In this document: one piece after another, positions 1 through 64,000 of the stretch
Layout of the letters: each line of letters begins with the position of its first letter
How positions within the stretch are numbered: the first letter of the stretch is position 1
Source of the DNA: an uncultured bacterium
Lineage (GTDB): Bacteria > Abyssobacteria > SURF-5
Reading direction: 5' to 3'
DNA: 64,000 bases
Assembly (NCBI GenBank): GCA_964607485.1
Contig: CAZSKP010000007.1
Location: forward strand, 58,117 to 122,116
Notes under the pieces: generated by a model
The model's database searches: none
Told to the model about the DNA's origin: nothing
Seen by the model: the letters and a program-made list of their open reading frames with translations, nothing else
Program-made: the position numbers and the translations under genes

Positions 1-969
1 ATGGAGAAGTTCCTGCGCAGGCTCGTGCCCGAGGCGAGGATGGGAGTCGCCCACGGCCAGATGCCCGAACGCGAGCTCCAGTCGGTGATGGCGCGTTTCC
101 TCGAAGGACAGATAGACGTGCTCGTGTGCACGACCATCATCGAGTCCGGGCTGGACATCCCCAACGTGAACACGATGCTCATCGACCGGGCGGACAAGTT
201 TGGGCTGGCCGACCTGTATCAACTGCGCGGGCGCGTGGGCCGCTACAAACACCGCGCGTACGCGTACCTGCTGATTCCCAGCCGCAAGGCGCTCAGCGAG
301 GTGGCCCAGAAGAGGCTCAAGGCGATAGAGGAGTTCTCCGAGCTGGGCTCGGGCTTCAAGATAGCGCTTCGCGACCTCGAACTCAGGGGAGCGGGCAACA
401 TATTGGGGGCGGAACAGCACGGCGACATCGCGGCGGTCGGGTTCGAGATGTATTGCCAGCTTCTGGAAGAGGCCGTCTCTGAGCTCAAGGGGCAGAAGCC
501 GGAGAAACTGCTGTTGCCGACGGCGGAGTTCGACGTGGACAGCTTCATCCCCGACGACTACGTCGCCTCACCCGCGCAGAAGCTTTCGTTGTACAAGAAA
601 ATCGGTCTCGCAACGAGCGGAGAAGACATAGACCTCATCGAGGAGGAAATGGAAGACCGCTACGGCCCCATTCCTCCCGAGGCGGAAACCCTTCTCAAGA
701 CGGCGCGCCTGCGAGTGGTCGGCGCGGTGGCGGGGCTCGAATTCATCGGCAAGCTGGGCAAGAACATCCTGTTCCGGCCGGCGCCGCAAAAGGGATTCAC
801 CTCGAGCGAACTGGCCGGCCTGTCGAAGGACTTCGGCAAGAAGCTCATGATGCAAACCGACGGCGGCGTCAAACTGCTCATGCCCGTTGCCGACGCCGTG
901 ACGAGCGCCGTGATCGACCAGGCGACCGAGGTCGTTCGCCGTATCGCACGGATGAGAGAGACCGGCTGA
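1..969 (+). CDS. mfd: Transcription-repair coupling factor, C-terminal part (5' truncated by window edge)
   Basis: Helicase motifs VAHGQM, TTIIESGLDIPNVNT, QLRGRVGR; TRG motif RDLELRGAGNILG; TRCF domain (IPDDY...LYKKI...EDRYGPIP). Confidence 0.97.
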   Translation: MEKFLRRLVPEARMGVAHGQMPERELQSVMARFLEGQIDVLVCTTIIESGLDIPNVNTMLIDRADKFGLADLYQLRGRVGRYKHRAYAYLLIPSRKALSEVAQKRLKAIEEFSELGSGFKIALRDLELRGAGNILGAEQHGDIAAVGFEMYCQLLEEAVSELKGQKPEKLLLPTAEFDVDSFIPDDYVASPAQKLSLYKKIGLATSGEDIDLIEEEMEDRYGPIPPEAETLLKTARLRVVGAVAGLEFIGKLGKNILFRPAPQKGFTSSELAGLSKDFGKKLMMQTDGGVKLLMPVADAVTSAVIDQATEVVRRIARMRETG

Positions 970-1048
970 GATTCTCGGCCCGCGACGGGGGCAGTGAATC
1001 TGTCCGACGGTTGTGATAATAGGGCATTTGTTGTCGTATTCAGGTCTT

Positions 1049-1078
1049 TGTAGGGGCGGTTCGCGAACCGCCCCTACA
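1049..1078. repeat. GTAG-type REP-like perfect palindrome
   Basis: TGTAGGGGCGGTTCGCGAACCGCCCCTACA is its own reverse complement; related copies at 26703 and 40629. Confidence 0.9.
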
Positions 1079-1211
1079 CTTTCACCGTTTCGCATCCCGT
1101 TGACCATTCACGCGTCAGGGTTTTGAAAAAACTCAATCCGTCGTGATATAATCCCCCGAGCCAGGACCGAGACAAGCAGGTCCGGCCACATCGCGGGCAT
1201 AGTGAGGAACA

Positions 1212-2375
1212 ATGAGGATTATCCTTTACACCGGCAAGGGCGGCGTGGGCAAGACGACAATCTCGGCCGCCACCGCCGTGCGCTGCGCCGAACTGGGTCA
1301 TAAGACCATCGTAATGAGCACCGACCCGGCGCACAGCCTCGCCGATTCGCTCGACTGCAAGATAGGCGTCAAGCCGAAGAGGATGAACGAGAACCTCATG
1401 GCCGAAGAGATAAACGTGCATGAGGAGCTGAAAAAGAACTGGGGCCGCATCCAGACGTACATAAAGAAGTTTCTCAAGAGCCGCGGCTTTGAGGACCTCA
1501 TGGCGGAGGAGTTCGCCGTCTTCCCGGGCATGGAGGAGCTGTTCAGCCTGTTGAAGCTGAGAGATTACGCCGAGCACGAAGCGTACGAAGTCGCGATAAT
1601 CGACTGCGCCCCCACGGCGAGCACCGTCCGCATGCTGAGCGTGCCCGACGTGATACGCTGGTACATGGACCGCTTCTTCGACATCGAACGCCGCATCGTG
1701 AAAACGGTGAGGCCCATCGCGGAGCGCATCACGAAAGTGCCCTTCCCCACCGACGACGTGTACGATTCGGTCGAGGATTTGTTTCACAAGGTGGAGGGGA
1801 TGAAGGGGATACTGACCGACTCGAAGAAGGCGTCCATCCGGCTCGTGTTCAACCCCGAGAAGATGGTCATCAAGGAGTCGCAGCGCGCGTACAGCTACCT
1901 GAACCTTTTCGGCTTCACCGTCGATGCCGTCATAGCGAACCGCATCTATCCCGATGAGATAGACGACGCCTATTTCGACCGCTGGCGGACGGCGCAGACG
2001 AAGTATCTCGAACAGGCGAAGGCCGTGTTCGAGCCGCTCCCGATATTCGCGGGCAAGCTGTTCGACCGCGAGATGGTCGGCCTGAAGCTGCTCCACGCGC
2101 TCGCGGACAACATCTTCGGCGACACCGACCCGGCACAGGTGTTCTACAGCGAGCCCCCGATAAAGATCAAACAGGTGGACGGACGGTATAAGATGTCGAT
2201 ACACCTGCCGGGCACCCAGAAGAAGGACCTCAACATCTGGTTTGCGGGAGAGGAGCTCATCGTCGAGGTCGGCAGCTACCGCCGCAACATCCTGCTCCCT
2301 CGAAGCCTGGCACAGACGGAGATCGTCGAGGCCAAATTCGAGGGTGACGACCTCAACATAATCTTCGGGAAATAA
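1212..2375 (+). CDS. ArsA/GET3-family ATPase with C-terminal HSP20/alpha-crystallin-like domain (GET3d type)
   Basis: GKGGVGKTT, STDPAHSLADS, PGMEE, DCAPTAST; C-terminal beta-rich YKMSIHLPG...EELIVEVGSYRRNILLPRSLA...AKFEGDDLNIIF. Confidence 0.92.
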   Translation: MRIILYTGKGGVGKTTISAATAVRCAELGHKTIVMSTDPAHSLADSLDCKIGVKPKRMNENLMAEEINVHEELKKNWGRIQTYIKKFLKSRGFEDLMAEEFAVFPGMEELFSLLKLRDYAEHEAYEVAIIDCAPTASTVRMLSVPDVIRWYMDRFFDIERRIVKTVRPIAERITKVPFPTDDVYDSVEDLFHKVEGMKGILTDSKKASIRLVFNPEKMVIKESQRAYSYLNLFGFTVDAVIANRIYPDEIDDAYFDRWRTAQTKYLEQAKAVFEPLPIFAGKLFDREMVGLKLLHALADNIFGDTDPAQVFYSEPPIKIKQVDGRYKMSIHLPGTQKKDLNIWFAGEELIVEVGSYRRNILLPRSLAQTEIVEAKFEGDDLNIIFGK

Positions 2376-2380
2376 GCCCC

Positions 2381-2731
2381 ATGACCCCAAAGCGCCCCGT
2401 CGCAGGCGACGGATTCATCCAGGACCTCCTGCCGTTGGTGAAGAACGGCTTCGTGATCCTCCGCTCGATTCTCGACATACTGATAGAACGAATCGAGGAG
2501 GCGGAGAAGGAGCGGCAGGTCGATATTCGGAAGGAGACCTACGCGTCGATAGTGGACGCGCTCGAGGCCGAGGTCGAGAACGTGCGCAGCAAGGAAGCCG
2601 ACACCCCGCTGGGCGATACGAAGATAGAGGTGCTCGAGGCGGTCATCTCCGTCCTCTTGAGCGAAATGGAAGAGCTTGAAGCGAGGGGCCGGAAGAAGGG
2701 GAAGCGCCCGCACAAAGTGAAAATAGAATAG
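2381..2731 (+). CDS. Hypothetical helical protein, probably co-transcribed with the GET3-like ATPase
   Basis: 5 nt after the upstream stop; helical/coiled composition; ends in basic patch then KVKIE. Confidence 0.8.
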   Translation: MTPKRPVAGDGFIQDLLPLVKNGFVILRSILDILIERIEEAEKERQVDIRKETYASIVDALEAEVENVRSKEADTPLGDTKIEVLEAVISVLLSEMEELEARGRKKGKRPHKVKIE

Positions 2732-2780
2732 GACCAACCTGTTGTCCGAAGGAGGTTCCTCTCGACAGAATCATGGGGAG

Positions 2781-2888
2781 TGTCATTCTGAGGAGCAAGG
2801 GTCGCAGACCCGGGCGACGAAGAATCTCTCATTTTCGCGCAACTTTTCACCTCTCATCAGAAGATTCTTCGCTTCGCTCAGAATGACA
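2781..2888. repeat. GTCA-type inverted-repeat element
   Basis: TGTCATTCTGAG...CTCAGAATGACA termini with inner GAAGAATCT/AGATTCTTC pair; homologous copies at 16227 and 45476. Confidence 0.85.
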
Positions 2889-2994
2889 CATAGATAATTG
2901 CCTTTTGAGCAAGACGCCGAGGAACGGCCCGCTTCGCCGGCGAGGAAGTCTTCTCACAGTTGCGGGATGCGCGCCGGCATTCTGCCGGGGCGTC

Positions 2995-4284
2995 TCATCC
3001 GAACCAGGCGGATTTCCGCTTCTTCAACATATCGTCGAGCATGTCCTGAATCTTGTCGCGAACGTCCTCCCTGATTCTGCTGACGAGAATTTCGTCTTTG
3101 GCCGCCTGCTTTCCGTATTTTTCGAACCGGACGGGCTTGCCGAACCGTATCCGCCACTTGCTCGGAAGCGGAATCAATCCGAGCGGCCCCAGAAGAGGCC
3201 ACGCGGGGGTGACGGGGACATAGGGGAGGCCGAACGGTTTTCCCAACCTTTCGAACCGGGCGATTATCGGATATATCTCCTCCGCTCCCACGACGGCGAC
3301 CGGCACCAGAGGCGCCTTCGTCAGCATGCACAGCTTGACGAATCCGCCGCGGCCGAACCTCTGCAGTTGGTATCTCTCCGCGAACGGCTTGCCCGTGCCT
3401 TTCTCTCCCTCCGGGAAGACGCACACGAGGTTGCCCTGTTGCAGCAGGCGCTCCGCATTCTGCCGTGATGCCCTTGCGGCGCCGATACGCGCGAGAAAAG
3501 GAGCCAGGAAGGGAAGCGTGCCGAACATATCCTCGACCAGGAAGCGCACGTCCCGCTCGGTTGGGCCCTCCAGCTTGACGGCCTCGCCGATCATTATGCC
3601 GTCGAAGGGAAGCATGCCGGAATGGTTGGCCACGAGCAGCGCCGCTCCTTCGTCGGGCACGTTTTCAACGCCCTCGGCCTCCACTCGCCAGTACTTCTCG
3701 TAGAGCCATTCGAACAATGGCTCGACCCTCTCTGTATAGACCGGGTCTTTCCCGAACTCATCCACGTCGTCGGAGCGGCCGCGCAGCCGCAGCTCGCCGA
3801 ACAGCCTGCCCACCTTGTGCGGCGACGCCGTCTCGAACAACCGGCCAAGCAGCCCCGGCTCGCCCCGTTCGTCTGAGGAAAGCGTCGAGGTGCTCTCGGT
3901 GGTCGATTCCTCTTCCGGCGTGGCGTATTCCCCGGCGGCCGGGCGCTCTTTCTTCTTCCTTTGGGCGGGCCGTTCCGCCGGCGAACGTTTCTGCTTAGCC
4001 GCCTTCTTGGGTCTCTTCGACGACTTGCCCGGCTTCTCATCGGGTCGCCGGGCCTGCGTCACTGTTTTCTCTTCCCTCTCCTCTTCGCCCGCTGCCTCCG
4101 GCGGCCCCGCCGAGGGCTCGATGAGCTTGACGCGTTTGAGCGAAGGCTTATTCGCGCCGAGACCGGTCAGAGATTCTCCCGATTCCTCTCTGGCGTCGGC
4201 TTCCGCTTCTTGCGTCTTCGCTCCCGGTTTCTTAACCCCCTCGGAACGGGCGAAAGGGTCACTGCCGAGAACCTTTCTTGGCAT
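2995..4284 (-). CDS. Lysophospholipid/glycerolipid acyltransferase (PlsC superfamily) with long charged N-terminal extension
   Basis: LLVANHSGMLPFDG and VFPEGEKG blocks, DEFGKDP and LIPLPSKWRIRFGKP; first ~150 aa low-complexity K/E/P/A-rich. Confidence 0.9.
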   Translation of the reverse strand: MPRKVLGSDPFARSEGVKKPGAKTQEAEADAREESGESLTGLGANKPSLKRVKLIEPSAGPPEAAGEEEREEKTVTQARRPDEKPGKSSKRPKKAAKQKRSPAERPAQRKKKERPAAGEYATPEEESTTESTSTLSSDERGEPGLLGRLFETASPHKVGRLFGELRLRGRSDDVDEFGKDPVYTERVEPLFEWLYEKYWRVEAEGVENVPDEGAALLVANHSGMLPFDGIMIGEAVKLEGPTERDVRFLVEDMFGTLPFLAPFLARIGAARASRQNAERLLQQGNLVCVFPEGEKGTGKPFAERYQLQRFGRGGFVKLCMLTKAPLVPVAVVGAEEIYPIIARFERLGKPFGLPYVPVTPAWPLLGPLGLIPLPSKWRIRFGKPVRFEKYGKQAAKDEILVSRIREDVRDKIQDMLDDMLKKRKSAWFG

Positions 4285-5041
4285 TTTGCAAGACCTCCCG
4301 GGCCAATTCTCCCAGCATCTCGGCCCCCGTGCTGCGAGGGTCGTACTCCCATATCGTCAGCCCATGACTCTGTGCCTCGTCGATTCGGACGTTGTATCGA
4401 ATGACCGTGTCGGCGAGCCGGTCGCCGAAGTGTTCGCTGAGTTTGCCCAGTATTTCGTCCGCGAGGTTCGTGTTGCGGTACAGCGTGGGGACCACCATGC
4501 TCACGCGAAGGCCTCGCCGGCCGAATTCCTCTTTGACGGAGCCGACGGTGTCCATTATCTCGGCGCAGCCGTCGAGCGCAAAGTAGGTGAGCGAGACGGG
4601 GATGATTATCTCGTCGACGGCCAGCATTATGTTTGTGGTGATGAGCCCCAGCGAGGGCGGCGAATCGAATATCACATAGTCATATCCCCGAAGGCCGTCG
4701 AACTTCTGCTTCAGCCTCCACTCCCGGTCGCTCTCCCGAACGGCTGACAGTGGAAACCGGGTGAGCGACTTGTTGGAGATGATGACGTCGAGTCCTTCTA
4801 TCCTGCTGGGCTGGGTCACGTCCGCCGGTCGCAGCCTCTCATCGGAGAGCAGCTCGTACACAGTCTGCTCGGAATTGCGGACGTCGAGCCCCAGCGATTT
4901 TCCCACCTGTCCCTGGGGGTCCATGTCCACGAGCAGCACGCGCAGTCCCTCCTTGAGGGCGAAGTACGCGCCCACGTTGACCGCGAGGGTGGTCTTACAG
5001 CTTCCCCCCTTTTCGTTTACGAAGGCGATCTTCCTCATCAC
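4259..5041 (-). CDS. ParA/Soj-family ATPase
   Basis: NEKGGSCKTT deviant Walker A, VLLVDMDPQG, YDYVIFDSPPSLG, TVIRYNVRIDEAQSHG; overlaps both neighbours. Confidence 0.93.
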   Translation of the reverse strand: MMRKIAFVNEKGGSCKTTLAVNVGAYFALKEGLRVLLVDMDPQGQVGKSLGLDVRNSEQTVYELLSDERLRPADVTQPSRIEGLDVIISNKSLTRFPLSAVRESDREWRLKQKFDGLRGYDYVIFDSPPSLGLITTNIMLAVDEIIIPVSLTYFALDGCAEIMDTVGSVKEEFGRRGLRVSMVVPTLYRNTNLADEILGKLSEHFGDRLADTVIRYNVRIDEAQSHGLTIWEYDPRSTGAEMLGELAREVLQNAKKGSRQ

Positions 5042-6063
5042 ATTTCGGATGCGGTGGCGAGTTGAATCTTACGGAGGCGCTTGGCCCCGGCAAAGCTCAG
5101 GGCTGCCTCCCGGGTGGAATATCGAGGTTCGAATCCCAGGTCCGTCTGCGCCTTCTTCCCGTCGGCGACCCACAGGTATCGTATGTAGTCGAGATGTTGT
5201 CCGGGCGCGTCGGCGGCGTTCACGAGCCAGAGCGTCGAGACCATGGGGTAAGCCAGCGTGGGAACCAACGGGAGGCGGAATCTCCCCATCAGGCTGATCA
5301 CGGTGCTCAGGGGGAGAACTCCTTTGCCCACGATGTTGTAAGTGCCCGAACGATTCTTCTTGATCGCGGCCACAAACGCCCGTGCCGCGTCTTCTTCGTG
5401 GAGAAACTGCACCAGCGGGTCGTAGCCCATCAGCGTGGGAACGAACAGGCGGTTGAAATACTGGGTGGCGAGGTTTTGGACCGTCGGCCCGAGTATCGTC
5501 GCGAGCCGAAGCACCGTGACGACGGCGCCCGGGTGCGACTCTCTGAAGCGCTTGGCGAGGTTCTCCACCTCGATCCTGTCGCGGATATACCGGTAGCTCT
5601 TGTTGCCGTCCAGCGGATGGTCCTCGGGGAGGAGGTTGGGGTTCCGCGGGGAAGCGCCATAGACGGCGGTAGTGCTGGCGAGTATCAGCTTCTTCACGCC
5701 CGCCTTCGCGCACGCGTTGAGCACGTGCATCGTGCCGATGACCTCCAGTTCATGCGCGTATGACTCGTCCTTGACGGGCCGGCTGAAAACTGCCAGGTGA
5801 ACGACCGTGTCGCACGCGCGGCTGCTGAGTATTTCCGCAACGGAGGAGGGGGACGTGGGCTGTGTCAGGTCAATGTTGTGGAATTGCACACGTTTCGAAG
5901 TGAGCGAAGGCTTTTTGACATCGAGACAAACGATCTCTCCGCCAAAGTTCTTGTCTTCCGCCAGGGCCCTGGCAAGGCGCGTGCCGAGGAAGTTCGACGC
6001 CCCCGTGATAGCAAGGCCTCCGAGGATGGAAGCCGATTTCCGCCGGGTTCGCTTCTTGGCCAA
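5038..6063 (-). CDS. NAD-dependent epimerase/dehydratase (extended SDR)
   Basis: ITGASNFLG, VVHLA, STTAVYGA, YIRDR at the YxxxK position, QFLHEED, GTYNIVG; ATGA overlap with parA. Confidence 0.9.
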   Translation of the reverse strand: MAKKRTRRKSASILGGLAITGASNFLGTRLARALAEDKNFGGEIVCLDVKKPSLTSKRVQFHNIDLTQPTSPSSVAEILSSRACDTVVHLAVFSRPVKDESYAHELEVIGTMHVLNACAKAGVKKLILASTTAVYGASPRNPNLLPEDHPLDGNKSYRYIRDRIEVENLAKRFRESHPGAVVTVLRLATILGPTVQNLATQYFNRLFVPTLMGYDPLVQFLHEEDAARAFVAAIKKNRSGTYNIVGKGVLPLSTVISLMGRFRLPLVPTLAYPMVSTLWLVNAADAPGQHLDYIRYLWVADGKKAQTDLGFEPRYSTREAALSFAGAKRLRKIQLATASEM

Positions 6064-6131
6064 TGTCGAGGCCCCCTTTCAAGGGGAAATGTGGAGGAAT
6101 AGTCGGGGTTTGCGCCGCTCGTGCCGATACA

Positions 6132-6160
6132 AATCTAACACCTCGGGCATGGTTTGTCAA
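6132..6160 (-). promoter_or_regulatory. Putative sigma70 promoter for SDR-parA-acyltransferase
   Basis: Minus strand TTGACA (6160-6155), 17 nt, TAGATT (6137-6132). Confidence 0.55.
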
Positions 6161-6271
6161 GAAACCGTCTCCTTCCCGAAGCGCCCGACCTCGGCGTGTG
6201 CGCGAACGCACAGAAAAGAGGCGGATCGTTGGGCGACCCGCCTCACGGTGAAAGAGAAAATGACCGGCCCG

Positions 6272-6688
6272 TTACTTGCCCCTCTTTGTCAGCTTGTTCA
6301 CCCTGCCTTCGAGCCGCTCGATTTTTTTCGAGAGTGCCTCGACATCTTTTTTCGTCGGCAGGCGGAAGCTCTTCAGGGTCTTTTCGATTCTTCCGTCGAT
6401 GCTCTTCTCGAGGTCCCTGCGGTTTCTCCGAGTCCTCTTGCGGAAGTCGTTGACTATCTTCTTGCCCTCTTTTTCCGAGGCTTCGCCCCGCTCGACGAGG
6501 TCTCGCACGAACTTTTCGATCCCCTCCTCCGCGATCGAGAATGCTCCCACCGACGCCAAGATCGGAGTGCGAAGGACGTCGATCCACGTCCACTTCTCAC
6601 GTTTCGCCTTTGCCTGCTGAGCCTTTCCCTTTGCTTTCGCCGTTGACTTCTTTGCGCTCTTCTTTGCTTTCTTTGCGGCCATGTCCAT
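6272..6688 (-). CDS. Phasin (PhaI/PhaF-like granule-associated protein) with Lys/Ala-rich N-terminus
   Basis: LASVGAFSIAEE...LVERGEASEKEGKK...LPTKKDVEALSKKIERLE signature; N-terminus AAKKAKKSAKKSTAKAKGKA. Confidence 0.88.
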   Translation of the reverse strand: MDMAAKKAKKSAKKSTAKAKGKAQQAKAKREKWTWIDVLRTPILASVGAFSIAEEGIEKFVRDLVERGEASEKEGKKIVNDFRKRTRRNRRDLEKSIDGRIEKTLKSFRLPTKKDVEALSKKIERLEGRVNKLTKRGK

Positions 6689-6694
6689 ATCCTC

Positions 6695-7285
6695 CTATTT
6701 CTTTTTGCGCGCCCTTGGTTTTGAGGGATGTGACTCCGAGAGGTGCGCGTCCAGTTTCTCGACTATCGAATCCACCCTCTTGGCAATCTTGGTCAAATCC
6801 GAACGGGTAGGGAGATGCATTGCCTCGACGAAAGCGCTCACCCTCTCATCGATCTGACTTTCCAGCGAGCGGCGGCGGTTTGTGACCGTTTTGGACAGGA
6901 GCCTCAAGTAGCTCTTGGCCTCATCTTCGCTCACCTCGCCATAATCGACCAGTTTTCTGTAATATTTCGAGGAGCTCTCCTCCGCCATTTGCATGGCGCC
7001 CTTGCCGGCCAGCCTCGATTTGCGCATTATCTCGTTCAGCTCTTTGCTGCCTCGGCGTATCAACTCTTTGAGCGTGTCGAGAGGCAGGACGCTGCCCTTG
7101 GATTTTTCCTCCTCGGCCATCGCCTGAGCGAGCACCACGCTGGTGAGGTCCTCGCCCGTACGGCTGTCCATCACTTCGACGTCGTCGCCCGCCCTCACGA
7201 GCTTCAGTATGTCGGGCAGGCTTACGTAGTGGCTTTCCTTCGTGTCGTAGAGCTTACGATTGGCATATCTCTTTATTGTGCGCAT
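6695..7285 (-). CDS. PhaR-type DNA-binding domain fused to a phasin-like domain
   Basis: IKRYANRKLYDTKESHYVSL...TGEDLTSVVLAQ; C-terminal LVDYGEVSEDEAK and LPTRSDLTKIAKRVD. Confidence 0.9.
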   Translation of the reverse strand: MRTIKRYANRKLYDTKESHYVSLPDILKLVRAGDDVEVMDSRTGEDLTSVVLAQAMAEEEKSKGSVLPLDTLKELIRRGSKELNEIMRKSRLAGKGAMQMAEESSSKYYRKLVDYGEVSEDEAKSYLRLLSKTVTNRRRSLESQIDERVSAFVEAMHLPTRSDLTKIAKRVDSIVEKLDAHLSESHPSKPRARKKK

Positions 7286-7343
7286 CGTGGCGGAACTCCC
7301 GCTTTGTCAAACGCCGGCCGATTCAAAACTGTCTCAAAGCGAA

Positions 7344-7372
7344 ATTATAACACACTGCGTCAAAATTGTCAA
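7344..7372 (-). promoter_or_regulatory. Consensus sigma70 promoter for phaR-phasin
   Basis: Minus strand TTGACA (7372-7367), 17 nt, TATAAT (7349-7344). Confidence 0.75.
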
Positions 7373-7409
7373 TTCGGTGGATTTCGGTGCTTTTTCCAAA
7401 CGATTCGGG

Positions 7410-7523
7410 GTCATTGCGAGCGAGAGTCACAGACTCGACCGAAGCAATCTCGGAGGCCTTTTTCCCAATGCCATCGGGATTGCTTCGTCGCCCGAGCTTG
7501 CAGCTCTTTGCTCCTCGCAATGA
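7410..7523. repeat. GTCA-type inverted-repeat element (GTCATTGCGAG variant)
   Basis: TCATTGCGAG...CTCGCAATGA termini with inner GAAGCAATC/GATTGCTTC pair. Confidence 0.75.
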
Positions 7524-7665
7524 TGAGGCAAGGGAACGTCGTTTGGGGAAGGAATCATTTGGGCAACACGACATCCAGTGTGCTATATTATATAGAAGGC
7601 AAGCAAATGGACCGAAGAGAAGCGCGTGCATGCGCGGGAGGACACCGGATGGAAAGGGAATCAAC

Positions 7666-8661
7666 ATGAGCGGAAAAGTGAATATCATGAAAGTCTTCGG
7701 CAAGGCGCGCGCGTTCTGGGAAGCGCGAATCCTCATGACCGCCGCGGAGCTCGACATTTTCTCGCCGCTGCTCGACTCTCCGAAGACGGCGGCGCAGGTG
7801 GCGAAGGAGCTGTCCTCAGACCCGAGGGGCACGGAGACCCTCCTGAACGCGCTGGCCGCTATGGAGCTACTCGTGAAGAAGGACGGCGCGTATCGGGTCA
7901 CGCCCGGCCTTGAAAAATCTCTTTCGAGCTCCTCACCCGAGACGATTCTGCCGCTGGTCGAGCACATGGCGCAGATGTGGGAAAGCTGGGGCAAGCTGAC
8001 GGAGGTCGTGCTCAAGGGGAAAAAGGGCGGGGGCCTGAAGGCGCTCGAGAGAGACGAAGAAGGAATCAGGGCCTTCATCGGCGCCATGCACGCTATCGGC
8101 CGCGGGATGGCTCAGAGCGTCGTCGCGAGGCTCGACCTCTCGGGCCGAAAGAGTCTGCTCGACGTGGGCGGCGGTTCGGGGGTGTACACGATCGCCATGC
8201 TCCGGTCGGCCCCGCAAATGCGCGCCACCATCTTCGACCTTCCGCCCGTCATCGAGATCGCGCGACAGAAACTGGCCGAGGAGAATCTTACCGACCGCGT
8301 CACGCTGGTGAAGGGCGATTTCTACAAGGACTCGCTTCCGGGCGGGCACGACCTTGCGTTGCTCTCTGCGATCATACATCAGAACAGCTTCGAGCAGAAT
8401 GTCGAGCTGTACAAGAAGATTTTCGACGCGCTCGTTCCCGGCGGCATGCTGGTCGTCCGCGACCATGTCATGAGCGACGACCACACGGCTCCCCCGGAAG
8501 GAGCTTTCTTTGCCATCAACATGCTCGTCAACACTCAGGGCGGCGGCACGTATTCCTTCGAGGAGATAAAAGAGGGTTTGGAAAGGGCGGGATTCAAGCG
8601 AGTCGAGCTTCTCCACCGTGCGGAGATGGACAGCCTCGTGACGGCCGAGAAGCCCGCGTGA
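7666..8661 (+). CDS. SAM-dependent O-methyltransferase (dimerisation + Methyltransf_2 domains)
   Basis: LLDVGGGSG, TIFDLPPV, KGDFY, ALVPGG; start moved to ATG 7666 after a purine-rich RBS. Confidence 0.92.
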   Translation: MSGKVNIMKVFGKARAFWEARILMTAAELDIFSPLLDSPKTAAQVAKELSSDPRGTETLLNALAAMELLVKKDGAYRVTPGLEKSLSSSSPETILPLVEHMAQMWESWGKLTEVVLKGKKGGGLKALERDEEGIRAFIGAMHAIGRGMAQSVVARLDLSGRKSLLDVGGGSGVYTIAMLRSAPQMRATIFDLPPVIEIARQKLAEENLTDRVTLVKGDFYKDSLPGGHDLALLSAIIHQNSFEQNVELYKKIFDALVPGGMLVVRDHVMSDDHTAPPEGAFFAINMLVNTQGGGTYSFEEIKEGLERAGFKRVELLHRAEMDSLVTAEKPA

Positions 8662-8675
8662 GGCGCGGCCGGCTC

Positions 8676-9350
8676 TCAGGCGAGGCCGCGATGTGTGTGC
8701 CAGTATTCCCACTCATAGGGCCACTCTTCTTTTCGGTAGAGCATCAGGAGCCGCATCCTCTCCTTGAATTCGTTTCGCGTTTTCTCGACTTCCGGGAACG
8801 CGGGCTTGTTCTTGCACGCCTGCGCCAATTCCTTGCCCAAATGAATCGCCTGATTCTTGATCTCCTCCGGAAACTCCCCTCCTCTGGTCGCGCCCATGGT
8901 CGCCCACACGGAGCCGACGGGCGTGATGCCGGTGGTTGTCAGGAAGTGGTTCATGTAATCGGCGATGGGCTCCTCGTCTCCGCCCCCCGATGTGACCACG
9001 GATGCGCCGTACTTTCCCTCGAACGCCATGCAGTGAATCACGCCGCAGCATCGGTCCATGAAGGCTTTCATTTGGGCGCTGACGCTGAAGATGTAGTTGG
9101 GGCTGCCGAGCACAAGGCCGTCTGACCCGAAAATCTTCTGCTTGATGGTTTCGAAGTCGTCCTTCTGGGCGCACGTGCCCTTTTTGTGGCAGGCGTCGCA
9201 GGCGCGGCAGGGAAGCACCGTGCGGCCCGGAAGGAAAATGGTTTCCGTCTCCGCGCCCTCACCCTGGGCGCCGTACAGCACGAGGTTCAGCAGTCCGGCC
9301 GTGTTTCCCTTGGCGCCGCGCGGGCTGCCGACCAAGCTAATAATTTTCAT
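8676..9350 (-). CDS. Flavodoxin-fold iron-sulfur flavoprotein / NADPH-FMN reductase family
   Basis: GSPRGAKGNT, CRACDAC..KGTC..KDD, GSPNY, MKAFMDR. Confidence 0.92.
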   Translation of the reverse strand: MKIISLVGSPRGAKGNTAGLLNLVLYGAQGEGAETETIFLPGRTVLPCRACDACHKKGTCAQKDDFETIKQKIFGSDGLVLGSPNYIFSVSAQMKAFMDRCCGVIHCMAFEGKYGASVVTSGGGDEEPIADYMNHFLTTTGITPVGSVWATMGATRGGEFPEEIKNQAIHLGKELAQACKNKPAFPEVEKTRNEFKERMRLLMLYRKEEWPYEWEYWHTHRGLA

Positions 9351-9386
9351 GTCTTTTTCCCTCACTAATTGAACACAATCGTCCAC

Positions 9387-10364
9387 TTATTTGAATCCAC
9401 CCACATATCCAAAATATCTTAGCAAACCATGCTCGAATATTATCTGCAAATCTTCAAGGCTGAGATGGACTTGGACAACTTTTCCATTGTCTTTGAAGAA
9501 ATGTGGTACTTTCCCAAATTGGACAATTAGCTTAGCTCTGTGAACAAAATTCGACCTAATGCGATATAGCAATCTTGCCAAATCAGAAAGTTTTCCTTCC
9601 CCACGTCCCACCCTAAGCTTCTCTCTAATCAGATTCTTGTCTTTCTCGTCCAAGGAATCGAAGAACCTCACTGCCTTTTGAGTGGAGCCGTATTCCCTCT
9701 TGTAGTTTTCGTAAAGCGTTTCCAGTTTCTGCTTATCAACTATCGGAAATGCACCGGAGTTGCTCGCTTTCTTAAGCCAATCATAGAACTCAATGTGCTG
9801 CTCTTTGCTATAGAGTGCCTCTATGAAAGAGAATATGGCAATGAATTTGTATGTTGTATCGAGATATTTTATGTGTTGGTCGTACCTCGCATCTTCATTA
9901 TAGAATTTCCCATCTTTGACGAGGAATTTATAGAATGAGGCAATTTTTAAGAACTTATTTTTTTCTTCATCTCCCTGAATGTGGTCGAACAGGGATTTTA
10001 ATTGCTCCTTATCACTAAAATACCTTCCTAATACATCAGAAGCGAAACCCAAGAATGTGTCTTTCGCATCCAGATATCTTAAGTCTTTCAATGTGTTCTC
10101 CTTGTCAGATGCCAGATCCATTTGGTGAATCCGTTTGCGAACCACGGCATTCCCGAAATGACTTGCGAGGGTGATGCCGACCAGGAGCCAGAACAGGGGC
10201 AAGATAAGGCAACTGCCGATTACGAAGAGTTGCACGAGCGGCTTGAAGAAATTGGCGAAGTTACCGTGCACGAATCGCCATTCGACGTGGAGGAAAAGAA
10301 CGACGATTCCAATCAGCCCCGCCACTCGGAGAACGGCGAACAAACCCCTGAAGAACTTCGTCAT
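9387..10364 (-). CDS. Hypothetical protein: two N-terminal TM helices plus putative HEPN-like domain
   Basis: Hydrophobic N-terminus; SFIEAL upstream and RSNFVH (Rx4H) near the C-terminus; soluble part visibly AT-rich. Confidence 0.65.
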   Translation of the reverse strand: MTKFFRGLFAVLRVAGLIGIVVLFLHVEWRFVHGNFANFFKPLVQLFVIGSCLILPLFWLLVGITLASHFGNAVVRKRIHQMDLASDKENTLKDLRYLDAKDTFLGFASDVLGRYFSDKEQLKSLFDHIQGDEEKNKFLKIASFYKFLVKDGKFYNEDARYDQHIKYLDTTYKFIAIFSFIEALYSKEQHIEFYDWLKKASNSGAFPIVDKQKLETLYENYKREYGSTQKAVRFFDSLDEKDKNLIREKLRVGRGEGKLSDLARLLYRIRSNFVHRAKLIVQFGKVPHFFKDNGKVVQVHLSLEDLQIIFEHGLLRYFGYVGGFK

Positions 10365-10532
10365 GGAGTCTCTCTCATTATTGCAGGACTCGCGAGTTAA
10401 TCGAACAAATCTTACAGCCGCAGGCGGGGAAAGTCAAGGAAATGGCCGGTTGCCGGGTTGAAATGAAGTCGTGCCGTGAGTTGTGATATAATTAAAAGTA
10501 GTCTTGCACCACCGGGAAAGGAGCACATCGAC

Positions 10533-11963
10533 ATGATGACCTCGAAGCAATACATGGAGAGTTTAAGGAAACTGAAGACCAAGATCTACGCGTTCGGCGA
10601 GAGGATCGACGACGTGGTCAAACACCCGGCGACCGCGCCGCACGTGAGCTGCGCGGCGATGACGTACGGGCTCGCGAACACGACGGAGGGCAAGCCCCTC
10701 ATCCAGGTCAAGTCGCATCTCACGGGGAAGAAGATCAACCGGTTTCTGCACATCCATCAAAGCGCCGACGACCTCGTCACGAAGGTGAAGATGCTGCGGT
10801 TTCTGGGGCAGCGAACCGGCTCGTGCTTCCAGAGGTGCGTCGGATTCGACGGCATCAACGCGGTCTATTCCACTACTTTCGAGATGGATGAGGCGAAGGG
10901 CACCGATTACCACAAGAGGTTCATCGAGTACTTAAAGGAGATGCAGGAAAAGGACCTCATGATCTGCGGCGCCATGACCGACTCGAAGGGCGACCGCTCG
11001 CTTCCGCCCCATCAGCAGCCCGAGCCAGACGTGTACGTGCACGTGACCGAACGGCGGAAGGACGGCATCGTCATCAGGGGCTCGAAGCAGCATCAGACCG
11101 GCGCAGTGAACTCGCACGAAATTCTGCTGATGCCGACGATGTCGATGCGCGAGGCCGACAAGGATTTCGCGGTCGTGTGCGCGGTGCCCGCCGATGCGCC
11201 GGGCGTGACGATGGTGTTCGGCAGGCAGTCGAACGATTACCGGAAACTTCTCAACGAGAAGACCGACATCGGCAATCCCGCCTTCGGGCTGGTCGGCGGC
11301 GAGGCGATTGTCATTCTCGAAGACGTGTTTGTGCCGTGGGAGCGCGTGTTCATGTGCGGCGAATACGAGTTCTCAGGCATGCTCGTCGAGCGGTTTGCGG
11401 CCTTTCACCGGCAGAACTACGGCGCGTGCAAGGGCGGCGTAAGCGACGTCATCACGGGCGCGACCGCGCTTGCGGCGGAAATCAACGGCGTCGCGAAGGC
11501 ATCGCACGTGCGCGACAAGCTGACCGAGATGATTCACCTCACCGAGACGCTCTACTGTTGTTCGATCGCCTGCTCCTCAGAGGGCAAGAAGACGAAGTCG
11601 GGCGGATACCTCGTCGACCCGATGCTGGCGAACGTGTGCAAGCACAACGTCACGCGGTACATCTACGAGATAGGCCGGCTGTCGCACGACATCGCCGGCG
11701 GCCTGATCGCCACCATGCCCAGCGAGAAGGATTTCAGGAACGAGGAAATCGGCGAGCTGCTCCAGAAGCACTACGGCTCCTCCGCCTCGGCGGATGACCG
11801 CATCCGCGTGTGCAGGCTCATCGAGAACATGACGGCGGGGACGGCGCTCGTCGAATCGATGCACGGCGCGGGCTCGCCCCAGGCGCAGAGGGTGATGATC
11901 TACCGGCAGGGCGACCTCGAACAGAAGAAGGCGTTCGCCAAAGCGCTCTGCGGGATAAAGTAG
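10533..11963 (+). CDS. abfD: 4-hydroxybutyryl-CoA dehydratase (HpaB/AbfD family)
   Basis: GSCFQRCVGFD, GAMTDSKGDRS, HRQNYGACKGG, ESMHGAGSPQAQ. Confidence 0.88.
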   Translation: MMTSKQYMESLRKLKTKIYAFGERIDDVVKHPATAPHVSCAAMTYGLANTTEGKPLIQVKSHLTGKKINRFLHIHQSADDLVTKVKMLRFLGQRTGSCFQRCVGFDGINAVYSTTFEMDEAKGTDYHKRFIEYLKEMQEKDLMICGAMTDSKGDRSLPPHQQPEPDVYVHVTERRKDGIVIRGSKQHQTGAVNSHEILLMPTMSMREADKDFAVVCAVPADAPGVTMVFGRQSNDYRKLLNEKTDIGNPAFGLVGGEAIVILEDVFVPWERVFMCGEYEFSGMLVERFAAFHRQNYGACKGGVSDVITGATALAAEINGVAKASHVRDKLTEMIHLTETLYCCSIACSSEGKKTKSGGYLVDPMLANVCKHNVTRYIYEIGRLSHDIAGGLIATMPSEKDFRNEEIGELLQKHYGSSASADDRIRVCRLIENMTAGTALVESMHGAGSPQAQRVMIYRQGDLEQKKAFAKALCGIK

Positions 11964-11992
11964 CGACTCTTTAGGCTTGACCCTGTCGCTCT

Positions 11993-12022
11993 TGCAGGGG
12001 CGCACGGACGTGCGCTCCTACA
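11993..12022. repeat. Degenerate GTAG-type palindrome
   Basis: TGCAGGGGCGCACGGACGTGCGCTCCTACA resembles the copy at 13952; lies between convergent genes. Confidence 0.65.
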
Positions 12023-12045
12023 TAATTATTATACACCGCTCACAA

Positions 12046-12627
12046 CTAACGCTGCCTGCCCTCGATCGCGCACAGCAGTACGGCAGCGGCAATTCCCAAT
12101 CTCCTGTCGAGCGCTCGGCTGAAATCCTGCGAAAAATCGACTGCGATCTTCATGACGAACGGATTGAAATTCTGCTTGTACGTGCAGACGGGTGTCCCGC
12201 CGATTTCCGCCGTGTATTTCTGAGGAATCAGGTTGGTCAGGAAACGCCTCACGAGCGCGAGCACGGTGCTGTCCTCTTTCAGCAGGCCGATTTCCCGGTC
12301 GTTCGAATCCATGAAAATCCATTCGTCCTTCAGGATCGACTTGAGGCCTTTTCTCTTCAGTGCGCCGACCTTCTCATTCTTCGCGGGGTCCACGACATCA
12401 TACGTGGCGGCGATGTCGAGGACTTGCCTGGCCTTGATGAGAAGGACCTCCGTCAGCATATCCTCGCCGGTGTAGAGTCGTATGTCTTCCTTCAGTTTGA
12501 ACGCCTTCAATTGCGAATAGAGGACGACCGCGCCGGTGGGGTCGTAAATGTGAAAGGCGCCTCCGAACAATTTCAGGATCTTTCTGCGGACGAGATACGT
12601 CGGGTACTCAAACCTTTCGGATGTCAT
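12046..12627 (-). CDS. LURP-one/scramblase (Tubby C-like) protein
   Basis: KAFKLKEDIRLY, ATYDVVD, LDRRLGIAAAVLLCAIEGRQ; ATG 12627 preceded by GGGGAGG. Confidence 0.75.
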   Translation of the reverse strand: MTSERFEYPTYLVRRKILKLFGGAFHIYDPTGAVVLYSQLKAFKLKEDIRLYTGEDMLTEVLLIKARQVLDIAATYDVVDPAKNEKVGALKRKGLKSILKDEWIFMDSNDREIGLLKEDSTVLALVRRFLTNLIPQKYTAEIGGTPVCTYKQNFNPFVMKIAVDFSQDFSRALDRRLGIAAAVLLCAIEGRQR

Positions 12628-12641
12628 GGCGCCTCCCCTTG

Positions 12642-13154
12642 TCAAGTCCCGCGTTCTTTCAACAATACGCCAAGCCTGACGAAAGAATTGTTCAGCATAT
12701 GATAATATACGATCACCCAAACCGGTCCTAACACATAGAATATGAGCGAAAACTTGTACTGCAGTTCCGGCGCCGCTTGTTCGATTTTCACAATCATCCA
12801 GCCCAATCCAATAGTGACTGGAAGAATTATGATAGCAAGCCTGATCCATACCGGAACCGTGAGACATGCCATTCTTTCAAAGAACGATGTTGCATCGATG
12901 GCTTCATTGGTTTTGAAACACTTTCTGATGCCTTTGTAGGCGAGGTAAGCTGAGACAATTGCAGAAGCCAATTGGAAAGAGGCAAAATAGAGGGGCCACT
13001 TGCGCCCGTGCATCGACTGTCCCCAGTATGACATGCCGGACAGATAGCCCAGCACAGTCATGAATATGATATATTTGACTTTTTGCCAATCGTTGAGCAG
13101 ATTATTGCTCAGGGCAACCTCCAGTTTTCTGGAAGAAAACAATATCATTTGCAC
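12642..13154 (-). CDS. Hypothetical membrane protein (about 4 TM)
   Basis: Hydrophobic segments; GGAGGG RBS; more AT-rich than neighbours. Confidence 0.65.
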   Translation of the reverse strand: MQMILFSSRKLEVALSNNLLNDWQKVKYIIFMTVLGYLSGMSYWGQSMHGRKWPLYFASFQLASAIVSAYLAYKGIRKCFKTNEAIDATSFFERMACLTVPVWIRLAIIILPVTIGLGWMIVKIEQAAPELQYKFSLIFYVLGPVWVIVYYHMLNNSFVRLGVLLKERGT

Positions 13155-13195
13155 CCTCCTGACTCAAATGAGATTGTTTCTCATAACCATGAAAC

Positions 13196-13852
13196 TCACA
13201 CCGAGAAGAGCTTTCTGTAGTAGAAATGGCTCGCGTACAGCGCGGCGATGGGGTTGTGGCCGGTCACCCGGTCTTTGACCACGAGCACGGTGGTGGGCGC
13301 GCTGGCTTCTTTAAGGAAAAGCATGTCGTGGCCGACGCATAGGCCCATCACGATGTTCATGTCGGTGCCGACCTCGTTGAGAATTCTCGCCTGCGCGACT
13401 GGGTTGCACATCGTCTCGAAGGCTCCCTCCAGAATTTTCTCTTCGTCCTTGATTCCTATCTCGGACTTGTCCACGCCGCCGGCCTTGCAGCAGACGCTGA
13501 CGGGCTCAAATTCGTTCTCTTCGAGAATCTTGGAGAGCATCTGCGATTCCTTCAGCAGGCCGATGCAGGTGGCGATGCCGATTTTCTTCGCGCCGATTTT
13601 GCGGGCGAAGCGTATCGTTTCCTCCAGGCGGGTCCATCGCAGGTAGCCTTCGCCCTCGATACGCGCCGAGTTGAGCGCGAGCTTGTTCTTAAGGGGGTCG
13701 TCCCTGTATTCCGCGACGGTGGCCGCGATGGTGTCGCTGAAATTTTCCATCGGGCAGAAGTTGGGTGGCTCCGTCGCCGGGGCCGACTGCATACAGTTCC
13801 ACTTGCCGCACGAGGCGCAATTCGGGTCGGTCATTTTATATGCTCCTTTCAA
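13196..13852 (-). CDS. DUF1847 family Cys-rich protein
   Basis: TRLEETIRFA, KIGIATCIGL, SVCCKAGGVDK, MCNPVAQA, GLCVGHD, KDRVTGHNP. Confidence 0.88.
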   Translation of the reverse strand: MKGAYKMTDPNCASCGKWNCMQSAPATEPPNFCPMENFSDTIAATVAEYRDDPLKNKLALNSARIEGEGYLRWTRLEETIRFARKIGAKKIGIATCIGLLKESQMLSKILEENEFEPVSVCCKAGGVDKSEIGIKDEEKILEGAFETMCNPVAQARILNEVGTDMNIVMGLCVGHDMLFLKEASAPTTVLVVKDRVTGHNPIAALYASHFYYRKLFSV

Positions 13853-13951
13853 GCTTCGCCGGTCATTTGCGGGCGATTTCCGAACGATGGGGACTGTCCC
13901 ACTATCCGTGGAAATGATGAATTCTTGTCGCGATTTTCACGATGCGTCACG

Positions 13952-13983
13952 CTGTAGGGGCGCACGGCCGTGCGCCCCTACAG
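13952..13983. repeat. GTAG-type REP-like perfect palindrome
   Basis: CTGTAGGGGCGCACGGCCGTGCGCCCCTACAG. Confidence 0.88.
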
Positions 13984-14053
13984 AAATATCCGCACGACGA
14001 TGGGTTATTTTGGTCCCCAGTATAACCCGGGCTGTGACTCTATCCGAGGGTTG

Positions 14054-14127
14054 TGTAGGTGCGAATTCATTCGCATAGCATTTCCGGCTTTTCTTGCATC
14101 ATTCGTGCGAATGAATTCGCACCTACA
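14054..14127. repeat. REP doublet (REPIN-like), GTAG type
   Basis: TGTAGGTGCGAATTCATTCGCA...TGCGAATGAATTCGCACCTACA, perfect 22-bp inverted repeat. Confidence 0.85.
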
Positions 14128-14162
14128 GGGCTTAGCCACAAACGTGCAATTCTAGGAAGACG

Positions 14163-14414
14163 TCACGCGCTCTTTGTTCCTTTTATTCTCCCGCCCCAGA
14201 CTTGTCCCAAAACAGCGGCGACGACGAGCAGCGGGATAATGGATAGTCTCAGCATGAGCATTCTGCGAAGGAGGTATATGAGCGGAATGGGCAGATGAAT
14301 GTACAGGAACCAGCGCACCGAATACTTACTGACCCTGGACCTGAGAAATCCAAACGGAAGGTTGAGGACGAGCGTCGTGACCCAGAGTCCAGCCATGGAC
14401 AAATAATGTGTCAA
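14163..14414 (-). CDS. Small hypothetical membrane protein
   Basis: NLPFG..R...WFLYIHLPIP...GQVWGG pattern, three hydrophobic helices; GAGG RBS. Confidence 0.7.
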   Translation of the reverse strand: MTHYLSMAGLWVTTLVLNLPFGFLRSRVSKYSVRWFLYIHLPIPLIYLLRRMLMLRLSIIPLLVVAAVLGQVWGGRIKGTKSA

Positions 14415-14616
14415 ATCTATTTCCTCACAATGTTTCCGGCACCTCCTTTATGGTGGCGCACCATTTCATTATACTATTGCGGCGTTGGTTTCTTCAACCT
14501 CCGCGCCGGCCGTTTCGCTTGACACTCAAATGCCGTTCTGGTAGATTGCCTTCGGTCGGCTCCCACGGGAGAGACGGTCGAAAGTCGATATGGGACGGGG
14601 TCGATAAGAGGGTTAA

Positions 14617-16212
14617 GTGAACGAGAATAAACGAAGCTTCGGTTTGACGTCGGGCGTGGTGCTGGTCGTTCTGCTTCTTGCCGCTTTGGCGATCAGGGTA
14701 TCCATCGCGGTCTGCAACGAGCCGACTCTCGTGACGAAGACTCTGTCCGATGACGCGTTCTATTATTTTCAGATTGCGAGAAACGCCGCCGCGGGGAGGG
14801 GAATAACGTTCGACGGGGTCGAGCCCGCCAACGGGTTTCATCCGCTGTGGTTTGTCCTGCTCTTGCCCGTGTACCTCCTGTTCGGCCCCGGCCTGACGGC
14901 GCCGCTGCACGCCGCGCTCGTGCTCGAGGCATTGTTGGACGTGGGCGCAGGCTTCTTCATCTATCTGCTCGTTCGGACGCTCACCAGGAATCCTTCGGCC
15001 GCCGTCGTGGGGGCGGGCGTGTATCTTCTGAATCCGAGCGTGATATTTCATTCGGTCAACGGGCTCGAGACGGGGCTCAACCTCTTCTGCTTTACCCTGT
15101 ACTTCTGGTTCTACCTGCGCATGCTGAACGAGGGCAAGTTCTCCGCCGGACGTTTTCTCATGCTCGGTTTCCTGTCGGGAATGTTGATTCTCGCGCGGAC
15201 CGACAATGTGATAGTGGTTGCGGTGACCTACGCGCATCTTCTCTTTTTCAGGAAAATGTTCAGGAGGCCGGGTTCTGTGACGGCGTCGCTCGTATTGTGC
15301 GCGCTCGTTCTGACTCCGTGGGTGGTGTGGAATCTGGCCACGTTCGGCACCCTTGTGCAATCCAGCGGAGGCGCGTACAGCATCGTCACCCGGGGCAACC
15401 TGAGGGCCGGCGGCGCGACCGACCTCGACATATTCCTCACCTCGCTCTCGAACACGGTGAGGCTGTTCGTGTGGACGATACCCACCGACGTTTTCGGTTG
15501 GGGGAAATTGCTGGGGATATTGGCCGGGCTGGGAGTGGGGATGCTGTTCATGGATGAGAGCAGGACGGAGCGGGCCTGGGCCGCGGCAAGGAGCGCCTGC
15601 GTGCCGCTGTTCGCATTCCTCGCGCTTGCGCTCGTGCACTCGCTCGTTCGAGGCACGCTGAAGTCGTGGTACTTCATGCCTGCGGCGGCGGTCGGCTCGA
15701 TGTTCTTTGGCATATTCTGCGGGCCGTACGACTTCTCCACCCTCCTCTCAACCGGCCGTGCGCGTGTGATGAGCGGTTTTCTGGTGGTAGTCATACTGAG
15801 CGGGTATGCGCTCAACGGATGGACGGGCTGGACGAAAGGGATGTATCCGTGGCAGAGCGAGCAGCTCATGGCGGCCGAGTGGCTGAAGGAGCACGTGGGC
15901 GACGACGTGTGGATAGGAAGCTTCAACGCCGGCATTATCGGCTACGTGAGTGAGAGGCACGTGGTCAACCTGGACGGACTGGTGAACAATTCCGTCGTGC
16001 CTTATTTGAAGGCACGGCGTCTGTGGGATTACATACGCGAGCGAAACATATCATACCTTGTGGACTCCGACTATTCGATTCTCAAGGACTATCGCGACTT
16101 CTACGGTTCCGGCTGGAAGGCGGGTGAGCACATCCTGAGGGTCGCCACGATAGACGACCCGGCTGTCTCGTGGGCGGGCGCGAACGTGGGAGTGTACCGA
16201 GTCATGCCGTAG
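14617..16212 (+). CDS. GT-C fold membrane glycosyltransferase (ArnT/PMT-like)
   Basis: DDAFYY in first loop, NGFHPLW, NGLET, LARTD, many TM helices, C-terminal NAGIIGY...NLDGLVN. Confidence 0.8.
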   Translation: MNENKRSFGLTSGVVLVVLLLAALAIRVSIAVCNEPTLVTKTLSDDAFYYFQIARNAAAGRGITFDGVEPANGFHPLWFVLLLPVYLLFGPGLTAPLHAALVLEALLDVGAGFFIYLLVRTLTRNPSAAVVGAGVYLLNPSVIFHSVNGLETGLNLFCFTLYFWFYLRMLNEGKFSAGRFLMLGFLSGMLILARTDNVIVVAVTYAHLLFFRKMFRRPGSVTASLVLCALVLTPWVVWNLATFGTLVQSSGGAYSIVTRGNLRAGGATDLDIFLTSLSNTVRLFVWTIPTDVFGWGKLLGILAGLGVGMLFMDESRTERAWAAARSACVPLFAFLALALVHSLVRGTLKSWYFMPAAAVGSMFFGIFCGPYDFSTLLSTGRARVMSGFLVVVILSGYALNGWTGWTKGMYPWQSEQLMAAEWLKEHVGDDVWIGSFNAGIIGYVSERHVVNLDGLVNNSVVPYLKARRLWDYIRERNISYLVDSDYSILKDYRDFYGSGWKAGEHILRVATIDDPAVSWAGANVGVYRVMP

Positions 16213-16226
16213 GAGCGTGTTGCCGG

Positions 16227-16374
16227 TGTCATTCTGAGGAGCGACGGGCCGCAGACCCGGGCGACGAAAAATCTCTCATTTTCGCGTAAGTTTACGTCTG
16301 TCATCAGGAGATTCTTCGCGTCGCAGATTCTTCGCGGAGTTTATCCTGAGCGAAGCCGAAGGGCTCAGAACGAC
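16227..16374. repeat. GTCA-type inverted-repeat element with nested insert
   Basis: Homologous to 2781-2888, with an extra GGAGTTTATCCTGAGCGAAGCCGAAGG segment in the right arm. Confidence 0.8.
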
Positions 16375-16455
16375 GAATACGCAATTGCCTTTTGGGCAAC
16401 ATGCCGTAGGAAAACGCCGGCTGTTTGGTGCGGGGGATTGTGGCGCCGGACAAAC

Positions 16456-17091
16456 CTAATACACGGAAGTCGTCACCTTGTGATTTCGGTACCGGCTCTC
16501 GGCTATCGTCTTGTCTTCGTGGACGATGAGCACCATGCACTCGGAGGAGTCGAATCGCCTCTGGAAGGCGCGGGTTAACGTGGTGGCCATCGCGCGGAGG
16601 TCTTCTCTCCCGAATCTTTCCCCTTCCATCTTCAGGTACAACAACATCAGTCCCTTGTGCTTTATCTCGATGCCGCTGACGGAATCGGGAAAGTTCGTCT
16701 CCCAGATGCCGAAGATCTCTCGCGCGAAATCACGCTCCTCCTGGGTCTTGGCATTGATTATATTTGAGCTCTGGGATATGATTCCGGAGTGTGAGAGTGT
16801 CTGAACGTCGAATCTATTGACAGTGCTGAGGTCGAGCACAATCAAGTACATTGCGATGCCGCCGACGAGCGAGATGCCTCCGGTGAAAAGGAGCGTTTTG
16901 CGCACGACGCGGCGCATCCCGATTTGCTTTTCCTGTTTCTTCTTTCGCGCAATGCGGGCGCTTTCGATGAGGATGGGGTGCAGGCCCGAGTTGCGGAGTT
17001 GCTGGTCGGCGTCCTTCTTGTCCCTGGCCTTCAGGACCTTCTTCCGCACCCGGCCGTCGGTGGTCACCGCCTCGAAATAGTAGTAAGGCAT
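16456..17091 (-). CDS. Hypothetical single-pass membrane protein with PilC/GspF-like N-terminus
   Basis: MPYYYFEAVTTDGRVRKKVLKARDKKDADQQLRNSGLHPILI, then one TM helix and a soluble domain. Confidence 0.7.
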   Translation of the reverse strand: MPYYYFEAVTTDGRVRKKVLKARDKKDADQQLRNSGLHPILIESARIARKKKQEKQIGMRRVVRKTLLFTGGISLVGGIAMYLIVLDLSTVNRFDVQTLSHSGIISQSSNIINAKTQEERDFAREIFGIWETNFPDSVSGIEIKHKGLMLLYLKMEGERFGREDLRAMATTLTRAFQRRFDSSECMVLIVHEDKTIAESRYRNHKVTTSVY

Positions 17092-17546
17092 CGCCTCACG
17101 TCCTTTTCGCGCGCACAAACAGTGGCGTGGACCTCTATCTATACGTGCCGCCCTGCACTCTCAGGTGATGCGGCAGTCATGGCGAGTAGCGAAAGTGAAG
17201 CGGATCGAGACGGCTCCCGGCGAGGAATCGGTTGGTATGGAAAGAGATGATAATCGCTCGCGCCGGTTCCATAAGCGAACACAGGCGATGGACAAATTCT
17301 CTAATCCGTTGAACACGAGCCAATAACGAAGACATCATTATGTTTCGTTCACAACACATTCTAGCATAGGTTGGGCTCCAAGTCAAAAAGCTTTCATTTT
17401 GGCGAGCCGGCTGCCGCCCCTCGTGGATGCCGGTTCTTGCAAGGATTATGCGGCGGGCTTGTCCCAAATGCCTTGACAACGGGTGTCACGGCGTATAAGA
17501 TTGAATGTGAATGCTGAGTAACCAGTTGGTCTGTCAAGAGTAATAA

Positions 17547-18497
17547 ATGGAGACGGTAGTGGAAGCACAGGCTGAAGAGGCTGTCTTGGCCGAGCGGACG
17601 CAGGCACGCTGGAAGGGGCTTATTCAGGCGATGAGGCCCAAACAGTGGGTCAAGAACCTCATTATTTTCGCCGTTCTCATATTCTCGTTGAACCTTCTCG
17701 ATATCGGCATGCTTGTGCGGACATCCCTGGCCTTCGTCATTTTTTGCATTCTTTCCGGAACCGTGTACATCGCCAACGACTACGCCGATTTGGAGTACGA
17801 CCGGCAGCATCCGGTCAAGTCGAAACGCCCGATGGCCTCGGGCGTCGTTCCTCCCGGATTCGCCTTGAGGGTGTCGTTCGTTCTGGCGTTGGCCAGTCTG
17901 GCGGGCGCGTTCCTGCTCGGCTTCAGTTTCGGCCTGATCGCTCTGGCGTATTACGCTCTGGTGATTTCGTATTCGTTCTACCTGAAGAACGTGGTCATCC
18001 TCGACGTGTTCGCGATTGCGCTCGGGTTTGTGATTCGGGCGCTGGCGGGCGGAATCGTGATTCACGAGCACATCTCGTCATGGTTTCTCGTGTGCACGAT
18101 GTTTCTCGCCCTTTTCCTCGCGCTGTGCAAACGTCGGCACGAGCTGCTGCTGCTCGAGAACGACGCCTACAAACATCGCAGGGCGCTCGCCGAGTACAGC
18201 CCGTATTTTCTCGACCAGATGATAGCGGTCGTGACGACTTCGACGGTCATCTCCTATGCTCTGTTCACGGTTTCCACCGAATCGCTCGAATATCAGCGCT
18301 TTCAAACGCACAACCTCATATATACCGTCCCGTTCGTGCTGTACGGGATATTCCGCTACCTCTATCTGGCCTATCACAAGGAGCAGGGCGGCAGCCCGAC
18401 GAGAATACTGCTGACCGACAAGGCCCTCATGCTGGACATCTTCCTGTGGCTCGTCGCCTGCAGCCTCATCCTCTATAGACCATCCGTTCTCGGCTAA
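17547..18497 (+). CDS. Decaprenyl-phosphate phosphoribosyltransferase (UbiA family)
   Basis: RPKQWVKN, YIANDYAD..DRQHPVK.KRPMASG, YSFYLK, KRRHEL, YGIFRYL, GGSPT. Confidence 0.92.
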   Translation: METVVEAQAEEAVLAERTQARWKGLIQAMRPKQWVKNLIIFAVLIFSLNLLDIGMLVRTSLAFVIFCILSGTVYIANDYADLEYDRQHPVKSKRPMASGVVPPGFALRVSFVLALASLAGAFLLGFSFGLIALAYYALVISYSFYLKNVVILDVFAIALGFVIRALAGGIVIHEHISSWFLVCTMFLALFLALCKRRHELLLLENDAYKHRRALAEYSPYFLDQMIAVVTTSTVISYALFTVSTESLEYQRFQTHNLIYTVPFVLYGIFRYLYLAYHKEQGGSPTRILLTDKALMLDIFLWLVACSLILYRPSVLG

Positions 18498-18520
18498 AAA
18501 CGTTGGAGGTTATCTGAAAC

Positions 18521-19699
18521 ATGTGTGCAGTTCACGTTTCACCCGAACCGGGAAAGGCCGGTAAGGCCGTCGCCGAAAAATCCAAGGTCGCCGTGCTCAA
18601 GACATCGCCCGAAACCGTGCTCGAAGATTACGGGCGGCTGGTCGAGATGGCCGGCCTCAAGGATGCGCTCGACCCGTCGGCGCCGACGATTCTGAAGGAC
18701 AACATATCCTGGCATTATCCCATGCCTTCAGCCAACACGACGCCGTGGCAGCTTGAAGGCACGATACTCGCCCTCAGGGAATTCGGATTCGAGAAGCTGG
18801 TCTGCGTCCAGAACGAGACGGTCGTGATCGACACCCACAAGGGCGAGGACCTGAACGGCTACGTGCCGATCCTGAAGGAATACAGGATTCCCATCAAGTA
18901 CAACTACAAAGCGGCCGACATGAAGTGGCAGGTCTTCAAGCCGAAGGCCACAATGCGCGCGCTCGACCACATCTACCCCGACGGCATCCAGATTCCCGAC
19001 TTCTTCTTCGGGAAGAACATCGTCCACCTGCCCACGGCGAAATGCCACATCTATACGACCACCACCGGCGCAATGAAGAACGCGTTCGGCGGGCTGCTGT
19101 ACAACCACCGACACTACACGCACACATGGATTCATGAGGTGCTGGTCGATCTGCTGGCGATCCAGAAGGAAATTCACCCCGGCATCTTCGCCGTGATGGA
19201 CGGCGCCATGGCGGGCAACGGCCCCGGCCCCCGCACCATGACGCCCGTGGAAAAAAACGTGATCCTCGCGAGCGCCGACCAAGTGGCCATCGACGCCGTC
19301 GCCGCCAAGATGATGGGATTCGACCCCCTGAGCATCGGCTACATCCGCATCGCGCATGAGGACGGACTCGGCACCGGCGACGTGCGCGAGATCGAGATCG
19401 TCGGCGACGACATCGAGGGCGAGAACTGGGGATTCAAGGTGGGCCACTCGCTCCACAAATTCCTCGGATGGCTCTCGTGGTACGGCCCGACGAAGGCGCT
19501 GCAGGACGTCATCTTCAAGACCTCGATCGTCAAAATCCCCATCTTCGTCTCCGAGTTCAACCACGACTACATCCACTGGCCGCTCAAGGAGCGCCAAATC
19601 TACCGCAGATGGAAGAAAGAGTCGCAGTGGGGCCGCATGTTCGCCGAGTACAGGAAGAAGGGCTTCTTTGTCGGCGAAACCGCGCCGAAGAAGCAGTAA
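18521..19699 (+). CDS. DUF362 family protein
   Basis: LKDNISWH, LPTAKCH..TTTTGAMKNAFG, GNGPGP, DQVAIDAVAAKMMGFDP. Confidence 0.88.
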   Translation: MCAVHVSPEPGKAGKAVAEKSKVAVLKTSPETVLEDYGRLVEMAGLKDALDPSAPTILKDNISWHYPMPSANTTPWQLEGTILALREFGFEKLVCVQNETVVIDTHKGEDLNGYVPILKEYRIPIKYNYKAADMKWQVFKPKATMRALDHIYPDGIQIPDFFFGKNIVHLPTAKCHIYTTTTGAMKNAFGGLLYNHRHYTHTWIHEVLVDLLAIQKEIHPGIFAVMDGAMAGNGPGPRTMTPVEKNVILASADQVAIDAVAAKMMGFDPLSIGYIRIAHEDGLGTGDVREIEIVGDDIEGENWGFKVGHSLHKFLGWLSWYGPTKALQDVIFKTSIVKIPIFVSEFNHDYIHWPLKERQIYRRWKKESQWGRMFAEYRKKGFFVGETAPKKQ

Positions 19700-19788
19700 C
19701 CGGCGAGAACTGTTCCGGCGGTGTTAACGAGAAACTGGGTCAAGTGTGGTGATATTGCCCCGGCTTGCCTGGCAAAGAATGAGAAGAA

Positions 19789-20869
19789 TGCGGGCAAGAT
19801 GCCTGCGTTACGGATCATTTGAAATAGTATACGTTTCTCTGTAGTGCAGGATTCGAAGAGCGCACGCTTTCTCGTAACGCAGGCTTCCAGCCTGCATGTT
19901 GACTTTGACTAGTTGTAGCGCGAGCTTGTTACCTAACAAATATGTGCGCTACAGCAAGTGAGTGGTACGACAACCGGCGTCCGCCGCGAGTTCCGGTGGA
20001 AAATAAGACACTCCATAGAATGAAGTCTTCCAACTCAAACGAAGCGCCCGCAGCGCAGGCTTCCAGCCTGCAAAGGGAAGCGTTGCGTCTTCGCCCCCAC
20101 AGCCGCGGCTATCTCCCGCATTGGAAGGCCGAAGGCGCAACCTATTTCGTCACCTTCCGCCTTGCTGACTCCTTGCCGAAACATGCGCTCGAACGTCTTC
20201 ACACCGAACATCGCAAAGCGGAGCGCGACCTGATTCGCCGTCGGAAAAGAATCGCTCCGGAAGAGCATCAGAGACTTGTCGATATTTCCGAGAAAATCGA
20301 GGCCTACCTCGATTCGGGCGTTGGTAGCTGCTTTCTGAGCCGAAAACCGATTGCAGACATGGTCGCCGATGCGCTGACGCATTTTGATTGTTCCCGATAT
20401 CGGGTTCACTCATATGTGATTATGCCCAATCACTTGCATGTGCTTGTCACGCCCCTGGCGGGAAATAGCCTCTCCTCGATTCTTCATGGCTGGAAGTCGT
20501 TCACGGCAAATCAGGCCAATGAGTTGCTCGGGCGGCAAGGTGAGGATTTCTGGCAGCGTGAGTCATACGACCATATGGTGCGAGATGAAGCTGATTTCCT
20601 CAGAGCGTACGAATACATTCGATATAATCCCGTCATGGCGGGACTCGTATCGGAACCGGAAGAATGGCCGCACTATTGGTCTGAGACGGCAGAAGAGGAG
20701 AAGTAAGCAAAGAGCAGGCAGGATGCCTGCGCTACGACGCAACCGAATCGCTCTGCAGGCTAGATGCCTGCGCTACGACGTACCCGGAGCGACTTGCGGC
20801 CCGGATTGCTGCGCTACAAGGAAACATACACTATTTCGGATTCTCCGTAGCGCAGGCTTCCAGCCTGCA
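19789..20869. repeat. REP array flanking the RAYT (consensus GTAGCGCAGGC-N5-GCCTGC)
   Basis: Copies in both orientations at 19789-19811, 19874-19896, 20050-20072, 20714-20735, 20754-20776, 20847-20869. Confidence 0.88.
20020..20706 (+). mobile_element. REP-associated tyrosine transposase (RAYT, HUH Y1 family); start uncertain
   Basis: RGYLPHW, YFVTFRL, YVIMPNHLHVL (HUH), WKSFTA, FWQRESYDH.VRDE, YIRYNPV.AGL. Confidence 0.93.
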
Positions 20870-20919
20870 CGTTTAGGGGTCGAAAGGATGAGTCCTGAGG
20901 AAATGGGGAGAAGGTTCCC

Positions 20920-21189
20920 ATGTGCCAGAAGTGCGATGGGTTTGCCGAGAAGATAGCGATTGACACGCCCGGCAGGCTTCACGGCCTGACGTCGGAAATC
21001 CGGCAGGTGCTCGATGAGGGCACGATGACGCTAATCCAGGGAACCTGCAGCTTGAAGGACATCGATAGGAACAAGCCCTGGCCCGCCGACATCCTGCAGC
21101 ACGATTTCCGGTGCACATCCTGCGGCCGCACGTTCAGGCTTTTCGTTGACACCTACCACGGCCACGGAACATGGCAGACACTCGCCTGA
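20920..21189 (+). CDS. Small hypothetical protein with two CxxC pairs
   Basis: MCQKC...FRCTSCG...DTYHG; GAAGG upstream. Confidence 0.65.
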   Translation: MCQKCDGFAEKIAIDTPGRLHGLTSEIRQVLDEGTMTLIQGTCSLKDIDRNKPWPADILQHDFRCTSCGRTFRLFVDTYHGHGTWQTLA

Positions 21190-21316
21190 GCACGCCAGCC
21201 CTTTTTCCCTCCATCACAAGTACTGACGCACACGGCTGTGGAAGATTCTTTTTTAAGCTTGACACCTCGGTGCAGGCAGAGAGGAATTATTTTCATAGCC
21301 CGACTTCATACGGCTT

Positions 21317-22528
21317 CTATTTCGTGATTGTGCAACCGTGTTTGGTTGTTCCACGTATCGCAATCTCGCGCAGATCCTCAGGCCATAACATCTCTCGGTT
21401 ACCGTTCGCATCGCGGAAATTCATCCCGAGCGGATAGCCAAAGCAATATGTGTTATATAAAGCAATAGCCCGCTGGCACTCCCATTTGCCCCGAGAACGC
21501 AGGATTGCATAGTACAGCATCATCTTGACTGCATTGCGCCCCGCCTTCGCAGGTGTCATTTCCGACCATTCATTGGGAACTCCATCCCTGTATATGATCT
21601 CTCCTATCTTTCCCATGTACCAAAATGTCATCTCATAGGCTGCTTCAGCCAATGCCTCATGTGACCACCTTAGCGTAATGCGCCATTCATTGTCTCTCTT
21701 AGAAACAATGCGAGCCTTCTCGTTGGGGGGAGCGCCGGGATCGACAATGAGCGACGACTTTTCAAAGCGAAACGTCCGTGGCAATGTCCAGCTTGCCGGA
21801 ACAATAGCTACGCTGACAGGCGTATGTCTGCTCTCGCAACCAACATGTACTTGTTCGTGACCGCATGCTTGGTCTTCCACCCTCATCCCCAATCTGGCTC
21901 TCCGGAGGTGCTTGTGGCTTTGTTGCAGAACCCTCTTCTGCGAAGCCGGATAAGACTTCACCTCAACTACGCCCACTACTTCGACCGAAGCAGTTCTCAT
22001 CACCGATTGGTCTATTACAAGGATATGCATGTCGGCTCCTTTTGCGAAACCGGGTTTGCCCAAAACCCTGAGGGCTACTGCGTCTCCCATGTAAATTTGT
22101 GCGTTATGAGGAAGGCGTCCATCGTGTTGAAGTTGCCTCACCAATTGGGCGCACGGCGCAGCAGCAAGCAATTCTGCGAGAGCCCCTTGGAAATAGTTGA
22201 TGACACGATAGTAAATGAATCTGATAGCAGCGGCTGTATCGTCGTCGGAGAGACGCGTCGCGATCATATCAGGTGGAATCTCACCGCTGCCTTCATACGG
22301 TCCATCCCTTAGGAATCTCTGAAAGAGCATACTGCGTTCATTAGTTTCGATGGTGCGTATCGATTCCGCCAAAGACTCGCGGAAGACCGACAAGGGATCC
22401 AACCCGGCAGGAAATATGACCCCCGCAGCTAGGGCTTCCCGCACTGAAGCTTCTATGTCTTCTCCAAGGGTTTTTCCGAGGATCTCGAATCCGACTGTGT
22501 CGGCCAATCTGTAAGTGTGAGTGATCAT
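21317..22528 (-). CDS. Hypothetical protein, putative PD-(D/E)XK nuclease fold
   Basis: FQGALAEL...KGADMHIL...VVEVKSY motif order; lower GC than neighbours. Confidence 0.6.
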   Translation of the reverse strand: MITHTYRLADTVGFEILGKTLGEDIEASVREALAAGVIFPAGLDPLSVFRESLAESIRTIETNERSMLFQRFLRDGPYEGSGEIPPDMIATRLSDDDTAAAIRFIYYRVINYFQGALAELLAAAPCAQLVRQLQHDGRLPHNAQIYMGDAVALRVLGKPGFAKGADMHILVIDQSVMRTASVEVVGVVEVKSYPASQKRVLQQSHKHLRRARLGMRVEDQACGHEQVHVGCESRHTPVSVAIVPASWTLPRTFRFEKSSLIVDPGAPPNEKARIVSKRDNEWRITLRWSHEALAEAAYEMTFWYMGKIGEIIYRDGVPNEWSEMTPAKAGRNAVKMMLYYAILRSRGKWECQRAIALYNTYCFGYPLGMNFRDANGNREMLWPEDLREIAIRGTTKHGCTITK

Positions 22529-22688
22529 TGCAGTGGAAAGGTATAAGAAAAATCCAAAAGCCGGGAAAATCTGACGAAAAATCTGAAGACAGGATACTAA
22601 ATTCCCAGAATGATATTAGAAAATACCACCATTTACGATTCTTACCGTCTACTGGAGCCACTGAGCAAGAGTTCAGCCAAGCCGCCGG

Positions 22689-23696
22689 TCAACCGAATTG
22701 TCGCACGCGCTCGTCGAGTTCGTCGTAGGGGAAGAATGTCTGGTAGTCGGCCAGCGCCGCCAGCGCGCGCGAATGGGATTTGATGCCCTTTTCTTCGAGG
22801 ATGGCCGCAGGGTTCAGTCCGCCGATGACGACCGCGCCCACCTGGCCCTGGTTCACCGGAATCTCGAGAAGCGGCTGGCCCGGCCACCCGATACTCATGA
22901 AGCCGCCCAGCCCGACTTTCTCCAACTGGTGGGCGAGCTCTATCACGTGGTCCCTGCTTTCCGCCGGCACCTCCCTGAAGCTGGCTCCGATGCGGCCGTT
23001 GCCGTTCTTCGTGGCGCCGAGGTAGTCGGTCATGCCGCTGCGGATAAAAATCTCCAGCGGGTCCAGCGTGGTGCCGCTGTAGTGGATGTATTGCACGAAT
23101 CGGGTGGGTTTGTAATCCTGCAGTTCCAGAAGCCCGCCGAACCGTGAGTACGTGGGGATGCCGTGCGACAACAACACGCCGTTCAACGTAATCGAACACA
23201 CGGTGCCTATACCCACCATGCCTTCAGGCACAGCGTCTTCGCCCACGCGTTCTCCGGGAGGCAGCAACGCCATTAGGCGTCCCATGGCGTAGCCGGCTGC
23301 GAACACCCTCTTAATCAGCGGCGCGGCGCTCTTCAGCTGCGATTTCTCCACCATGCTCACATTGACGACGACGGTTCCCTTCTTGCTCGAGAGGTCGAAG
23401 TTCATGCGGTAGGTGAGTTGGTCGATCTTCGCGGCAAGGTAGCCGACCTTTTCGATGATCCTCGCGCTCGCCAGCTCGTCCAGCCCCCGCCGCGTGATGA
23501 GCCGGCCTCTCCTCCCAAGATTCTCCGTCAGCCCATCCTTGTCCATAGAGTTCAGGTGGAAACGCACCGTGCGCTCGCTGATCTCATGGCCCTCGGCGAG
23601 GAGCCTCTCGGTAATCTTCGAGCTGCCGGTCGGCTTGTCGGCCTCCTGCAGAATCCTTAATATCGCGAGACGCTTTTTTTCGGTTTTTTCTCCCAT
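22689..23696 (-). CDS. nrpR: NrpR-family nitrogen regulator (wHTH + single NRD/DUF128 domain)
   Basis: ISERTVRFHL wHTH; GTVVVNVS, GTVCSITLNGVLL, RFGGLL, YSGTTLDPLEIF, GGLNP. Confidence 0.88.
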   Translation of the reverse strand: MGEKTEKKRLAILRILQEADKPTGSSKITERLLAEGHEISERTVRFHLNSMDKDGLTENLGRRGRLITRRGLDELASARIIEKVGYLAAKIDQLTYRMNFDLSSKKGTVVVNVSMVEKSQLKSAAPLIKRVFAAGYAMGRLMALLPPGERVGEDAVPEGMVGIGTVCSITLNGVLLSHGIPTYSRFGGLLELQDYKPTRFVQYIHYSGTTLDPLEIFIRSGMTDYLGATKNGNGRIGASFREVPAESRDHVIELAHQLEKVGLGGFMSIGWPGQPLLEIPVNQGQVGAVVIGGLNPAAILEEKGIKSHSRALAALADYQTFFPYDELDERVRQFG

Positions 23697-23962
23697 GCCG
23701 GCCATTCTACCACAAAATATGCCGTTTTGCAAGTGTTAATCGGTAATTTTGCCGGTAATGACGGGAATGATGGAGCTGTCCGCTGCTCTCGAATCTCGCC
23801 TAATTCTCCGCATTGCACAGGAACTCACTCGGCATCTCCTGCCTCCCAGTCTCCTTTTCTTGCCGGGACTCCAGCTTTTTTGCCGCAAATGTACCGGTAA
23901 TTCTGCCGGTTAACATTGCCCTTGCATCTCAAGATTTGTCGTATTTTATGTGTATTTTCCTA

Positions 23963-24006
23963 TTGACTTTTCTTGGGGCCTATGGTAGTATTGGCAATAC
24001 ATTGCC
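23963..24006 (+). promoter_or_regulatory. sigma70 promoter with palindromic operator over the predicted start site
   Basis: TTGACT (23963-68), 17 nt, TGn-TAGTAT (23986-91), then GGCAATACATTGCC (23993-24006). Confidence 0.7.
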
Positions 24007-24150
24007 GTTCATCGTGGGCTTTTGCCTGCGAACGAGATGAGCGGGGATGGCGCGGCTGGGTGTTCTCGCTGGTTCCGGCGTGTTCAGGACGGCGAGAGGG
24101 GGAAATCGGCAAATTGTAGCCTAAAGATCAAAGCAAAGGAGAAGTGAACC

Positions 24151-25758
24151 ATGAACCTGCATCGTCCGAACGCAAACGAGGCGCTACAGACCACCAACCG
24201 GTCACGTCACGTTTCGCCTCAGTCGGGAATCTGCAGCCGGTGTGTGGACGGCTGCAAAGGAGGCTGCGACCTCTTTACCTCCACATTCCGAGGCAGGGAG
24301 CTTTTGTATCCGGGACCATTCGGCGAGATCACCGCGGGCGCCGACAAGGACTATCCCGTGGATTATTCCCATCTGAACATCATGGGATACGCTCTGGGAG
24401 CGGAAGGCACGCAGGCCGACCCCGACCACGCAACGTTCCCGTCGGTCAACACTGAGACGGAGTTCGGGACGGACAACAAGGTCAAGATGAAGGTTCCCGT
24501 CTTCACCGGAGCGCTGGGGAGCACCGACATCGCCCGCAAGAACTGGGAACACTTCGCCGTCGGCGCGGCCATCAGCGGAATCAGCCTGGTGTGCGGCGAG
24601 AACGTCTGCGGAATCGACCCCAAACTCCAGCTCGACTCCAACGGCAAGGTGAAGGAAGCCCCCGACATGCGCCGCAGGGTGGAGGAATACCGCCGCTACC
24701 ACGAGGGATACGGCGACATTCTCGTTCAGATGAACGTCGAGGACACCCGCTTCGGCGTGGCCGAATACGTCATCGACAAGCTGGGCGTCGAGACCATCGA
24801 GCTGAAGTGGGGCCAGGGCGCCAAGTGCATCGGCGGCGAGATCAAGGTGAATTCGCTCGAGCGCGCCATAGAGCTCAAGAAGCGCGGCTACATCGTCACT
24901 CCCGACCCCGAAGAGCCCGCGAACCAGGCTGCCTTCAAGGACGGCGCGATCAAGCAGTTCGAGCGCCATTCCCGGCTGGGCTTCATCGACTATGAGGGCT
25001 TCATCAGCGAGGTCGAGCGGCTCCGCAAGCTGGGCGCCAAGCGCGTGACGCTCAAGACCGGCGCCTACCCGATGCGCGAGCTGGCCATGGCCATCAGGTG
25101 GTGTTCCGACGCGAAGATCGACCTTCTCACCATCGACGGCGCTCCAGGCGGAACCGGCATGAGCCCGTGGCGCATGATGGCCGAGTGGGGCGTGCCCTCG
25201 ATTTACCTGCATTCAATGGCGCACGAGCTGTGCCGCATGCTGGAAGCGAAAGGCCAATTCGTGCCCGACATCGCGTTTGCCGGCGGTTTCAGCGCGGAAG
25301 ACCACGTATTCAAGGCGATAGCGCTCGGCGCTCCTTACACAAGGGCCGTCTGCATGGGCCGCGCCCTGATGATCCCCGGAATGGTCGGCAAGAATATCGC
25401 AAACTGGCTCAACGGCACGAACGGCGAGCTGCCCAAGACCGTCGCCAAATACGGAAAAACCAAAGAGGAAATATTCGTCTGCTACGAGGAGCTGAGAGCG
25501 AAGTACGGAGACGAGGCCGACAAGATGCCTCTGGGCGCCATCGGAATATACAGCGCCACAGAAAAAATCCGCGTCGGCCTGCAGCAGCTCATGGCGGGCG
25601 CGAGAAAATGGCGGGTGGACCTGATCAAGCGCGAGGACCTCGCCTCGCTGACCGAGGAATGCGCCAAGGTCACCGGAATCCCGTACATCATGGACGCCTA
25701 CCGAGCGGAAGCGCTCGACATCATCAACGCCAAAGCACTCACCGGCGTGACTGCCTGA
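24151..25758 (+). CDS. FMN-binding glutamate synthase family protein (stand-alone type)
   Basis: ELKWGQGAKCIGGE, TIDGAPGGTGMSP, AGGFS..DHVFKAIALGAP, MGRA; N-terminal CSRCVDGCKGGC. Confidence 0.9.
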   Translation: MNLHRPNANEALQTTNRSRHVSPQSGICSRCVDGCKGGCDLFTSTFRGRELLYPGPFGEITAGADKDYPVDYSHLNIMGYALGAEGTQADPDHATFPSVNTETEFGTDNKVKMKVPVFTGALGSTDIARKNWEHFAVGAAISGISLVCGENVCGIDPKLQLDSNGKVKEAPDMRRRVEEYRRYHEGYGDILVQMNVEDTRFGVAEYVIDKLGVETIELKWGQGAKCIGGEIKVNSLERAIELKKRGYIVTPDPEEPANQAAFKDGAIKQFERHSRLGFIDYEGFISEVERLRKLGAKRVTLKTGAYPMRELAMAIRWCSDAKIDLLTIDGAPGGTGMSPWRMMAEWGVPSIYLHSMAHELCRMLEAKGQFVPDIAFAGGFSAEDHVFKAIALGAPYTRAVCMGRALMIPGMVGKNIANWLNGTNGELPKTVAKYGKTKEEIFVCYEELRAKYGDEADKMPLGAIGIYSATEKIRVGLQQLMAGARKWRVDLIKREDLASLTEECAKVTGIPYIMDAYRAEALDIINAKALTGVTA

Positions 25759-25788
25759 GGCGGCGTCCTTTCAACTCCTGCACGAACC

Positions 25789-25830
25789 TGCGGCGGGGGC
25801 CTCACCGGGCCTCCGCCGCATGCTTTTTTT
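25789..25830 (+). terminator. Rho-independent terminator
   Basis: TGCGGCGGGGGCC / GGCCTCCGCCGCA stem followed by T7. Confidence 0.75.
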
Positions 25831-25856
25831 CGGCGTGTCGCCCAAATGAATCATCA

Positions 25857-25936
25857 TGGATTCCCCGGTCAAGCCGGGGAATGACATCCATAAAGCATCA
25901 ACAAGGTCTTGTCATTCCCGCGACAGCGGGAATCCA
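25857..25936. repeat. Pair of ATTCCC-N-GGGAAT palindromes (GTCATTCCC type)
   Basis: TGGATTCCCCGGTCAAGCCGGGGAATGAC and GTCATTCCCGCGACAGCGGGAATCCA; related to 54376-54468. Confidence 0.8.
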
Positions 25937-26173
25937 GTCTCATCGCAAACGAATCATTTAGATAATAGGCCCTCTTTTCTCTCCTTTTTCACTCACGTCG
26001 ACGCTGAGCGACAGCGCCAGACCGTCTCTCGGCCCAAGATTTTCCGCTTGCAAGTCCATTCAAAAATTGCTATCATGTAATGGAGCTTTGTGCCAAGTTA
26101 TCGGTGCCCCAATAACAGAGTGCAGAGCGCTCAGAAGCGAACCCCATATTATGAAGGAAGAAGGAAAGACTCA

Positions 26174-26575
26174 GTGTCGGAATTTTACGTTTTTGCCTGC
26201 CAGCATCGTGTACCCGAAGACTGGCGCCCGCCCTTTACTCCTGAAAATATCAACGGGCAAAAAGTTCGCCTGATCCAGCTTCCCTGTTCCGCCAAGCTCA
26301 CCACTGTTCAAATGTTGCGACCATTCGAGAAAGGCATCGATGGAGTTCTGGTGATGGCCTGCGACGTGAAGGCGTGCCGGTCGCTCGAGGGCAGCCGGCG
26401 GGCTCGAATGCGCGTGCGCGAGGCCAACAACGTTCTGGAAGAAGTCGGCCTCGGTTCCCATCTGGTCGTGATCGAACAGGCGGCGGGAAGGACTCAGGAG
26501 GCGTACATCGAGGCGATAGAGAAACTGGCTGCGCAAACGGAAGGGCAGGGGACAGTGAATCTGCCTGATAATTAG
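26174..26575 (+). CDS. MvhD/FlpD-like [2Fe-2S] protein
   Basis: VFAC...RLIQLPCSAK...FEKGIDGVLVMAC...C...G...LEEVGL; GTG start after AAGGAAAG. Confidence 0.8.
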   Translation: MSEFYVFACQHRVPEDWRPPFTPENINGQKVRLIQLPCSAKLTTVQMLRPFEKGIDGVLVMACDVKACRSLEGSRRARMRVREANNVLEEVGLGSHLVVIEQAAGRTQEAYIEAIEKLAAQTEGQGTVNLPDN

Positions 26576-26702
26576 TGGATAGTCACAATTGCAGTTGACG
26601 GTCAAGATACAAGATTCCGTACGGGCGCAGCATGCCGCGCCCCCACAAGGAATTCCACAACCGTGGGACGGATTCACCGTACCCGGAGAACTATGTTTCG
26701 GC

Positions 26703-26738
26703 TTCTGTAGGGGCGGTTCGCGAAGCGTCCCTACAGAA
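26703..26738. repeat. GTAG-type REP-like palindrome
   Basis: TTCTGTAGGGGCGGTTCGCGAAGCGTCCCTACAGAA; a more degenerate copy lies near 26619-26646. Confidence 0.8.
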
Positions 26739-26806
26739 ACATCCGCGCGAGTGGACAGGGAGTGTCCCCGTCGCGCACAAACCCCGTAAAGAGGAAATGA
26801 CGGCAA

Positions 26807-27487
26807 ATGATTATTGCGGAACGCAAACCGATTAGAGAAATCCTCGACATGATAGAAGGTGCCGACACCGTGCTCGTGGCCGGCTGCGCCACGTGCGTGG
26901 CCGACTGCATGGCGGGCGGCGAGCGCGAGGTCGGAATACTCGCCTCAGGCCTGCGGATAGCGCTGAAACAAGAAGGCAAGAATGCCGAAATCATCGAGGT
27001 CACCGTCGAGCGCCAGTGCGAGCGCGAATTCATCGAGAACATCCGCGAGCTGGTCGAAAGAGCCGACGTCGTCGTCTCGACCGCGTGCGGAATCGGCGTG
27101 CAGGCGATGGCCGAGCGCTACCGCAAAACGCCCATCTATCCCGGCGTCAACACCACGTTCCTCGGCCTGCGCGAAGAAGAGGGCCTGTGGACGGAACGCT
27201 GCGCGGCGTGCGGCGAGTGCACGCTGCACCTCACGGGCGGAATCTGTCCGGTCGCACGCTGCTCGAAGAGCCTGCTGAACGGACCGTGCGGCGGTTCGAC
27301 GGCCGGAAAGTGCGAGATATCCGAGGAGGTCGATTGCGGCTGGCAGCTTATCATCGACCGACTGGAAGCATTGGGACAACTGGACAGGTTGGAGGCGAAT
27401 ATTCCTCCAAAGAATTGGGCCACCTCGCGCGACGGGGGTCCTCGAAAAGTCATAAAGAAAGAGATGAGAGATGAAGAGCGGAAGTAA
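26807..27487 (+). CDS. metV: Methylene-THF reductase small Fe-S subunit
   Basis: GCATC..C..GG, ERQCE, ACGIGVQ, ERCAACGEC.L..TGGICPVARCSKSLLNGPCGG...CGW. Confidence 0.92.
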   Translation: MIIAERKPIREILDMIEGADTVLVAGCATCVADCMAGGEREVGILASGLRIALKQEGKNAEIIEVTVERQCEREFIENIRELVERADVVVSTACGIGVQAMAERYRKTPIYPGVNTTFLGLREEEGLWTERCAACGECTLHLTGGICPVARCSKSLLNGPCGGSTAGKCEISEEVDCGWQLIIDRLEALGQLDRLEANIPPKNWATSRDGGPRKVIKKEMRDEERK

Positions 27488-28406
27488 TCTCGAGAAAGTG
27501 CTTCAAGCCGGCCACCCCGCCGTGACGGCGGAACTGGGGCCGCCCATGGGCTGCAACGCCGAAGTGGTCAAGAAGAAGATCGAGCTGCTCAGGGGCACGG
27601 CCGACGCGTTCAACGTCACCGACTGCCAAACGGCGGTCGTGCGGATGAGCAGCATCGCCGCATCCATCTTCATCGTCCAGGCGGGCATGGAGCCGGTCAT
27701 GCAGATGACCTGCCGCGACCGCAACCGCATCGGCATACAGAGCGACATCCTCGGCGCAGCCGCCCACGGCATCAAGAACTGCCTCTGCATCGCGGGCGAC
27801 CATCAGTCGTTCGGCGCCGCCGGCAAGCTCAAGGGGCATCCGGGTTCGAAGAACGTGTACGACGTCGATTCGATTCAACTGGTAGGCATACTGAAAGGCC
27901 TGCGCGACGAGGCGCGTCAGCAGGGGGGCGACCCGCTCGGCGAAAGCGTGCCACTGTTCATCGGCGCGGCATGGACGCCGCTGGGCGACCCCGTCGAAAT
28001 CCGGACCATCCGGTTGGCGAAGAAAATCAACGCGGGCGCCGATTTCATCCAGACGCAGGCCGTGTTCGACATAGAAAAATTCTCAGAGGCCATGCGAAAG
28101 GCCCGCGACCGCGGGCTGCACGAGCGCACCGCCATCCTGGCCGGCATCATCGTGCCCAAGAGCGCGGGCATGCTCTCGTACATGAACAAGTCGGTCCCCG
28201 GAGTGATAGTGCCGCAGGAGCTCATAGACCGCATGAAGGCGGCGTCGGACCAACGCGCCGAGGGCATCGCCATCGCGGTCGAGCTCGTCCAACAGGTTTT
28301 GCAGATAGAAGGCGTCCGGGGCGTTCACGTCCAGGCGATCGAGTGGGAATCGGCGGTCAGAGAGGTCGTGGGCGGAGCGGGGTTGCTGCCACGCCCGACC
28401 GTTTAG
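27471..28406 (+). CDS. metF: Methylenetetrahydrofolate reductase
   Basis: VTAELGPP, NVTD, QMTCRDRNRIGIQSDILGA, KKINAGADFIQTQ, GVHVQAI. Confidence 0.95.
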   Translation: MKSGSNLEKVLQAGHPAVTAELGPPMGCNAEVVKKKIELLRGTADAFNVTDCQTAVVRMSSIAASIFIVQAGMEPVMQMTCRDRNRIGIQSDILGAAAHGIKNCLCIAGDHQSFGAAGKLKGHPGSKNVYDVDSIQLVGILKGLRDEARQQGGDPLGESVPLFIGAAWTPLGDPVEIRTIRLAKKINAGADFIQTQAVFDIEKFSEAMRKARDRGLHERTAILAGIIVPKSAGMLSYMNKSVPGVIVPQELIDRMKAASDQRAEGIAIAVELVQQVLQIEGVRGVHVQAIEWESAVREVVGGAGLLPRPTV

Positions 28407-28419
28407 GGGAAGGAAGGAA

Positions 28420-29823
28420 ATGCCCAAGAAGTACCACATCAAAGCGCAGTTGATGCCCCCACGCTTTCCGCCGGTGCCGAAATATTCGATGATCGAGAGA
28501 GAGGGATGCCTGGGATGCCTCGAGTGCGCCAAGCGGGAATGTGTGTACGAGGTGTACAAGAATCGGAGGTTCGACCCCGACCGCATGGTCGATTCCATCG
28601 ACTATCTCTGCAAGAACTGCCTGCGCTGCATCCAGGGCTGTAAGAACCAGCTTATCACCAAGATGAAGAATCCGGACTTCGAGGCGTTGGGAGACGAGTA
28701 CTGGAGACCCGACCTCATCGCCAGCCTGTGGGAACAAGCCACGACCGGCAAGATTCCGGTCTCGGGCGCGGGCTACCGCGGGCCGTTCTCCGGCCCCGGA
28801 TTCGACTCGATGTGGACCGACATGTCCGAGATCGTCCGGCCTACGCGCGACGGCATCCACGGCCGCGAATACATCAGGACGTCGGTGGATATTGGGCGCA
28901 AGCATGCCCGGCTGGAGTTCGACAAGAGCGGCGGGATGCGTTCCGAGCCTCACCCGTTGGTGGAGCTTCCCGTGCCGTTCATCTTCGACAACCTCCCGTT
29001 CGGCGTGGTCAACGAGAACGTGCGGGCGGGCTTCGTGCGCGCGGCCGAGATGGTGGGCTCGATGGCGGTCGTGCCGGAGAGCGAGATCGACTGGAAGCTG
29101 ATGGCGCATATCGACAGCCTCATTCCAATAATTTCCTCGACCGACCTCGAAGCCGAGGGCGTGAGAGAATTAATCAGTCGCTCCAGCATGGTTGAGTTGG
29201 AGGATTCGCCCGATGTGATCGAGCGGATGAAGGCCGTCAAGGCGCTCCATCCGGCGACGGTGGCCTGCGTGCGCATTCCGATGAACAAGAACGCGAGCGC
29301 GCGCATCGAACAGCTCACCCGCGCGGGAGCCGAGGTCGTGCACATGGTGGCCGACTGGCAGGGAAATGAGCCCGACGACCCGAGCCCGAGGTTCGTCAAA
29401 GAGGTTCTGCGCGAGGCGCACCTGAACTTGATAGAGAACGCTCTGCGCGACGAGGTGACCATCATCGCCACCGGCGGCATCGCGATGGCGGAGCACGTTG
29501 CCAAGGCCATCGTCTGCGGCGCCGACCTTGTCGGCATCGACATGGTGGTCGAGGTGGCGCTCGAATGCCGCGTATGCAAGCGGTGCGTGCGCGGGCTGAG
29601 CTGTCCTGTGGCTATCGAGACGGTTGATCCCGAGTGGGCAGCCCTGCGGATTCGCAACCTGGTCTGCTCGTGGCATTCGCAGTTAATAGAGGTGTTGGGC
29701 GCGATGGGACTCCGCGAGGTGAGGCGGCTCCGGGGCGAGGTGGGCCGCGCGATGTTTTTCGAGGACATGGAGAAGGAGGCATTCGGCGATGTCAAAGTCG
29801 CCACGGACGCTCACCGTTCGTGA
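28420..29823 (+). CDS. Glutamate synthase-related FMN-domain subunit with N-terminal ferredoxin-like Cys clusters (divergent)
   Basis: CLGCLEC..C, CKNCLRCIQGC, GKIPVSGAGY, LRDEVTIIATGGI...KAIVCGAD, CRVCKRC..CP, GAMGLREV. Confidence 0.82.
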   Translation: MPKKYHIKAQLMPPRFPPVPKYSMIEREGCLGCLECAKRECVYEVYKNRRFDPDRMVDSIDYLCKNCLRCIQGCKNQLITKMKNPDFEALGDEYWRPDLIASLWEQATTGKIPVSGAGYRGPFSGPGFDSMWTDMSEIVRPTRDGIHGREYIRTSVDIGRKHARLEFDKSGGMRSEPHPLVELPVPFIFDNLPFGVVNENVRAGFVRAAEMVGSMAVVPESEIDWKLMAHIDSLIPIISSTDLEAEGVRELISRSSMVELEDSPDVIERMKAVKALHPATVACVRIPMNKNASARIEQLTRAGAEVVHMVADWQGNEPDDPSPRFVKEVLREAHLNLIENALRDEVTIIATGGIAMAEHVAKAIVCGADLVGIDMVVEVALECRVCKRCVRGLSCPVAIETVDPEWAALRIRNLVCSWHSQLIEVLGAMGLREVRRLRGEVGRAMFFEDMEKEAFGDVKVATDAHRS

Positions 29824-31297
29824 TGAATATTCGCACCTGACCGGACGCGAGGCGGTTCACACGCCGTCGCGCTTCCGCAACCGGGTGTCCAAATACAGGG
29901 TGTTCCGCAGCCAGGCATGCGACGCGGGCGGTAAGTGCGCAAAGCTGTGCCCGTACGGCGTTCACGTTCGAAGCGGCGACCGGATGCTGCGGCCGAGGGA
30001 ATGGCTGTGCATCGGCACCGCCTGCGAGAAGAACGATTTCTACTGCATCAGCCAATGCCCCAAGGGCGCTCTCTCGCTCGGCCTCAACCCGCTGTTCGAG
30101 ACGCTCGGCGACGCGCGCTGGCCCGCCGACATGCTTCTGGCCACGTGGGTGATGGCGGAGACGGGCGACGTTCCGGCAAACGGGCTCGAGTATCAATTCG
30201 GCCGTTCGGGCGGCGGCTTCGACAAGCTCGCCTTCGATTTTCCCGCCGGAGCGGGCGCCGGCATGGACGAGGACGGGATAGACCTGAGCATCGACCTCAA
30301 CCGTCGCGACGACAACGCCTACAGAATACGGATCGACCTTCCCGTCTATGGCGGCGGCATGTCGTTCGGCTCGGTGAGCGCAAACACGATGCTCGGCCGC
30401 GCCATCGCGGCGCGCAACTGGAACACCTTCACCTGCACGGGCGAAGGCGGCTATCCCGACGTGCTCGTGCCCCTCGCCAAACACATCATCACGCAGGTCG
30501 CCACCGGCCTGTTCGGCGTGCGCGAGGAAACCATCCAGCGCGCGCCCATCGTCGAGTTCAAGTATGCGCAGGGTGCGAAGCCCGGACTGGGCGGCCATCT
30601 GCTGGGCGACAAGGTGACGCCCGACGTCGCCCGCATGAGGGAGGCCGTCGCCGGCAGCGCGCTGTTTTCGCCCTTCCCGTTCCATTCGGTCTATTCGGTG
30701 GAAGACCATAAGAAGCACGTGGACTGGATAAAGGCCATAACGCCAAAATCGCTCATCTCGGTCAAGGTGTCCACACCGACCGACGTCGATATGGTGGCCG
30801 TGGGCAGTTATTACGCCGACGCCCACATCGTGCACATAGACGGCAGCTACGGCGGCACTGGCGCGGCTCCGGACATTGCGAAGAAGAACATCGCCATGCC
30901 GATCGAATACGCCATCCCGAAGGTGCACAAGTTTCTCATCGAGGAAGGTGTTCGCGAGCGCATTGCCCTTATCGCTTCGGGCGGCATCCGCAATCCATGG
31001 GACGTGGCCAAGGCCATCGCGCTGGGCGCCGACGGGGTCGTCATCGGCACGGCCGAGATGGTGGCGCTCGAATGCGTGCGCTGCGCGAACTGCGAGAGCG
31101 GACGCGGCTGCGCGCGCGGGATCGCAACCACCGACCCGGGGCTGGCGCCGCTGGTTTCGGTCGAGTACGCGGCCCGACGCCTGAGCAACATGTACCTGGC
31201 CTGGGCCAAAGAGTTGAGGCGAATCCTAAAGGGTTTGGGCATGCGCAGTGTTCGTGAATTGGTGGGACGCACCGATTGCCTGGTGCGGCTCCCGTGA
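29789..31297 (+). CDS. Glutamate synthase FMN-binding subunit (GltB2-like)
   Basis: GGMSFGS, TGEGG, QVATGLFGV, FKYAQGAKPGLGGHL, DGSYGGTGAAP, CVRCANCESGRGCARGIATTD. Confidence 0.9.
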   Translation: MSKSPRTLTVRDEYSHLTGREAVHTPSRFRNRVSKYRVFRSQACDAGGKCAKLCPYGVHVRSGDRMLRPREWLCIGTACEKNDFYCISQCPKGALSLGLNPLFETLGDARWPADMLLATWVMAETGDVPANGLEYQFGRSGGGFDKLAFDFPAGAGAGMDEDGIDLSIDLNRRDDNAYRIRIDLPVYGGGMSFGSVSANTMLGRAIAARNWNTFTCTGEGGYPDVLVPLAKHIITQVATGLFGVREETIQRAPIVEFKYAQGAKPGLGGHLLGDKVTPDVARMREAVAGSALFSPFPFHSVYSVEDHKKHVDWIKAITPKSLISVKVSTPTDVDMVAVGSYYADAHIVHIDGSYGGTGAAPDIAKKNIAMPIEYAIPKVHKFLIEEGVRERIALIASGGIRNPWDVAKAIALGADGVVIGTAEMVALECVRCANCESGRGCARGIATTDPGLAPLVSVEYAARRLSNMYLAWAKELRRILKGLGMRSVRELVGRTDCLVRLP

Positions 31298-31311
31298 TGG
31301 GATATAAAGGA

Positions 31312-33924
31312 ATGAACAGGACAGCCGAAAGAATTATTGAATCGCGGGCCGGGCTGGTCAAGGACCTTCCCCTCGCCACGCTTCGGAAGGAATCCGAAGA
31401 GGGCGGCTGCGGGGTCGTCGGGTTCGCATGCAGCATCCCGGTCAGGGGGCGTCACATATACGAGCCTTCCTGCCAGATGCACAATCGCGGCAACGGCAAA
31501 GGGGGCGGCATAGCGGCCGTCGGCTTTGTTCCCAAACAACTCGGCGTGACCCGCAAGGTGCTCGACACGCATTACATCCTTCAGATCGGTCTGCTCGACC
31601 CGTCGGTCCGCAAGTCGGTCGAGAAGAAATTCGTCAAGCCGTTCTTCGACGTGGCCGAGGCGGGCATGATTCCGACCGTGGACGACTATCGCGACATCGA
31701 GGGGCTGGAAGTCCGTCCGCCCGACGTGCTCCGCTGTTTCGTCCGGGTCAAGCCCGACGCGCTCGACCGGTTCGTCAAGAAGAATCGGCTCGAAGGACTC
31801 ACTCGCCGCCAGGCCGAGGACGAGTTTGTCTATCAGAACAGCTTCAGGCTGAACCAGGAATATTACGCCTCGCTGGGGGAGAAGAAGGCGTTTGTGCTGT
31901 CGCACGGCCGAAACATGATGATCCTGAAGATCGTCGGCTACGCCGAAAAGCTCGCTCAGTACTATCTGCTGGACGACTTCAAGGCGCACTGCTGGATCGC
32001 GCACCAGCGTTATCCCACGAAGGGGCGGGTGTGGCATCCCGGGGGCGCGCACCCGTTCATCGGAATGAACGAGGCGCTGGTGCACAACGGCGACTTCGCC
32101 AACTATCACTCGGTCACCGAGTACTTGCGCATGCGCAACTCGTATCCGCTGTTCCTGACCGACACGGAGGTGTCGATACTGCTGTTCGATCTTTGGAAGC
32201 GCACCTACGAATACCCGCTCGAGTACGTCATCGAGGCGATGGCTCCGACGACCGAGCTCGATTTCGACCGGCTGCCGGTGGAGAAGCAGCGCATTTATCG
32301 CCAGATACAGGCGTCGCACATGCACGGCTCGCCCGACGGCCCGTGGTTCTTCATCATCGCGCGCAACGACGCCGCCCAGAAACAGTTTCAATTGATAGGC
32401 ATCACCGACACCTCGATGCTCCGGCCGCAGGTGTTCGCACTCTCGATGGGTGAGGTTGGGATAGGCCTTTGCTGTTCGGAGAAACAGGCCATCGACGCCA
32501 CGCTCCATTCGCTGGCCGAGGAAGACCCGCGCTTTCACCCGATTGCCGACAAGTACTGGAACGCGCGCGGCGGCAGCCACACCGACGGAGGCGCGTTCAT
32601 CTTCACACTGTCCGGCGACGGCGAGGACAAGAAGCTGATCTGTACCGACAAGTTCGGTGTCGAGGTGACGCTCTCGCCGAAGAAGAAACACCGCGACCGC
32701 GCCGCCGAGATCACAGTTCCGAGCAACCGGCGCAAGCTGGCCGAGCCCATCCACGGTTTTATACGGAAACGGGATGCCGACGGACTCTTCTCGTGGATAG
32801 CCCAGGGGCTGGTGAGATGGAACTACAACACGCTCGCGTGGGTGCTCGAAGAAACCGCCCGCGAGGCCTCCGAAAGCGACGATGGCCGCGCCACCGTCAT
32901 CAGTGCGCTCACGCTGCTGAACGACCGCCGGTTTCGCACCGGGACGAAGAAGCGCAGCTCGCTGCTGGAGCTGGTGCGCGATGCGCTGCATAGTGTTTTC
33001 CGGGGATGCCTTTCCATCGACGCCGAGGGCCGTTCGCGCTATCGGACGATAGATTGGCCGAATCGCCGCCGGCTGCGCGCGCCGCTCGACGGCGAACAGA
33101 CGCTCGTGATAGACGTCGCGGGCTTCGCGCCGGAGGGACCCGACTGTCATTCGCACCTGCTGGTCGATGCTCACCGATTGGGCTGGAGGAGGTTCATCGC
33201 ATACGGCTTCAAGGGCGAGCGCTTTTCAGGATGCGGCTTCGGGCCGCACACCGAAGGCGTTGTGCTCGACCTGTACGACAGCACGGGCGACTATGTCGCC
33301 TCGGGGATAGACGGGATGGAGGTGTACATCCACGGCAACGGCCAGGACCAGTTGGCCCAGATTACGAAGGAGGGCAAGCTGGTCGTTTATGGAGACGTGG
33401 GCCAGACCTTCATGTACGGCGCCAAGGGCGGCTCGGTGTACGTGATGGGCAACGCGGCGGGCCGTCCGCTCATCAACGCGGTCGGCCGTCCCCGCGTGGT
33501 GATTAACGGCACCTGCCTCGATTATCTGGCTGAATCGTTTATGGCGGGCGACGCGCTCAGGGGCGGCGGCTTCGTGGTGCTCAACGCAGTCGAGTTCGAC
33601 GAGGACGGCAACGTTCGCGACCTGGCTCTGCCCTATCCCGGCTCAAACCTGTTTTCGCTTGCTTCGGGCGGGGCCATCTATGTCCGCGACCCGCACAATC
33701 TCACCATCGACGAACAGCTCAACGGGGGTGAGCTGGTGCCGATGTCGAGAGAGGATTGGGAGTTGATCCTTCCCGTTCTTGAGGAGAACGAGCGACTTTT
33801 TGGCATTTCCATCCGAGACCACTTGCTGAAGATAGACGGGCAGCTCAGGCGCCCCGAGGACGTGTATCGCAAGGTCCGTCCCGTAAAGCTGGCCGTTCTC
33901 ACCAACGTCGAGGACCACGACTGA
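31312..33924 (+). CDS. Class II glutamine amidotransferase fused to GXGXG domain (GltB1-GltB3-like)
   Basis: EEGG-CGVVG (Ntn Cys after a short propeptide), AHQRYPT, GAHPF, HNGD, TDTE, DGP; C-terminal GDVGQTFMYGAKGG..GNAAGR..AESFMAG. Confidence 0.9.
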   Translation: MNRTAERIIESRAGLVKDLPLATLRKESEEGGCGVVGFACSIPVRGRHIYEPSCQMHNRGNGKGGGIAAVGFVPKQLGVTRKVLDTHYILQIGLLDPSVRKSVEKKFVKPFFDVAEAGMIPTVDDYRDIEGLEVRPPDVLRCFVRVKPDALDRFVKKNRLEGLTRRQAEDEFVYQNSFRLNQEYYASLGEKKAFVLSHGRNMMILKIVGYAEKLAQYYLLDDFKAHCWIAHQRYPTKGRVWHPGGAHPFIGMNEALVHNGDFANYHSVTEYLRMRNSYPLFLTDTEVSILLFDLWKRTYEYPLEYVIEAMAPTTELDFDRLPVEKQRIYRQIQASHMHGSPDGPWFFIIARNDAAQKQFQLIGITDTSMLRPQVFALSMGEVGIGLCCSEKQAIDATLHSLAEEDPRFHPIADKYWNARGGSHTDGGAFIFTLSGDGEDKKLICTDKFGVEVTLSPKKKHRDRAAEITVPSNRRKLAEPIHGFIRKRDADGLFSWIAQGLVRWNYNTLAWVLEETAREASESDDGRATVISALTLLNDRRFRTGTKKRSSLLELVRDALHSVFRGCLSIDAEGRSRYRTIDWPNRRRLRAPLDGEQTLVIDVAGFAPEGPDCHSHLLVDAHRLGWRRFIAYGFKGERFSGCGFGPHTEGVVLDLYDSTGDYVASGIDGMEVYIHGNGQDQLAQITKEGKLVVYGDVGQTFMYGAKGGSVYVMGNAAGRPLINAVGRPRVVINGTCLDYLAESFMAGDALRGGGFVVLNAVEFDEDGNVRDLALPYPGSNLFSLASGGAIYVRDPHNLTIDEQLNGGELVPMSREDWELILPVLEENERLFGISIRDHLLKIDGQLRRPEDVYRKVRPVKLAVLTNVEDHD

Positions 33925-33977
33925 CGGGCGCGCTTGTAGGAACTGCTGTGAATACGCCTTCCGACACAGCTTCATCC

Positions 33978-34634
33978 ATGAAACGACGCGGGTGTCGTGT
34001 CATCGATCTCGGGCTGTGTTCCTACGCAAAGGCCTACGCGTTTCAGAAGGAGGTCGTGCATTCGAAGTTCGAGGGCTCGGACACCGATACGCTCATATTC
34101 GTCGAACATTTTCCCGTTATCACTCTCGGACGCAAGGGCCGCCGCGAGAACATCTGCGTTTCTCCGGAAAAGTTGAAATCGGCGGGGATGGACGTGCTGA
34201 GCATAGACCGGGGAGGCGACGTCACCTACCACGGTCCCGGCCAGCTCGTCGGGTACCCCGTCCTGGACCTGAGGGCCCACAGGCAGGACGTCCACTGGAT
34301 TCTGAGACAGCTCGAAGAGGTACTCACGGTTTCGCTCAGGCGCATGGGAATAGATGCGCGGACCGAACCCGGGCTGACGGGCGTGTGGGTTGGCGGCGCG
34401 AAGATAGCCGCCATCGGCATCGGCGTCAGCCACTGGGTGACCTTCCATGGATTCGCCCTGAACGTCGCACCGATGATGAGGCATTTCGAACTGATTATTC
34501 CCTGCGGACTTAAGGATAAGCCCGTCACGTGCGTGCGCGACGTGCTCGGGCAAACGCCGGACATGGATGAGGTTAAGCGCATCGTGGCCGAGAGTTTTTG
34601 CGAAACGTTCGGGCTGGAACGGGTGCACGCTTGA
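33978..34634 (+). CDS. lipB: Lipoyl(octanoyl) transferase
   Basis: EHFPVITLG, DRGGDVTYHGPGQLVGYP, GVWV..AKIAAIG, TFHGFALNV, IIPCGL. Confidence 0.96.
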   Translation: MKRRGCRVIDLGLCSYAKAYAFQKEVVHSKFEGSDTDTLIFVEHFPVITLGRKGRRENICVSPEKLKSAGMDVLSIDRGGDVTYHGPGQLVGYPVLDLRAHRQDVHWILRQLEEVLTVSLRRMGIDARTEPGLTGVWVGGAKIAAIGIGVSHWVTFHGFALNVAPMMRHFELIIPCGLKDKPVTCVRDVLGQTPDMDEVKRIVAESFCETFGLERVHA

Positions 34635-34695
34635 TTTTCCGACCGCTTGAAGCTATGATATAGTATAGAGTTACTTTGCGTGACTTGGTGAGCTT

Positions 34696-35811
34696 ATGAA
34701 CACGGAAATGAGCGACATACTTGATAATATGGTGCTGCTCAAGGCATCGGATTGCTACCTGAAGGTTGATGAGAGGCCTTTCTTTCGAGTAAACGGCCAG
34801 ATACGCCACAGCAAATTTGCCGCCGTCACTGACCAGGATATCTCCCGCTTCATGCAGACAGTGATGACTGAGTTTCAGCGCGAGCGATTCCAGAAAGACC
34901 CCGACCTCGACTTGGCTTACGATACCAAGAGCGGCAACAGGTTCAGAGTCAATGTGTTCAGGCAGCGCGGCCACATCGGCATGGTCATACGGCTCATTCC
35001 TTCCGAAAATCTCAGCTTCAATTTTCTGCACCTGCCGCCCATTGTCAGAGAATTCGCCGAGCTGCCGCGCGGGCTTGTCATAGTATCTGGCGCGACGGGA
35101 AGCGGAAAGACGACCACTCAGGCCGCGATGGTTGATCACATCAACACCAATTTTCACAAGCACGTTGTGACCGTCGAGGACCCCATAGAGTTCATCCACT
35201 ACAACAAGAAGAGCATCATAAACCAGCGCGAAGTGGGCTACGACACCAATTCCTTCGGCGATGCGCTGAAACACGTGGTCAGGCAGAGCCCCGACGTGAT
35301 TCTCATCGGGGAAATGCGCGACCTGGAGACGATGCTCGTCGCGCTGTCGGCGGCCCAGACGGGGCATCTCGTCATTACCACGCTCCACAATGTCGATACG
35401 GCGCAGACGCTCGACAGGATCATAAACTACTTTCCGGAATACATGAGGCATCAGATTCGGCTCGAGCTGTCGCTGTGTCTCAAGGGCGTCGTCTGCATGC
35501 GTCTCATTGCGCGGAAAGACGGCAAGGGCCGGATTCCCGCCGTCGAAGTCATGCGCACGACACCCGTCATACGGAAGCTGCTCCTCGAGGGCAACACGAA
35601 GACGGTGCCCGATTACATCAAAGAGGGACGCGAATTCGGAATGCAGACGTTCAACCAGGCCCTGCTCGACCTCTTTCAAGAAGGCTTGATCAGCTATGAG
35701 GATGCGCTCCAGAACGCTTCCAACCCCGAGGAGTTCAAGCTTAACGCCCAGGGAATGTTCACGGGCACCGATTCCATCAGGGCGAAACAGACAATGGAAG
35801 ATCCGTATTAG
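34696..35811 (+). CDS. PilT/PilU family retraction ATPase
   Basis: GATGSGKTTT, TVEDPIEF, NQREVG, RQSPDVILIGEMRD, TGHLVITTLH, GMQTFNQ. Confidence 0.93.
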   Translation: MNTEMSDILDNMVLLKASDCYLKVDERPFFRVNGQIRHSKFAAVTDQDISRFMQTVMTEFQRERFQKDPDLDLAYDTKSGNRFRVNVFRQRGHIGMVIRLIPSENLSFNFLHLPPIVREFAELPRGLVIVSGATGSGKTTTQAAMVDHINTNFHKHVVTVEDPIEFIHYNKKSIINQREVGYDTNSFGDALKHVVRQSPDVILIGEMRDLETMLVALSAAQTGHLVITTLHNVDTAQTLDRIINYFPEYMRHQIRLELSLCLKGVVCMRLIARKDGKGRIPAVEVMRTTPVIRKLLLEGNTKTVPDYIKEGREFGMQTFNQALLDLFQEGLISYEDALQNASNPEEFKLNAQGMFTGTDSIRAKQTMEDPY

Positions 35812-35821
35812 GAGAACCGAC

Positions 35822-36928
35822 ATGGATGCTCACCGTTCAGTTGAGCCGACCATTCCCGACGTGGCGAGGAATGGCGGCCGTGTTGATATGAAAAGCCTTT
35901 TCGACCTGGTCATGGTGCGGGGCGCCTCGGACCTCCTGCTGACCGCGGGCGCGCCGCCGCTGCTCAGGATCAACGGCGAGCTGAAGGCCACCGAGTATCC
36001 CGAACTCGCGCCCGAAGAGAACAAGCGGCTCATATACAGCATCCTGACCGACAAGCAGAAGGAGGAGTTCGAGGAACGGCGCGAGCTCGACATGTCGATC
36101 GGGGTGAGCGGCCGTCACCGCTTCAGGGTGAACGTGTATATGCAGAAGGGCTGTGTGACCGCGGCGATGAGAGCCATCCCGGAGCAGATACCCTCGCTGG
36201 AGAGTCTCGGCCTTCCGAAGATATTGGCCAAGCTGGCGTTCAGGCCGCAGGGGTTGATACTTGTCACCGGCCCCACCGGTCACGGCAAGACGACCACCCA
36301 GGCCGCGCTTATAGACCTCATCAACGCCCATAAGCGCTGCCACATCATAACCGTCGAGGACCCGATTGAGTATGTGCACCACCACAAGAAGTCGGTCGTG
36401 GACCAGCGCGAGCTGGGCAGCGACACGCTCTCCTTTCCCGCCGCGCTCAAATACGTGCTCAGACAGGACCCCGACGTCATTCTCATCGGTGAAATGCGCG
36501 ACCTGGAGACCATCTCCTCCGCGCTGACCGCCGCGGAAACAGGGCATCTCGTTATCGCCACCCTCCATACGAACGACGCCATCCAAACCGTTGACCGCAT
36601 CGTGGACGTGTTTCCCTCGCACCAGCAGCAGCAGATCCGCATCCAGCTTGCACTGAGCATGCTGGCGGTCGTCTCGCAGCGTCTGTTGCCCCGCGCGAAC
36701 GGGAAGGGACGCGTGCTCGCGTGCGAGATACTCAGGAACAATTCCGCCGTCGGAAACCTCGTTCGCGAGGCAAAGACCCATCAGATATACAGCATCATGG
36801 AGACGCATTCCAAGGACGGCATGATCACGCTCGACTCTTCCATAAAGCAACTCTACCTGCGTGGCATCGTGTCGTACGATGTGGCCGTCAACCACGTGCG
36901 CAATCCTCAGGTCATCGCAAACGCCTGA
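35822..36928 (+). CDS. pilT: Type IV pilus retraction ATPase
   Basis: GPTGHGKTTT, TVEDPIEY, RQDPDVILIGEMRD, AETGHLVIATLHT, AVGNLVRE (AIRNLIRE-like). Confidence 0.9.
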   Translation: MDAHRSVEPTIPDVARNGGRVDMKSLFDLVMVRGASDLLLTAGAPPLLRINGELKATEYPELAPEENKRLIYSILTDKQKEEFEERRELDMSIGVSGRHRFRVNVYMQKGCVTAAMRAIPEQIPSLESLGLPKILAKLAFRPQGLILVTGPTGHGKTTTQAALIDLINAHKRCHIITVEDPIEYVHHHKKSVVDQRELGSDTLSFPAALKYVLRQDPDVILIGEMRDLETISSALTAAETGHLVIATLHTNDAIQTVDRIVDVFPSHQQQQIRIQLALSMLAVVSQRLLPRANGKGRVLACEILRNNSAVGNLVREAKTHQIYSIMETHSKDGMITLDSSIKQLYLRGIVSYDVAVNHVRNPQVIANA

Positions 36929-36942
36929 AGTCGAGAAACGCC

Positions 36943-37611
36943 ATGTTTGCCTCGTTTTTAATCTGGGTATTGTGTGTCTGCGTTCTACTTGTCCTGGACG
37001 GGTTTTCCATTTATCTGGCCTTTTCCGGTTACCTTCCCGGGCGCACAAATGTCGGATGGATATTTCTGGGTGTTTATCTCGCGATGTACCTTGCGTTTGC
37101 CATTGGAACGTATAAGGTGTTGGCGATGTCCGTTACCACCATATTGTATGTTATCGTTCTCGTTTTCCTTCTGGTGCTGCAAGGTCCCCTGGTGGCCGAA
37201 CTCGTATCGCAGTCGGTCATACCCGACGCTTCCAGGGGGTTGAAGCTCATCAAGGTGTACACGGAGGCCGAGAGAAGGGTCGCTCAGGATGATTTGGCCG
37301 GCGCAATCGTGGAGTATGAGAAGGTGATTGCCCAAGACCCCGACGACGTCACCGCGCGATTCCGGCTGGCCGAGCTGTGTTACCAGAACGAGGAATATCG
37401 CAAGGCGGCCATGGCCTACGAGACTCTTCTGGCCCGGGAGAAAGAGCTCGACATGAACCGCCACTGCTCCGCGTTGACGAGGCTTTCGGAGATATATGCG
37501 CAGCATCTGGGCGATATCGAGAAGGCGCGAAAACATGTGCAGACGATTATAGACAAGTACCCGGGCACGAAGTATGCGGGCTACGCCATGGACCGGCTCG
37601 ACAGTCTCTGA
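36943..37611 (+). CDS. Membrane protein with C-terminal TPR-like repeats
   Basis: Three TM helices then AIVEYEKVIAQDPDD..ARFRLAEL, IIDKYPGT.YA. Confidence 0.8.
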   Translation: MFASFLIWVLCVCVLLVLDGFSIYLAFSGYLPGRTNVGWIFLGVYLAMYLAFAIGTYKVLAMSVTTILYVIVLVFLLVLQGPLVAELVSQSVIPDASRGLKLIKVYTEAERRVAQDDLAGAIVEYEKVIAQDPDDVTARFRLAELCYQNEEYRKAAMAYETLLAREKELDMNRHCSALTRLSEIYAQHLGDIEKARKHVQTIIDKYPGTKYAGYAMDRLDSL

Positions 37612-37690
37612 GCCTCCAGCCGCTCCCTCCCTGACCTCTCTCTTTCCGCAAAGAGACAAAAAGAAACCAAAAAAAGACCTCCTCGACGTA

Positions 37691-37742
37691 TTGACAAGAG
37701 TGGGAATTTGTGGTATATTTACGATTGAACAAGTATTCAAAT
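37691..37742 (+). promoter_or_regulatory. sigma70 promoter plus SmtB/CadC-type operator
   Basis: TTGACA (37691-96), 17 nt, TATATT (37714-19); TTGAACAAGTATTCAA (37725-40) matches the smt TGAACA-N2-TATTCA core. Confidence 0.8.
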
Positions 37743-37756
37743 GAGGAGGCGCCCTT

Positions 37757-38131
37757 ATGCCGCCTAAAACGACGTCGAAAAACGCAGTTGCCGTCTGCGA
37801 AATAGAGTTCGTGGACAAGGCGCGAGTCAACGTGGTGCGAAGGCGCATGCCCCCAGCCGGCTCGCTCGAGGCGCTCTCCGACATCTTCAAGGTGCTCGGC
37901 GATCCCACCCGGCTCCGCATAGTTTCCGCGCTCGGCGTGAAGGAGCTGTGCGTGTGCGACATCGCGAATCTTGTGGAAATGAGCGTGTCGGCCGTGTCGC
38001 ACCAGCTCAGGATACTGAGGAACCTGAAACTGGTCAAGCACCGGAAAGAGGGCAAGATGGTCTATTATTCCCTCGACGACAACTGCGTGGAGACATTGCT
38101 GAAGGAAGGGCTGAAGCACATCGAGGAGTGA
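37757..38131 (+). CDS. ArsR/SmtB metalloregulator (CadC/SmtB-like)
   Basis: FKVLGDPTRLRI, ELCVCDIA, SAVSHQLR.LR, RKEGKMVYYSL, HIEE. Confidence 0.95.
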   Translation: MPPKTTSKNAVAVCEIEFVDKARVNVVRRRMPPAGSLEALSDIFKVLGDPTRLRIVSALGVKELCVCDIANLVEMSVSAVSHQLRILRNLKLVKHRKEGKMVYYSLDDNCVETLLKEGLKHIEE

Positions 38132-38152
38132 TGTATTACCCGGAGCAGGAAA

Positions 38153-40504
38153 ATGACTGAACACCACCCCACCGCCGAAATTGAGATTAACGTGAGCGGG
38201 ATGGATTGCCCCTCATGCGCCGAGAAGATTGAGAAAGTCGTCTCGCGCATGGAAGGCGTCGAGAGCGCGGCCGTCAACTTCACCGGAGGCAGGTTGACGG
38301 TCCGTTTCGCTGAGGAGAAAACGAACGTCGGCGAGATCGAGTCGCAGATTCAGCGGCTCGGCTACCACACGGGCAAGGCGCAGGGCCAGGTCTCGGACAA
38401 ATTCTTCGTCGAGGGGATGGACTGCCCCGACGAGTCTTCCCTTATCGAGAAGAAGCTCCGTGAGTTGAATGGCGTCAAGAACGTCACGTTCAACCTGCTC
38501 TCCGCAGAGGTCACCGTTTCGTACGACGCGCGCATGGTTGGCCGCGAGCGGGTGATGAAGGCGATAGCGGAGACCGGCATGAAGGCGACGTTGGCCGGGG
38601 CGGCGGGCGCCGGTGAGGCGAGGGGGCGAGGCCAGTTGATGCTCACGCTGGTGTCCGCTGCGCTCGTCGCCACTGGTTTCGGCCTTTCGTTCTTCGGCTA
38701 TCCCGAAAAAGTCGCGATAGGTTTCTACCTCCTCGCCATGGCGGTCGGCGGTTTCCACATTTTCCGGAAGGCCGTCTTTTCCGCCCGCAACCTTACCCTC
38801 GACATGAACTTCCTCATGACCGTCGCCGTGATAGGAGCGGCGGCGATAGGCGAGTGGCTCGAGGGGGCGACGGTCGTGTTTCTCTTCTCGGGCGCGCAAT
38901 TTCTCGAGATGTACAGCATGGACAGGGCGCGAAACGCGATTCAGTCCCTCATGAGGCTGGCGCCCGACAACGCGCTCGTCCGGCGGGACGGAAAAGATGT
39001 CGAGGTGCCGGTCGGCGAGGTGGAGCTCGACGAGATGTTCATCGTGCGTCCGGGCGACAAGATTCCGCTCGACGGGAAGGTGGTGGCCGGGAAGAGCACG
39101 GTGAACCAGGCGCCCATCACCGGTGAGTCGGCGCCGGTAAAGAAAGGGCGGGGCGACGACGTCTTCGCGGGAACCATCAACGGCGACGGCTCGCTCGAGG
39201 TGCGCGCGACGCATCGGGCCGACGACACGACGCTTGCCCGCATCATCCACATGGTCGAGGAGGCTCAGGCGCAGAGAGCGCCCATGCAGAATCTCGTCGA
39301 TAAGTTCGCGAAGTACTACACGCCCGCCATCATATCGCTGGCCGCGCTGGTGGTGTTCGTGCCGCCGCTGGCGTTTGGCGCACCCTTCGCGCGGTGGCTG
39401 TACAGGGGACTCGTCCTTCTGGTCATCTCGTGCCCATGCGCACTGGTTATCTCGACGCCCGTCTCGATTGTTTCCGGGTTGGCCAGCGCCGCCAAGCAGG
39501 GAGTCCTCATAAAGGGGGGCATCTATCTGGAGAAGGCCGGTTCGCTAAACGCCATCGCGTTCGACAAGACGGGCACGCTGACGATCGGGCATCCGTGCGT
39601 GAAGGAGATCGTCGCGCTCGACAACATGCCGCCGGGCGACGTGCTCGGCATCGCCGCGGCGGTCGAGTCGAGGTCCGAACACCATCTGGGGCGTTCGATA
39701 GTCGAGGAAGCGTGCCGGCTGGGCATCCCGGCGCGGCGGGTCGAATCGTTTCAGGCGATTCCCGGCAAGGGAGCCCGCGCCGTCATCGACGGAGAGACAT
39801 ACTACGTGGGCAGCCACAGGCTTTTCGAGGAGATGAAATTCTGCACGCCGGAACTCGACGAGCGCATGGAGGAGATCGAGAAGCGGACCGATACGGTTGT
39901 GCTGGTGGGCAGCGAGGCCGCGCCGCTGGGCGTGATTGTGATGATCGACGCCGTCCGCACAAGCTCCGCTCAGGCGCTCGCACGGCTGAAGGACATCGGC
40001 GTTCGCAAGATGATAATGCTGACGGGCGATAACAAGGGCACGGCCTCGGCCATAGCGGAACAGCTCGGCATCGACTTCCGCGCCGAGCTATTGCCCCAGG
40101 ACAAGGTGAGCACGATGCACGAACTCGTCGGCGAGCACGGTCACGTCGCTATGGTCGGCGACGGCGTCAACGACGCGCCCGCGATGGCGGCGTCCACAAT
40201 CGGCATCGCCATGGGCAGCGCCGGCACCGATACCGCGCTGGAGACGGCCGACGTCGCCCTGATGGCCGACGACCTGCTCAAGCTGCCGTTTGCCATCTGC
40301 CTCAGTCGCAAGACACTGGGCGTCATCAGGCAGAACATCGCGCTGTCGATATTCATCAAGCTGGTGTTCCTCGCGCTCGCCATACCCGGCCTCGCGACGC
40401 TGTGGATGGCGGTCTTCGCCGACATGGGCGCGTCGCTGCTGGTCATATTCAACGGCATGCGCCTCTTCGCCGTCAAAGAATCGCTCCAGTGCCCGGAAAG
40501 ATAA
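38153..40504 (+). CDS. Heavy-metal (Zn/Cd/Pb) P1B-type ATPase
   Basis: Two HMA domains (GMDCPSC, GMDCPDE), TGES, CPC, DKTGTLT, GDGVNDAP, FADMG. Confidence 0.95.
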   Translation: MTEHHPTAEIEINVSGMDCPSCAEKIEKVVSRMEGVESAAVNFTGGRLTVRFAEEKTNVGEIESQIQRLGYHTGKAQGQVSDKFFVEGMDCPDESSLIEKKLRELNGVKNVTFNLLSAEVTVSYDARMVGRERVMKAIAETGMKATLAGAAGAGEARGRGQLMLTLVSAALVATGFGLSFFGYPEKVAIGFYLLAMAVGGFHIFRKAVFSARNLTLDMNFLMTVAVIGAAAIGEWLEGATVVFLFSGAQFLEMYSMDRARNAIQSLMRLAPDNALVRRDGKDVEVPVGEVELDEMFIVRPGDKIPLDGKVVAGKSTVNQAPITGESAPVKKGRGDDVFAGTINGDGSLEVRATHRADDTTLARIIHMVEEAQAQRAPMQNLVDKFAKYYTPAIISLAALVVFVPPLAFGAPFARWLYRGLVLLVISCPCALVISTPVSIVSGLASAAKQGVLIKGGIYLEKAGSLNAIAFDKTGTLTIGHPCVKEIVALDNMPPGDVLGIAAAVESRSEHHLGRSIVEEACRLGIPARRVESFQAIPGKGARAVIDGETYYVGSHRLFEEMKFCTPELDERMEEIEKRTDTVVLVGSEAAPLGVIVMIDAVRTSSAQALARLKDIGVRKMIMLTGDNKGTASAIAEQLGIDFRAELLPQDKVSTMHELVGEHGHVAMVGDGVNDAPAMAASTIGIAMGSAGTDTALETADVALMADDLLKLPFAICLSRKTLGVIRQNIALSIFIKLVFLALAIPGLATLWMAVFADMGASLLVIFNGMRLFAVKESLQCPER

Positions 40505-40628
40505 AGACCTTCTTTTTCTCTCTTTGCGGAAAGAGAGAAAAAGAAGCAAAAAGAGAGAAACGATAGCGGTCATGTGAATCCCCTCCGGGCCTTCACACAA
40601 CCGCTCTTTTCTACCCATTCCCTGACCC

Positions 40629-40652
40629 GTAGGGGCGGTTCGCGAACCGCCC
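40629..40652. repeat. GTAG-type REP-like palindrome (partial)
   Basis: GTAGGGGCGGTTCGCGAACCGCCC, identical to 1050-1073. Confidence 0.8.
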
Positions 40653-40805
40653 GCGCATGACCCTCTGCACCGCAAAGCCGCAAAGAACGCAAAGGAATCT
40701 TTCAACAACTAAGGCACACCAACAAATTCCCTCTGCCATTCTGCGTATTCACCATATTCAAGATCAAAGATTCGACCCCATCGGTTCATGTGCGTATCTG
40801 TTGGC

Positions 40806-40871
40806 AGCTAACACCTGAACTCACCAGCCGGAAAACGTAGCTTTACGGTCTGGTAGAGTGAATTGTTATGA
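40806..40871 (-). other. attC-like integron cassette recombination site
   Basis: Minus strand TCATAAC...ACTC(T)ACCAG(A)CCG - loop - CGGCTGGTGAGT...GTTAGCT: AAC/GTT ends, two extrahelical bases, upstream gene's TAA inside the AAC box. Confidence 0.7.
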
Positions 40872-41852
40872 GCCTAATCTGAATTCATTCCAGTCAAAAT
40901 AAGGTTGAAAATAATTTATTAAAGAATCTACCCATTTTTCATATTTCTTTTGTTCAGAAAAATTATCCGTATCTTTAAAATAGGCTCTGAAACTTATTTG
41001 ATAATTTACTGTGAAATACTTATAGAATTCTTCTTCCGAAAATTTTTTGTTGGGATCTAGCATTTCAAGGGGTAACCCCGGTCCGCTTGAAAGACCTGTA
41101 AGTTGGAAGGTTACGTTACAGTAGTCGTTATCCATAACTATTTTTATCCCATCTTGGGAGTCACTGAAGGATATGGTTGTTTGGGGGGGAAGTATTATTG
41201 ATAGGTCTTCTATAGGGAATTTAGTGTGCAAAGCAGAAATAAATTTCCCATCTTTAAATAGTTCAGGGTTTGAAAAGAAAATATTATCTCTTATTGTGTT
41301 TTCCGAAAGGGCAGCAAAAGTTATGATATTAGAGTTGTCTACATTCTTGTCGGCTAGCGGTTCATGCCATTGAGACATATCTATAACAGGCTTATCGTGT
41401 AATAATAACCACCCTTGATGAAAGTTGCTATTCACCCACTTTAGAAATAAGTAAAAGAACGCATCGCGACCATAGCGTCGTCTTTCAGTTGAGCCCATCT
41501 TTGTTCTTGTGAATATGGTTGATGCGTCATTAGTAATTATAGGATATTTACCTTTTCCAATGGGGAGGTTTATTACTCCGTTTCCAATTTTTCCTGCGAT
41601 GAGTTTTACTGGGAATTCTTTTTCGACTGGTTTCGGCTGGAGGATAGCCCTCATTTGCTCAATGATTGCCTCTCGTTGTCTGACTTCTTCTTGAGAACCT
41701 TTATAAGCAAGGAATTGCAGCGCAATGCCAACAGCTGCAACGAACAGAGCGATTACCAAAGCTAGACCTTCGTTGAGCTTCTTTAGATAAGAGAGTACAT
41801 TAGGCACTAAAAGCAGGATTATGATTAATGACGATAGGAAAAAGATAAGCAT
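40866..41852 (-). CDS. AT-rich hypothetical membrane-anchored protein (putative gene cassette)
   Basis: 328 aa ORF, two N-terminal hydrophobic helices, strongly AT-rich, GAGG RBS. Confidence 0.7.
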   Translation of the reverse strand: MLIFFLSSLIIILLLVPNVLSYLKKLNEGLALVIALFVAAVGIALQFLAYKGSQEEVRQREAIIEQMRAILQPKPVEKEFPVKLIAGKIGNGVINLPIGKGKYPIITNDASTIFTRTKMGSTERRRYGRDAFFYLFLKWVNSNFHQGWLLLHDKPVIDMSQWHEPLADKNVDNSNIITFAALSENTIRDNIFFSNPELFKDGKFISALHTKFPIEDLSIILPPQTTISFSDSQDGIKIVMDNDYCNVTFQLTGLSSGPGLPLEMLDPNKKFSEEEFYKYFTVNYQISFRAYFKDTDNFSEQKKYEKWVDSLINYFQPYFDWNEFRLGS

Positions 41853-42039
41853 CTTTACTCGTACCTCTAGAAAAGAACGAAGTATAATGTCTGGAATGTG
41901 AATACCCTTTAAGATAATGGAGTCAAATCTTTATTCTTGAATATGATCTTTTGTAAGCACTATGATGAAAACAGCACACACTAATCTTGACAGCTATAAA
42001 ATACTACTTTCAGTTAATTGAAGTCAAGCGGAATGTGAA

Positions 42040-42244
42040 GGAGGCTGGAGGCTGGAGTCTTGAGTCAAAGGTCGAAAGGCGGAGGCAGAAAGTCGAAAAA
42101 ACGAACAGATTTCTCTGCGCTCTTTGTGCCTTTGCGGTGAAAAAATGCCCGTGATTCCCCGTGATCCCCGTGATGTATGAGGCTTTGCAGGGAGAAAGGG
42201 GCAAAAAGGAAATCTCTCTGTGAACTCTGAGTGCTCTGTGGCTG
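42040..42244. repeat. Cluster of degenerate 7- and 9-mer tandem repeats
   Basis: GAGGCTG/GAGTCTT-type heptamers; CTCTGCGCT-CTTTGTGC-CTTTGCGGT; CCCGTGAT x3; CTCTGTGAA-CTCTGAGTG-CTCTGTGG. Confidence 0.65.
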
Positions 42245-42348
42245 GCGTGTTTTGGCCGGTGTTCCTTGAATTTGGGCCGCTGTTTTGTTAAAATTATAGA
42301 GGATTTCTTGTTCAATGCCCTCGTTTGTGGGGGGGCGAAGGAGCTAGT

Positions 42349-45342
42349 GTGCTGGGAGTGATAAACAAAGTCTTCGGAACGAAGCACGAGAGGGACATCA
42401 AGAAGCTGCGCCCGCTCGTGGACGCGATAAAGTCGCATGAGGCCCCGATGGCCGACCTCTCCGACAGGGAGCTGCGGGCGAAGACGGCCGAGTTCAGGCG
42501 CAGGCTGGCCGGGGGCGAGACTCTCGACGACATCCTGCCGGAGGCGTTTGCGGCCGTGAAGGAGACGTGCCGGCGGTTGTATGGCAAGGGGTGGTTTGTG
42601 CGCGGCCACGAGGTCGCGTGGGACATGGTGCACTTCGACTGCCAGCTCATCGGCGGAATTGTTCTGCATGAGGGCAAGATTGCCGAGATGGCGACCGGCG
42701 AGGGCAAAACGCTCGTCGCGACGCTGCCCATCTATCTCAACGCGCTCGCCGGAAAGGGAGTGCATCTGATAACGGTGAACGATTACCTTGCCAGCCGCGA
42801 CAGCGAGTGGATGGGCCCCATCTACGAGTTCCTCGGGCTGGCCACCGGATGCGTCCAGCAGCGAATGGATTCCGAAGAACGGCAGACGCACTACCATGCC
42901 GATGTCACATTCGGCACGAACAGCGAGTTCGGGTTCGACTACCTGCGCGACAACATGTGCGTCATGAAAGAGCACCAGGTGCAGCGGGGCCATCATTACG
43001 CCATCGTTGACGAGGTGGACAGCGTGCTCATCGACGAGGCGCGCACTCCGCTCATCATTTCCGGCCCAGTCGAGCAGTCGAACGAGCAGTACGAAGAGCT
43101 TGCTCCGGCCGTTGACAGGTTGTACAAGCAGCAGCAGCGCATAGAGAAGAAGCTGCTTGACGAGGCCGAAAAGCTCATCGAACAGGGCGAGACGTACGAG
43201 GCCGGCAAGAAGCTGCTGATGGTGAAGAGCGGAGCGCCGAAGAGCAAGCGTTTCCTCTCGCTGATGGAGAATGCCAAGTTCCAGAAGCTGGTCCATCGCG
43301 TCGAGCTCGACATGATGGGCGACCAGCTCATGGGCGGAACCGAGGAATCGGCCCTGATGAAGCTCATGGCCGACCTGTATTTCACCATCGACGAGAAGTC
43401 CAACGTGGCCGACCTCACCGAAAAGGGGAGGCGCACCATCTCGTCGGGCAAGCTCGACATGTTCATCGTCCCGGAGATCGAGGACGAAGAAAAGGAGATA
43501 GACGACGAGCTGGACAGGCTGGCGAAGGACAATTCGCTGGATTACGAAAGCAGGGCGGTCCGCGAGATGGAGCTGGAGGCGAGGCGCTGGCAGCTCTACG
43601 ACCGGTCCAATACGGTGAATCAGCGGATACACGCCGTCTCGCAGTTGTTGAAGGCCTATTCGCTCTTCGAGCGTGACGTGGACTACATCGTGGCCGACAA
43701 CAAGGTCGTCATCGTGGACGAGTTCACCGGCCGGTTGATGCCCAGCCGCCGGTTCAGCGACGGCCTGCATCAGGCGCTCGAGGCGAAAGAGCGGGTGAAG
43801 GTCGGCGAGGCCAACCAGACGCTGGCGACCGTCACGCTGCAAAATTACTATAAGAAGTATGAAAAGCTCGCGGGCATGACCGGCACAGCCGACACCGAGG
43901 CGCAGGAATTCCATGACATATACAAGCTCGACGTGGTCGTCATACCCACGAACAGGCATCTCATACGGTACAACTATACCGACGTCATATACAAGAGCGA
44001 GCGCGAAAAATTCAAGGCGGTAATCGGCGAGATAAAAGAGATGCACAAGCTCGGCAGGCCCGTGCTTGTGGGGACGATATCGGTCGAGAAATCCGAGGCG
44101 CTCGGCAAGATGCTCCGCGAGCAGCGGATACCCCACTACATTCTCAACGCGAAATATCACGAGAAAGAGGCCGAGATAGTGGCCAGGGCGGGCCAGGCGG
44201 GCGCCGTCACGATAGCGACCAATATGGCGGGCCGCGGAACGGACATCAAGCTGGGCGAGGGCGTGCCCGACGTGGGCGGCCTGCACATAGTCGGGACCGA
44301 GCGGCACGAAAGCAGACGCATCGACAATCAGCTTCGCGGCCGCGCCGGAAGGCAGGGCGACCCGGGCTCCTCGCGGTTCTACATTTCTCTCGAAGACGAC
44401 CTGATGCGCCTGTTCGGCTCCGACCGGATAATGAAGATAATGGACCGGCTCGGCATCGAGGAAGACCAGCCGATAGAACATTCTCTGGTCACGAAATCCA
44501 TCGAAACGGCGCAAAAACGCGTCGAGGCGCACAACCTGGAGATTCGTAAACATCTCCTGAAGTACGACGACGTGATGAACAAACAGCGTGAGATTATCTA
44601 TGCCGAGCGGCAGAAGGCCTTCGACGAGCCCGACATCAAGCAGCACGCGCTCGAAATGATAGACGACGTGATGGACGAGGCGATGGACGAGTTTGTGCCC
44701 AAGGACACCCTGCCCGACGAGTGGAACCTGCGCGGGCTGACCGACTGGATGCGCAGACACTTCGGCCTGCATGTCCGGTTCGACGGCGTCGACCTCGAGA
44801 CGGTCGAGGCCGGGGAAATTTTCGAGACCCTTCAGCAGGTCGTCCGGTCCGCCTACGAGGAAAGGGAAAGGCGGCTCGGCTTCGAGACGATGCGCGAGAT
44901 CGAGCGCGTGGCCATTCTGAGGGCCGTCGATTCGAGATGGAAGGACCATCTCTATGCCATGGACCTGCTGAAAGAGGGGATAGGCCTCAGAGGATACGGC
45001 GGCAAGGATCCCCTCGTTGAATACAAACACGAGGCGTTCAACCTGTTTAGCGAAATGATTGCAGATGTCAAGCTGGGAGCCGCCGAGTTTCTGTTCAGGG
45101 TGCAGGTGGCTGAGCCGGAAAAGTTGGAGGAGCCGGCGCCCGCTCCCAGCCAGACGGTTCTCACCTCACACGACCTCTCCACAAGTTCATTCGGCAGCGA
45201 GGCGCCCCAGCAGGCGGCCGCGGCTTCCGACGCGCCGCGTCAAGCGGCGAAGGTTCCCGTTCGTGTGGGCCAGAAGATTGGCCGCAACGAGCCGTGTCCG
45301 TGCGGCAGCGGCAAGAAATACAAGAAATGCTGCGGCGCCTGA
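42349..45342 (+). CDS. secA: Preprotein translocase ATPase SecA
   Basis: [53 protein letters not shown]-terminal [18 protein letters not shown]. Confidence 0.98.
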
Positions 45343-45475
45343 TGTACGACTCGCGACTAATTGCAAACCGTCCGCCCCGCCCGAATTATCACCGATTGCG
45401 CTCCGGGCATCGCATGAAAGTTGTGTGCACAGGTATCGAAGGTATGTCGGCGAGGCAACGAATTGTCTTTCTGCA

Positions 45476-45573
45476 TGTCATCCTGAACGAGGGGCCGCAG
45501 GCCCAAGTGAAGGGTCTCGGTTTCAATTGAAACATTGCGCGGCAAGAGATTCTTCGCTGCGCTCAGAATGACA
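45476..45573. repeat. GTCA-type inverted-repeat element
   Basis: TGTCATCCTGAAC...GAGATTCTTCGCTGCGCTCAGAATGACA. Confidence 0.78.
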
Positions 45574-45616
45574 ACCACTGTCGCAATCTTTGCCTGATGT
45601 TTATGCCAGGTTGCTT

Positions 45617-47164
45617 ATGAAACGCAAATCCAAAAGAAAGAAGATACTGCTGGTTGCGGCCATCACCGTCTTCTGGCTGGTTATGAATGCGCAGCTCGTG
45701 CGCAGAGAGGTGTTCCTGCCGCGCCTGCCATCCGGCTCTACGAGCATTGCGGCCTCCCTCACGCCCGACATCTCTTATAAGGAACAGTGGATGGGCATCT
45801 ACTATGAGGGCCAAAAGGTCGGCTATTCCAGCACCACCGTCAACCGTGTGCATGGCTCGGATGCGCCGGGCTACATCATCCTGAACCGTACGTTCATGGT
45901 GGTGAAACTGATGGATAATCCCCTGAGAGTTCAGTTCGAAGGGCTGCTGCGAACCGGCGTCGATTTCAAGATGAAGGACTTCAGTTGTTGGCTGAGGTCG
46001 GCGGGCCATCAGATTCGGATCGACGGCCGGCTCGAGGGTGACACTCTCTCGCTCAGCGTGCTTTCGGGGAGCAGGGTCTTTCGGAAGAAAGCCAAGGTGA
46101 GCGAGGATGTGAACCTGTCGAACAGCCTCACGCCGCTGCTGTACCTGCCCGACCTGAAGACCGGCGTAACATATTCGGTGGACATCCTGGACCCGCTGTC
46201 GCTCGCCACGAACAAAGCGAAGATAACCGTCACCGGCATGGAGCCATATGAATACGAGGGGAAACAGATCGACGCTTTCATAGTCGAGACCGAGTACCAG
46301 GGGGTTTCTTTCACGGCATGGGTGAGCGAGGGCGGCGAGGTGCTCAAAGAGACCACGCCGCTCGGCTGGACGCTGTTGAGGGAGGACCGCGACGTGGCGT
46401 CGGATTTCCGCGCGGATGCCGTGAGCTTCAGGCAGGACATTGCCAAGCTTCTCGCCGTGCCGTCGGATCTTCACATTGCGGAGCCCGCGCAGACGCGGGA
46501 GATGAAGGCCCGCGTGAGCGGCATAGACCTGAAGCAGTTCAGGCTTGACGGAGCCGGACAGCGGCTGGTCGATGCCGACACGGGGCTCGTCGAAATAGCA
46601 ATGAAGAGGCCCGACCCGGCAACAAGCCTGCCGATTCCGATAAGGGATGATTCGGTCTCCGAATTTCTCAAGCCGACCCTTTTCATACAATCCGACGACG
46701 CCGCGATTCGGAAGCTGGCCGGGGACATCGCGGGCGGCGAGACCAACAGCCTCATCGTCGCCGAGAGGATTAACGACTGGGTGTTCAACAACATACGCAA
46801 GAAGATGACGTTCTCCCTCCCGTCCGCGGTCGAGGTGCTCGAGACGCGCGAGGGCGATTGCAACGAGCACACGACGTTGTTCGTCGCGCTCGCCAGGTCG
46901 GTCGGCATTCCCGCCAAGATCGCCATCGGGCTGGTGTACTATAAGGGGAGTTTCTACTACCATGCGTGGCCGGAGGTGTACGTCGGGGAATGGGTGGCGA
47001 TGGACCCGACGCTTGGCGAGCCGCTGGCCGACGCCACTCACATCAAGCTTCTGGAGGGCGAGCTCGACCAGCAGGCCAAGCTCATGCACGCGATAGGCAA
47101 GATAGGGCTCAGCATAAAGTCCTTCTCGTACGCGGCGCCGGCGCCCGAGGAAGCGTCGTCATGA
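45617..47164 (+). CDS. Membrane-anchored transglutaminase-like protein
   Basis: N-terminal basic + hydrophobic anchor; triad GDCNEH / YHAWPEVY / MDPT. Confidence 0.88.
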   Translation: MKRKSKRKKILLVAAITVFWLVMNAQLVRREVFLPRLPSGSTSIAASLTPDISYKEQWMGIYYEGQKVGYSSTTVNRVHGSDAPGYIILNRTFMVVKLMDNPLRVQFEGLLRTGVDFKMKDFSCWLRSAGHQIRIDGRLEGDTLSLSVLSGSRVFRKKAKVSEDVNLSNSLTPLLYLPDLKTGVTYSVDILDPLSLATNKAKITVTGMEPYEYEGKQIDAFIVETEYQGVSFTAWVSEGGEVLKETTPLGWTLLREDRDVASDFRADAVSFRQDIAKLLAVPSDLHIAEPAQTREMKARVSGIDLKQFRLDGAGQRLVDADTGLVEIAMKRPDPATSLPIPIRDDSVSEFLKPTLFIQSDDAAIRKLAGDIAGGETNSLIVAERINDWVFNNIRKKMTFSLPSAVEVLETREGDCNEHTTLFVALARSVGIPAKIAIGLVYYKGSFYYHAWPEVYVGEWVAMDPTLGEPLADATHIKLLEGELDQQAKLMHAIGKIGLSIKSFSYAAPAPEEASS

Positions 47165-48846
47165 ACCTGCTCGGAAGCTACGCGTACAACAAGCTCCTCC
47201 TGCTTCGAAACCATGTGCGCTCCGTTCGCAACGAGTCGAAGCTGAAGCTGGCCGTGGTTTCGCTCTGGTTGCTGATCTTTCTATCCGTCGGCTGCTGGTT
47301 CTTCTTCAAGGCATTCGATTTTTTGTACAACTTTCCCGTGGGCGACCTTCTGGCGGTCAGGGTGCTCGCGCTTTTCTTCCTCACCCTTTTCGCCATGCTG
47401 GTGTTCAGCAACATACTGGTGGCCTTTTCCACCTTGTACAAATCGGCCGAGACCGACTTCCTCTTTTCTCTGCCCATGAGCGAGCAGGAAGTCTTCATCT
47501 GCCGGTTCGTCGAGACGCTTGCGTACAGCTCGTGGGCCTTCATCTTCCTCGGGATTCCGCTCATGGTAAGCTACGGCGTGGTGTTTCACGTGAGGTGGTA
47601 TTTCTATCCCGCGCTTCCGTTGTTCTTCCTGCCCTACGTCGTCATCGCGGGGATGCTGGGGACATTGATCATGCTGATTATGGTTCGCATCTTCCCGAAG
47701 ATGAATTTCAAGGTCATCATCGGAGTGATAGGGGTGCTGGGGCTGGGCTTCGGCTTCTTTCTCTATCGGTCGTTTTCGGTTTCGCGGATAAGCCAGCTTG
47801 AGATATTGGACCAGATACTTTCGGCGCTGAAGACGACGCAGTCGCCGTTTTTCCCCAGCCACTGGCTGAACGAAGGAGTTCTGGCGGCGGGAAGCGGCGA
47901 CCTGCGCGAGTCGGCCTTCTACTTCGCCCTGCTGCTCAGCAACGCGCTCATGGTCGTCATGGTTTCGTTGTGGCTGGCGGGGTTTCATTACTACAGGGGA
48001 TGGGCCGCGCTTCGGGGTTTCAGCCTGATACGATACTATCCCATCGGAAAGGGCCTGCTCAGCCGGGTGGAGAAGCTGGTCGGGCCGCTGCGTTCGCCGA
48101 CGCGAGCGCTCGTGATGAAGGACCTGCGAATGTTCTGGCGCGACCCGTCGCAGTGGGCGCAGTTCGCCATCTTCTTCGGCCTGCTGATCGTTTATGTGAG
48201 CAACCTGTATAACTACCAGAAATTCATGGCGCCGGAGTGGCAGACGAGGATTGCGTTTCTCAACCTTGCGGCGGCGGCGCTCGTGCTCTCCGTCTTGACG
48301 ACGCGATTCGTCTTTCCGCTTTTCAGTCTGGAGGGCAAGAGGTTCTGGATAGTCGGCCTGGCGCCGCTCAAACGCAGCAGGCTTCTCGTTCAGAAATTTC
48401 TTCTGAGCATCGCGACGACGCTCGTCTTCACGGAGGCGCTGATGCTCGTCTCGAGCATTGCCCTGAACCTGAGCGGAACGGTCATGGTCGTGTGCTGCGC
48501 GACCATGTTCCTGATGAACTTCGCCATGGCCGGGCTCGCCGTGGGGCTGGGGGCCATGTATCCCAATTTCAGGGACGACAATCCCGCGCGCATAGTCTCC
48601 GGCCTCGGAGGCACCCTCAACTTCATCCTCAGCATGCTGTACGTGGCGGTTGTCGTTCTTGTCGAGGGCATCGTGTTCTGGGAATACACCGAACGCGGCA
48701 AGGCCGGCTGGCTCGTCCCGCTTCTCAGGGTTGATTTTCATCAGGCCATACTGGTCGCGTTTGCGGCGGTGGTCGCGATAAGCCTGTTCACGACCGTCGC
48801 GCCGATGTACCTGGGCATCAAGAACGTGAACAGGCTGGAGTTTTAG
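47161..48846 (+). CDS. Putative ABC-2-type permease
   Basis: Duplicated multi-TM halves, ETDFLFSLP, KDLR.FWRD, FSLEGK.FW...APL; ATGA overlap with upstream gene. Confidence 0.82.
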   Translation: MNLLGSYAYNKLLLLRNHVRSVRNESKLKLAVVSLWLLIFLSVGCWFFFKAFDFLYNFPVGDLLAVRVLALFFLTLFAMLVFSNILVAFSTLYKSAETDFLFSLPMSEQEVFICRFVETLAYSSWAFIFLGIPLMVSYGVVFHVRWYFYPALPLFFLPYVVIAGMLGTLIMLIMVRIFPKMNFKVIIGVIGVLGLGFGFFLYRSFSVSRISQLEILDQILSALKTTQSPFFPSHWLNEGVLAAGSGDLRESAFYFALLLSNALMVVMVSLWLAGFHYYRGWAALRGFSLIRYYPIGKGLLSRVEKLVGPLRSPTRALVMKDLRMFWRDPSQWAQFAIFFGLLIVYVSNLYNYQKFMAPEWQTRIAFLNLAAAALVLSVLTTRFVFPLFSLEGKRFWIVGLAPLKRSRLLVQKFLLSIATTLVFTEALMLVSSIALNLSGTVMVVCCATMFLMNFAMAGLAVGLGAMYPNFRDDNPARIVSGLGGTLNFILSMLYVAVVVLVEGIVFWEYTERGKAGWLVPLLRVDFHQAILVAFAAVVAISLFTTVAPMYLGIKNVNRLEF

Positions 48847-48948
48847 ACAGGCTGAAGCGTTGAGATGGCAAAAACGACTGAGCCTCCGGCTTGACAGAGT
48901 CTGCGGGATTGATATAATAAAATAGCTTCAAAAGCGGCACCCGAAGCG

Positions 48949-49025
48949 GGGCGGTTAGCTCAGATGGCGAGAGCGCCTGCCTTACAAGCAGGAAGCCACT
49001 GGTTCGAATCCAGTACCGCCCACCA
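48949..49025 (+). tRNA. tRNA-Val (anticodon TAC)
   Basis: GGGCGGT/ACCGCCC acceptor stem, CCTGC-CT-TAC-AA-GCAGG anticodon arm, GGTTCGAATCC, encoded CCA; TTGACA/TATAAT upstream (48891-48918). Confidence 0.97.
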
Positions 49026-49472
49026 TGTAACTTACTGATAATCAGCATGTTACAACTGCGCTGAAACGCCTTGCCAGATTTTACCCATCAAAATGTGGCC
49101 CAAACTGTGGCACAACTCCACATTATCTTGTATTAATATACTTCGTTGTTCATACCATGGAAAGCCGCCACATGCCCGTTTGTCAGGTGGTCATGTAACC
49201 TTCGAGAAGATCTCTTCAGATCCGATCCCTCTTTTGGAGGGGAAAATTCTGAAGTGTGAAGCTCTGGCTAAGACTGATTCTTCACCCGTGTAGGAACGAC
49301 CCGTCTCATGATTTCAGAGAAGTGAGCGGTGCAGAGTTGAAAACGTTATCTACACTCTCTCAGAGCGATATTTGAACGGTCAGATGGGTGAAAGCTGCAC
49401 TTTCAGTAGGTCGAGAGAAGTGCAGCTTCGAAAAGTCTCTTTGATTCCGGATCGGCCCATCACATGGCGAAG

Positions 49473-50705
49473 CTACCGCCTTCGCCCTCCACCCATACCT
49501 AGGCGCGGCCTACGACTGCGGAAAGTGCGGCCATTTCCTTGCGACCTTGCCTTGTGTTCCGGCGTCGGGGCGATTTCATGCTTGAATCCCGAAATCTCTT
49601 CGATCCGGATCTCGTGGCCAAGGAGCCGTTGGATATTGACCAGCAGCCCTCTCTCTTCGGCACAGACAAGCGACAACGCAACCCCCTCGGTTCCGGCTCT
49701 GCCGGTGCGGCCGATACGGTGGACGTAATCCTCTGCAACATGGGGAAGTTCGTAATTGACCACGTGGGGGAGTCGGTCGATGTCCAAGCCACGAGAGGCA
49801 ACGTCGGTGGCAACAAGGGTCCTTACCGCGCCACTCTTAAAATCGGCAAGGGCACGGGTGCGCGCAGCCTGGCTCTTGTTGCCGTGGATGGACGTGGTGC
49901 TGATACCGGCGGTCTTAAGCTGCTTTTCCAGCCTGTTGGCCCCGTGCTTTGTCTTGGTAAAGACCAGTACCTGACTCCAGTCGCCCTCCCTGATAAGGTG
50001 GCAGAGCAGTTCGCGCTTACGGGAGTGCCCCACCGGGTGAATCACCTGGGTCACAAGCTCTGCCGCCATATTGCGTCGGGTCGACACCTCGATGTACTCC
50101 GGTGAGTGGAGCAGCCTGTCGGACAGATCCCTGATCGCGGCCGTATAGGTGGCGGAAAAAAGAAGGTTCTGGCGTTTCCGCGCAAGCAGCTTCGATATCC
50201 TGCGAATGTCGTGAATGAAGCCCATATCCAACATGCGGTCGGCCTCGTCCAGAATCAGTATCTCCACTTGCGAGAGGTTCACCGTGCCTCGCCCTGCGTG
50301 GTCGAGCAGGCGACCGGGCGTGGCCACGAGGATGTCCACCCCCTGGCGGAGCTGTCTGATCTGCGGGTTGATAGCCACACCGCCGAAGACCACCGCAGAA
50401 CGCAGGCGGAGGTTCCTGCCGTATGTCTCAACAAATTCGCGTACCTGGACGGCCAGTTCGCGCGTAGGGGTAAGCACCAAGGCGCGGGGGTTGCGTGATT
50501 TGCCATCCCGACTACTCAGCAGCTGCAGCATGGGCAACGCAAAGGCGGCGGTCTTACCTGTACCGGTCTGAGCGCCTGCGAGCACGTCGCGGCCCTTCAG
50601 GATCACAGGGATAGCCTGCACCTGTATGGGGGTCGGGGTCGTGTAGCCCCGTGCCGATACGGCACCGAGCAGTTCGGCCCGAAGGCCAAGTTGTTCAAAG
50701 GACAT
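49473..50705 (-). CDS. rhlE: DEAD-box RNA helicase RhlE
   Basis: [55 protein letters not shown]. Confidence 0.93.
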
Positions 50706-50926
50706 AAAATTACTCCTCAATCCGCCTCCTCAAGATTATTGAGCCGATCAAGGCCGATTAGTTAAGGTTGTTCTTCTCTGGGAGTGTGGTTGATAAAGAA
50801 AGGAATTAGCAACGACACAACGGAGCCTATCGGTGGGCGCCAAATTCACGATACATTTATTATAACACATGATACCTCGGATTACCAGGCTTATTTCAAC
50901 TCCATCCATTTAGCGGAAGTATCCTG

Positions 50927-51720
50927 TTAAGAGTCAAGAATATTATCACGGTAGAATCTCAGAGAAAGACTTCGCAGGCTTGTGCTGAAAAGCGTAGAAC
51001 GGAAAATGAACTCCACACTTTCTCGGGACAATATTGAAGGTCGAATGGGTGATAACCTGCTTTCAGTCAACAGAAGAAGGCCAACCTTTGGACAATTATA
51101 CGAAACAATTAATCTCACCGAGCTTCTGTTCAGGCCGATCTTCTTCAGTAGAGCAATATGCCTGATATCTGAACGCAGATTGAGTCTGCTTTTCAAATTC
51201 ATAAAGATGACTCTGCATCTTCTCAGCCTTTTGTTTTGAAAAAGGTAGCTAATTTCGGACAATACATCGAGTAAGTGCAATCGCACATAGATGATTTGCT
51301 GCGGAGAAGCGTTCTCAATTGCTTCACATGCTAAGCATCGGTTTCAGCGACGCGGGCAAGTTCGCATCGGAAATAGTTCCGTATTTGAGGTGGATACTTG
51401 AAATCGATCGCGCCATGGAGTTTGAGACTGCGTTCATGTGCGTCATCTATATTGGCAAGAGTTTTGAAGGTAATTCGGATAGTACGGCCTTTAGAATCTC
51501 GTTCACCGTGTTCCAAATTCGGGGAACCTTTGTCGGATTGGGAATGTAGCCAAACCTTGACTACAGTCAATTCAGGCAAGAAGGGTTTGGCCGTTCCGAT
51601 GACGTCTTTCACCAGCCATAGGTTCTCCTCATCAGTGAAGTCGGGGAACTTCTCGGAAAGGAAATCAAGAACCGGTCCTTCAACAGTAGTTCCATTGAAT
51701 TTGATACCGCTTTTTCTCAT
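50927..51720 (-). pseudogene. Possible frameshifted hypothetical gene
   Basis: ORF 51720-51331 has a GGAGG RBS; protein-like sequence continues in another frame (LACEAIENASPQQIIYVRLHLLDVLSEISYLF). Confidence 0.35.
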
Positions 51721-52085
51721 AGTTATTCTACCTCCACATCTGGAAGCCTCTTGGAAAGCATCCTATCAGAACCTTCACAGATCCATGAATATCTCAAGAA
51801 GAAGAGCTTTCTCAAGGGGTTGGCCAATCAGACATGCGAGCAATTGATCTGAGAAATTTCGTATCTTTGAACTTCCGGAAGCATAGAATTAGGCCGCGAG
51901 AAAAAGACAACCAGTGCATAATTGAAACCTGCGACCGCACGCGCCCAGAAGCGGGAATAACTGTAGAGTCTTGGCGGAATCCACCTGCTTCCTTAATAGT
52001 AGTAATGATCAACCTTTCAACAAAGAGCACCCCGATCTCCCGGGAAATCCGAGTTACATTACATTTGACAGGCTCTGATGGTCGC

Positions 52086-52625
52086 TCAACGAGCTTCACT
52101 CTCTCCCTTCTCTTCAGGTTCTAGTTTCTTAATAAGGCCCGCCAAGTCTTGCTCGCCGAGAGGGGAAATCTCATGTAGCTCTCCCTTATGAGCATAATTA
52201 ACTGACATTCCCCTGTACGAGTCATGATTCTTCACATTTCTATAATTCTCAATCAGCTCGCGGGCCGATTTATATGGAACATCTTCATTTGTCTGAAGAA
52301 GCCAGACAATCTCATAATTCCTGCTTTTGGTTGTTTGGATTCTTGTATAAACATCCTTTACCTTTTCATTGGAAGTTGCTGTTCTTACTTCCTTTTCAGA
52401 AGCACTTTTGGCGGCAGCACGATCTTGAACAGGAGGGAGAGGCTGCGTTTCTATATCTCTTGGCTTAATATTAGCCGCCTTAACTATATGGGGCAAAGAA
52501 CAAAAGATTCTCTTGAAGTCCGGCATTTTGTTGTACTTTTCCTGCTTTTCCTTTTCCTGTTTTTCCTTCTCCTTCTTTTCCCTTTCCTTCTTTCCGTACG
52601 GCCAGTGTAAAATTCGCATTTTCAT
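52086..52625 (-). CDS. Hypothetical protein with K/E-rich N-terminus
   Basis: 179 aa ORF; no family recognised. Confidence 0.5.
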   Translation of the reverse strand: MKMRILHWPYGKKEREKKEKEKQEKEKQEKYNKMPDFKRIFCSLPHIVKAANIKPRDIETQPLPPVQDRAAAKSASEKEVRTATSNEKVKDVYTRIQTTKSRNYEIVWLLQTNEDVPYKSARELIENYRNVKNHDSYRGMSVNYAHKGELHEISPLGEQDLAGLIKKLEPEEKGESEAR

Positions 52626-52688
52626 AAAACGATCCCGGCATCGGTTCGGGGCGAATATGTACCTAACCCGTCTCGAAGCATTAAGCCT

Positions 52689-52937
52689 CTAAAGGTAAAG
52701 GTAGAACAACCTGTCGAATCCATGCTGTCTCAGATACCGTGGCGCATTATTCCAGAGCGCCTCATTGTCGTAATCGGGATGAAGGCAGATACACTGCATG
52801 CAAAAAGGGCACATTTTGGACGGACGGTCAACGCGCACACCACATCCGCACCATGAGGCCGCGAGCAGGTCAAATTCCTTCCCGCAATGCCTGCATTTCA
52901 CAGAATGACTCATCTGCGCTGTCGAAGTCATGACCAT
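52689..52937 (-). CDS. Small Cys-rich (zinc-ribbon-like) protein
   Basis: CRHC, WCGC, CPFC, CIC; GAGG RBS. Confidence 0.7.
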   Translation of the reverse strand: MVMTSTAQMSHSVKCRHCGKEFDLLAASWCGCGVRVDRPSKMCPFCMQCICLHPDYDNEALWNNAPRYLRQHGFDRLFYLYL

Positions 52938-52975
52938 AGATTTCTTGCCTCTTTTGTCATGTCATGAAGTCTGAC

Positions 52976-53413
52976 CTAGTTACAGTGTGCCTCAACGGTT
53001 CTCTTCTTCTCCAAGAGTGCCGTAACCATCTCCAAGAATCCCTTAGCCTTGAAAGGCTTCGGCACATATCCCTCGGCTTTGGAAGCCCTTTCTCGCACAC
53101 GTGTCTTTAGCCGGCCCTTGCTCGAATAGCCAGATACAAAAAGCACGGGAACCTCTGCATATCTTCTGCTTTTCCTGACCATCTGCAGTAGCCTGATCCC
53201 GTCGATTCTGGGCATGACTGCACCAAGCACCAACAAATCATATTTGAGTTTCTTGATTTGTCCCAGAGCCTCTTCGCCGTCCTTTGCAGTTTCAGCCCTG
53301 AACCCGGCGAATTCAAGAAGAGACTGGGTAAGGTTCAGGAAATCTTTGTTATCGTCGGCGATAAGTATTCTTTTCTTGCTACGCTTGTATGGCATACTTG
53401 AGAACTCCTTCAT
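52976..53413 (-). CDS. Single-domain receiver, phosphoacceptor Asp replaced by Gly
   Basis: ILIADD, AKDGEEAL, YDLLVLGAVMPRIDG, VSG, KPF; GGAGGGG RBS. Confidence 0.85.
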   Translation of the reverse strand: MKEFSSMPYKRSKKRILIADDNKDFLNLTQSLLEFAGFRAETAKDGEEALGQIKKLKYDLLVLGAVMPRIDGIRLLQMVRKSRRYAEVPVLFVSGYSSKGRLKTRVRERASKAEGYVPKPFKAKGFLEMVTALLEKKRTVEAHCN

Positions 53414-53608
53414 TTATGCCCCTCCTCTCAAATGCATTAGATGCTTAGATGCTTGCAAGTCGGCTGTCGCGCTATTCGTATCTGTGCCCAAAACCTCCCG
53501 CCTTTTCGAAAGAAGAAATTGTATGCACTAAATTTCCCAATGCCAGATGTTCTTCTTTCACTCACAGAGCTTATCCTCTTCTTGGCGTTGGAATAGAGAC
53601 GCACCGCG

Positions 53609-53968
53609 TCAGCCCCCGGTAAGACGCCGGACCACAGCTATCAGCTCTCCTTCGCCAAAAGATTTGCAAAGTAAAGCGTCGGGTTCGAGGCCTTCAATAT
53701 CCTCCGGATAAGCGGTAACGACCACGACGGGAACTTGCCGAAAGAATATTTTGAGGTATTTGAGCAGGGAAATGCCATTCAAGCAGGGCATTCTGATATC
53801 CGTCAAGACAAGACGAATTTTCCGGGCATCAAGCAGGCAAATCGCCTCCAGGCCTTCGGAGGCCTGGGATACGTCGTAGCCGGCCTCGAGTAACGCACGG
53901 GCTATTTGTCGCCTCTGTATGAGATTGTCCTCGACAACAAGTACTGAGGGTCCGCACACGATTATCAC
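53609..53968 (-). CDS. Single-domain response regulator receiver (start uncertain)
   Basis: VLVVEDN, ASEGLEA, LVLTDIRMP..NG, VVTAY, KSF. Confidence 0.82.
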   Translation of the reverse strand: MIIVCGPSVLVVEDNLIQRRQIARALLEAGYDVSQASEGLEAICLLDARKIRLVLTDIRMPCLNGISLLKYLKIFFRQVPVVVVTAYPEDIEGLEPDALLCKSFGEGELIAVVRRLTGG

Positions 53969-54375
53969 TCTTTCCTGACGTGTCGGAGACAGCGCCGGTA
54001 CAGGATAATCAGTTCGGCGGTTTCCTTTCGGAAGGCATTTGGATGGCTGAGATGGAGGGCCCAGAAAGGCAATCGCTTTCTTCTGTGTACAGTATATCAT
54101 GGAAGACAAAATAATACTATCGAAAAGACTGTTTGGCGGACTTCCCCGTTCGCTCCTTGCGCTGCGCACGGCATCTGATGGGACCCAAACGTAGGCCGGA
54201 AGGGGCGTATTTCTCAGTGTGCGGAAGGGTGCGAATGAACTCAAGCGGAGTGTCCAGGCAATGCAAAGTTGAAAACGAACTCTTCACTCTTGGGAAGGCG
54301 AACAGATACTTGAGTAATTCAAGGTTTTCGGCCCGGGAATGGTCTTCGTTGTCTTGCGAGGCTCGCGTGTCGCGC

Positions 54376-54468
54376 TGTCATTCCCGTGAAAACGGGAATC
54401 CAGAAAATTTCTAATGGACTAGGTTCCCACTTGCGTGGGAATGACAAAGTAGAGGCGTGGGAATGACA
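54376..54468. repeat. GTCATTCCC-type palindrome cluster
   Basis: TGTCATTCCCGTGAAAACGGGAATCCAG...TTCCCACTTGCGTGGGAATGACA...GCGTGGGAATGACA. Confidence 0.8.
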
Positions 54469-54567
54469 GAGAAGGTGTCAATTCCTTCGTGTTCTTCGTG
54501 GACAGGTTCTTTCAAGCCTCAAACCGTAAACCGGAGACCGGAGACCGTAAACCCGAGGAGGAAATCG

Positions 54568-54726
54568 CTAATCCTGCTTGATGCGGAGGCGGACTTTGTG
54601 GACGGTGGTCTTGGAGCGTTTGTCCTCGGAGTGTTCTTCCTGTTTGCTGACCGTGGCCTCGATGATGGAATAGCCATCGACGAGATACCTGAGCAGTTCC
54701 TCGCGTATGACCTCCTCGGCGTTCAT
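54568..54726 (-). CDS. Small hypothetical protein (52 aa)
   Basis: MNAEEVIREELLRYLVDGYSIIEATV...; host-like codon use; no family recognised. Confidence 0.45.
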   Translation of the reverse strand: MNAEEVIREELLRYLVDGYSIIEATVSKQEEHSEDKRSKTTVHKVRLRIKQD

Positions 54727-54888
54727 GCCGGCGCGGGGTGAGAACGTGGCAATATTTGGGGAAACGAAAAAAATGAAAGTTGAACAGGAATAACAAAATC
54801 CACCGTGACCGGCAACCTCCGGCTCTGACGGCCTGACAAATCTTTGCCAAATCAGCCGCAAATCAACGCATAGCAGAAGAACCTGAAA

Positions 54889-56427
54889 TTAGTGACTGGG
54901 AAGGGGGGGGCTTTGCGGCTTGTCAATTCCCAGATCGATCATCCTTGCCGGGAGGTCCGGTTTGCGGAACAATGTCCGCCTTCTAAATGGACTGAATAGC
55001 AATTTGATGATATCGGACATTCCCATATTTCGGCCGAACGTACATATGAGCTTTATGGTTTGGATCGGTCGGCCGATGATTCGCCGAGCGAAGAGAAGCA
55101 AGTAACCCTTCATGCGGATACGATTCAGCACCTCACTCGGCAAGATAGTCGGGTCGATGTCAGAACACTTGAACCATTTATGCCAGTCCCGTTCGTCATC
55201 GATGATCCCACGGTCCACATATTCTTTCCATAAGGGAGTTCCCCGATAAACGCATAAACGATTAAAATTGAAGGTGTCTAGTTTTAGCCTGGCCGCGAAC
55301 CGAAAACTTTCCATGATGTCTTGTTCACTCTCGTCCGGTGAACCAATCAGGAAGAATCCGTGGATTCTCGGAATCCCCTGACGTTTGGCTTCGTTGACTG
55401 CATGTTCCACTTGTTCCAAGGTCTGCTTCTTATTGAGCCGGTCGAGGACCTTCTGTGTGCTAGCCTCAATGCCGAAGCTCAGTGCATTGCAGTTCGCCTC
55501 GCTCATAATGGGCAATTGGTCGATTGTGGTCGAATCGGCACGTCCCTCGCAACCCCACCGAAATTCGAACTTACGCTCGATCATACCACTGCAAATTTCT
55601 CCGATGCGTCTGCGATTCTTCAGGAAGTGGTCGTCCGTGAAATAGATCGAGCGATAACCCGCATCGTTGAGCTCTTGCATTTCGCCGAGGACATGTTTTG
55701 CTGAGCGATAACGCAACTTGCGATTCGAGAAGGCCGGGATATTGCAGTAGATGCAGTCGTACGGGCACCCCCTGGAAGTCTGCATCGTACAAAACTTGTC
55801 GAGCGAAAGGACCGCGGGTACATCAAGCGGCAGCGATTCGATATAGTCGATCGGGAGGGAGGTCCTATCGGCATATGGAAACTGATCTAAGTCCTCAATC
55901 AGAGCACGAGGAGTATTGCGAACGATCTCCCGCCCGTGGCGCCATACAAGGCCTTCTACCGTTCCCGGATTCTCAAAATTGTCCAGGTACTCCGGCAGGA
56001 GTTCCTCGCCCTCTCCGGTTCCGACGCAGTCCACATGCAGGCAATCCGATAGAATGTGGGTCGCATTCATTGAAGCGAATATTCCACCCAAGATTATCGG
56101 GGTAGTTGGTGTTTCCATCTTGAGTTGGGCTGCAATGCTCTTGATAGCCGGATACGTGGTGACCGAGAGGCTCGATAGCGCTATAACACCAGGCCGTTCT
56201 TCTCTTGCCGCCCGGGCAATGTCAATGGCTTTCATTTGCGGGTGACACGTGTCGAACATCCGTACGCAATGTCCATGCTGCCGAACAATCGGTGCAAGCG
56301 TTTGGATTCCGAGAGGGGGAAAAGCCATAATTTTGATTCGCGTATCATCCGGCATCAGGCTGGCCAACTTGTCGGGGAGTAAGTTACAGAAATTATCATC
56401 CCGGATATTGATCAAGAAGACGTTCAT
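54889..56427 (-). CDS. Cobalamin-binding radical SAM protein
   Basis: PPLGIQTLA, ILGGIFAS, GEGE, SRGCPYDCIYC, FTDD, FGIEAS, FFLIGSPDES. Confidence 0.92.
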   Translation of the reverse strand: MNVFLINIRDDNFCNLLPDKLASLMPDDTRIKIMAFPPLGIQTLAPIVRQHGHCVRMFDTCHPQMKAIDIARAAREERPGVIALSSLSVTTYPAIKSIAAQLKMETPTTPIILGGIFASMNATHILSDCLHVDCVGTGEGEELLPEYLDNFENPGTVEGLVWRHGREIVRNTPRALIEDLDQFPYADRTSLPIDYIESLPLDVPAVLSLDKFCTMQTSRGCPYDCIYCNIPAFSNRKLRYRSAKHVLGEMQELNDAGYRSIYFTDDHFLKNRRRIGEICSGMIERKFEFRWGCEGRADSTTIDQLPIMSEANCNALSFGIEASTQKVLDRLNKKQTLEQVEHAVNEAKRQGIPRIHGFFLIGSPDESEQDIMESFRFAARLKLDTFNFNRLCVYRGTPLWKEYVDRGIIDDERDWHKWFKCSDIDPTILPSEVLNRIRMKGYLLLFARRIIGRPIQTIKLICTFGRNMGMSDIIKLLFSPFRRRTLFRKPDLPARMIDLGIDKPQSPPLPSH

Positions 56428-56456
56428 GGTGGGAACCTCGCCGGTTCGTACCAGCC

Positions 56457-57125
56457 TTACCGCAGAATAGAGAGAACGGCAAAGTAATGCATAACACTTC
56501 CACACAGTACAAAGACGTGCCAGACACCGTGATTGAATGGCATCTTCCGCCAAGCGTAAAATATCACGCCAACCGAATAGGAAATGCCGCCGACAAGCAA
56601 CAAGACAAAGGTTTTATGCGGAACCTCGCTTAACACTTCCCTTATCGCTATCAAGACCAACCATCCCATACACAGGTACATAGCAACCGACAATCTTCTG
56701 AACTTGGTGACGGTGATAGACTTTGTGGTAATGCCAATACCTGCAAGCGTCCAAGTGACTCCAAGTAAGCTCCACCCCCACGCACCCCTGAGGTTTACCA
56801 GCATGAATGGCGTATATGTTCCGGCAATCAAAAGGAAGATCGCGGCGTGGTCCAGCTTCTTAAAGACGAGTTTTGCCGATGGAGTCGAAAGACTGTGATA
56901 GAGGGTTGAAGCGACGTAGAGAACTACGAGTGTGCCGCCGAAGATCGAAAAGCTCACGATATGCCAGGCGTTTCCATACGATGCAGCACACACTACCAGA
57001 AAACCCAGTCCGGCAATACTCAGCAATGCGCCAATTCCATGAGTGATTCCGCTGACGATTTCCTCACCAATACTACAGTACTGCACATGCATGTTCTGGC
57101 TGACTGCTACAGTCGATGGTATCAT
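56457..57125 (-). CDS. Hemolysin III / PAQR family membrane protein
   Basis: EEIVSGITHG, STLYH, LDHAAIFLLIAGTYTP, YLCMGW, HGVWHVFVL.GS..HY. Confidence 0.95.
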   Translation of the reverse strand: MIPSTVAVSQNMHVQYCSIGEEIVSGITHGIGALLSIAGLGFLVVCAASYGNAWHIVSFSIFGGTLVVLYVASTLYHSLSTPSAKLVFKKLDHAAIFLLIAGTYTPFMLVNLRGAWGWSLLGVTWTLAGIGITTKSITVTKFRRLSVAMYLCMGWLVLIAIREVLSEVPHKTFVLLLVGGISYSVGVIFYAWRKMPFNHGVWHVFVLCGSVMHYFAVLSILR

Positions 57126-57295
57126 CTGCTGTTCTTCTTCCGAGCGGCCCTGGCTGTCTTCTTGCGCTTGCGTTCTTTTACCGGCGTAAAACGTTTACGC
57201 TCTCTAAGGCGCCTCTGATCGCCATCATCTGAAAGCTTCCTTTTTAGTCTCCGCAGCGCTTTATCAATATCGTCATTAACGAACACCTCAACCAT
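57122..57295 (-). CDS. rpsU: 30S ribosomal protein bS21 (divergent; absent from ORF track, 57 aa)
   Basis: My translation: MVEVFVNDDIDKALRRLKRKLSDDGDQRRLRERKRFTPVKERKRKKTARAARKKNSR; AAAGGA RBS; ATGA overlap with the HlyIII gene. Confidence 0.8.
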   Translation of the reverse strand: MVEVFVNDDIDKALRRLKRKLSDDGDQRRLRERKRFTPVKERKRKKTARAARKKNSR

Positions 57296-57485
57296 GGTAA
57301 ATCCTTTCAGGTCCGTTCGTGTCTCGATGGGCTGCCTCCCAGCCCTCTAACCCAAAACACTTTGATTTTCCGCTGGTTCTGTCGCTCATGATCTTAGCCG
57401 TTTGGACATGGCCGAAGACCTCAAAGACACTTTGCAGATCAGTCTCAGTCGTTTCGGTTGACAGATTATCGATATAGATAATCAC
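57288..57485 (-). pseudogene. RRM RNA-binding protein, truncated/frameshifted after RNP1
   Basis: IYIDNLS..TTE.DL...FE.FG.V..AKIMSDR.SGKSKCFG then similarity lost; GGAGG RBS. Confidence 0.7.
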
Positions 57486-57984
57486 GCGGACCTCCGTGAC
57501 ATTTCTACGTTTACTGGCGGGGTGGAATTGTCATAAGACGCCTACCCATGTTTCCTGTTCCGGCAATGCATTGACAAGTCGAGCGTGGCGTCCCTATAAA
57601 TTCCCCGCTCTCCCATGGCAGATGGGATCGCCCGAATGAGACTTGCAGAGTTTTCCAAAAATTAGTCTGAAGATCAGATTCTCGGAATGAACTTCGTCAG
57701 GCTTGTCGGCACACTTTGGTGTGGACTTAAATGGAGAGTGAGCTTTCGGCCTGGCTTAAACGCCCAAGGTTAGGCTGATTCTTCGCTCAACGGCCCTTCT
57801 CTTCCTTTCGCGGCTTCCCGCAGATGTCTCCAGTATATACTTCGGGGTTCTCGATTGTCAAATCTCCCAAATTGACAAGTATCCCATGAAGCTGCTGAGA
57901 ATTTCCGCGGCAACAGCATTAGCCGTTAAGGCAAAGGCCGCGAGACGCTCGCTTTCATCGATTATATGCAGGATCAGCTAGACC

Positions 57985-58013
57985 TTGACAACGAGAATAG
58001 ATCATGATATGGT
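57985..58013 (+). promoter_or_regulatory. sigma70 promoter upstream of csp
   Basis: TTGACA (57985-90), 17 nt, TGn-TATGGT (58008-13); implies a leader of roughly 140 nt. Confidence 0.6.
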
Positions 58014-58157
58014 ATTCGCACGAGCAAGCTTCTTAGAAGCAGGAGCGAGTTAGTCAATTAATTCGATTTGGTCCGTGAGAGTGTCATCGTGCTCTCGCGG
58101 GCCTTTTTGTTTTCTATGAATGTAGAGCTCAGTTTTGAGGCAAGGAAGGTGAACGAT

Positions 58158-58358
58158 TTGCCAGAAGGAACCGTGAAGTGGTTTAACGACCAGAAGGGTT
58201 ATGGCTTCATAGCCCAGGACAATGGACCTGATGTGTTTGTACATCATGAGTCGATCAGCGGAACAGGGTTCAAGACCCTTTCCGAGAACGAACTCGTCCG
58301 CTTCGAGACATTCGAGGGTCCGAAAGGACTGAAGGCGGACAACGTCGAGAAGCTGTAA
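58158..58358 (+). CDS. Cold-shock protein (CspA family), TTG start
   Basis: GTVKWFN..KGYGFI, DVFVH, GFKTL, GPKG..A.NV; AGGAAGG RBS. Confidence 0.95.
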   Translation: MPEGTVKWFNDQKGYGFIAQDNGPDVFVHHESISGTGFKTLSENELVRFETFEGPKGLKADNVEKL

Positions 58359-58384
58359 GGTTCTCACGACCATGCTCGCACAGG

Positions 58385-58417
58385 CCTCGCATCTGCTCAC
58401 ACGATGCGGGGTTTTCT
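58385..58417 (+). terminator. Putative terminator after csp
   Basis: CCTCGCATC / GATGCGGGG stem followed by TTTTCT. Confidence 0.55.
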
Positions 58418-59133
58418 GCTTGATGCACTGGATAGAAAATCCCGTAACTATTGGAGGCTTCATTCCGATTTGTTCTTGCATAAGCTACTTGATTGTCTAC
58501 CAACCTGGCCTGTCTTTCAAAGAGGGGAATAGAACAGCCAGTGAGGGCTTGGCCTCGGAAGCCCAAGCGTTGTACACTTTGGCACCGCGCAATTCTCGCC
58601 CAATTATTCAGCTAGGAAGAGTTCACATCAATTTGGCCTCTGGTGACCCAAAGGTAGAGAGGCGGACTGGTTTCCCCGGGCAACGAGGCTATCAGAAACT
58701 AGTAAAGGCTTTGTTTGAGAACTTCGTATTCTGCATATGGGCAGAGTGCAGGTTTCGCCCAACTTCGCCTCGCTGTGACAAGTTGGAGAAAGTGTAGGAT
58801 ATCATCACGTATATACACTCTCTGCTAGACTGGAGTGTTGTGGCGAGGATTTGGTGAACCCTGTAGGGCGTAGCCCGGAAGGGTTTGTTATGAACTGCCA
58901 GAGGTCTTCTGGCTATGAGTAGAGTGGGGCTTACACAGGGCAAGGAAATCAGCTGATATGGGGAAAATGGACTGTGGCCCAAACTGTGGCCCATACCCCT
59001 GTATTTTTGGCGTTTTTCTGCAACCGAGTGCAATTCTTCTGATTTTGCAACTTAAAAACTTGCAATTACTTGCGAAATGGTACGATTTGCTGCAGAAGAT
59101 CCTGGAATGCCTTACAAGCAGGAGGTCACTGGT

Positions 59134-59553
59134 GTTGAGTTTCAGCGCATTTGGGAGAGATGGTCAGAAGGGAAGTGGAGGGCGGCGGCAAAAGAGTCCA
59201 GCCTGCGCAGGTTTCCCGGGGACTGGGTCATCGAGTTTGTTGAGGGGGGAGAGGACTATCTCTTCGGCTATGACATGCGAGAATGCGGTATTCATAAGTT
59301 CTGGCGTTCCAAGGGGCTTGAAGAATTTGTTCCCTATCTGTGTCTTACCGATTGGGCGAAGTGGAAATCGATTGGAGTAGCTGTCGAAAGAAGTCAGACC
59401 ATCGCCAATGGGCACGAAGTATGCGATTTCAGGTACTGCAGAGCGAAGAAAGCATGCCCGTCAGGATGGCCTCCGGAATCAAACCCCGAGTGGACCGGCA
59501 AATTCGAGAGAACCAATGGGGACAGAATCGACAAGAAAACGGGTCCAGAGTGA
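59134..59553 (+). pseudogene. 5'-truncated L-2-amino-thiazoline-4-carboxylate hydrolase-like gene
   Basis: YDMRECGIHKFW...YLC.TD...RSQTIANG...CDFRY; upstream codons are the tRNA-derived repeat. Confidence 0.65.
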
Positions 59554-59854
59554 TTCGTTCAAGCCTTGATTTTTCGCGTTCCCCGAAAGTGTAACCTCCA
59601 CCCATCCAATCGTTCAAATATCGCTTCTGGCGAGTAAAGATAATGTTTTCTATTCTTCACTGATTTTGGCTTTCCAAAGACCTGATTCTCCGTCTCTATG
59701 TCCTTCCCGGTCGAACAAGTGAAGAAGCGCAGGGTGGAGTGCGCTTAGGCGCCGCTTCCCGGGACGCGGCAGCCGTCGGAACATGTGCCGCATCACCGAT
59801 TTCTTTCGGTCCATGTCCACAGGAACGATGCATGGATTAGAACCGGAACCGTGT

Positions 59855-60868
59855 TCATGGTTTATGGCCAGTGACACGCTGGAGGATGTTGTGAACGAAC
59901 TCTACAGCCTCGACCCGGGCGAAGCCGGCATCCTCCATATAGCCACAGACCTCGGCGTTGCTGTGGGCTCGTCCCTTGCTGCCCAGTAATGCTTCGTGTA
60001 TCGACCACGTTGCAGCTATCAGCGGGCCGGTCTTCTGTTCGTTCAGGTTCTCCGCGATAATGTGCATCACCCCATTGGAAGGCAGCACCTGGAATGCTTT
60101 TGCAATGATATTTCGCGCCTCGTCTGGCCCGTATTGGGTAAGATTGCCGTTCAGCATCACGACATCCACACCTTCGGGAAAGGGATCGCTTGTGAAGTCC
60201 CCCGGATGCGTCTCGATGCGGTCGGACAAGCCCGCCTCCTCGACCAGTTCGTCGGTTACTCGACACACGTCGGCAAAATCGAACACGATCGCACGCAGAT
60301 TAGGAAACCGGCGGCACAGTGATACGCAATATGCGCCCGAGCCACCTCCTAGGTCGAGCACGAGGTTGTAGCTTGAGAAATCAAACCGTTTGGCGAGCTT
60401 GCTTCCTGCGCCCAGCCCGACGTTGAACATGGCACGCGTTAGCATCTCGGCCTGGTCGGTCGTCATCTTCTCGTAGATGCCGAGGACCGACGGCGGACTT
60501 GGATCGGTGAGCCGGTCGGCAAGATTGATCCACTGGGCGAAATCTCCCTTGCCCATGAGTGACCAAGCACCGAAGTAGCGCGGTTTGCCTTCCACAAGAT
60601 AAATTTCGACGTCCGGGGCGTTGACGTAACGGTTGTCTCGTTTCTCAAGCAGGCCGAGCGCCGCACACGCAATGACAAGTCGCTCGGCGTTCAGGGGCGA
60701 GAGCCCGCACGCTAAGGCAATCTCCTCAGGGGTTGTGGCACCTTCGGAAACCTTTGTAAAGAGGCTCAGCTCGATGGCCGCCATCAATATACCCGAGTGC
60801 TTGAATCCGAAGCCGATGTTCTGAATTCTCTCGGTCCCGAGGCGAGGGCTGTCAGGCGAAGATGTCAT
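59855..60868 (-). CDS. SAM-dependent O-methyltransferase (same family as 7666-8661)
   Basis: AAIELSLF, VLDLGGGSG, IVFDF, PGDF; AAAGGAG RBS. Confidence 0.92.
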   Translation of the reverse strand: MTSSPDSPRLGTERIQNIGFGFKHSGILMAAIELSLFTKVSEGATTPEEIALACGLSPLNAERLVIACAALGLLEKRDNRYVNAPDVEIYLVEGKPRYFGAWSLMGKGDFAQWINLADRLTDPSPPSVLGIYEKMTTDQAEMLTRAMFNVGLGAGSKLAKRFDFSSYNLVLDLGGGSGAYCVSLCRRFPNLRAIVFDFADVCRVTDELVEEAGLSDRIETHPGDFTSDPFPEGVDVVMLNGNLTQYGPDEARNIIAKAFQVLPSNGVMHIIAENLNEQKTGPLIAATWSIHEALLGSKGRAHSNAEVCGYMEDAGFARVEAVEFVHNILQRVTGHKP

Positions 60869-61292
60869 TGGCCAGTTCTCCTTTCAGCGGCCACAGATGT
60901 GGTCTTGTGTTCAATCACGATTCCGTTTCTCCGATTCTCTTAGAGGATTTCTTGACTGCTGATCCTTCCGTGCGACAAAAAATAATTCTCTGGGACTTTC
61001 GAAACCGTATGGACTTCTGTCATAAGCCCTGAATTATTCCTCCGCTACCATTAACAGCCAAAACAGTATAACACTTCCTTCCCTGAGCATTACACTTGAA
61101 AGTCTCACTTTCCCGGCCGCCTGAAAGTGCGCCTTCCACCCATCCAACCGTTCAATTGTCACTCTCAAAGAGTCAACAATACGTTTTCCATTCTGCACCG
61201 ATTCTTGTTTCCCAACTTCCGCTCATTTGCCTTTCCATCCAGGGAAATGTGACCTTGCGGAACGGGCCGGCGACTGGTACAGGACGAGAGTT

Positions 61293-61967
61293 TCAGGCGG
61301 TGTGTCTGCTGGAATACGTCAGATAGCCGATAACCATGTTTGCGAGTTCCGTTATCAGTTCCTCTTCAGCGAACGGCGCGTTGGTCGTAATGCTGCTGTG
61401 AAGACAGGCTTCGACGGCCTCGTCTATCAGGAACGCAGCGAGCGGAATATTGCGCACCCTGATCTCGCCGCGTCGGTTCTCGATCAATCGTTTCAGCGGT
61501 TTGCGGAGCTGCGCCCGAATCTGATTTCGCACGTCCCGGAACTCGGGATCCTTCATGGCTATCTGAGCGAAGGCATGTTGCAGACCTGGATCACGCTTGT
61601 GACTCTGGAATGCCGTCCGGACAAGCGAATGGATTCCGGCGTGGAAATCTATGCCCTGCCATTTCTGCGGATCCAGCTCCGCGTGGATTGTTTTCTCGAT
61701 TTCCAGTGAATAATCATGGTAGATTTCCAGGAATACGCTGCGCTTATCGAGGAAATACTTGTAGAACGTCCCCACGGATACACCGGCACGTTTCGCGATA
61801 TGATTGGTCGTTGTTCTCTCGTACCCCTTTTCGGAGAACAAGCGGGTTGCGGCTCGGACGAGTCGCTGGCGCGTGCGCCGGCTACGTTTCTGTTTTGGAA
61901 CGTCTTTGGCTGACTGGGCAATATCCGTGTTCATGACAGCGGTGGTGCTCCTTTCATTACGGCTCAT
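61293..61967 (-). CDS. TetR/AcrR family regulator
   Basis: RLVRAATRLFSEKGYERTTTNHIAKRAGVSVGTFYKYFLDK. Confidence 0.95.
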   Translation of the reverse strand: MSRNERSTTAVMNTDIAQSAKDVPKQKRSRRTRQRLVRAATRLFSEKGYERTTTNHIAKRAGVSVGTFYKYFLDKRSVFLEIYHDYSLEIEKTIHAELDPQKWQGIDFHAGIHSLVRTAFQSHKRDPGLQHAFAQIAMKDPEFRDVRNQIRAQLRKPLKRLIENRRGEIRVRNIPLAAFLIDEAVEACLHSSITTNAPFAEEELITELANMVIGYLTYSSRHTA

Positions 61968-62042
61968 TCATCTTGCTATTCGACCCGACAAACAATCTGG
62001 ATAAAATACCTATTTTCTTGTCCGACTTATAAAAGCCTAGCT

Positions 62043-62131
62043 ATTATAATATCAAGAGCTTATCTATGTCAATAAAAAAATAAACATGAAATCACATTTT
62101 TATTGACAAAGCCGGCTGTTTCGGCTATAAT
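62043..62131. promoter_or_regulatory. Back-to-back sigma70 promoters with a central palindrome (candidate TetR operator)
   Basis: Plus TTGACA (62103-08)-17-TATAAT (62126-31); minus TTGACA (62072-67)-18-TATAAT (62048-43); AATAAACATG-N6-CATTTTTATT at 62079-62104. Confidence 0.78.
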
Positions 62132-62277
62132 ATGCTGAACATGGCCTCTTGGATTGTTCATGACCGGGAATTCTTCATCTGTGCCGGAATAAACCCAATG
62201 GACAAGCCGCGCACAAAAGAAGCATCCCCACCAACCGGTCTCAAAATAGCGGATGCAACGCGAATTGGGAGGGTACG

Positions 62278-62814
62278 ATGACCGACACTAATAGCGGCAT
62301 CACGATGGATGACCTCATGGCATTTGCCCGGCAAAGCGAGGAGATCGGCAGCGCGTACAAGGTGCCGGGCGAGCAGCATCTCATGCATCTCCTCGGCGCG
62401 ATCGCCCGGCAGGGAGAATCCGAGTTCGGCGAGAAAGGGCTGGAGATGATCGGCCGAGCGGTCGACCGATTCGGTGAAGAACGGGGTCAATGCGTTGCCC
62501 ACACAGTGAAAGAGAAGGGGAAGCCGCTGACACTGATGAATTTCTTCCTCTACAGCGATATGGATACCAGCGGCAACGAAATGGTGCCGAAGCATGTCGG
62601 CGGCGAACTGCACATCCGCGTTCACAAATGCATTTTTGCCGACCGGCTCAAGGATTTCGGGCTGGAACAATACGGGATACATTACTGCAAATACATCGAC
62701 ATCGCCACGTTGAGGGGATACAACCCCAAGCTTCAGCTCGAAATAAAATCGCAGCTTACGGGCGGCGCCGACTGCTGCCATTTCATTTACCGGCAACCCG
62801 AAGGGGCGGCGTAG
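62278..62814 (+). CDS. L-2-amino-thiazoline-4-carboxylate hydrolase-like protein
   Basis: AVDRFGEERG, RVHKC.FA...FGL...G..YCKYID....GYNP, L..GADCCHF.Y; GGAGG RBS. Confidence 0.78.
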   Translation: MTDTNSGITMDDLMAFARQSEEIGSAYKVPGEQHLMHLLGAIARQGESEFGEKGLEMIGRAVDRFGEERGQCVAHTVKEKGKPLTLMNFFLYSDMDTSGNEMVPKHVGGELHIRVHKCIFADRLKDFGLEQYGIHYCKYIDIATLRGYNPKLQLEIKSQLTGGADCCHFIYRQPEGAA

Positions 62815-62875
62815 CCGGCTATCGGAACACTGGACGCAGTGTTCATGAACGCACAATGATTTGGGGAGTGATCTC

Positions 62876-64000
62876 ATGTCGCAACAACGGATTGAAACCG
62901 ATGTGCTGGTTGTCGGCGGCGGCGGCGCGGGCTTCAGGGCGGCCATAGGCGTCACGGAGACAGGCGCGAAAGCCACGCTTCTGAGCAAAGGGCCGCTAGC
63001 ACGCTGCGGGGCCACGCCCATGGCGGGCGCCGACTTCACGCTTGATGGGCATAGCCTGAGTGAAATGGGATTCGACGGTGAGCCCAAGGATAGCATGGAG
63101 ATATTCTTCAGCGATATCGTGCACCAGGGGTATTTCCTGAATAATCAGAAACTCCTCGAGCAGTACGTCCGCTCCGCGCCCGCGCGGCTGAAGGAACTAC
63201 TGGATTGGGGCATCGAAGTCAAAGGATCGGAAGAACGCGCCATCTTCACGAGCGGCACAGGAATCATGGACGCGCTGCTTCGCAAGGCCAGGGAAGTGGG
63301 CGTTGACATGATCGAGGATGTCATGCTCGTTGATCTCGTCGTGCAGGATGGGAAAATCGCAGGCGCTCTGGCTCTTGACATCAAGACCGGCGACTTCATC
63401 AATATTCAGACCAACGCCGTCATCATGGCGACAGGCGGTTGGCATAAGGCGTTCTGGCCGAACACGGGGATGCGCGACCTCTCAGGTGAGGGAATTGCCA
63501 TCGCCCACCGCGCTGGTGCCGACATTGGAAACATGGAGTTCATCACATTTTGCTGCAATGTGCTCCTGGATCCGCCAATATGGCGGGGAAGCATCGCGGT
63601 CTATATCCTCCACTCGGTCCTCGGCGGTCTTCTCACCAACGCAGCCGGCGAAACCTTTCTGGACAACTACGATCCCTACGTCGTGCAGAAGGGCACCACG
63701 ATGGAGTGGAACAAGAGCTTCTTGTCCTTTGCAACCATGAAGGAAGTGCGGGAGGGCAAAGGCTTATCCCACGGAGGCATCCACTTCAGCCGGGGAGAAG
63801 TGCCGTGGGAACCGTTTGAAGCCATAGCTGGCTTCCTCTTCCCGAACTGGAAGTACAAAGGGCTGGATTTGACCGAACTCGGCCGCAAGATCAAAGATGG
63901 TGAAAGCGTTGAAGTCGGCTCCGCCGTTGAATACTTTGATGGTGGCATCGTTGTCGACGAGCGATTCGAAACAAGCGTTCCGGGTTTGTATGCGGCTGGC
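62876..64000 (+). CDS. SdhA/FrdA/NadB-family FAD-binding protein (runs off window; absent from ORF track)
   Basis: My translation: MSQQRIETDVLVVGGGGAGFRAAI...AVIMATGG...SGEG.AIAHRAGADIGNMEF...ETSVPGLYAAG; GGGGAG RBS. Confidence 0.9.
   Translation, partial: MSQQRIETDVLVVGGGGAGFRAAIGVTETGAKATLLSKGPLARCGATPMAGADFTLDGHSLSEMGFDGEPKDSMEIFFSDIVHQGYFLNNQKLLEQYVRSAPARLKELLDWGIEVKGSEERAIFTSGTGIMDALLRKAREVGVDMIEDVMLVDLVVQDGKIAGALALDIKTGDFINIQTNAVIMATGGWHKAFWPNTGMRDLSGEGIAIAHRAGADIGNMEFITFCCNVLLDPPIWRGSIAVYILHSVLGGLLTNAAGETFLDNYDPYVVQKGTTMEWNKSFLSFATMKEVREGKGLSHGGIHFSRGEVPWEPFEAIAGFLFPNWKYKGLDLTELGRKIKDGESVEVGSAVEYFDGGIVVDERFETSVPGLYAAG

Follow-up and report, generated by a model that had tools for sequence, protein, structure and literature searches.

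A parB-less ParA encoded with an N-terminally tagged acyltransferase beside phasin-like and Get3d-like genes: a candidate positioning cassette

Described systems related to the locus

ParA/MinD ATPases are the main bacterial means of placing large cargos, of which few are known. ParC tethers via HubP, and BcsQ places cellulose synthase. In ParC/ParP of Vibrio and PpfA/TlpT of Rhodobacter, the gene of a ParA-family ATPase adjoins that of its client, as appears to be the case in the locus described here, which lies in a 64,000-nucleotide stretch of DNA from an uncultured bacterium (the window, meaning the whole stretch analysed). The available excerpt of PMC5706961 describes ParP as a protein whose N-terminal domain interacts with ParC and is joined to the cargo domain by a proline-rich linker, with a tag that still works on another protein. 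A putative ATPase-interaction peptide, a long Pro-rich and probably disordered linker and a cargo domain are also found at our locus. Unlike ParC/ParP, the candidate client is a PlsC-type acyltransferase and che genes are absent nearby (none at window positions 1-12000), which sets the locus outside the ParC/ParP type.

McdA/McdB resembles the locus in that a parB-less ParA is encoded with cargo genes. As summarised in excerpts of PMC13052382 and PMC10241942, the McdB-type adaptor has a disordered, charged N-terminus that stimulates the ATPase, and a protein-bounded body is spaced on the nucleoid; the excerpt of PMC10241942 also describes ParA/MinD partners in general as binding by a charged, disordered N-terminus while the remainder binds cargo. 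Unlike McdA/McdB, our locus has neither carboxysome genes nor a McdB-like gene and carries the tag on an enzyme. With ParABS, it shares a deviant Walker A ATPase and a tag of aliphatic and basic residues, similar in kind to the N-terminal motif of ParB, which fits a pocket at the ParA dimer edge according to the portion of PMC12462528 available. Unlike ParABS, there is no ParB or parS at the locus, and the genome has its own parAB on another contig (C10), whose Soj is only 36% identical to the window ParA.

The proteins of PHA granules offer a further comparison. PhaF, PhaM, PhaH and PhaR share with the locus the PF05597 domain, a Lys/Ala-rich tail (in the 138-aa phasin) and the N-terminal DNA-binding domain of PhaR, as well as the idea that a coat protein can double as a DNA binder (PMC13052382). 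ParA is absent from the known PHA systems (PMC13052382); the tethers to the nucleoid that reviews describe (PhaF, PhaM, PhaH) are all passive, and a ParA-like system is posed there as a question. The original prediction, made from the DNA alone, knew of no described ParA system for such granules. In a term search of a 2024 review of ParA/MinD ATPases (PMC11407121), none of the terms PHB, lipid, granule and acyltransferase turned up. Unlike PHA systems, no PHA synthase was found in the 11 genomes of the phylum, and the central PHB_acc domain of PhaR is replaced by a phasin domain. Get3d/ArsA-HSP20 proteins of plants and cyanobacteria share the ArsA_ATPase plus ArsA_HSP20 architecture of the window ATPase, which differs from them in falling below the NosAFP equivalog cut-off (180.8 versus 325 bits). 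In other phyla, tandem ArsA-like genes, comparable to the BagAB-type tandem ATPases, also flank ParA-phasin-PhaR loci. As far as we found, the literature searched holds no description of a link between Get3-like ATPases and phasin or PhaR_N genes.

Gene order and the identity of the ParA

ORF calls and domain searches place five genes on the minus strand, in the order PhaR_N–phasin fusion, phasin, SDR, ParA and PlsC-type acyltransferase, and, facing them on the plus strand, a convergent pair made up of a Get3d-like ATPase gene and a small gene; the inventory and orientations predicted earlier are thus borne out. A sigma-70-like promoter (7344..7372, minus strand; 12/12 hexamer matches with TG) precedes the 196-aa fusion (6695..7285, minus), which matches PF07879 (PHB_acc_N, 4.6e-25, residues 3-62) and PF05597 (5.1e-10, residues 81-180). 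The fusion falls short of the PhaR equivalog (TIGR01848, 84.1 bits versus a cut-off of 109.45) and has no match to PF05233, the PhaR central domain, its C-terminal half being PF05597. It is followed by the 138-aa phasin-family protein, whose Lys/Ala-rich tail is N-terminal (6272..6688, minus; PF05597 5.5e-12), and both phasin genes exceed the PF05597 cut-off of 28.8 bits (46.3 and 39.9). Next come a terminator-like hairpin (6218..6244, minus; stem of 11 bp, 8 of them GC, and then a T-rich tail), a second promoter-like site (6132..6160, minus; 10/12 matches with TG), a 341-aa extended SDR of the NAD-dependent epimerase/dehydratase family (5038..6063, minus; PF01370 3.7e-30), the 260-aa ParA (4259..5041, minus) and the acyltransferase gene (2995..4284, minus; PF01553 1.4e-17). 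Since the hairpin and the second promoter-like site fall between phasin and SDR, the five co-oriented genes seem to be organised as two units, and the ParA is predicted to belong to the SDR-acyltransferase operon and not to the phasin operon; all promoter and terminator calls come from consensus scans. The overlap of 26 nt between ParA and acyltransferase predicted earlier is present, but the ATGA proposed for SDR and ParA is not, the junction being ATG-TGA-TGA. The overlap there is GTGA (4 nt) if ParA begins at GTG and 1 nt if it begins at the next ATG (5038), the probable start, which fits the MRKIAF start of the orthologues better. A sequence scan found no transmembrane segment in any protein of the locus, the acyltransferase included.

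On the plus strand, a promoter-like site (1123..1152; 11/12 matches with TG) stands upstream of a 387-aa ArsA/Get3-fold ATPase with a C-terminal HSP20-like domain (1212..2375), assigned to the Get3d type by PF02374 (2.1e-93, 313.3 bits) and PF17886 (3.6e-19, 68.5 bits) and scoring 268.6 bits with TIGR00345 (cut-off 135). Its companion, a 116-aa protein without Pfam or NCBIfam match or known family (2381..2731), is conserved beside ArsA_HSP20 in loci L002-L004 and L022. ORFs in the same position in L006 and L012 resemble it by eye.

The window ParA is an intact deviant Walker A ATPase of the ParA/MinD family (NEKGGSCKTT; AAA_31 1.5e-44). Its best PDB matches are ParA/Soj proteins, with 8ray_B first (4.1e-41), and an alignment of 44 ParA homologues shows K11, K16, D39, D41 and D126 to be invariant. 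The Walker A signature of the subfamily is NEKGG[ST]CKTT, and in a quick tree the subfamily is set apart from the Soj of the genome by a long, supported branch. That Soj belongs to a canonical parA-parB pair beside rsmG. As had been claimed, no parB lies near the window ParA; the only ParB found accompanies the other ParA, on C10. The locus does not qualify as ParABS, having no ParB and a score of 94.6 bits with NF041546 (cut-off 180). The window ParA is therefore supported as an extra, parB-less ParA encoded with likely cargo genes.

A DNA-centred role, in which the PhaR_N protein would bind DNA sites as a centromere-binding or regulatory analogue of ParB, with a chromosomal locus or transcription complex as cargo, seems to us highly improbable. 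PHB_acc_N is a DNA-binding domain in its Pfam description, the PhaR_N gene lies 9-200 nt from the 3' end of ParA in many loci, and one ParA subclade keeps PhaR_N while missing the small phasin-like gene. However, PhaR_N genes are mostly convergent with ParA and not co-transcribed, no conserved N-terminal tag was found in their proteins, they occur without ParA in 4 of the 11 genomes, positions 5950-7500 showed no conspicuous parS-like repeats, and the genome already has its canonical parABS.

The acyltransferase and its N-terminal peptide

The product of the last gene carries a PlsC/LPLAT-type acyltransferase domain (2995..3774, minus; PF01553 at residues 200-331, 64.1 bits versus a cut-off of 23) with the sequences NHSGMLPFD and FPEGEKG, which we take to be the HX4D and FPEG motifs of the family. 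Its nearest ESM Atlas clusters are PF01553 acyltransferases; the match to the PlsC structure 5kym is weak, and that to DAGAT is borderline (23.2 bits versus 22). The protein opens with a conserved peptide, (K/R)-x-LG-x-(D/N)-P-(F/L), here MPRKVLGSDPFARS (4243..4284, minus), a tag whose coding sequence overlaps the 3' end of ParA. A linker of about 155 aa follows (3775..4242, minus), hypervariable, charged, Pro-rich and unalignable among orthologues, within which a second short motif, KRVKLIEPS, is found.

Across 13 N-termini, L6, G7 and P10 are invariant and D9 is conserved in at least 90%. The tag is present in 11 of 14 ParA-linked acyltransferases, the three without it (L010, L012 and L108) forming one clade, and also on second downstream acyltransferases in L008, L047 and L061; the L061 tag has no basic residue before LG. 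All nine ParA-less acyltransferase paralogues lack it, and it is the sole convincing N-terminal match among the 18,465 ORFs of the genome. The same peptide, in the form [LI]G-x-N-P-L-E, starts the CheW-domain (ParP-like) gene downstream of every chemotaxis-linked ParA with downstream flank (8/8). These ParAs, 9 of the 85 representatives, lie in che operons and form a sister clade, 49-55% identical to the window ParA and nested in the same subfamily in the quick tree; their CheW-like neighbours start with LG-x-N-P-L, and the metagenomic clade is compared with Vibrio ParC and Rhodobacter PpfA by analogy.

At sequence level, then, the acyltransferase has the features of a 'luggage tag' partner, namely a short basic/aliphatic N-terminal peptide, a disordered linker and a gene adjacent to that of the ATPase. 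The acyltransferase itself, through a tag that the original prediction missed, is the best candidate client of this ParA. We read the locus as a variant of ParA/MinD cargo positioning and judge the chances to be about even that the SDR-ParA-acyltransferase cassette encodes a positioning system of that type with the lipid acyltransferase as its client. By analogy with ParB, McdB and ParP, the peptide on its long disordered linker would dock on the ATP-bound ParA dimer and trigger its ATPase, and ParA would then distribute or localise the acyltransferase with whatever the acyltransferase sits on. Presumed elements of this scheme are a matrix (the nucleoid or another), a lipid product and the inclusion itself. 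The cassette is inserted between the PhaR_N-phasin/phasin pair and the Get3d-like ATPase pair. The peptide is defined well enough to be tested in vitro as a 20-residue peptide and, should it prove as portable as that of ParP, would give engineered cells an off-the-shelf part for enzyme placement.

Linkage to granule-type genes and the nature of the cargo

The neighbourhoods of homologous ParAs were surveyed in 85 dereplicated representatives, all metagenome-assembled or metagenomic, with denominators limited to those with enough flank and with HMMs built from the matches themselves. On this basis, a phasin-like and/or PhaR_N gene lies beside ParA in 61/77, a small phasin-like gene directly upstream in 44/69 (upstream flank of 450 nt or more), a PhaR_N gene in 41/67 (at least 1 kb downstream) and an ArsA-like gene in 22/28 (at least 3 kb on both sides). 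The SDR-ParA-acyltransferase order is found in 8 of 12 genome loci. Homologous ParAs are thus linked to phasin-like, PhaR_N, acyltransferase and ArsA/Get3-like genes in several phyla. The original prediction was to be given up if conserved linkage to granule genes were lacking; it stands on this point because the linkage is strong and recurs across phyla. The window ParA belongs to a large unstudied subfamily linked to such genes in many uncultured bacteria, and the locus, with its hundreds to thousands of homologues, is a concrete candidate for a storage-inclusion spacing system.

In full, that prediction had the ParA space or segregate phasin-coated neutral-lipid or PHA-type granules on the nucleoid, with a phasin-like or PhaR-phasin protein as adaptor and the acyltransferase and SDR as granule-resident enzymes. 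We consider it rather unlikely in this form. In its favour, the operon of small phasin-like gene and ParA is the commonest layout (44 of the 64 representatives that have upstream flank and are not chemotaxis-linked), most loci have a PhaR_N gene next to ParA, the Lys/Ala-rich tail of the window phasin resembles the histone-like tails of PhaF and PhaM (PMC13052382), and the lack of transmembrane segments throughout the locus is in keeping with it. Patatin-like lipase, GDPD and acyl-CoA-ligase-like genes also recur near homologous ParAs. However, the consensus scans group the ParA with the enzymes and not with the phasins, and the phasin pair persists without ParA. The C-terminal PF05597 motif of the 138-aa phasin recurs in the small proteins whose genes immediately precede homologous ParAs, but a non-circular profile of those ParA-coupled proteins matches the 138-aa phasin over that motif only, scores it no better than two other phasins of the genome, and leaves its N-terminus unaligned with that of the putative adaptor. 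A search for PHA synthase (PF07167, PhaC_N) that was positive in Caulobacter gave no match in any of the phylum's 11 genomes, and the 97.5%-complete genome of the window has no match to class III PhaC (TIGR01836) or to WS/DGAT (PF03007), although the latter search does find WS/DGAT in G012, G014 and G001. WS/DGAT exceeds its cut-off in only one of the 11 genomes; among five other carrier genomes, two have weak class-III-like PhaC matches and two have WS/DGAT. The literature search turned up no inclusion observed in these organisms.

The absence of phaC noted earlier in the window thus extends to the 97.5%-complete genome, and PHA-type inclusions are unlikely, as no PhaC_N was found in 11 genomes that all give phasin or PhaR-phasin matches. 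With no PHA synthase found in these genomes and no WS/DGAT in that of the window, the cargo should be something other than a classical PHA granule, and none of the known routes to a storage inclusion can be recognised. Of the granule reading, the extra ParA and its linkage to granule-type genes hold; the PHA-type cargo and the placing of ParA in the phasin operon are not supported. Because these neighbour genes accompany the ParA subfamily across phyla, the common object is likely to be a hydrophobic or lipid assembly that is independent of PHA and has phasin-like proteins as its coat. The company of Get3-like and phasin-like genes without PHA synthase suggests that 'phasin' and 'PhaR' annotations hide different biology.

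A wider form of our proposal is offered tentatively, as less likely than not. One large NEKGG[ST]CKTT ParA subfamily would read a portable basic-x-LG-x-(D/N)-P-hydrophobic tag and position clients as unlike as chemotaxis arrays (through ParP-like proteins), lipid acyltransferases and the proteins of phasin-like coats, and with PhaR_N and Get3-like ATPases it would build and partition PHA-independent lipid-droplet-like bodies in many uncultured bacteria. If true, this would amount to ATP-driven spacing of storage inclusions, which a 2025 review only speculated on.

Within the phylum, the ParA orthologue and the tagged acyltransferase orthologue co-occur in 7 of 11 genomes, the same set for both. 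Four genomes lack the cassette, and in one of them at least it is missing between the same neighbours, G002 having 121 nt between the phasin gene and that of the 116-aa protein. The SDR pairs with the acyltransferase in orthologous and paralogous copies. The cassette looks mobile and behaves as an independent indel. PhaR-phasin or phasin matches occur in all 11 genomes (PhaR_N-phasin near full-length in 10) and ArsA-HSP20 in 10, and both can stand 9-32 kb from ParA. Neither the phasin pair nor the Get3d-like gene is tied to ParA in this phylum, and their link to the window ParA could be positional only, because both occur without it or at that distance.

The same independence, with the separate promoter and terminator signals, favours a role for ParA as a regulator of the localisation or activity of the enzyme pair without an inclusion, the phasin and Get3d genes being a separate system; the acyltransferase would then be tethered to a pole or landmark, as ParC-HubP, or placed as a synthase, as with BcsQ. 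The nesting of the chemotaxis-linked clade in the subfamily suggests such ParC/PpfA-like behaviour, and a paralogous SDR-acyltransferase pair stands without ParA in 9 of 11 genomes. We regard this account as decidedly unlikely, since it leaves unexplained why, in other phyla, the subfamily recurrently has phasin-like, PhaR_N and ArsA-like genes as neighbours, and since in L077 a tagged acyltransferase shares a single locus with ParA, a small phasin-like gene and ArsA-like genes in tandem.

Gene map and transcription units

The map was drawn from a six-frame ORF listing together with Pfam and NCBIfam scans. Five co-oriented genes lie on the minus strand: a PhaR N-terminal DNA-binding domain fused to a PF05597 phasin domain (6695-7285; PF07879 4.6e-25, PF05597 5.1e-10), a 138-aa phasin with a Lys/Ala-rich N-terminal tail (6272-6688; PF05597 5.5e-12), an epimerase-family SDR (5038-6063; 3.7e-30), a ParA of 260 aa (4259-5041; AAA_31 1.5e-44) and an acyltransferase of 429 aa (2995-4284). 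The PlsC-type domain of the acyltransferase occupies residues 200-331 (PF01553 1.4e-17), its residues 1 to ~170 are charged and Pro-rich with no domain, and its DAGAT match is borderline (23.2 bits against a cut-off of 22). Converging on these genes from the plus strand are an ArsA_ATPase plus ArsA_HSP20 gene (1212-2375) and a gene for a 116-aa protein, small116 (2381-2731), to which neither Pfam, NCBIfam nor the ESM Atlas assigns a family. We take the ORF whose 3' end lies at 1-969 (+), by eye, to be mfd. Transmembrane-like segments are lacking in all seven proteins, and the repeats found at 5950-7500 are short and chance-like.

Consensus scans of the minus strand point to a promoter-like site (12/12) ahead of the PhaR-phasin gene and another (10/12) ahead of the SDR gene, with a strong terminator-like hairpin immediately behind the phasin gene (6244-6218); the five genes therefore probably form two units, PhaR-phasin with phasin, and SDR-ParA-acyltransferase. 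The 26-nt overlap of the ParA and acyltransferase genes was read correctly in the original prediction, but the ATGA proposed between SDR and ParA was not: the junction reads ATG-TGA-TGA, which gives a GTGA overlap, shortened to 1 nt should translation of ParA begin at the ATG matching the MRKIAF of its orthologues. Copies of the SDR linked to ParA carry YxxxK or YxxxR at the catalytic position. Further along, a 325-aa ORF with no Pfam family (9387-10364, minus strand) sits in a patch of low GC (0.44-0.47, against ~0.60 around it) that is possibly foreign DNA.

An N-terminal peptide shared by ParA-linked acyltransferases

The best-supported part of our reading, which comes from sequence comparison, is that ParA and the acyltransferase would be a functional pair joined through an N-terminal tag, and would thus make up a ParA/MinD positioning system with the enzyme as its client. 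A conserved peptide, (K/R)-x-LG-x-(D/N)-P-(F/L), opens the acyltransferases encoded directly after ParA, as in the window (MPRKVLGSDPFARS) and in the homologous loci L006 (MAKNVLGSNPFE), L008 (MAGKALGHDPLAGLG) and L077 (MTRDALGNDPFARLG). Across 13 N-termini L6, G7 and P10 never vary, and D9 is kept in at least 90%; beyond about residue 15 the proteins are unalignable until the catalytic domain. The tag is found in 11 of 14 representative ParA-linked acyltransferases, the three without it (L010, L012 and L108) forming one clade, and a second acyltransferase further downstream is also tagged in L008, L047 and L061. It is absent from all nine ParA-less paralogues of the phylum (9/9). Of the 18,465 ORFs in the window's genome that are 100 aa or longer, 5 match a loosened form of the pattern within 10 residues of the start codon; the acyltransferase is the one convincing match, and another is ribosomal protein L6. 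The tag core also starts the CheW-domain gene directly after chemotaxis-linked ParAs (for example DDALGKNPLAEELDSIW), in all eight loci with downstream flank (8/8), the residue before G being L in five and I in three.

Comparable arrangements have been described for other ATPases of this type. According to the accessible text of PMC10241942, partners of ParA/MinD ATPases bind the ATPase through a charged, disordered N-terminus and the cargo through the remainder. In ParP, as presented in the available part of PMC5706961, a long proline-rich linker connects the N-terminal ParC-interaction domain with the cargo domain, and the tag is functional when fused to another array protein. The corresponding motif of ParB is aliphatic and basic, and binds a pocket lying at the ParA dimer's edge (PMC12462528, available text). 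The acyltransferase, with an N-terminal candidate interaction peptide, a linker and a C-terminal domain, shares the three-part layout of ParP. Complex prediction with two ParA, ATP and residues 1-45 of the acyltransferase scored 0.52, 0.55 and 0.52, but one unrelated-protein control came up to 0.47, and the prediction speaks neither way on binding.

The otherwise hypervariable linker holds a motif, K-R-[VI]-K-L-[LI]-E-P-S, at about residues 47-56 (4120-4150 region of the window, minus strand), which is present in the window and in L001-L004 and weaker in L006. Small phasin-like proteins encoded upstream of ParA begin with a related peptide, K-[ND]-N-P-V-x-K-R, whose likeness to the acyltransferase tag seems to be a resemblance only.

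Gene company and phylogeny of the ParA subfamily

A scan of genome contigs with the window's ParA gave 12 loci from several phyla. By tblastn, the SDR-ParA-acyltransferase order recurs in eight of these; a PhaR_N gene lies beside ParA in six, three of which (L005, L009 and L011) have no SDR or acyltransferase; and ArsA_HSP20 occurs in five. A patatin-like lipase is encoded in L005, and an acyl-CoA-ligase-like gene in L009 and L011. The family is large, with 2308 proteins at E <= 1e-40 among 4227 candidates and, for an Anaeromyxobacteraceae ParA, 1270 at E <= 1e-60 among 8000 scored; the best 120 homologues of the latter carry MAG or metagenome labels only. The Walker A sequence NEKGG[ST]CKTT is common to the whole subfamily, and the phyla represented include Myxococcota and Thermodesulfobacteriota.

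Scanning metagenomes with an alignment of 44 sequences yielded 463 matching stretches; 415 of them code for a relative, and the 80 best were retained. Neighbours were counted in 85 representatives, to which the 92 loci and the window had been reduced by dereplication at 97% ParA identity, with two HMMs that were built from the tblastn matches themselves. Of the 69 representatives whose upstream flank reaches 450 nt or more, 44 have a phasin-like gene of ~110 aa directly upstream on the same strand (44/64 when the chemotaxis class is left out). A PhaR_N gene is found in 41/67 loci with at least 1 kb downstream and in 21/28 with at least 3 kb on both sides, and one or the other of these two genes in 61 of the 77 that have 450 nt or more upstream or 1 kb or more downstream. 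An ArsA-like gene lies within 6 kb in 22 of the 28 with at least 3 kb on both sides, an acyltransferase lies downstream of ParA in 13/67 (at least 1 kb downstream), and che genes flank ParA in 8/82 with at least 300 nt on either side (9/85 overall). The linkage of homologous ParAs to granule genes, on which the original prediction turned, is thus present and conserved.

The commonest architecture comprises two ArsA-like genes (leftward), a small phasin-like gene and ParA (rightward), PhaR_N (leftward) and a zinc-ribbon gene, with a GDPD gene further on. Both main locus variants meet in the hybrid metagenome locus L077, whose stretch 5500-8860 contains two ArsA-like genes together with a small phasin-like gene, ParA and the tagged, divergent acyltransferase (34% identity). 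The zinc-ribbon protein of the commonest architecture has a Pro-rich tail with many DPF repeats. More generally, MJ0042-type zinc-ribbon proteins beside PhaR_N (L009:8610-9884, L011:8539-9177, L111, L116 and others) have long Pro-rich tails with many DPF or DPL repeats, and are possibly multivalent ParA binders, since the dipeptide-plus-aromatic core of the repeats is that of the acyltransferase tag.

A quick maximum-likelihood tree with 87 rows sets the subfamily apart, by a long branch (97 SH-aLRT), from the Soj and the ParA-CBM48 fusion of the window's genome. All nine chemotaxis-linked ParAs belong to a single clade (99), which lies within the phasin/PhaR-linked ParAs. ParAs linked to an acyltransferase occupy three or more positions in the tree, and the association was thus gained or lost more than once.

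A putative phasin-coated, PHA-independent hydrophobic body is suggested as the wider object by the genes that accompany ParA across the family, by the neighbours related to lipids and by the lack of transmembrane segments. PHA-type or neutral-lipid granules had been proposed at the outset; the search for their synthases came back empty, as PhaC_N, class III PhaC and WS/DGAT gave no match in the window's genome (4.70 Mb, 93 contigs, 97.5% complete), and no inclusion-forming enzyme was identified there by these searches. The WS/DGAT search did return matches in other genomes. The available text of a 2025 organelle-positioning review (PMC13052382) treats PhaM, PhaF and PhaH as lacking homology to ParA and speculates on a carboxysome-like spacing system. 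A term search of the accessible text of a 2024 ParA/MinD review (PMC11407121) returned none of the words PHB, lipid, granule and acyltransferase. No description of a ParA system for such granules, for PhaR/phasin or for lipid bodies was found in a literature search with thin coverage of subscription journals and supplements outside its scope.

The cassette in Abyssobacteria and related genes in the genome

Among the 11 genomes of the phylum, the ParA orthologue and the tagged acyltransferase (E <= 1e-128) occur in the same seven, and the untagged paralogue in nine. PhaR-phasin/phasin matches are found in 11/11, the PhaR-phasin gene being near full-length in 10 and reduced to the phasin part in G005; ArsA_HSP20 is found in 10/11, the exception being the 77%-complete genome. 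PhaC_N is matched in 0/11, and WS/DGAT rises above cut-off in 1/11. In the ParA-less genome G002, PhaR-phasin and phasin are followed after 121 nt by converging small116 and ArsA_HSP20, which is the window's arrangement minus a 3.5-kb cassette; G010 is alike, with no detectable small116. Two ParA-bearing genomes have the PhaR pair at some distance from ParA, 9 kb in one and 32 kb in the other. From these counts and layouts, the phasin, PhaR and Get3d-like genes are a constant background in the phylum, and SDR-ParA-acyltransferase is an addition with a tendency to lie in their midst.

In other lineages, L006 and L012 have an ORF at the place of small116 between ArsA_HSP20 and a PhaR_N gene, its likeness to small116 being judged by eye, without alignment or score. 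A common N-terminal register for the window's phasin and the ParA-coupled small proteins was considered and dropped, as a profile built without Abyssobacteria aligns the C-terminal motif only; the phasin is a family-level relative only.

Among the ParA loci, the closest named relative of the window's genome is a Candidatus Abyssobacteria MAG. The SDR-acyltransferase pair may resemble the actinobacterial Rv0501/Rv0502-type pair, for which no functional study was found in the literature; the nearest acyltransferase clusters in the ESM Atlas are mostly actinobacterial. The paralogous pair without ParA (contig C12:118689-121006, minus strand; L032) is followed directly downstream by the genes of ATP sulfurylase, APS kinase and two PF01663 phosphodiesterases, neighbours that hint at a sulfated or other unusual lipid. 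Its acyltransferase starts in nine genomes with a conserved basic M-[AT]-T-[EK]-x-[RK]-K, perhaps another N-terminal address.

Tandem ArsA-like ATPases on contig C11 (119593-121428; L036) adjoin an alpha/beta-hydrolase with weak lipase/LCAT-like matches; in other phyla, tandems of this type flank ParA-phasin-PhaR loci, but on C11 they are unlinked from those genes. A canonical parA-parB pair adjoins rsmG on contig C10, its ParA being 36% identical to that of the window. A third ParA-family ATPase, of 349 aa (contig C51, ~8760-9811, minus strand; L034:3760-4809), ends in a CBM48/AMPK1_CBM glycogen-binding module (PF16561 4.7e-13, PF02922 8.8e-9), has GH38-family genes nearby, and could be a glycogen-granule positioning ATPase with a built-in cargo-binding domain.

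Follow-up and report, generated by a model that had tools for sequence, protein, structure and literature searches.

Known cargos of ParA/MinD ATPases, as named in PMC10241942, are DNA, the divisome, flagella, chemoreceptor arrays, carboxysomes and conjugation machines. The partners of these ATPases generally act via a short, positively charged, disordered N-terminal peptide (PMC10241942; bioRxiv 10.1101/2025.12.01.691545). ParB from Helicobacter pylori begins with MAKNKVLGRG (residues 1-10), of which K3, V6, L7 and R9 contact ParA (PMC11229316). In this organism the central Arg/Lys of the peptide is also needed for binding. In ParB peptides of the LG-R-GL type, the R is required for ATPase stimulation (PMC12462528). 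A lipid-metabolic enzyme as ParA partner was not found to be described in the full-text literature that was searched.

In the window, which is the complete 64-kb stretch of DNA that was analysed, the gene for an acyltransferase is located directly 3' of a gene for an orphan ParA-type ATPase, just as ParB genes are. Its N-terminus had drawn attention in the initial annotation, which proposed that the lipid-synthesizing enzyme is itself the ParA adaptor. The locus has the following features:

6272-6688: phasin gene, with a strongly basic, disorder-like N-terminus
6244-6218, (-) strand: terminator-like hairpin between the SDR-ParA-acyltransferase unit and the phasin gene; consensus match only
6132..6160, (-) strand: promoter-like site 5' of the SDR gene, TTGACA-17-TAGATT, 10/12 matches plus TG extension; consensus match only
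5038..6063, (-) strand: gene for an extended SDR (SDR / NAD-dependent epimerase family; PF01370, E 3.7e-30)
4259..5041, (-) strand: parA, orphan ParA-type ATPase (AAA_31, E 1.5e-44)
4294..4299, (-) strand: Shine-Dalgarno sequence GGGAGG for the acyltransferase, within the parA coding sequence, 9-nt spacer to the ATG; upstream sequence ...GGGAGGTCTTGCAAAATG
2995..4284, (-) strand: acyltransferase ORF, 429 aa, ATG start, begins MPRKVLGSDPFARSEG (MPRKVLGSDPF)
4259..4284, (-) strand: 26-nt parA/acyltransferase overlap, last parA codons (NAKKGSRQ and stop) against acyltransferase codons 1-9 (MPRKVLGSD) in a different frame
4252..4284, (-) strand: N-terminal short linear motif MPRKVLGSDPF, residues 1-11, core LGx[DN]P[FL]; from conservation and a weak docking prediction on the ParA dimer
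3853..4251, (-) strand: disordered, hypervariable, charged tether, residues 12-144; pLDDT 30-48, composition, length and sequence varying among homologues
3985-4026, (-) strand: KSSKRPKKAAKQKR, residues 87-100, within the basic block of the tether (residues 76-115, net +13)
residues 116-143, (-) strand: acidic/Ser-Thr block of the tether, net -7
3793..3852, (-) strand: two short predicted helices, residues 145-153 and 155-164, the second amphipathic; DSSP, low confidence
2995..3774, (-) strand: acyltransferase catalytic domain, residues 171-429; PF01553, E 1.4e-17; weak DAGAT match (PF03982), E 3.7e-05

The promoter-like site at 6132..6160 is likely to be the start of a transcription unit that comprises the genes for SDR, ParA and acyltransferase. 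For parA, the true start is likely the ATG at 5038, with a 1-nt overlap with the SDR stop codon; the consensus of the ParA homologues begins with MRRIAF. The acyltransferase ATG is located 26 nt inside parA, as had been recognized initially, and from this gene arrangement the acyltransferase appears as translationally coupled to a dedicated ParA. An in-frame stop is found 72 nt upstream of this ATG, without a start codon in between, while alternative starts downstream are at codons 75, 149 and 158. We consider the start at 4284 secure because there is no earlier start, because a Shine-Dalgarno sequence is present, and because 18 homologues begin at the same Met in the alignment. N-terminal peptides expected from this start would be MPRKVLGSDPFAR and PRKVLGSDPFAR.

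Genes for a PhaR-like protein and a phasin are found by Pfam just upstream of this unit in the window. The phasin unit has its own promoter and is transcribed separately according to the consensus scan. A link to PHA granules was considered and rejected, since no PHA synthase was found in the 57 window ORFs scanned, the transcription units are separate, and phasin or PhaR matches are absent from the related genome loci (tblastn, best 80 of 599). A ParB domain was not found in the 57 scanned ORFs of the 64-kb window either.

The N-terminal peptide is a conserved motif beyond chance, as judged from alignments of the family. Residues 1-11 have a mean pairwise column identity of 0.72, as compared to 0.19 for residues 12-50 and 0.29 for residues 51-144. 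M1, L6, G7 and P10 are invariant in 18 homologues, with conservation of V5 and F11 at 90% or higher. Within the first 30 residues, 32 of the 150 family cluster representatives have the core LG.[DN]P[FL], which begins at residues 4-16; it occurs there but not once in the other 58,819 residues of these 150 proteins. On a tree of 200 catalytic domains (FastTree), the motif needs 7 changes, of which starred branches force at least 2, while the shuffled mean is 22. It is thus clustered on this tree in a way that is compatible with a single or with several origins; two of the carriers, from loci L015 and L068, are on long branches. Other clades carry different N-terminal modules on a similar tether, namely (A/S)K..VIP(L/F) in Actinobacteria, Cys-rich modules (8 of 150) and lysine-rich modules. 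When other protein families were searched for the tag with residues 1-40, only the query was returned (5 candidates). The same residues gave no usable match in the ESM Atlas, and no PDB chain matched residues 1-32 at E<=10 (phmmer).

Basic residues are less uniform. Position 3 is K or R in 17 of 18 homologues and E in the remaining one, and the window protein has both R3 and K4. K/R is absent from the 5 residues preceding LG in 5 of the 32 motifs, so that R3/K4 cannot be upheld as a general feature. The residue after LG is R in 5 of the 32 motifs and K in none of them; it is one of N/D/S/T/H/E/F in the other 27, and S in the window.

The likeness to ParB, which had been pointed out initially, therefore holds for one part of the peptide. 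By sequence, the tag is similar to the ParA-binding peptide of ParB in the first half of the latter: like the peptide of ParB (Spo0J), it is located at the extreme N-terminus, is disordered, and has one or several basic residues followed by V/A-L-G. P0034, an acyltransferase homologue, begins with MAKNVLGSNPF. In the genome of L015, both ParB (...PRRNALGRGLSALI) and the acyltransferase (...PRRPALGNDPFAALG) have PRR-x-ALG in common. The second half is different. In contrast to ParB, the tag lacks the central Arg/Lys (LG-R/K-GL) and has x-[DN]-P-[FL] instead, and the Pro would misfit the helical binding mode of ParB. The tag also lacks the following hydrophobic helix of Myxococcus xanthus ParB (L15, L18, I19; PMC12462528). 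Unlike ParB, its carrier is an enzyme. Pfam assigns only the Acyltransferase and DAGAT families to it, and ParB_N (CTPase) and HTH domains are absent. Without the activating Arg/Lys in the centre, binding of the tag may leave the ATPase unstimulated; alternatively, the upstream R3/K4 may take over activation.

The presence of a long disordered and charged stretch in front of the catalytic domain could be confirmed: about 160 residues of low confidence precede a PlsC-like domain. AlphaFold2 assigns pLDDT<50 to residues 1-8 and 10-169, the confident domain beginning at about residue 170, and 80% of residues 13-150 are disorder-promoting while 10% are hydrophobic. The hydrophobic moment reaches its top value within the first 175 residues at residues 155-165 (0.66), and the predicted helices at residues 145-164 are a possible membrane or lipid-surface anchor. 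No transmembrane segment is predicted for the acyltransferase (top 19-residue hydropathy 1.64). The Pfam acyltransferase domain covers residues 200-331, and no NCBIfam model matches the protein at cutoff. The best fold match of the catalytic domain is PlsC from Thermotoga maritima (5kym; Foldseek E 2.6e-07, TMt 0.60). N220, H221, S222, G223, P226 and D228 are invariant in 18 homologues, this NHSG..P.D block having H-x6-D spacing. In 75 of the 80 related loci (best 80 of 599), the acyltransferase gene is preceded on its own strand by one for an SDR homologue, and two natural SDR-acyltransferase fusion proteins (P0300 and P0358) are found. Judged by gene context, pairing of the acyltransferase with an extended SDR is obligate and sometimes takes the form of a fusion.

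The linkage between ParA and the acyltransferase is recurrent. Eight pairs of ParA and acyltransferase homologues share their source and the length of the longest contig (4159, 15170, 69542, 71995, 13795, 41168, 16483, 9259), adjacency in these relatives being deduced from longest-contig matches and back-translation of ParA tails rather than from their DNA. The C-terminal tails of ParA homologues, which are otherwise unconserved, can encode at least 7 motif codons in the +1 overlapping frame in 11 of 120 cases, as compared to a background of 31 in 56,218 internal position-frames. These tails include that of P0148 (ParA, 60% identical), which is paired with P0034 (acyltransferase, 43% identical). 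The frame overlap with parA thus appears to be conserved in two acyltransferase clades. ParA tails fitting only 4-6 motif codons (24 of 121, window included) were set aside as fortuitous; 1292 of the 56,218 internal position-frames are compatible with the 4-codon pattern. The discarded tails include a related group ending with RWP[AT]R[LR] and the stop. Among the 120 closest ParA homologues, a tie to an acyltransferase can be made for only about 12, and most of the subfamily of the window ParA may serve something else.

A check proposed initially was whether the motif occurs only in homologues adjoining parA, and this does not hold. Genome loci were taken from the best 80 of 599 stretches, among which the closest relatives (P0002-P0012) are not represented, and none of the three motif-bearing loci in this set has an adjacent parA. 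In L026 there is no parA within +-8 kb and in L068 none in the 11.8 kb of locus sequence, while in L015 the nearest one belongs to the chromosomal parAB, 4.4 kb off. A parA between the SDR and acyltransferase genes was found in none of the 80 loci (best 80 of 599). Within this sampling, the motif (32 of 150 clusters) is far more widespread than parA adjacency.

The window ParA has a deviant Walker A sequence, KGGSCKT, with the signature lysine. Its closest solved relative is ParA from M. xanthus (8ray, E 4.1e-41), followed by Soj from Thermus thermophilus and H. pylori (E 2.6e-38 for 1wcv). The residues aligned to K11, K16, D39, D41 and D126 are conserved in the aligned homologues, K11 and K16 being K in 108 of 108 unlinked homologues and in 11 of 12 acyltransferase-linked rows. 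The Arg aligned with M. xanthus R238, a position for which the R238E variant has been used as a ParA probe (PMC12462528), is retained. By our own mapping on the alignment, the residues at M. xanthus D110 and E117, which are near ParB R13, are both Ser in the window protein. When linked and unlinked ParA proteins were compared by column, no clear signal was found in the peptide-binding pocket. R215, which adjoins the R238-aligned Arg, occurs in 12 of 12 linked ParAs as opposed to G in 97% of the rest, a difference confounded by phylogeny.

A model of the complex with the ParA dimer, which had been proposed as a check, gives support that is positive but weak. Prediction with the ParA dimer, 2 ATP, 2 Mg and residues 1-32 resulted in a score of 0.55 (runs 0.56, 0.54 and 0.55), while the best of 3 controls reached 0.00. 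Agreement in contacts between the runs is 82% or higher, and the partner has a pLDDT of at least 50. In the calibration, the mark for this score was reached by 116 of 157 solved complexes and by 2 of 215 mismatched pairs; passes at 0.60 or under comprise 18 of the 157 solved complexes together with both passing mismatches. A score of 0.55 is in the band where most passes are wrong, except where the guess had been likely beforehand. As solved ParA-ParB peptide complexes exist, the pass may reflect only likeness to these. We take the prediction as weak support for docking of the tag on the ParA dimer.

Taken together, we propose that the 11-residue N-terminus serves to dock the enzyme on a ParA-family ATPase, here on the dedicated upstream ParA, and ties the enzyme to the ParA pattern. 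This complete reading is put forward tentatively, as one that is nearly as likely to be right as wrong. That the peptide is a docking tag of the ParA family is probable; activation of the ATPase is unproven. The initial idea of an acyltransferase as ParA adaptor draws on the conserved N-terminal motif, the tether, the gene coupling, the recurrent linkage and the weak complex support, while the occurrence of the motif independently of parA and the missing central Arg speak against it. A possibility which we regard as real but on the unlikely side is that the motif binds another widely conserved partner (the SDR, a chaperone, or a protein of the membrane or of cell division). In this case, insertion of parA would be unrelated to the tag, and the real partner of ParA would be another protein, e.g. 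the phasin with its lysine-rich N-terminus. Such a partner would be in accordance with a motif in 32 of 150 clusters but with parA adjacent in none of three motif-bearing loci (best 80 of 599), and with the weakness of the ParA complex prediction. The swapping of N-terminal modules on similar tethers between clades also suggests interchangeable address tags for various partners. The strongly basic, disorder-like N-terminus of the phasin (6272-6688) would suit a ParA partner, but its unit is set apart by the terminator-like hairpin and has its own promoter. As for the SDR, its basic N-terminus (MAKKRTRRKS...) was rejected as ParA partner because similar extensions occur in loci lacking parA, and in most loci (best 80 of 599) the SDR pairs with acyltransferases that lack the motif. 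No result points to any alternative partner, and the likeness to ParB, which is seen even within one genome, and the frame overlap conserved in two clades would both have to be coincidences.

An enzyme that has no predicted transmembrane segment (hydropathy 1.64) needs a route to its lipid substrates, and N-terminal peptides of ParB relatives can be membrane anchors, as in Noc. The N-terminus might then act within the protein itself or on lipids instead of docking to a protein, for instance by inhibiting the enzyme, by sensing the membrane or a lipid droplet, or by serving as a stability signal. We consider this improbable. With a hydrophobic moment of 0.20 and about neutral hydrophobicity, residues 1-11 are a poorer amphipathic candidate than residues 155-165 (0.66), and an invariant Gly and Pro together with an acidic/amide residue would be unusual in a membrane-binding helix. 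In the AlphaFold2 model, the peptide (pLDDT<50) does not pack on the catalytic domain, which is weak evidence with an alignment of 18 rows. It is hardly credible that the start has been miscalled, with translation from codon 75, 149 or 158 and an N-terminus that is conserved due to constraint from the overlapping parA 3' end. Two homologues on ParA-containing contigs, P0013 (308 aa) and P0014 (263 aa), are annotated with downstream starts, but these annotations are probably wrong because the neighbouring ParA tails are compatible with 8 motif codons. The motif is also conserved where parA does not overlap (L015, L026, L068), residues 9-11 (DPF) lie past the parA stop, and ParA tails are otherwise unconserved. 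The points by which the start at 4284 is secured (the common Met of 18 homologues, the Shine-Dalgarno sequence, the lack of an earlier start) argue against a miscall as well.

According to the docking model, the tag (core LGx[DN]P[FL], in most cases with K/R in front) would dock on a ParA-family ATPase, which in the source lineage would be the ParA encoded immediately upstream and co-translated in the SDR-ParA-acyltransferase operon. The catalytic domain would sit on the membrane or on a lipid surface via the amphipathic helices at residues 145-164. Being disordered over about 130 residues, the tether would give the tag enough range to meet ParA-ATP dimers, which presumably are bound to the nucleoid provided that the window ParA binds DNA. 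The enzyme, or its lipid body or membrane patch, would thereby be tied to the ParA pattern, and lipid synthesis might be coupled to the ParA gradient, as suggested initially. A wider version, which we consider doubtful, is that a ParB-mimicking tag docks the enzymes of this acyltransferase family, together with their lipid body or membrane patch, onto nucleoid ParA-family ATPases, the partner being the dedicated ParA here and possibly the chromosomal ParA where a genome has the tag but lacks a dedicated ATPase, as hinted at by L015. As the activating Arg of ParB is absent, the tag could be a non-activating tether that competes with ParB, and segregation of the chromosome would then be linked to the synthesis or storage of lipids.

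Should ParA indeed be the docking site of the tag, lipid synthesis or storage would be added to the list of ParA/MinD cargos. The link would be broad and extend beyond one uncultured lineage, as 32 of 150 family cluster representatives carry the tag. A natural ParB-like peptide that lacks the activating arginine would be a useful probe for distinguishing binding from ATPase activation, and the system is small, consisting of three genes and an 11-residue tag.

With respect to its catalytic part, the acyltransferase resembles the PlsC / LPLAT superfamily (T. maritima PlsC, 5kym) in having PF01553 and a PlsC-like fold. It differs from PlsC by an N-terminal extension of about 170 residues, by having no predicted transmembrane segment, by the weak DAGAT (PF03982) match and by the pairing with an SDR, and it has H-x6-D spacing instead of the canonical LPLAT H-x4-D. 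A common concept is found for PhaF/PhaM on PHA granules and MLDS on Rhodococcus lipid droplets, where a lipid or polyester body is tied to the nucleoid for distribution (PMC5504291 and PMC7590123). The PhaR-like and phasin genes near the window unit and the lysine-rich block in the tether are reminiscent of such nucleoid-attached storage bodies; however, PhaF/PhaM and MLDS bind DNA directly, with no ParA involved. McdA/McdB, PomZ/PomX and other ParA/MinD cargo systems have in common with the window an orphan ParA-type ATPase encoded beside a gene for a partner other than ParB. Unlike in McdA/McdB and PomZ/PomX, the role of the partner would fall to an enzyme of metabolism, namely a glycerolipid-type acyltransferase that is coupled to an SDR. 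Positive charge is not universal in the tag, and many genomes have the tag with no ATPase encoded next to it. In the cargo systems, an N-terminal 'luggage tag' docks on the ATP dimer while the remainder of the partner sets the cargo (PMC10241942; bioRxiv 10.1101/2025.12.01.691545), and the window acyltransferase would do likewise.

The acyltransferase gene closes a series of minus-strand genes with the following features.

7344-7372, minus strand: sigma-70 promoter before the PhaR-like gene, perfect consensus match (12/12)
6695-7285, minus strand: PhaR-like gene with a PHB_acc_N plus phasin domain
6272-6688, minus strand: phasin with a lysine/alanine-rich N-terminus
6244-6218, minus strand: terminator-like hairpin after the phasin gene (consensus scan)
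6160-6132, minus strand: promoter-like site before the SDR gene (consensus scan)
5038-6063, minus strand: extended SDR/epimerase, upstream of ParA
4259-5041, minus strand: ParA with the deviant Walker A motif KGGSCKT
2995-4284, minus strand: acyltransferase, last gene of the series

Because a hairpin follows the phasin gene and a second promoter-like site precedes the SDR gene, SDR, ParA and acyltransferase look like an operon of their own, with touching or overlapping reading frames. The PhaR-like gene and the phasin (6272-7285) are a separate unit. Judged from the sequence and the homologue consensus MRRIAF, ParA likely starts with the ATG at 5038, 1 nt of which is shared with the SDR stop. 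Neither a ParB domain nor a PHA synthase was found among the 57 scanned ORFs of the window.

Convergent with this operon, and its immediate neighbour, is a pair formed by an ATPase of the ArsA/Get3 family that has an HSP20-like domain at its C-terminus (1212-2375, plus strand; ArsA_ATPase E 2.1e-93) and, 6 nt after it, a 116-aa protein without family match (2381-2731, plus strand). The former is a second deviant-Walker-A ATPase; its best NCBIfam name match, Get3_fold_NosAFP, stays under the cutoff (180.8 bits, cutoff 325). Farther away, an NrpR-type regulator (22689-23732, minus strand; NRD1_2 E 1.1e-80), of a family typical of archaeal nitrogen regulation, adjoins split glutamate-synthase-like genes and a two-part methylenetetrahydrofolate reductase (24151-33924, plus strand).

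The initial annotation had described the acyltransferase as starting with MPRKVLGSDPF inside the parA 3′ end and continuing with a long, charged, disordered stretch, and this description is correct. The ORF encodes 429 residues with the N-terminus MPRKVLGSDPFARSEG. Its ATG lies 26 nt within the end of parA, with GGGAGG 9 nt 5′ of it, and is the first possible start, as an in-frame stop occurs 72 nt upstream with no start codon between; further candidate starts are found downstream at codons 75, 149 and 158. Of residues 13-150, 80% promote disorder and 10% are hydrophobic. They include residues 87-100 (KSSKRPKKAAKQKR) within a block of net charge +13 (76-115), directly followed by an acidic, Ser/Thr-rich block of net charge -7 (116-143). 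In an AlphaFold2 model built with 18 homologues, pLDDT is below 50 for residues 1-8 and 10-169, two short helices occur at 145-153 and 155-164, and the confident domain begins at about residue 170. The hydrophobic moment at residues 155-165 (0.66) is the maximum of the N-terminal 175 residues, and no 19-residue window of the protein is transmembrane-like (top hydropathy 1.64). The Pfam acyltransferase domain covers residues 200-331 (E 1.4e-17), with a weak additional DAGAT match. In the invariant block NHSG..P.D, His and Asp are spaced as H-x6-D. All NCBIfam models stay below their cutoffs, and the best fold match is PlsC of T. maritima (5kym, E 2.6e-07, TMt 0.60).

At the level of sequence, the N-terminal peptide is a real motif. 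Twenty of the 120 best homologues, the window's own protein counted, start with M-[PA]-[KR]-x-V-L-G-x-[DN]-P-F. An alignment of 18 motif-starting homologues shows no variation at M1, L6, G7 and P10 and conservation of 90% or more at V5 and F11, while the following ~140 positions differ in length and sequence. Averaged over pairs, column identity is 0.72 in residues 1-11 and 0.67 in the catalytic domain, against 0.19 in residues 12-50 and 0.29 in 51-144. When 1.84 billion cluster representatives were searched with a profile, 5864 family members (E<=0.001) were obtained, and the best 150 of these were analysed for the motif. The conserved core can be given as LGx[DN]P[FL], since LG.[DN]P[FL] occurs within the first 30 residues of 32 of these 150 and not once in their remaining 58,819 residues. 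The five residues preceding it include K or R in 27 of the 32 and neither in the other five.

As judged from two indirect lines that agree, the ParA linkage is NEVERTHELESS conserved in the window's relatives. One is that eight pairs of acyltransferase and ParA homologues have the same source and a longest contig of equal size.

Acyltransferase/ParA homologue pairs and the size of the longest contig
P0002/P0121: 4159
P0005/P0122: 15170
P0006/P0124: 69542
P0007/P0128: 71995
P0009/P0129: 13795
P0013/P0127: 41168
P0014/P0125: 16483
P0034/P0148: 9259

A ninth size match, P0008/P0184 (2524), was not counted as the sources differ. The other line uses the overlap. In the window, the same DNA encodes the end of ParA (NAKKGSRQ*) and the start of the acyltransferase, and therefore ParA C-terminal tails were checked by back-translation for those that allow the motif in frame +1 or +2. 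Of 120 tails, 11 allow 7 or more motif codons (P0121-P0123, P0125-P0129, P0148, P0151, P0191), and three of these allow all 11 codons. The control, 31 of 56,218 internal position-frames, corresponds to roughly 1-2 chance matches among 120 tails, and the P0151 tail is probably one. The signature is absent from the tails of the other ~108 ParA homologues (55-66% identical). Identity to the respective window protein is only 60% for the ParA homologue P0148 and only 43% for its contig partner, the acyltransferase P0034, so that the overlap architecture appears to span two acyltransferase clades. The annotated starts of P0013 and P0014 lie downstream and are probably miscalled, since the ParA tails beside them allow 8 motif codons.

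Beyond these relatives, a genome scan with one genome per species was performed, and the best 80 loci of at least 596 relatives were analysed. The acyltransferase gene has an SDR homologue upstream on its own strand in 75 of the 80. Two natural one-polypeptide fusions of an SDR (Epimerase domain) and an acyltransferase domain, P0300 (609 aa) and P0358 (600 aa), are Rosetta-stone evidence that both act together, and from gene order and fusions we infer that the pair is an old functional unit. The loci include mycobacterial members (e.g. L034, L036, L047), which may correspond to the Rv0501/Rv0502 pair. PMC10593935 names Rv0502 only as a conserved PlsC homologue. A parA between SDR and acyltransferase genes occurs in none of the best 80 loci, and the ParA profile detects a ParA-like gene in only three of them. 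In L015 the hit is parA of the chromosome, with parB after it. Those in L013 and L017 are distant, 26-27% identical to the window ParA, and stand between the acyltransferase and a DUF3108 gene. The gene order there (L013 6481-10704, L017 6852-11064) is SDR, acyltransferase, 283-290 aa ParA-like ATPase and DUF3108 protein; the acyltransferase has a conserved coiled-coil-like N-terminal region instead of the LGxDPF tag. This makes a second case of linkage to a gene of the ParA/MinD family, independent of the window's.

The motif was found in three of the best 80 loci, L015 (MANPRRPALGNDPF), L026 (MAKQVLGDNPF) and L068 (MAKRPVLGNDPF); in the latter two the acyltransferase directly follows the SDR gene. 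Its occurrence solely beside parA had been proposed as a test in the initial annotation, and this test fails, because none of the three has an adjacent parA.

Partners of ParA/MinD ATPases act via a short, positively charged, disordered N-terminal peptide (PMC10241942; bioRxiv 10.1101/2025.12.01.691545). In H. pylori ParB (residues 1-10 MAKNKVLGRG), K3, V6, L7 and R9 contact ParA and R9A abolishes binding (PMC11229316). In M. xanthus ParB, L11, L15, L18 and I19 enter a hydrophobic ParA cleft, and R13A loses ATPase stimulation while binding is kept (PMC12462528). The claimed ParB-type peptide (K/R-x-LG-R-GL) holds for the first half of the tag, where basic-x-V/A-L-G is common to both, but not for the second. 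There, at the position of ParB's central Arg/Lys, 5 of 32 motifs have R, none has K and 27 have some other residue, with [DN]-P-[FL] coming next, unlike in ParB. In the single genome of L015, ParB (...PRRNALGRGLSALI) and acyltransferase (...PRRPALGNDPFAALG) have PRR-x-ALG in common, which was noticed post hoc; a less strict pattern, [KR][KR].[AV]LG, is present 43 times in the 1.7 million residues of six-frame open stretches from the loci. The N-termini are MVRSADKPTPRRNALGRGLSALI (ParB, 946-1806) and MANPRRPALGNDPFAALG (acyltransferase, 6210-7457), the latter gene lying 4.4 kb downstream of chromosomal parAB.

Among solved structures, the window ParA is closest to M. xanthus ParA (8ray, E 4.1e-41) and to the Soj proteins of T. 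thermophilus and H. pylori. By our reading of one pairwise alignment, based on the residues treated in PMC12462528, it keeps the equivalents of M. xanthus Y81, E82, L150, L152 and R238, whereas D110 and E117, near ParB R13, are both Ser. Position 215, which adjoins the Arg aligned with R238, is Arg in 12 of 12 acyltransferase-tied homologues and Gly in 97% of the other 108 close homologues (R-Y-N-V-R vs G-Y-N-V-K), a contrast confounded by phylogeny.

Folding of a ParA dimer (120-sequence alignment) with 2 ATP, 2 Mg and acyltransferase residues 1-32 (18-sequence alignment) gave a score of 0.55 (runs 0.56, 0.54, 0.55), compared to 0.00 for the best of three controls; no interface was given for the complex. 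At least 82% of contacts agree between runs, with a pLDDT of 50 or more for the partner. In the calibration, 116 of 157 solved complexes attained the mark, as did 2 of 215 mismatched pairs; scores of 0.60 or under among these passes came from only 18 of the 157 solved complexes and from both mismatched pairs. The prediction thus lends weak support to docking of the tag. Since structures of ParA-ParB peptide complexes already exist, the pass may be due to resemblance and not to binding.

Docking on a ParA-family ATPase is the most economical reading of the tag, though we hold it tentatively, at somewhat short of an even chance. Its main rival, which we consider less likely, is that the partner in motif-bearing loci without a dedicated parA is a non-ParA protein. 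The three loci L015, L026 and L068 are compatible with it and also with docking on the chromosomal ParA, as L015 hints. If the tag docks on a ParA-family ATPase, this would in the window's lineage be the dedicated ParA whose gene is inserted between those for SDR and acyltransferase. Helix 155-165, which is amphipathic, could anchor the protein to a membrane or lipid surface, from which the tether of about 130 disordered residues would bridge to ParA, presumably on the nucleoid since the Arg aligned with R238 is kept. As the activating Arg of ParB is missing, the tag may bind without stimulating ATP hydrolysis; alternatively, R3/K4 may take over the activating role.

Other clades bear other N-terminal modules on similar tethers, which fits a picture of exchangeable address tags. 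Actinobacteria (L041-L080, e.g. L052, L054, L058, L074) have a conserved peptide (A/S)K..VIP(L/F), more fully (A/S)-K/R-(A)-x-V-I-P-(L/F)-(H/D), and the tether that bears it is basic (as in MADAKVIPFDDDRSR and MAGDSKAKVIPLHGN). Lysine-rich N-termini occur in Myxococcota-type sequences, and in many Myxococcota-type homologues (P0020-P0064) an acidic motif, (G)P(D/E)SLSP(S/D)VVDGDPG, replaces the tag. By a loose pattern, 8 of 150 representatives (P0319, P0331, P0345, P0359, P0366, P0373 and others) instead have a Cys-rich N-terminus (C..ATT..G..C.N...G...C..H-like), possibly a zinc ribbon; for P0319, Pfam detects the acyltransferase domain alone.

Full-text searches of the open literature turned up no description of any lipid enzyme, acyltransferases included, that acts as partner of a ParA/MinD ATPase. 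An orphan ParA with a partner that carries an N-terminal tag is an already known principle. If the proposed reading is true, what would be new is an enzyme as ParA partner, a ParB-like tag without the activating Arg, and the wide distribution of this tag.
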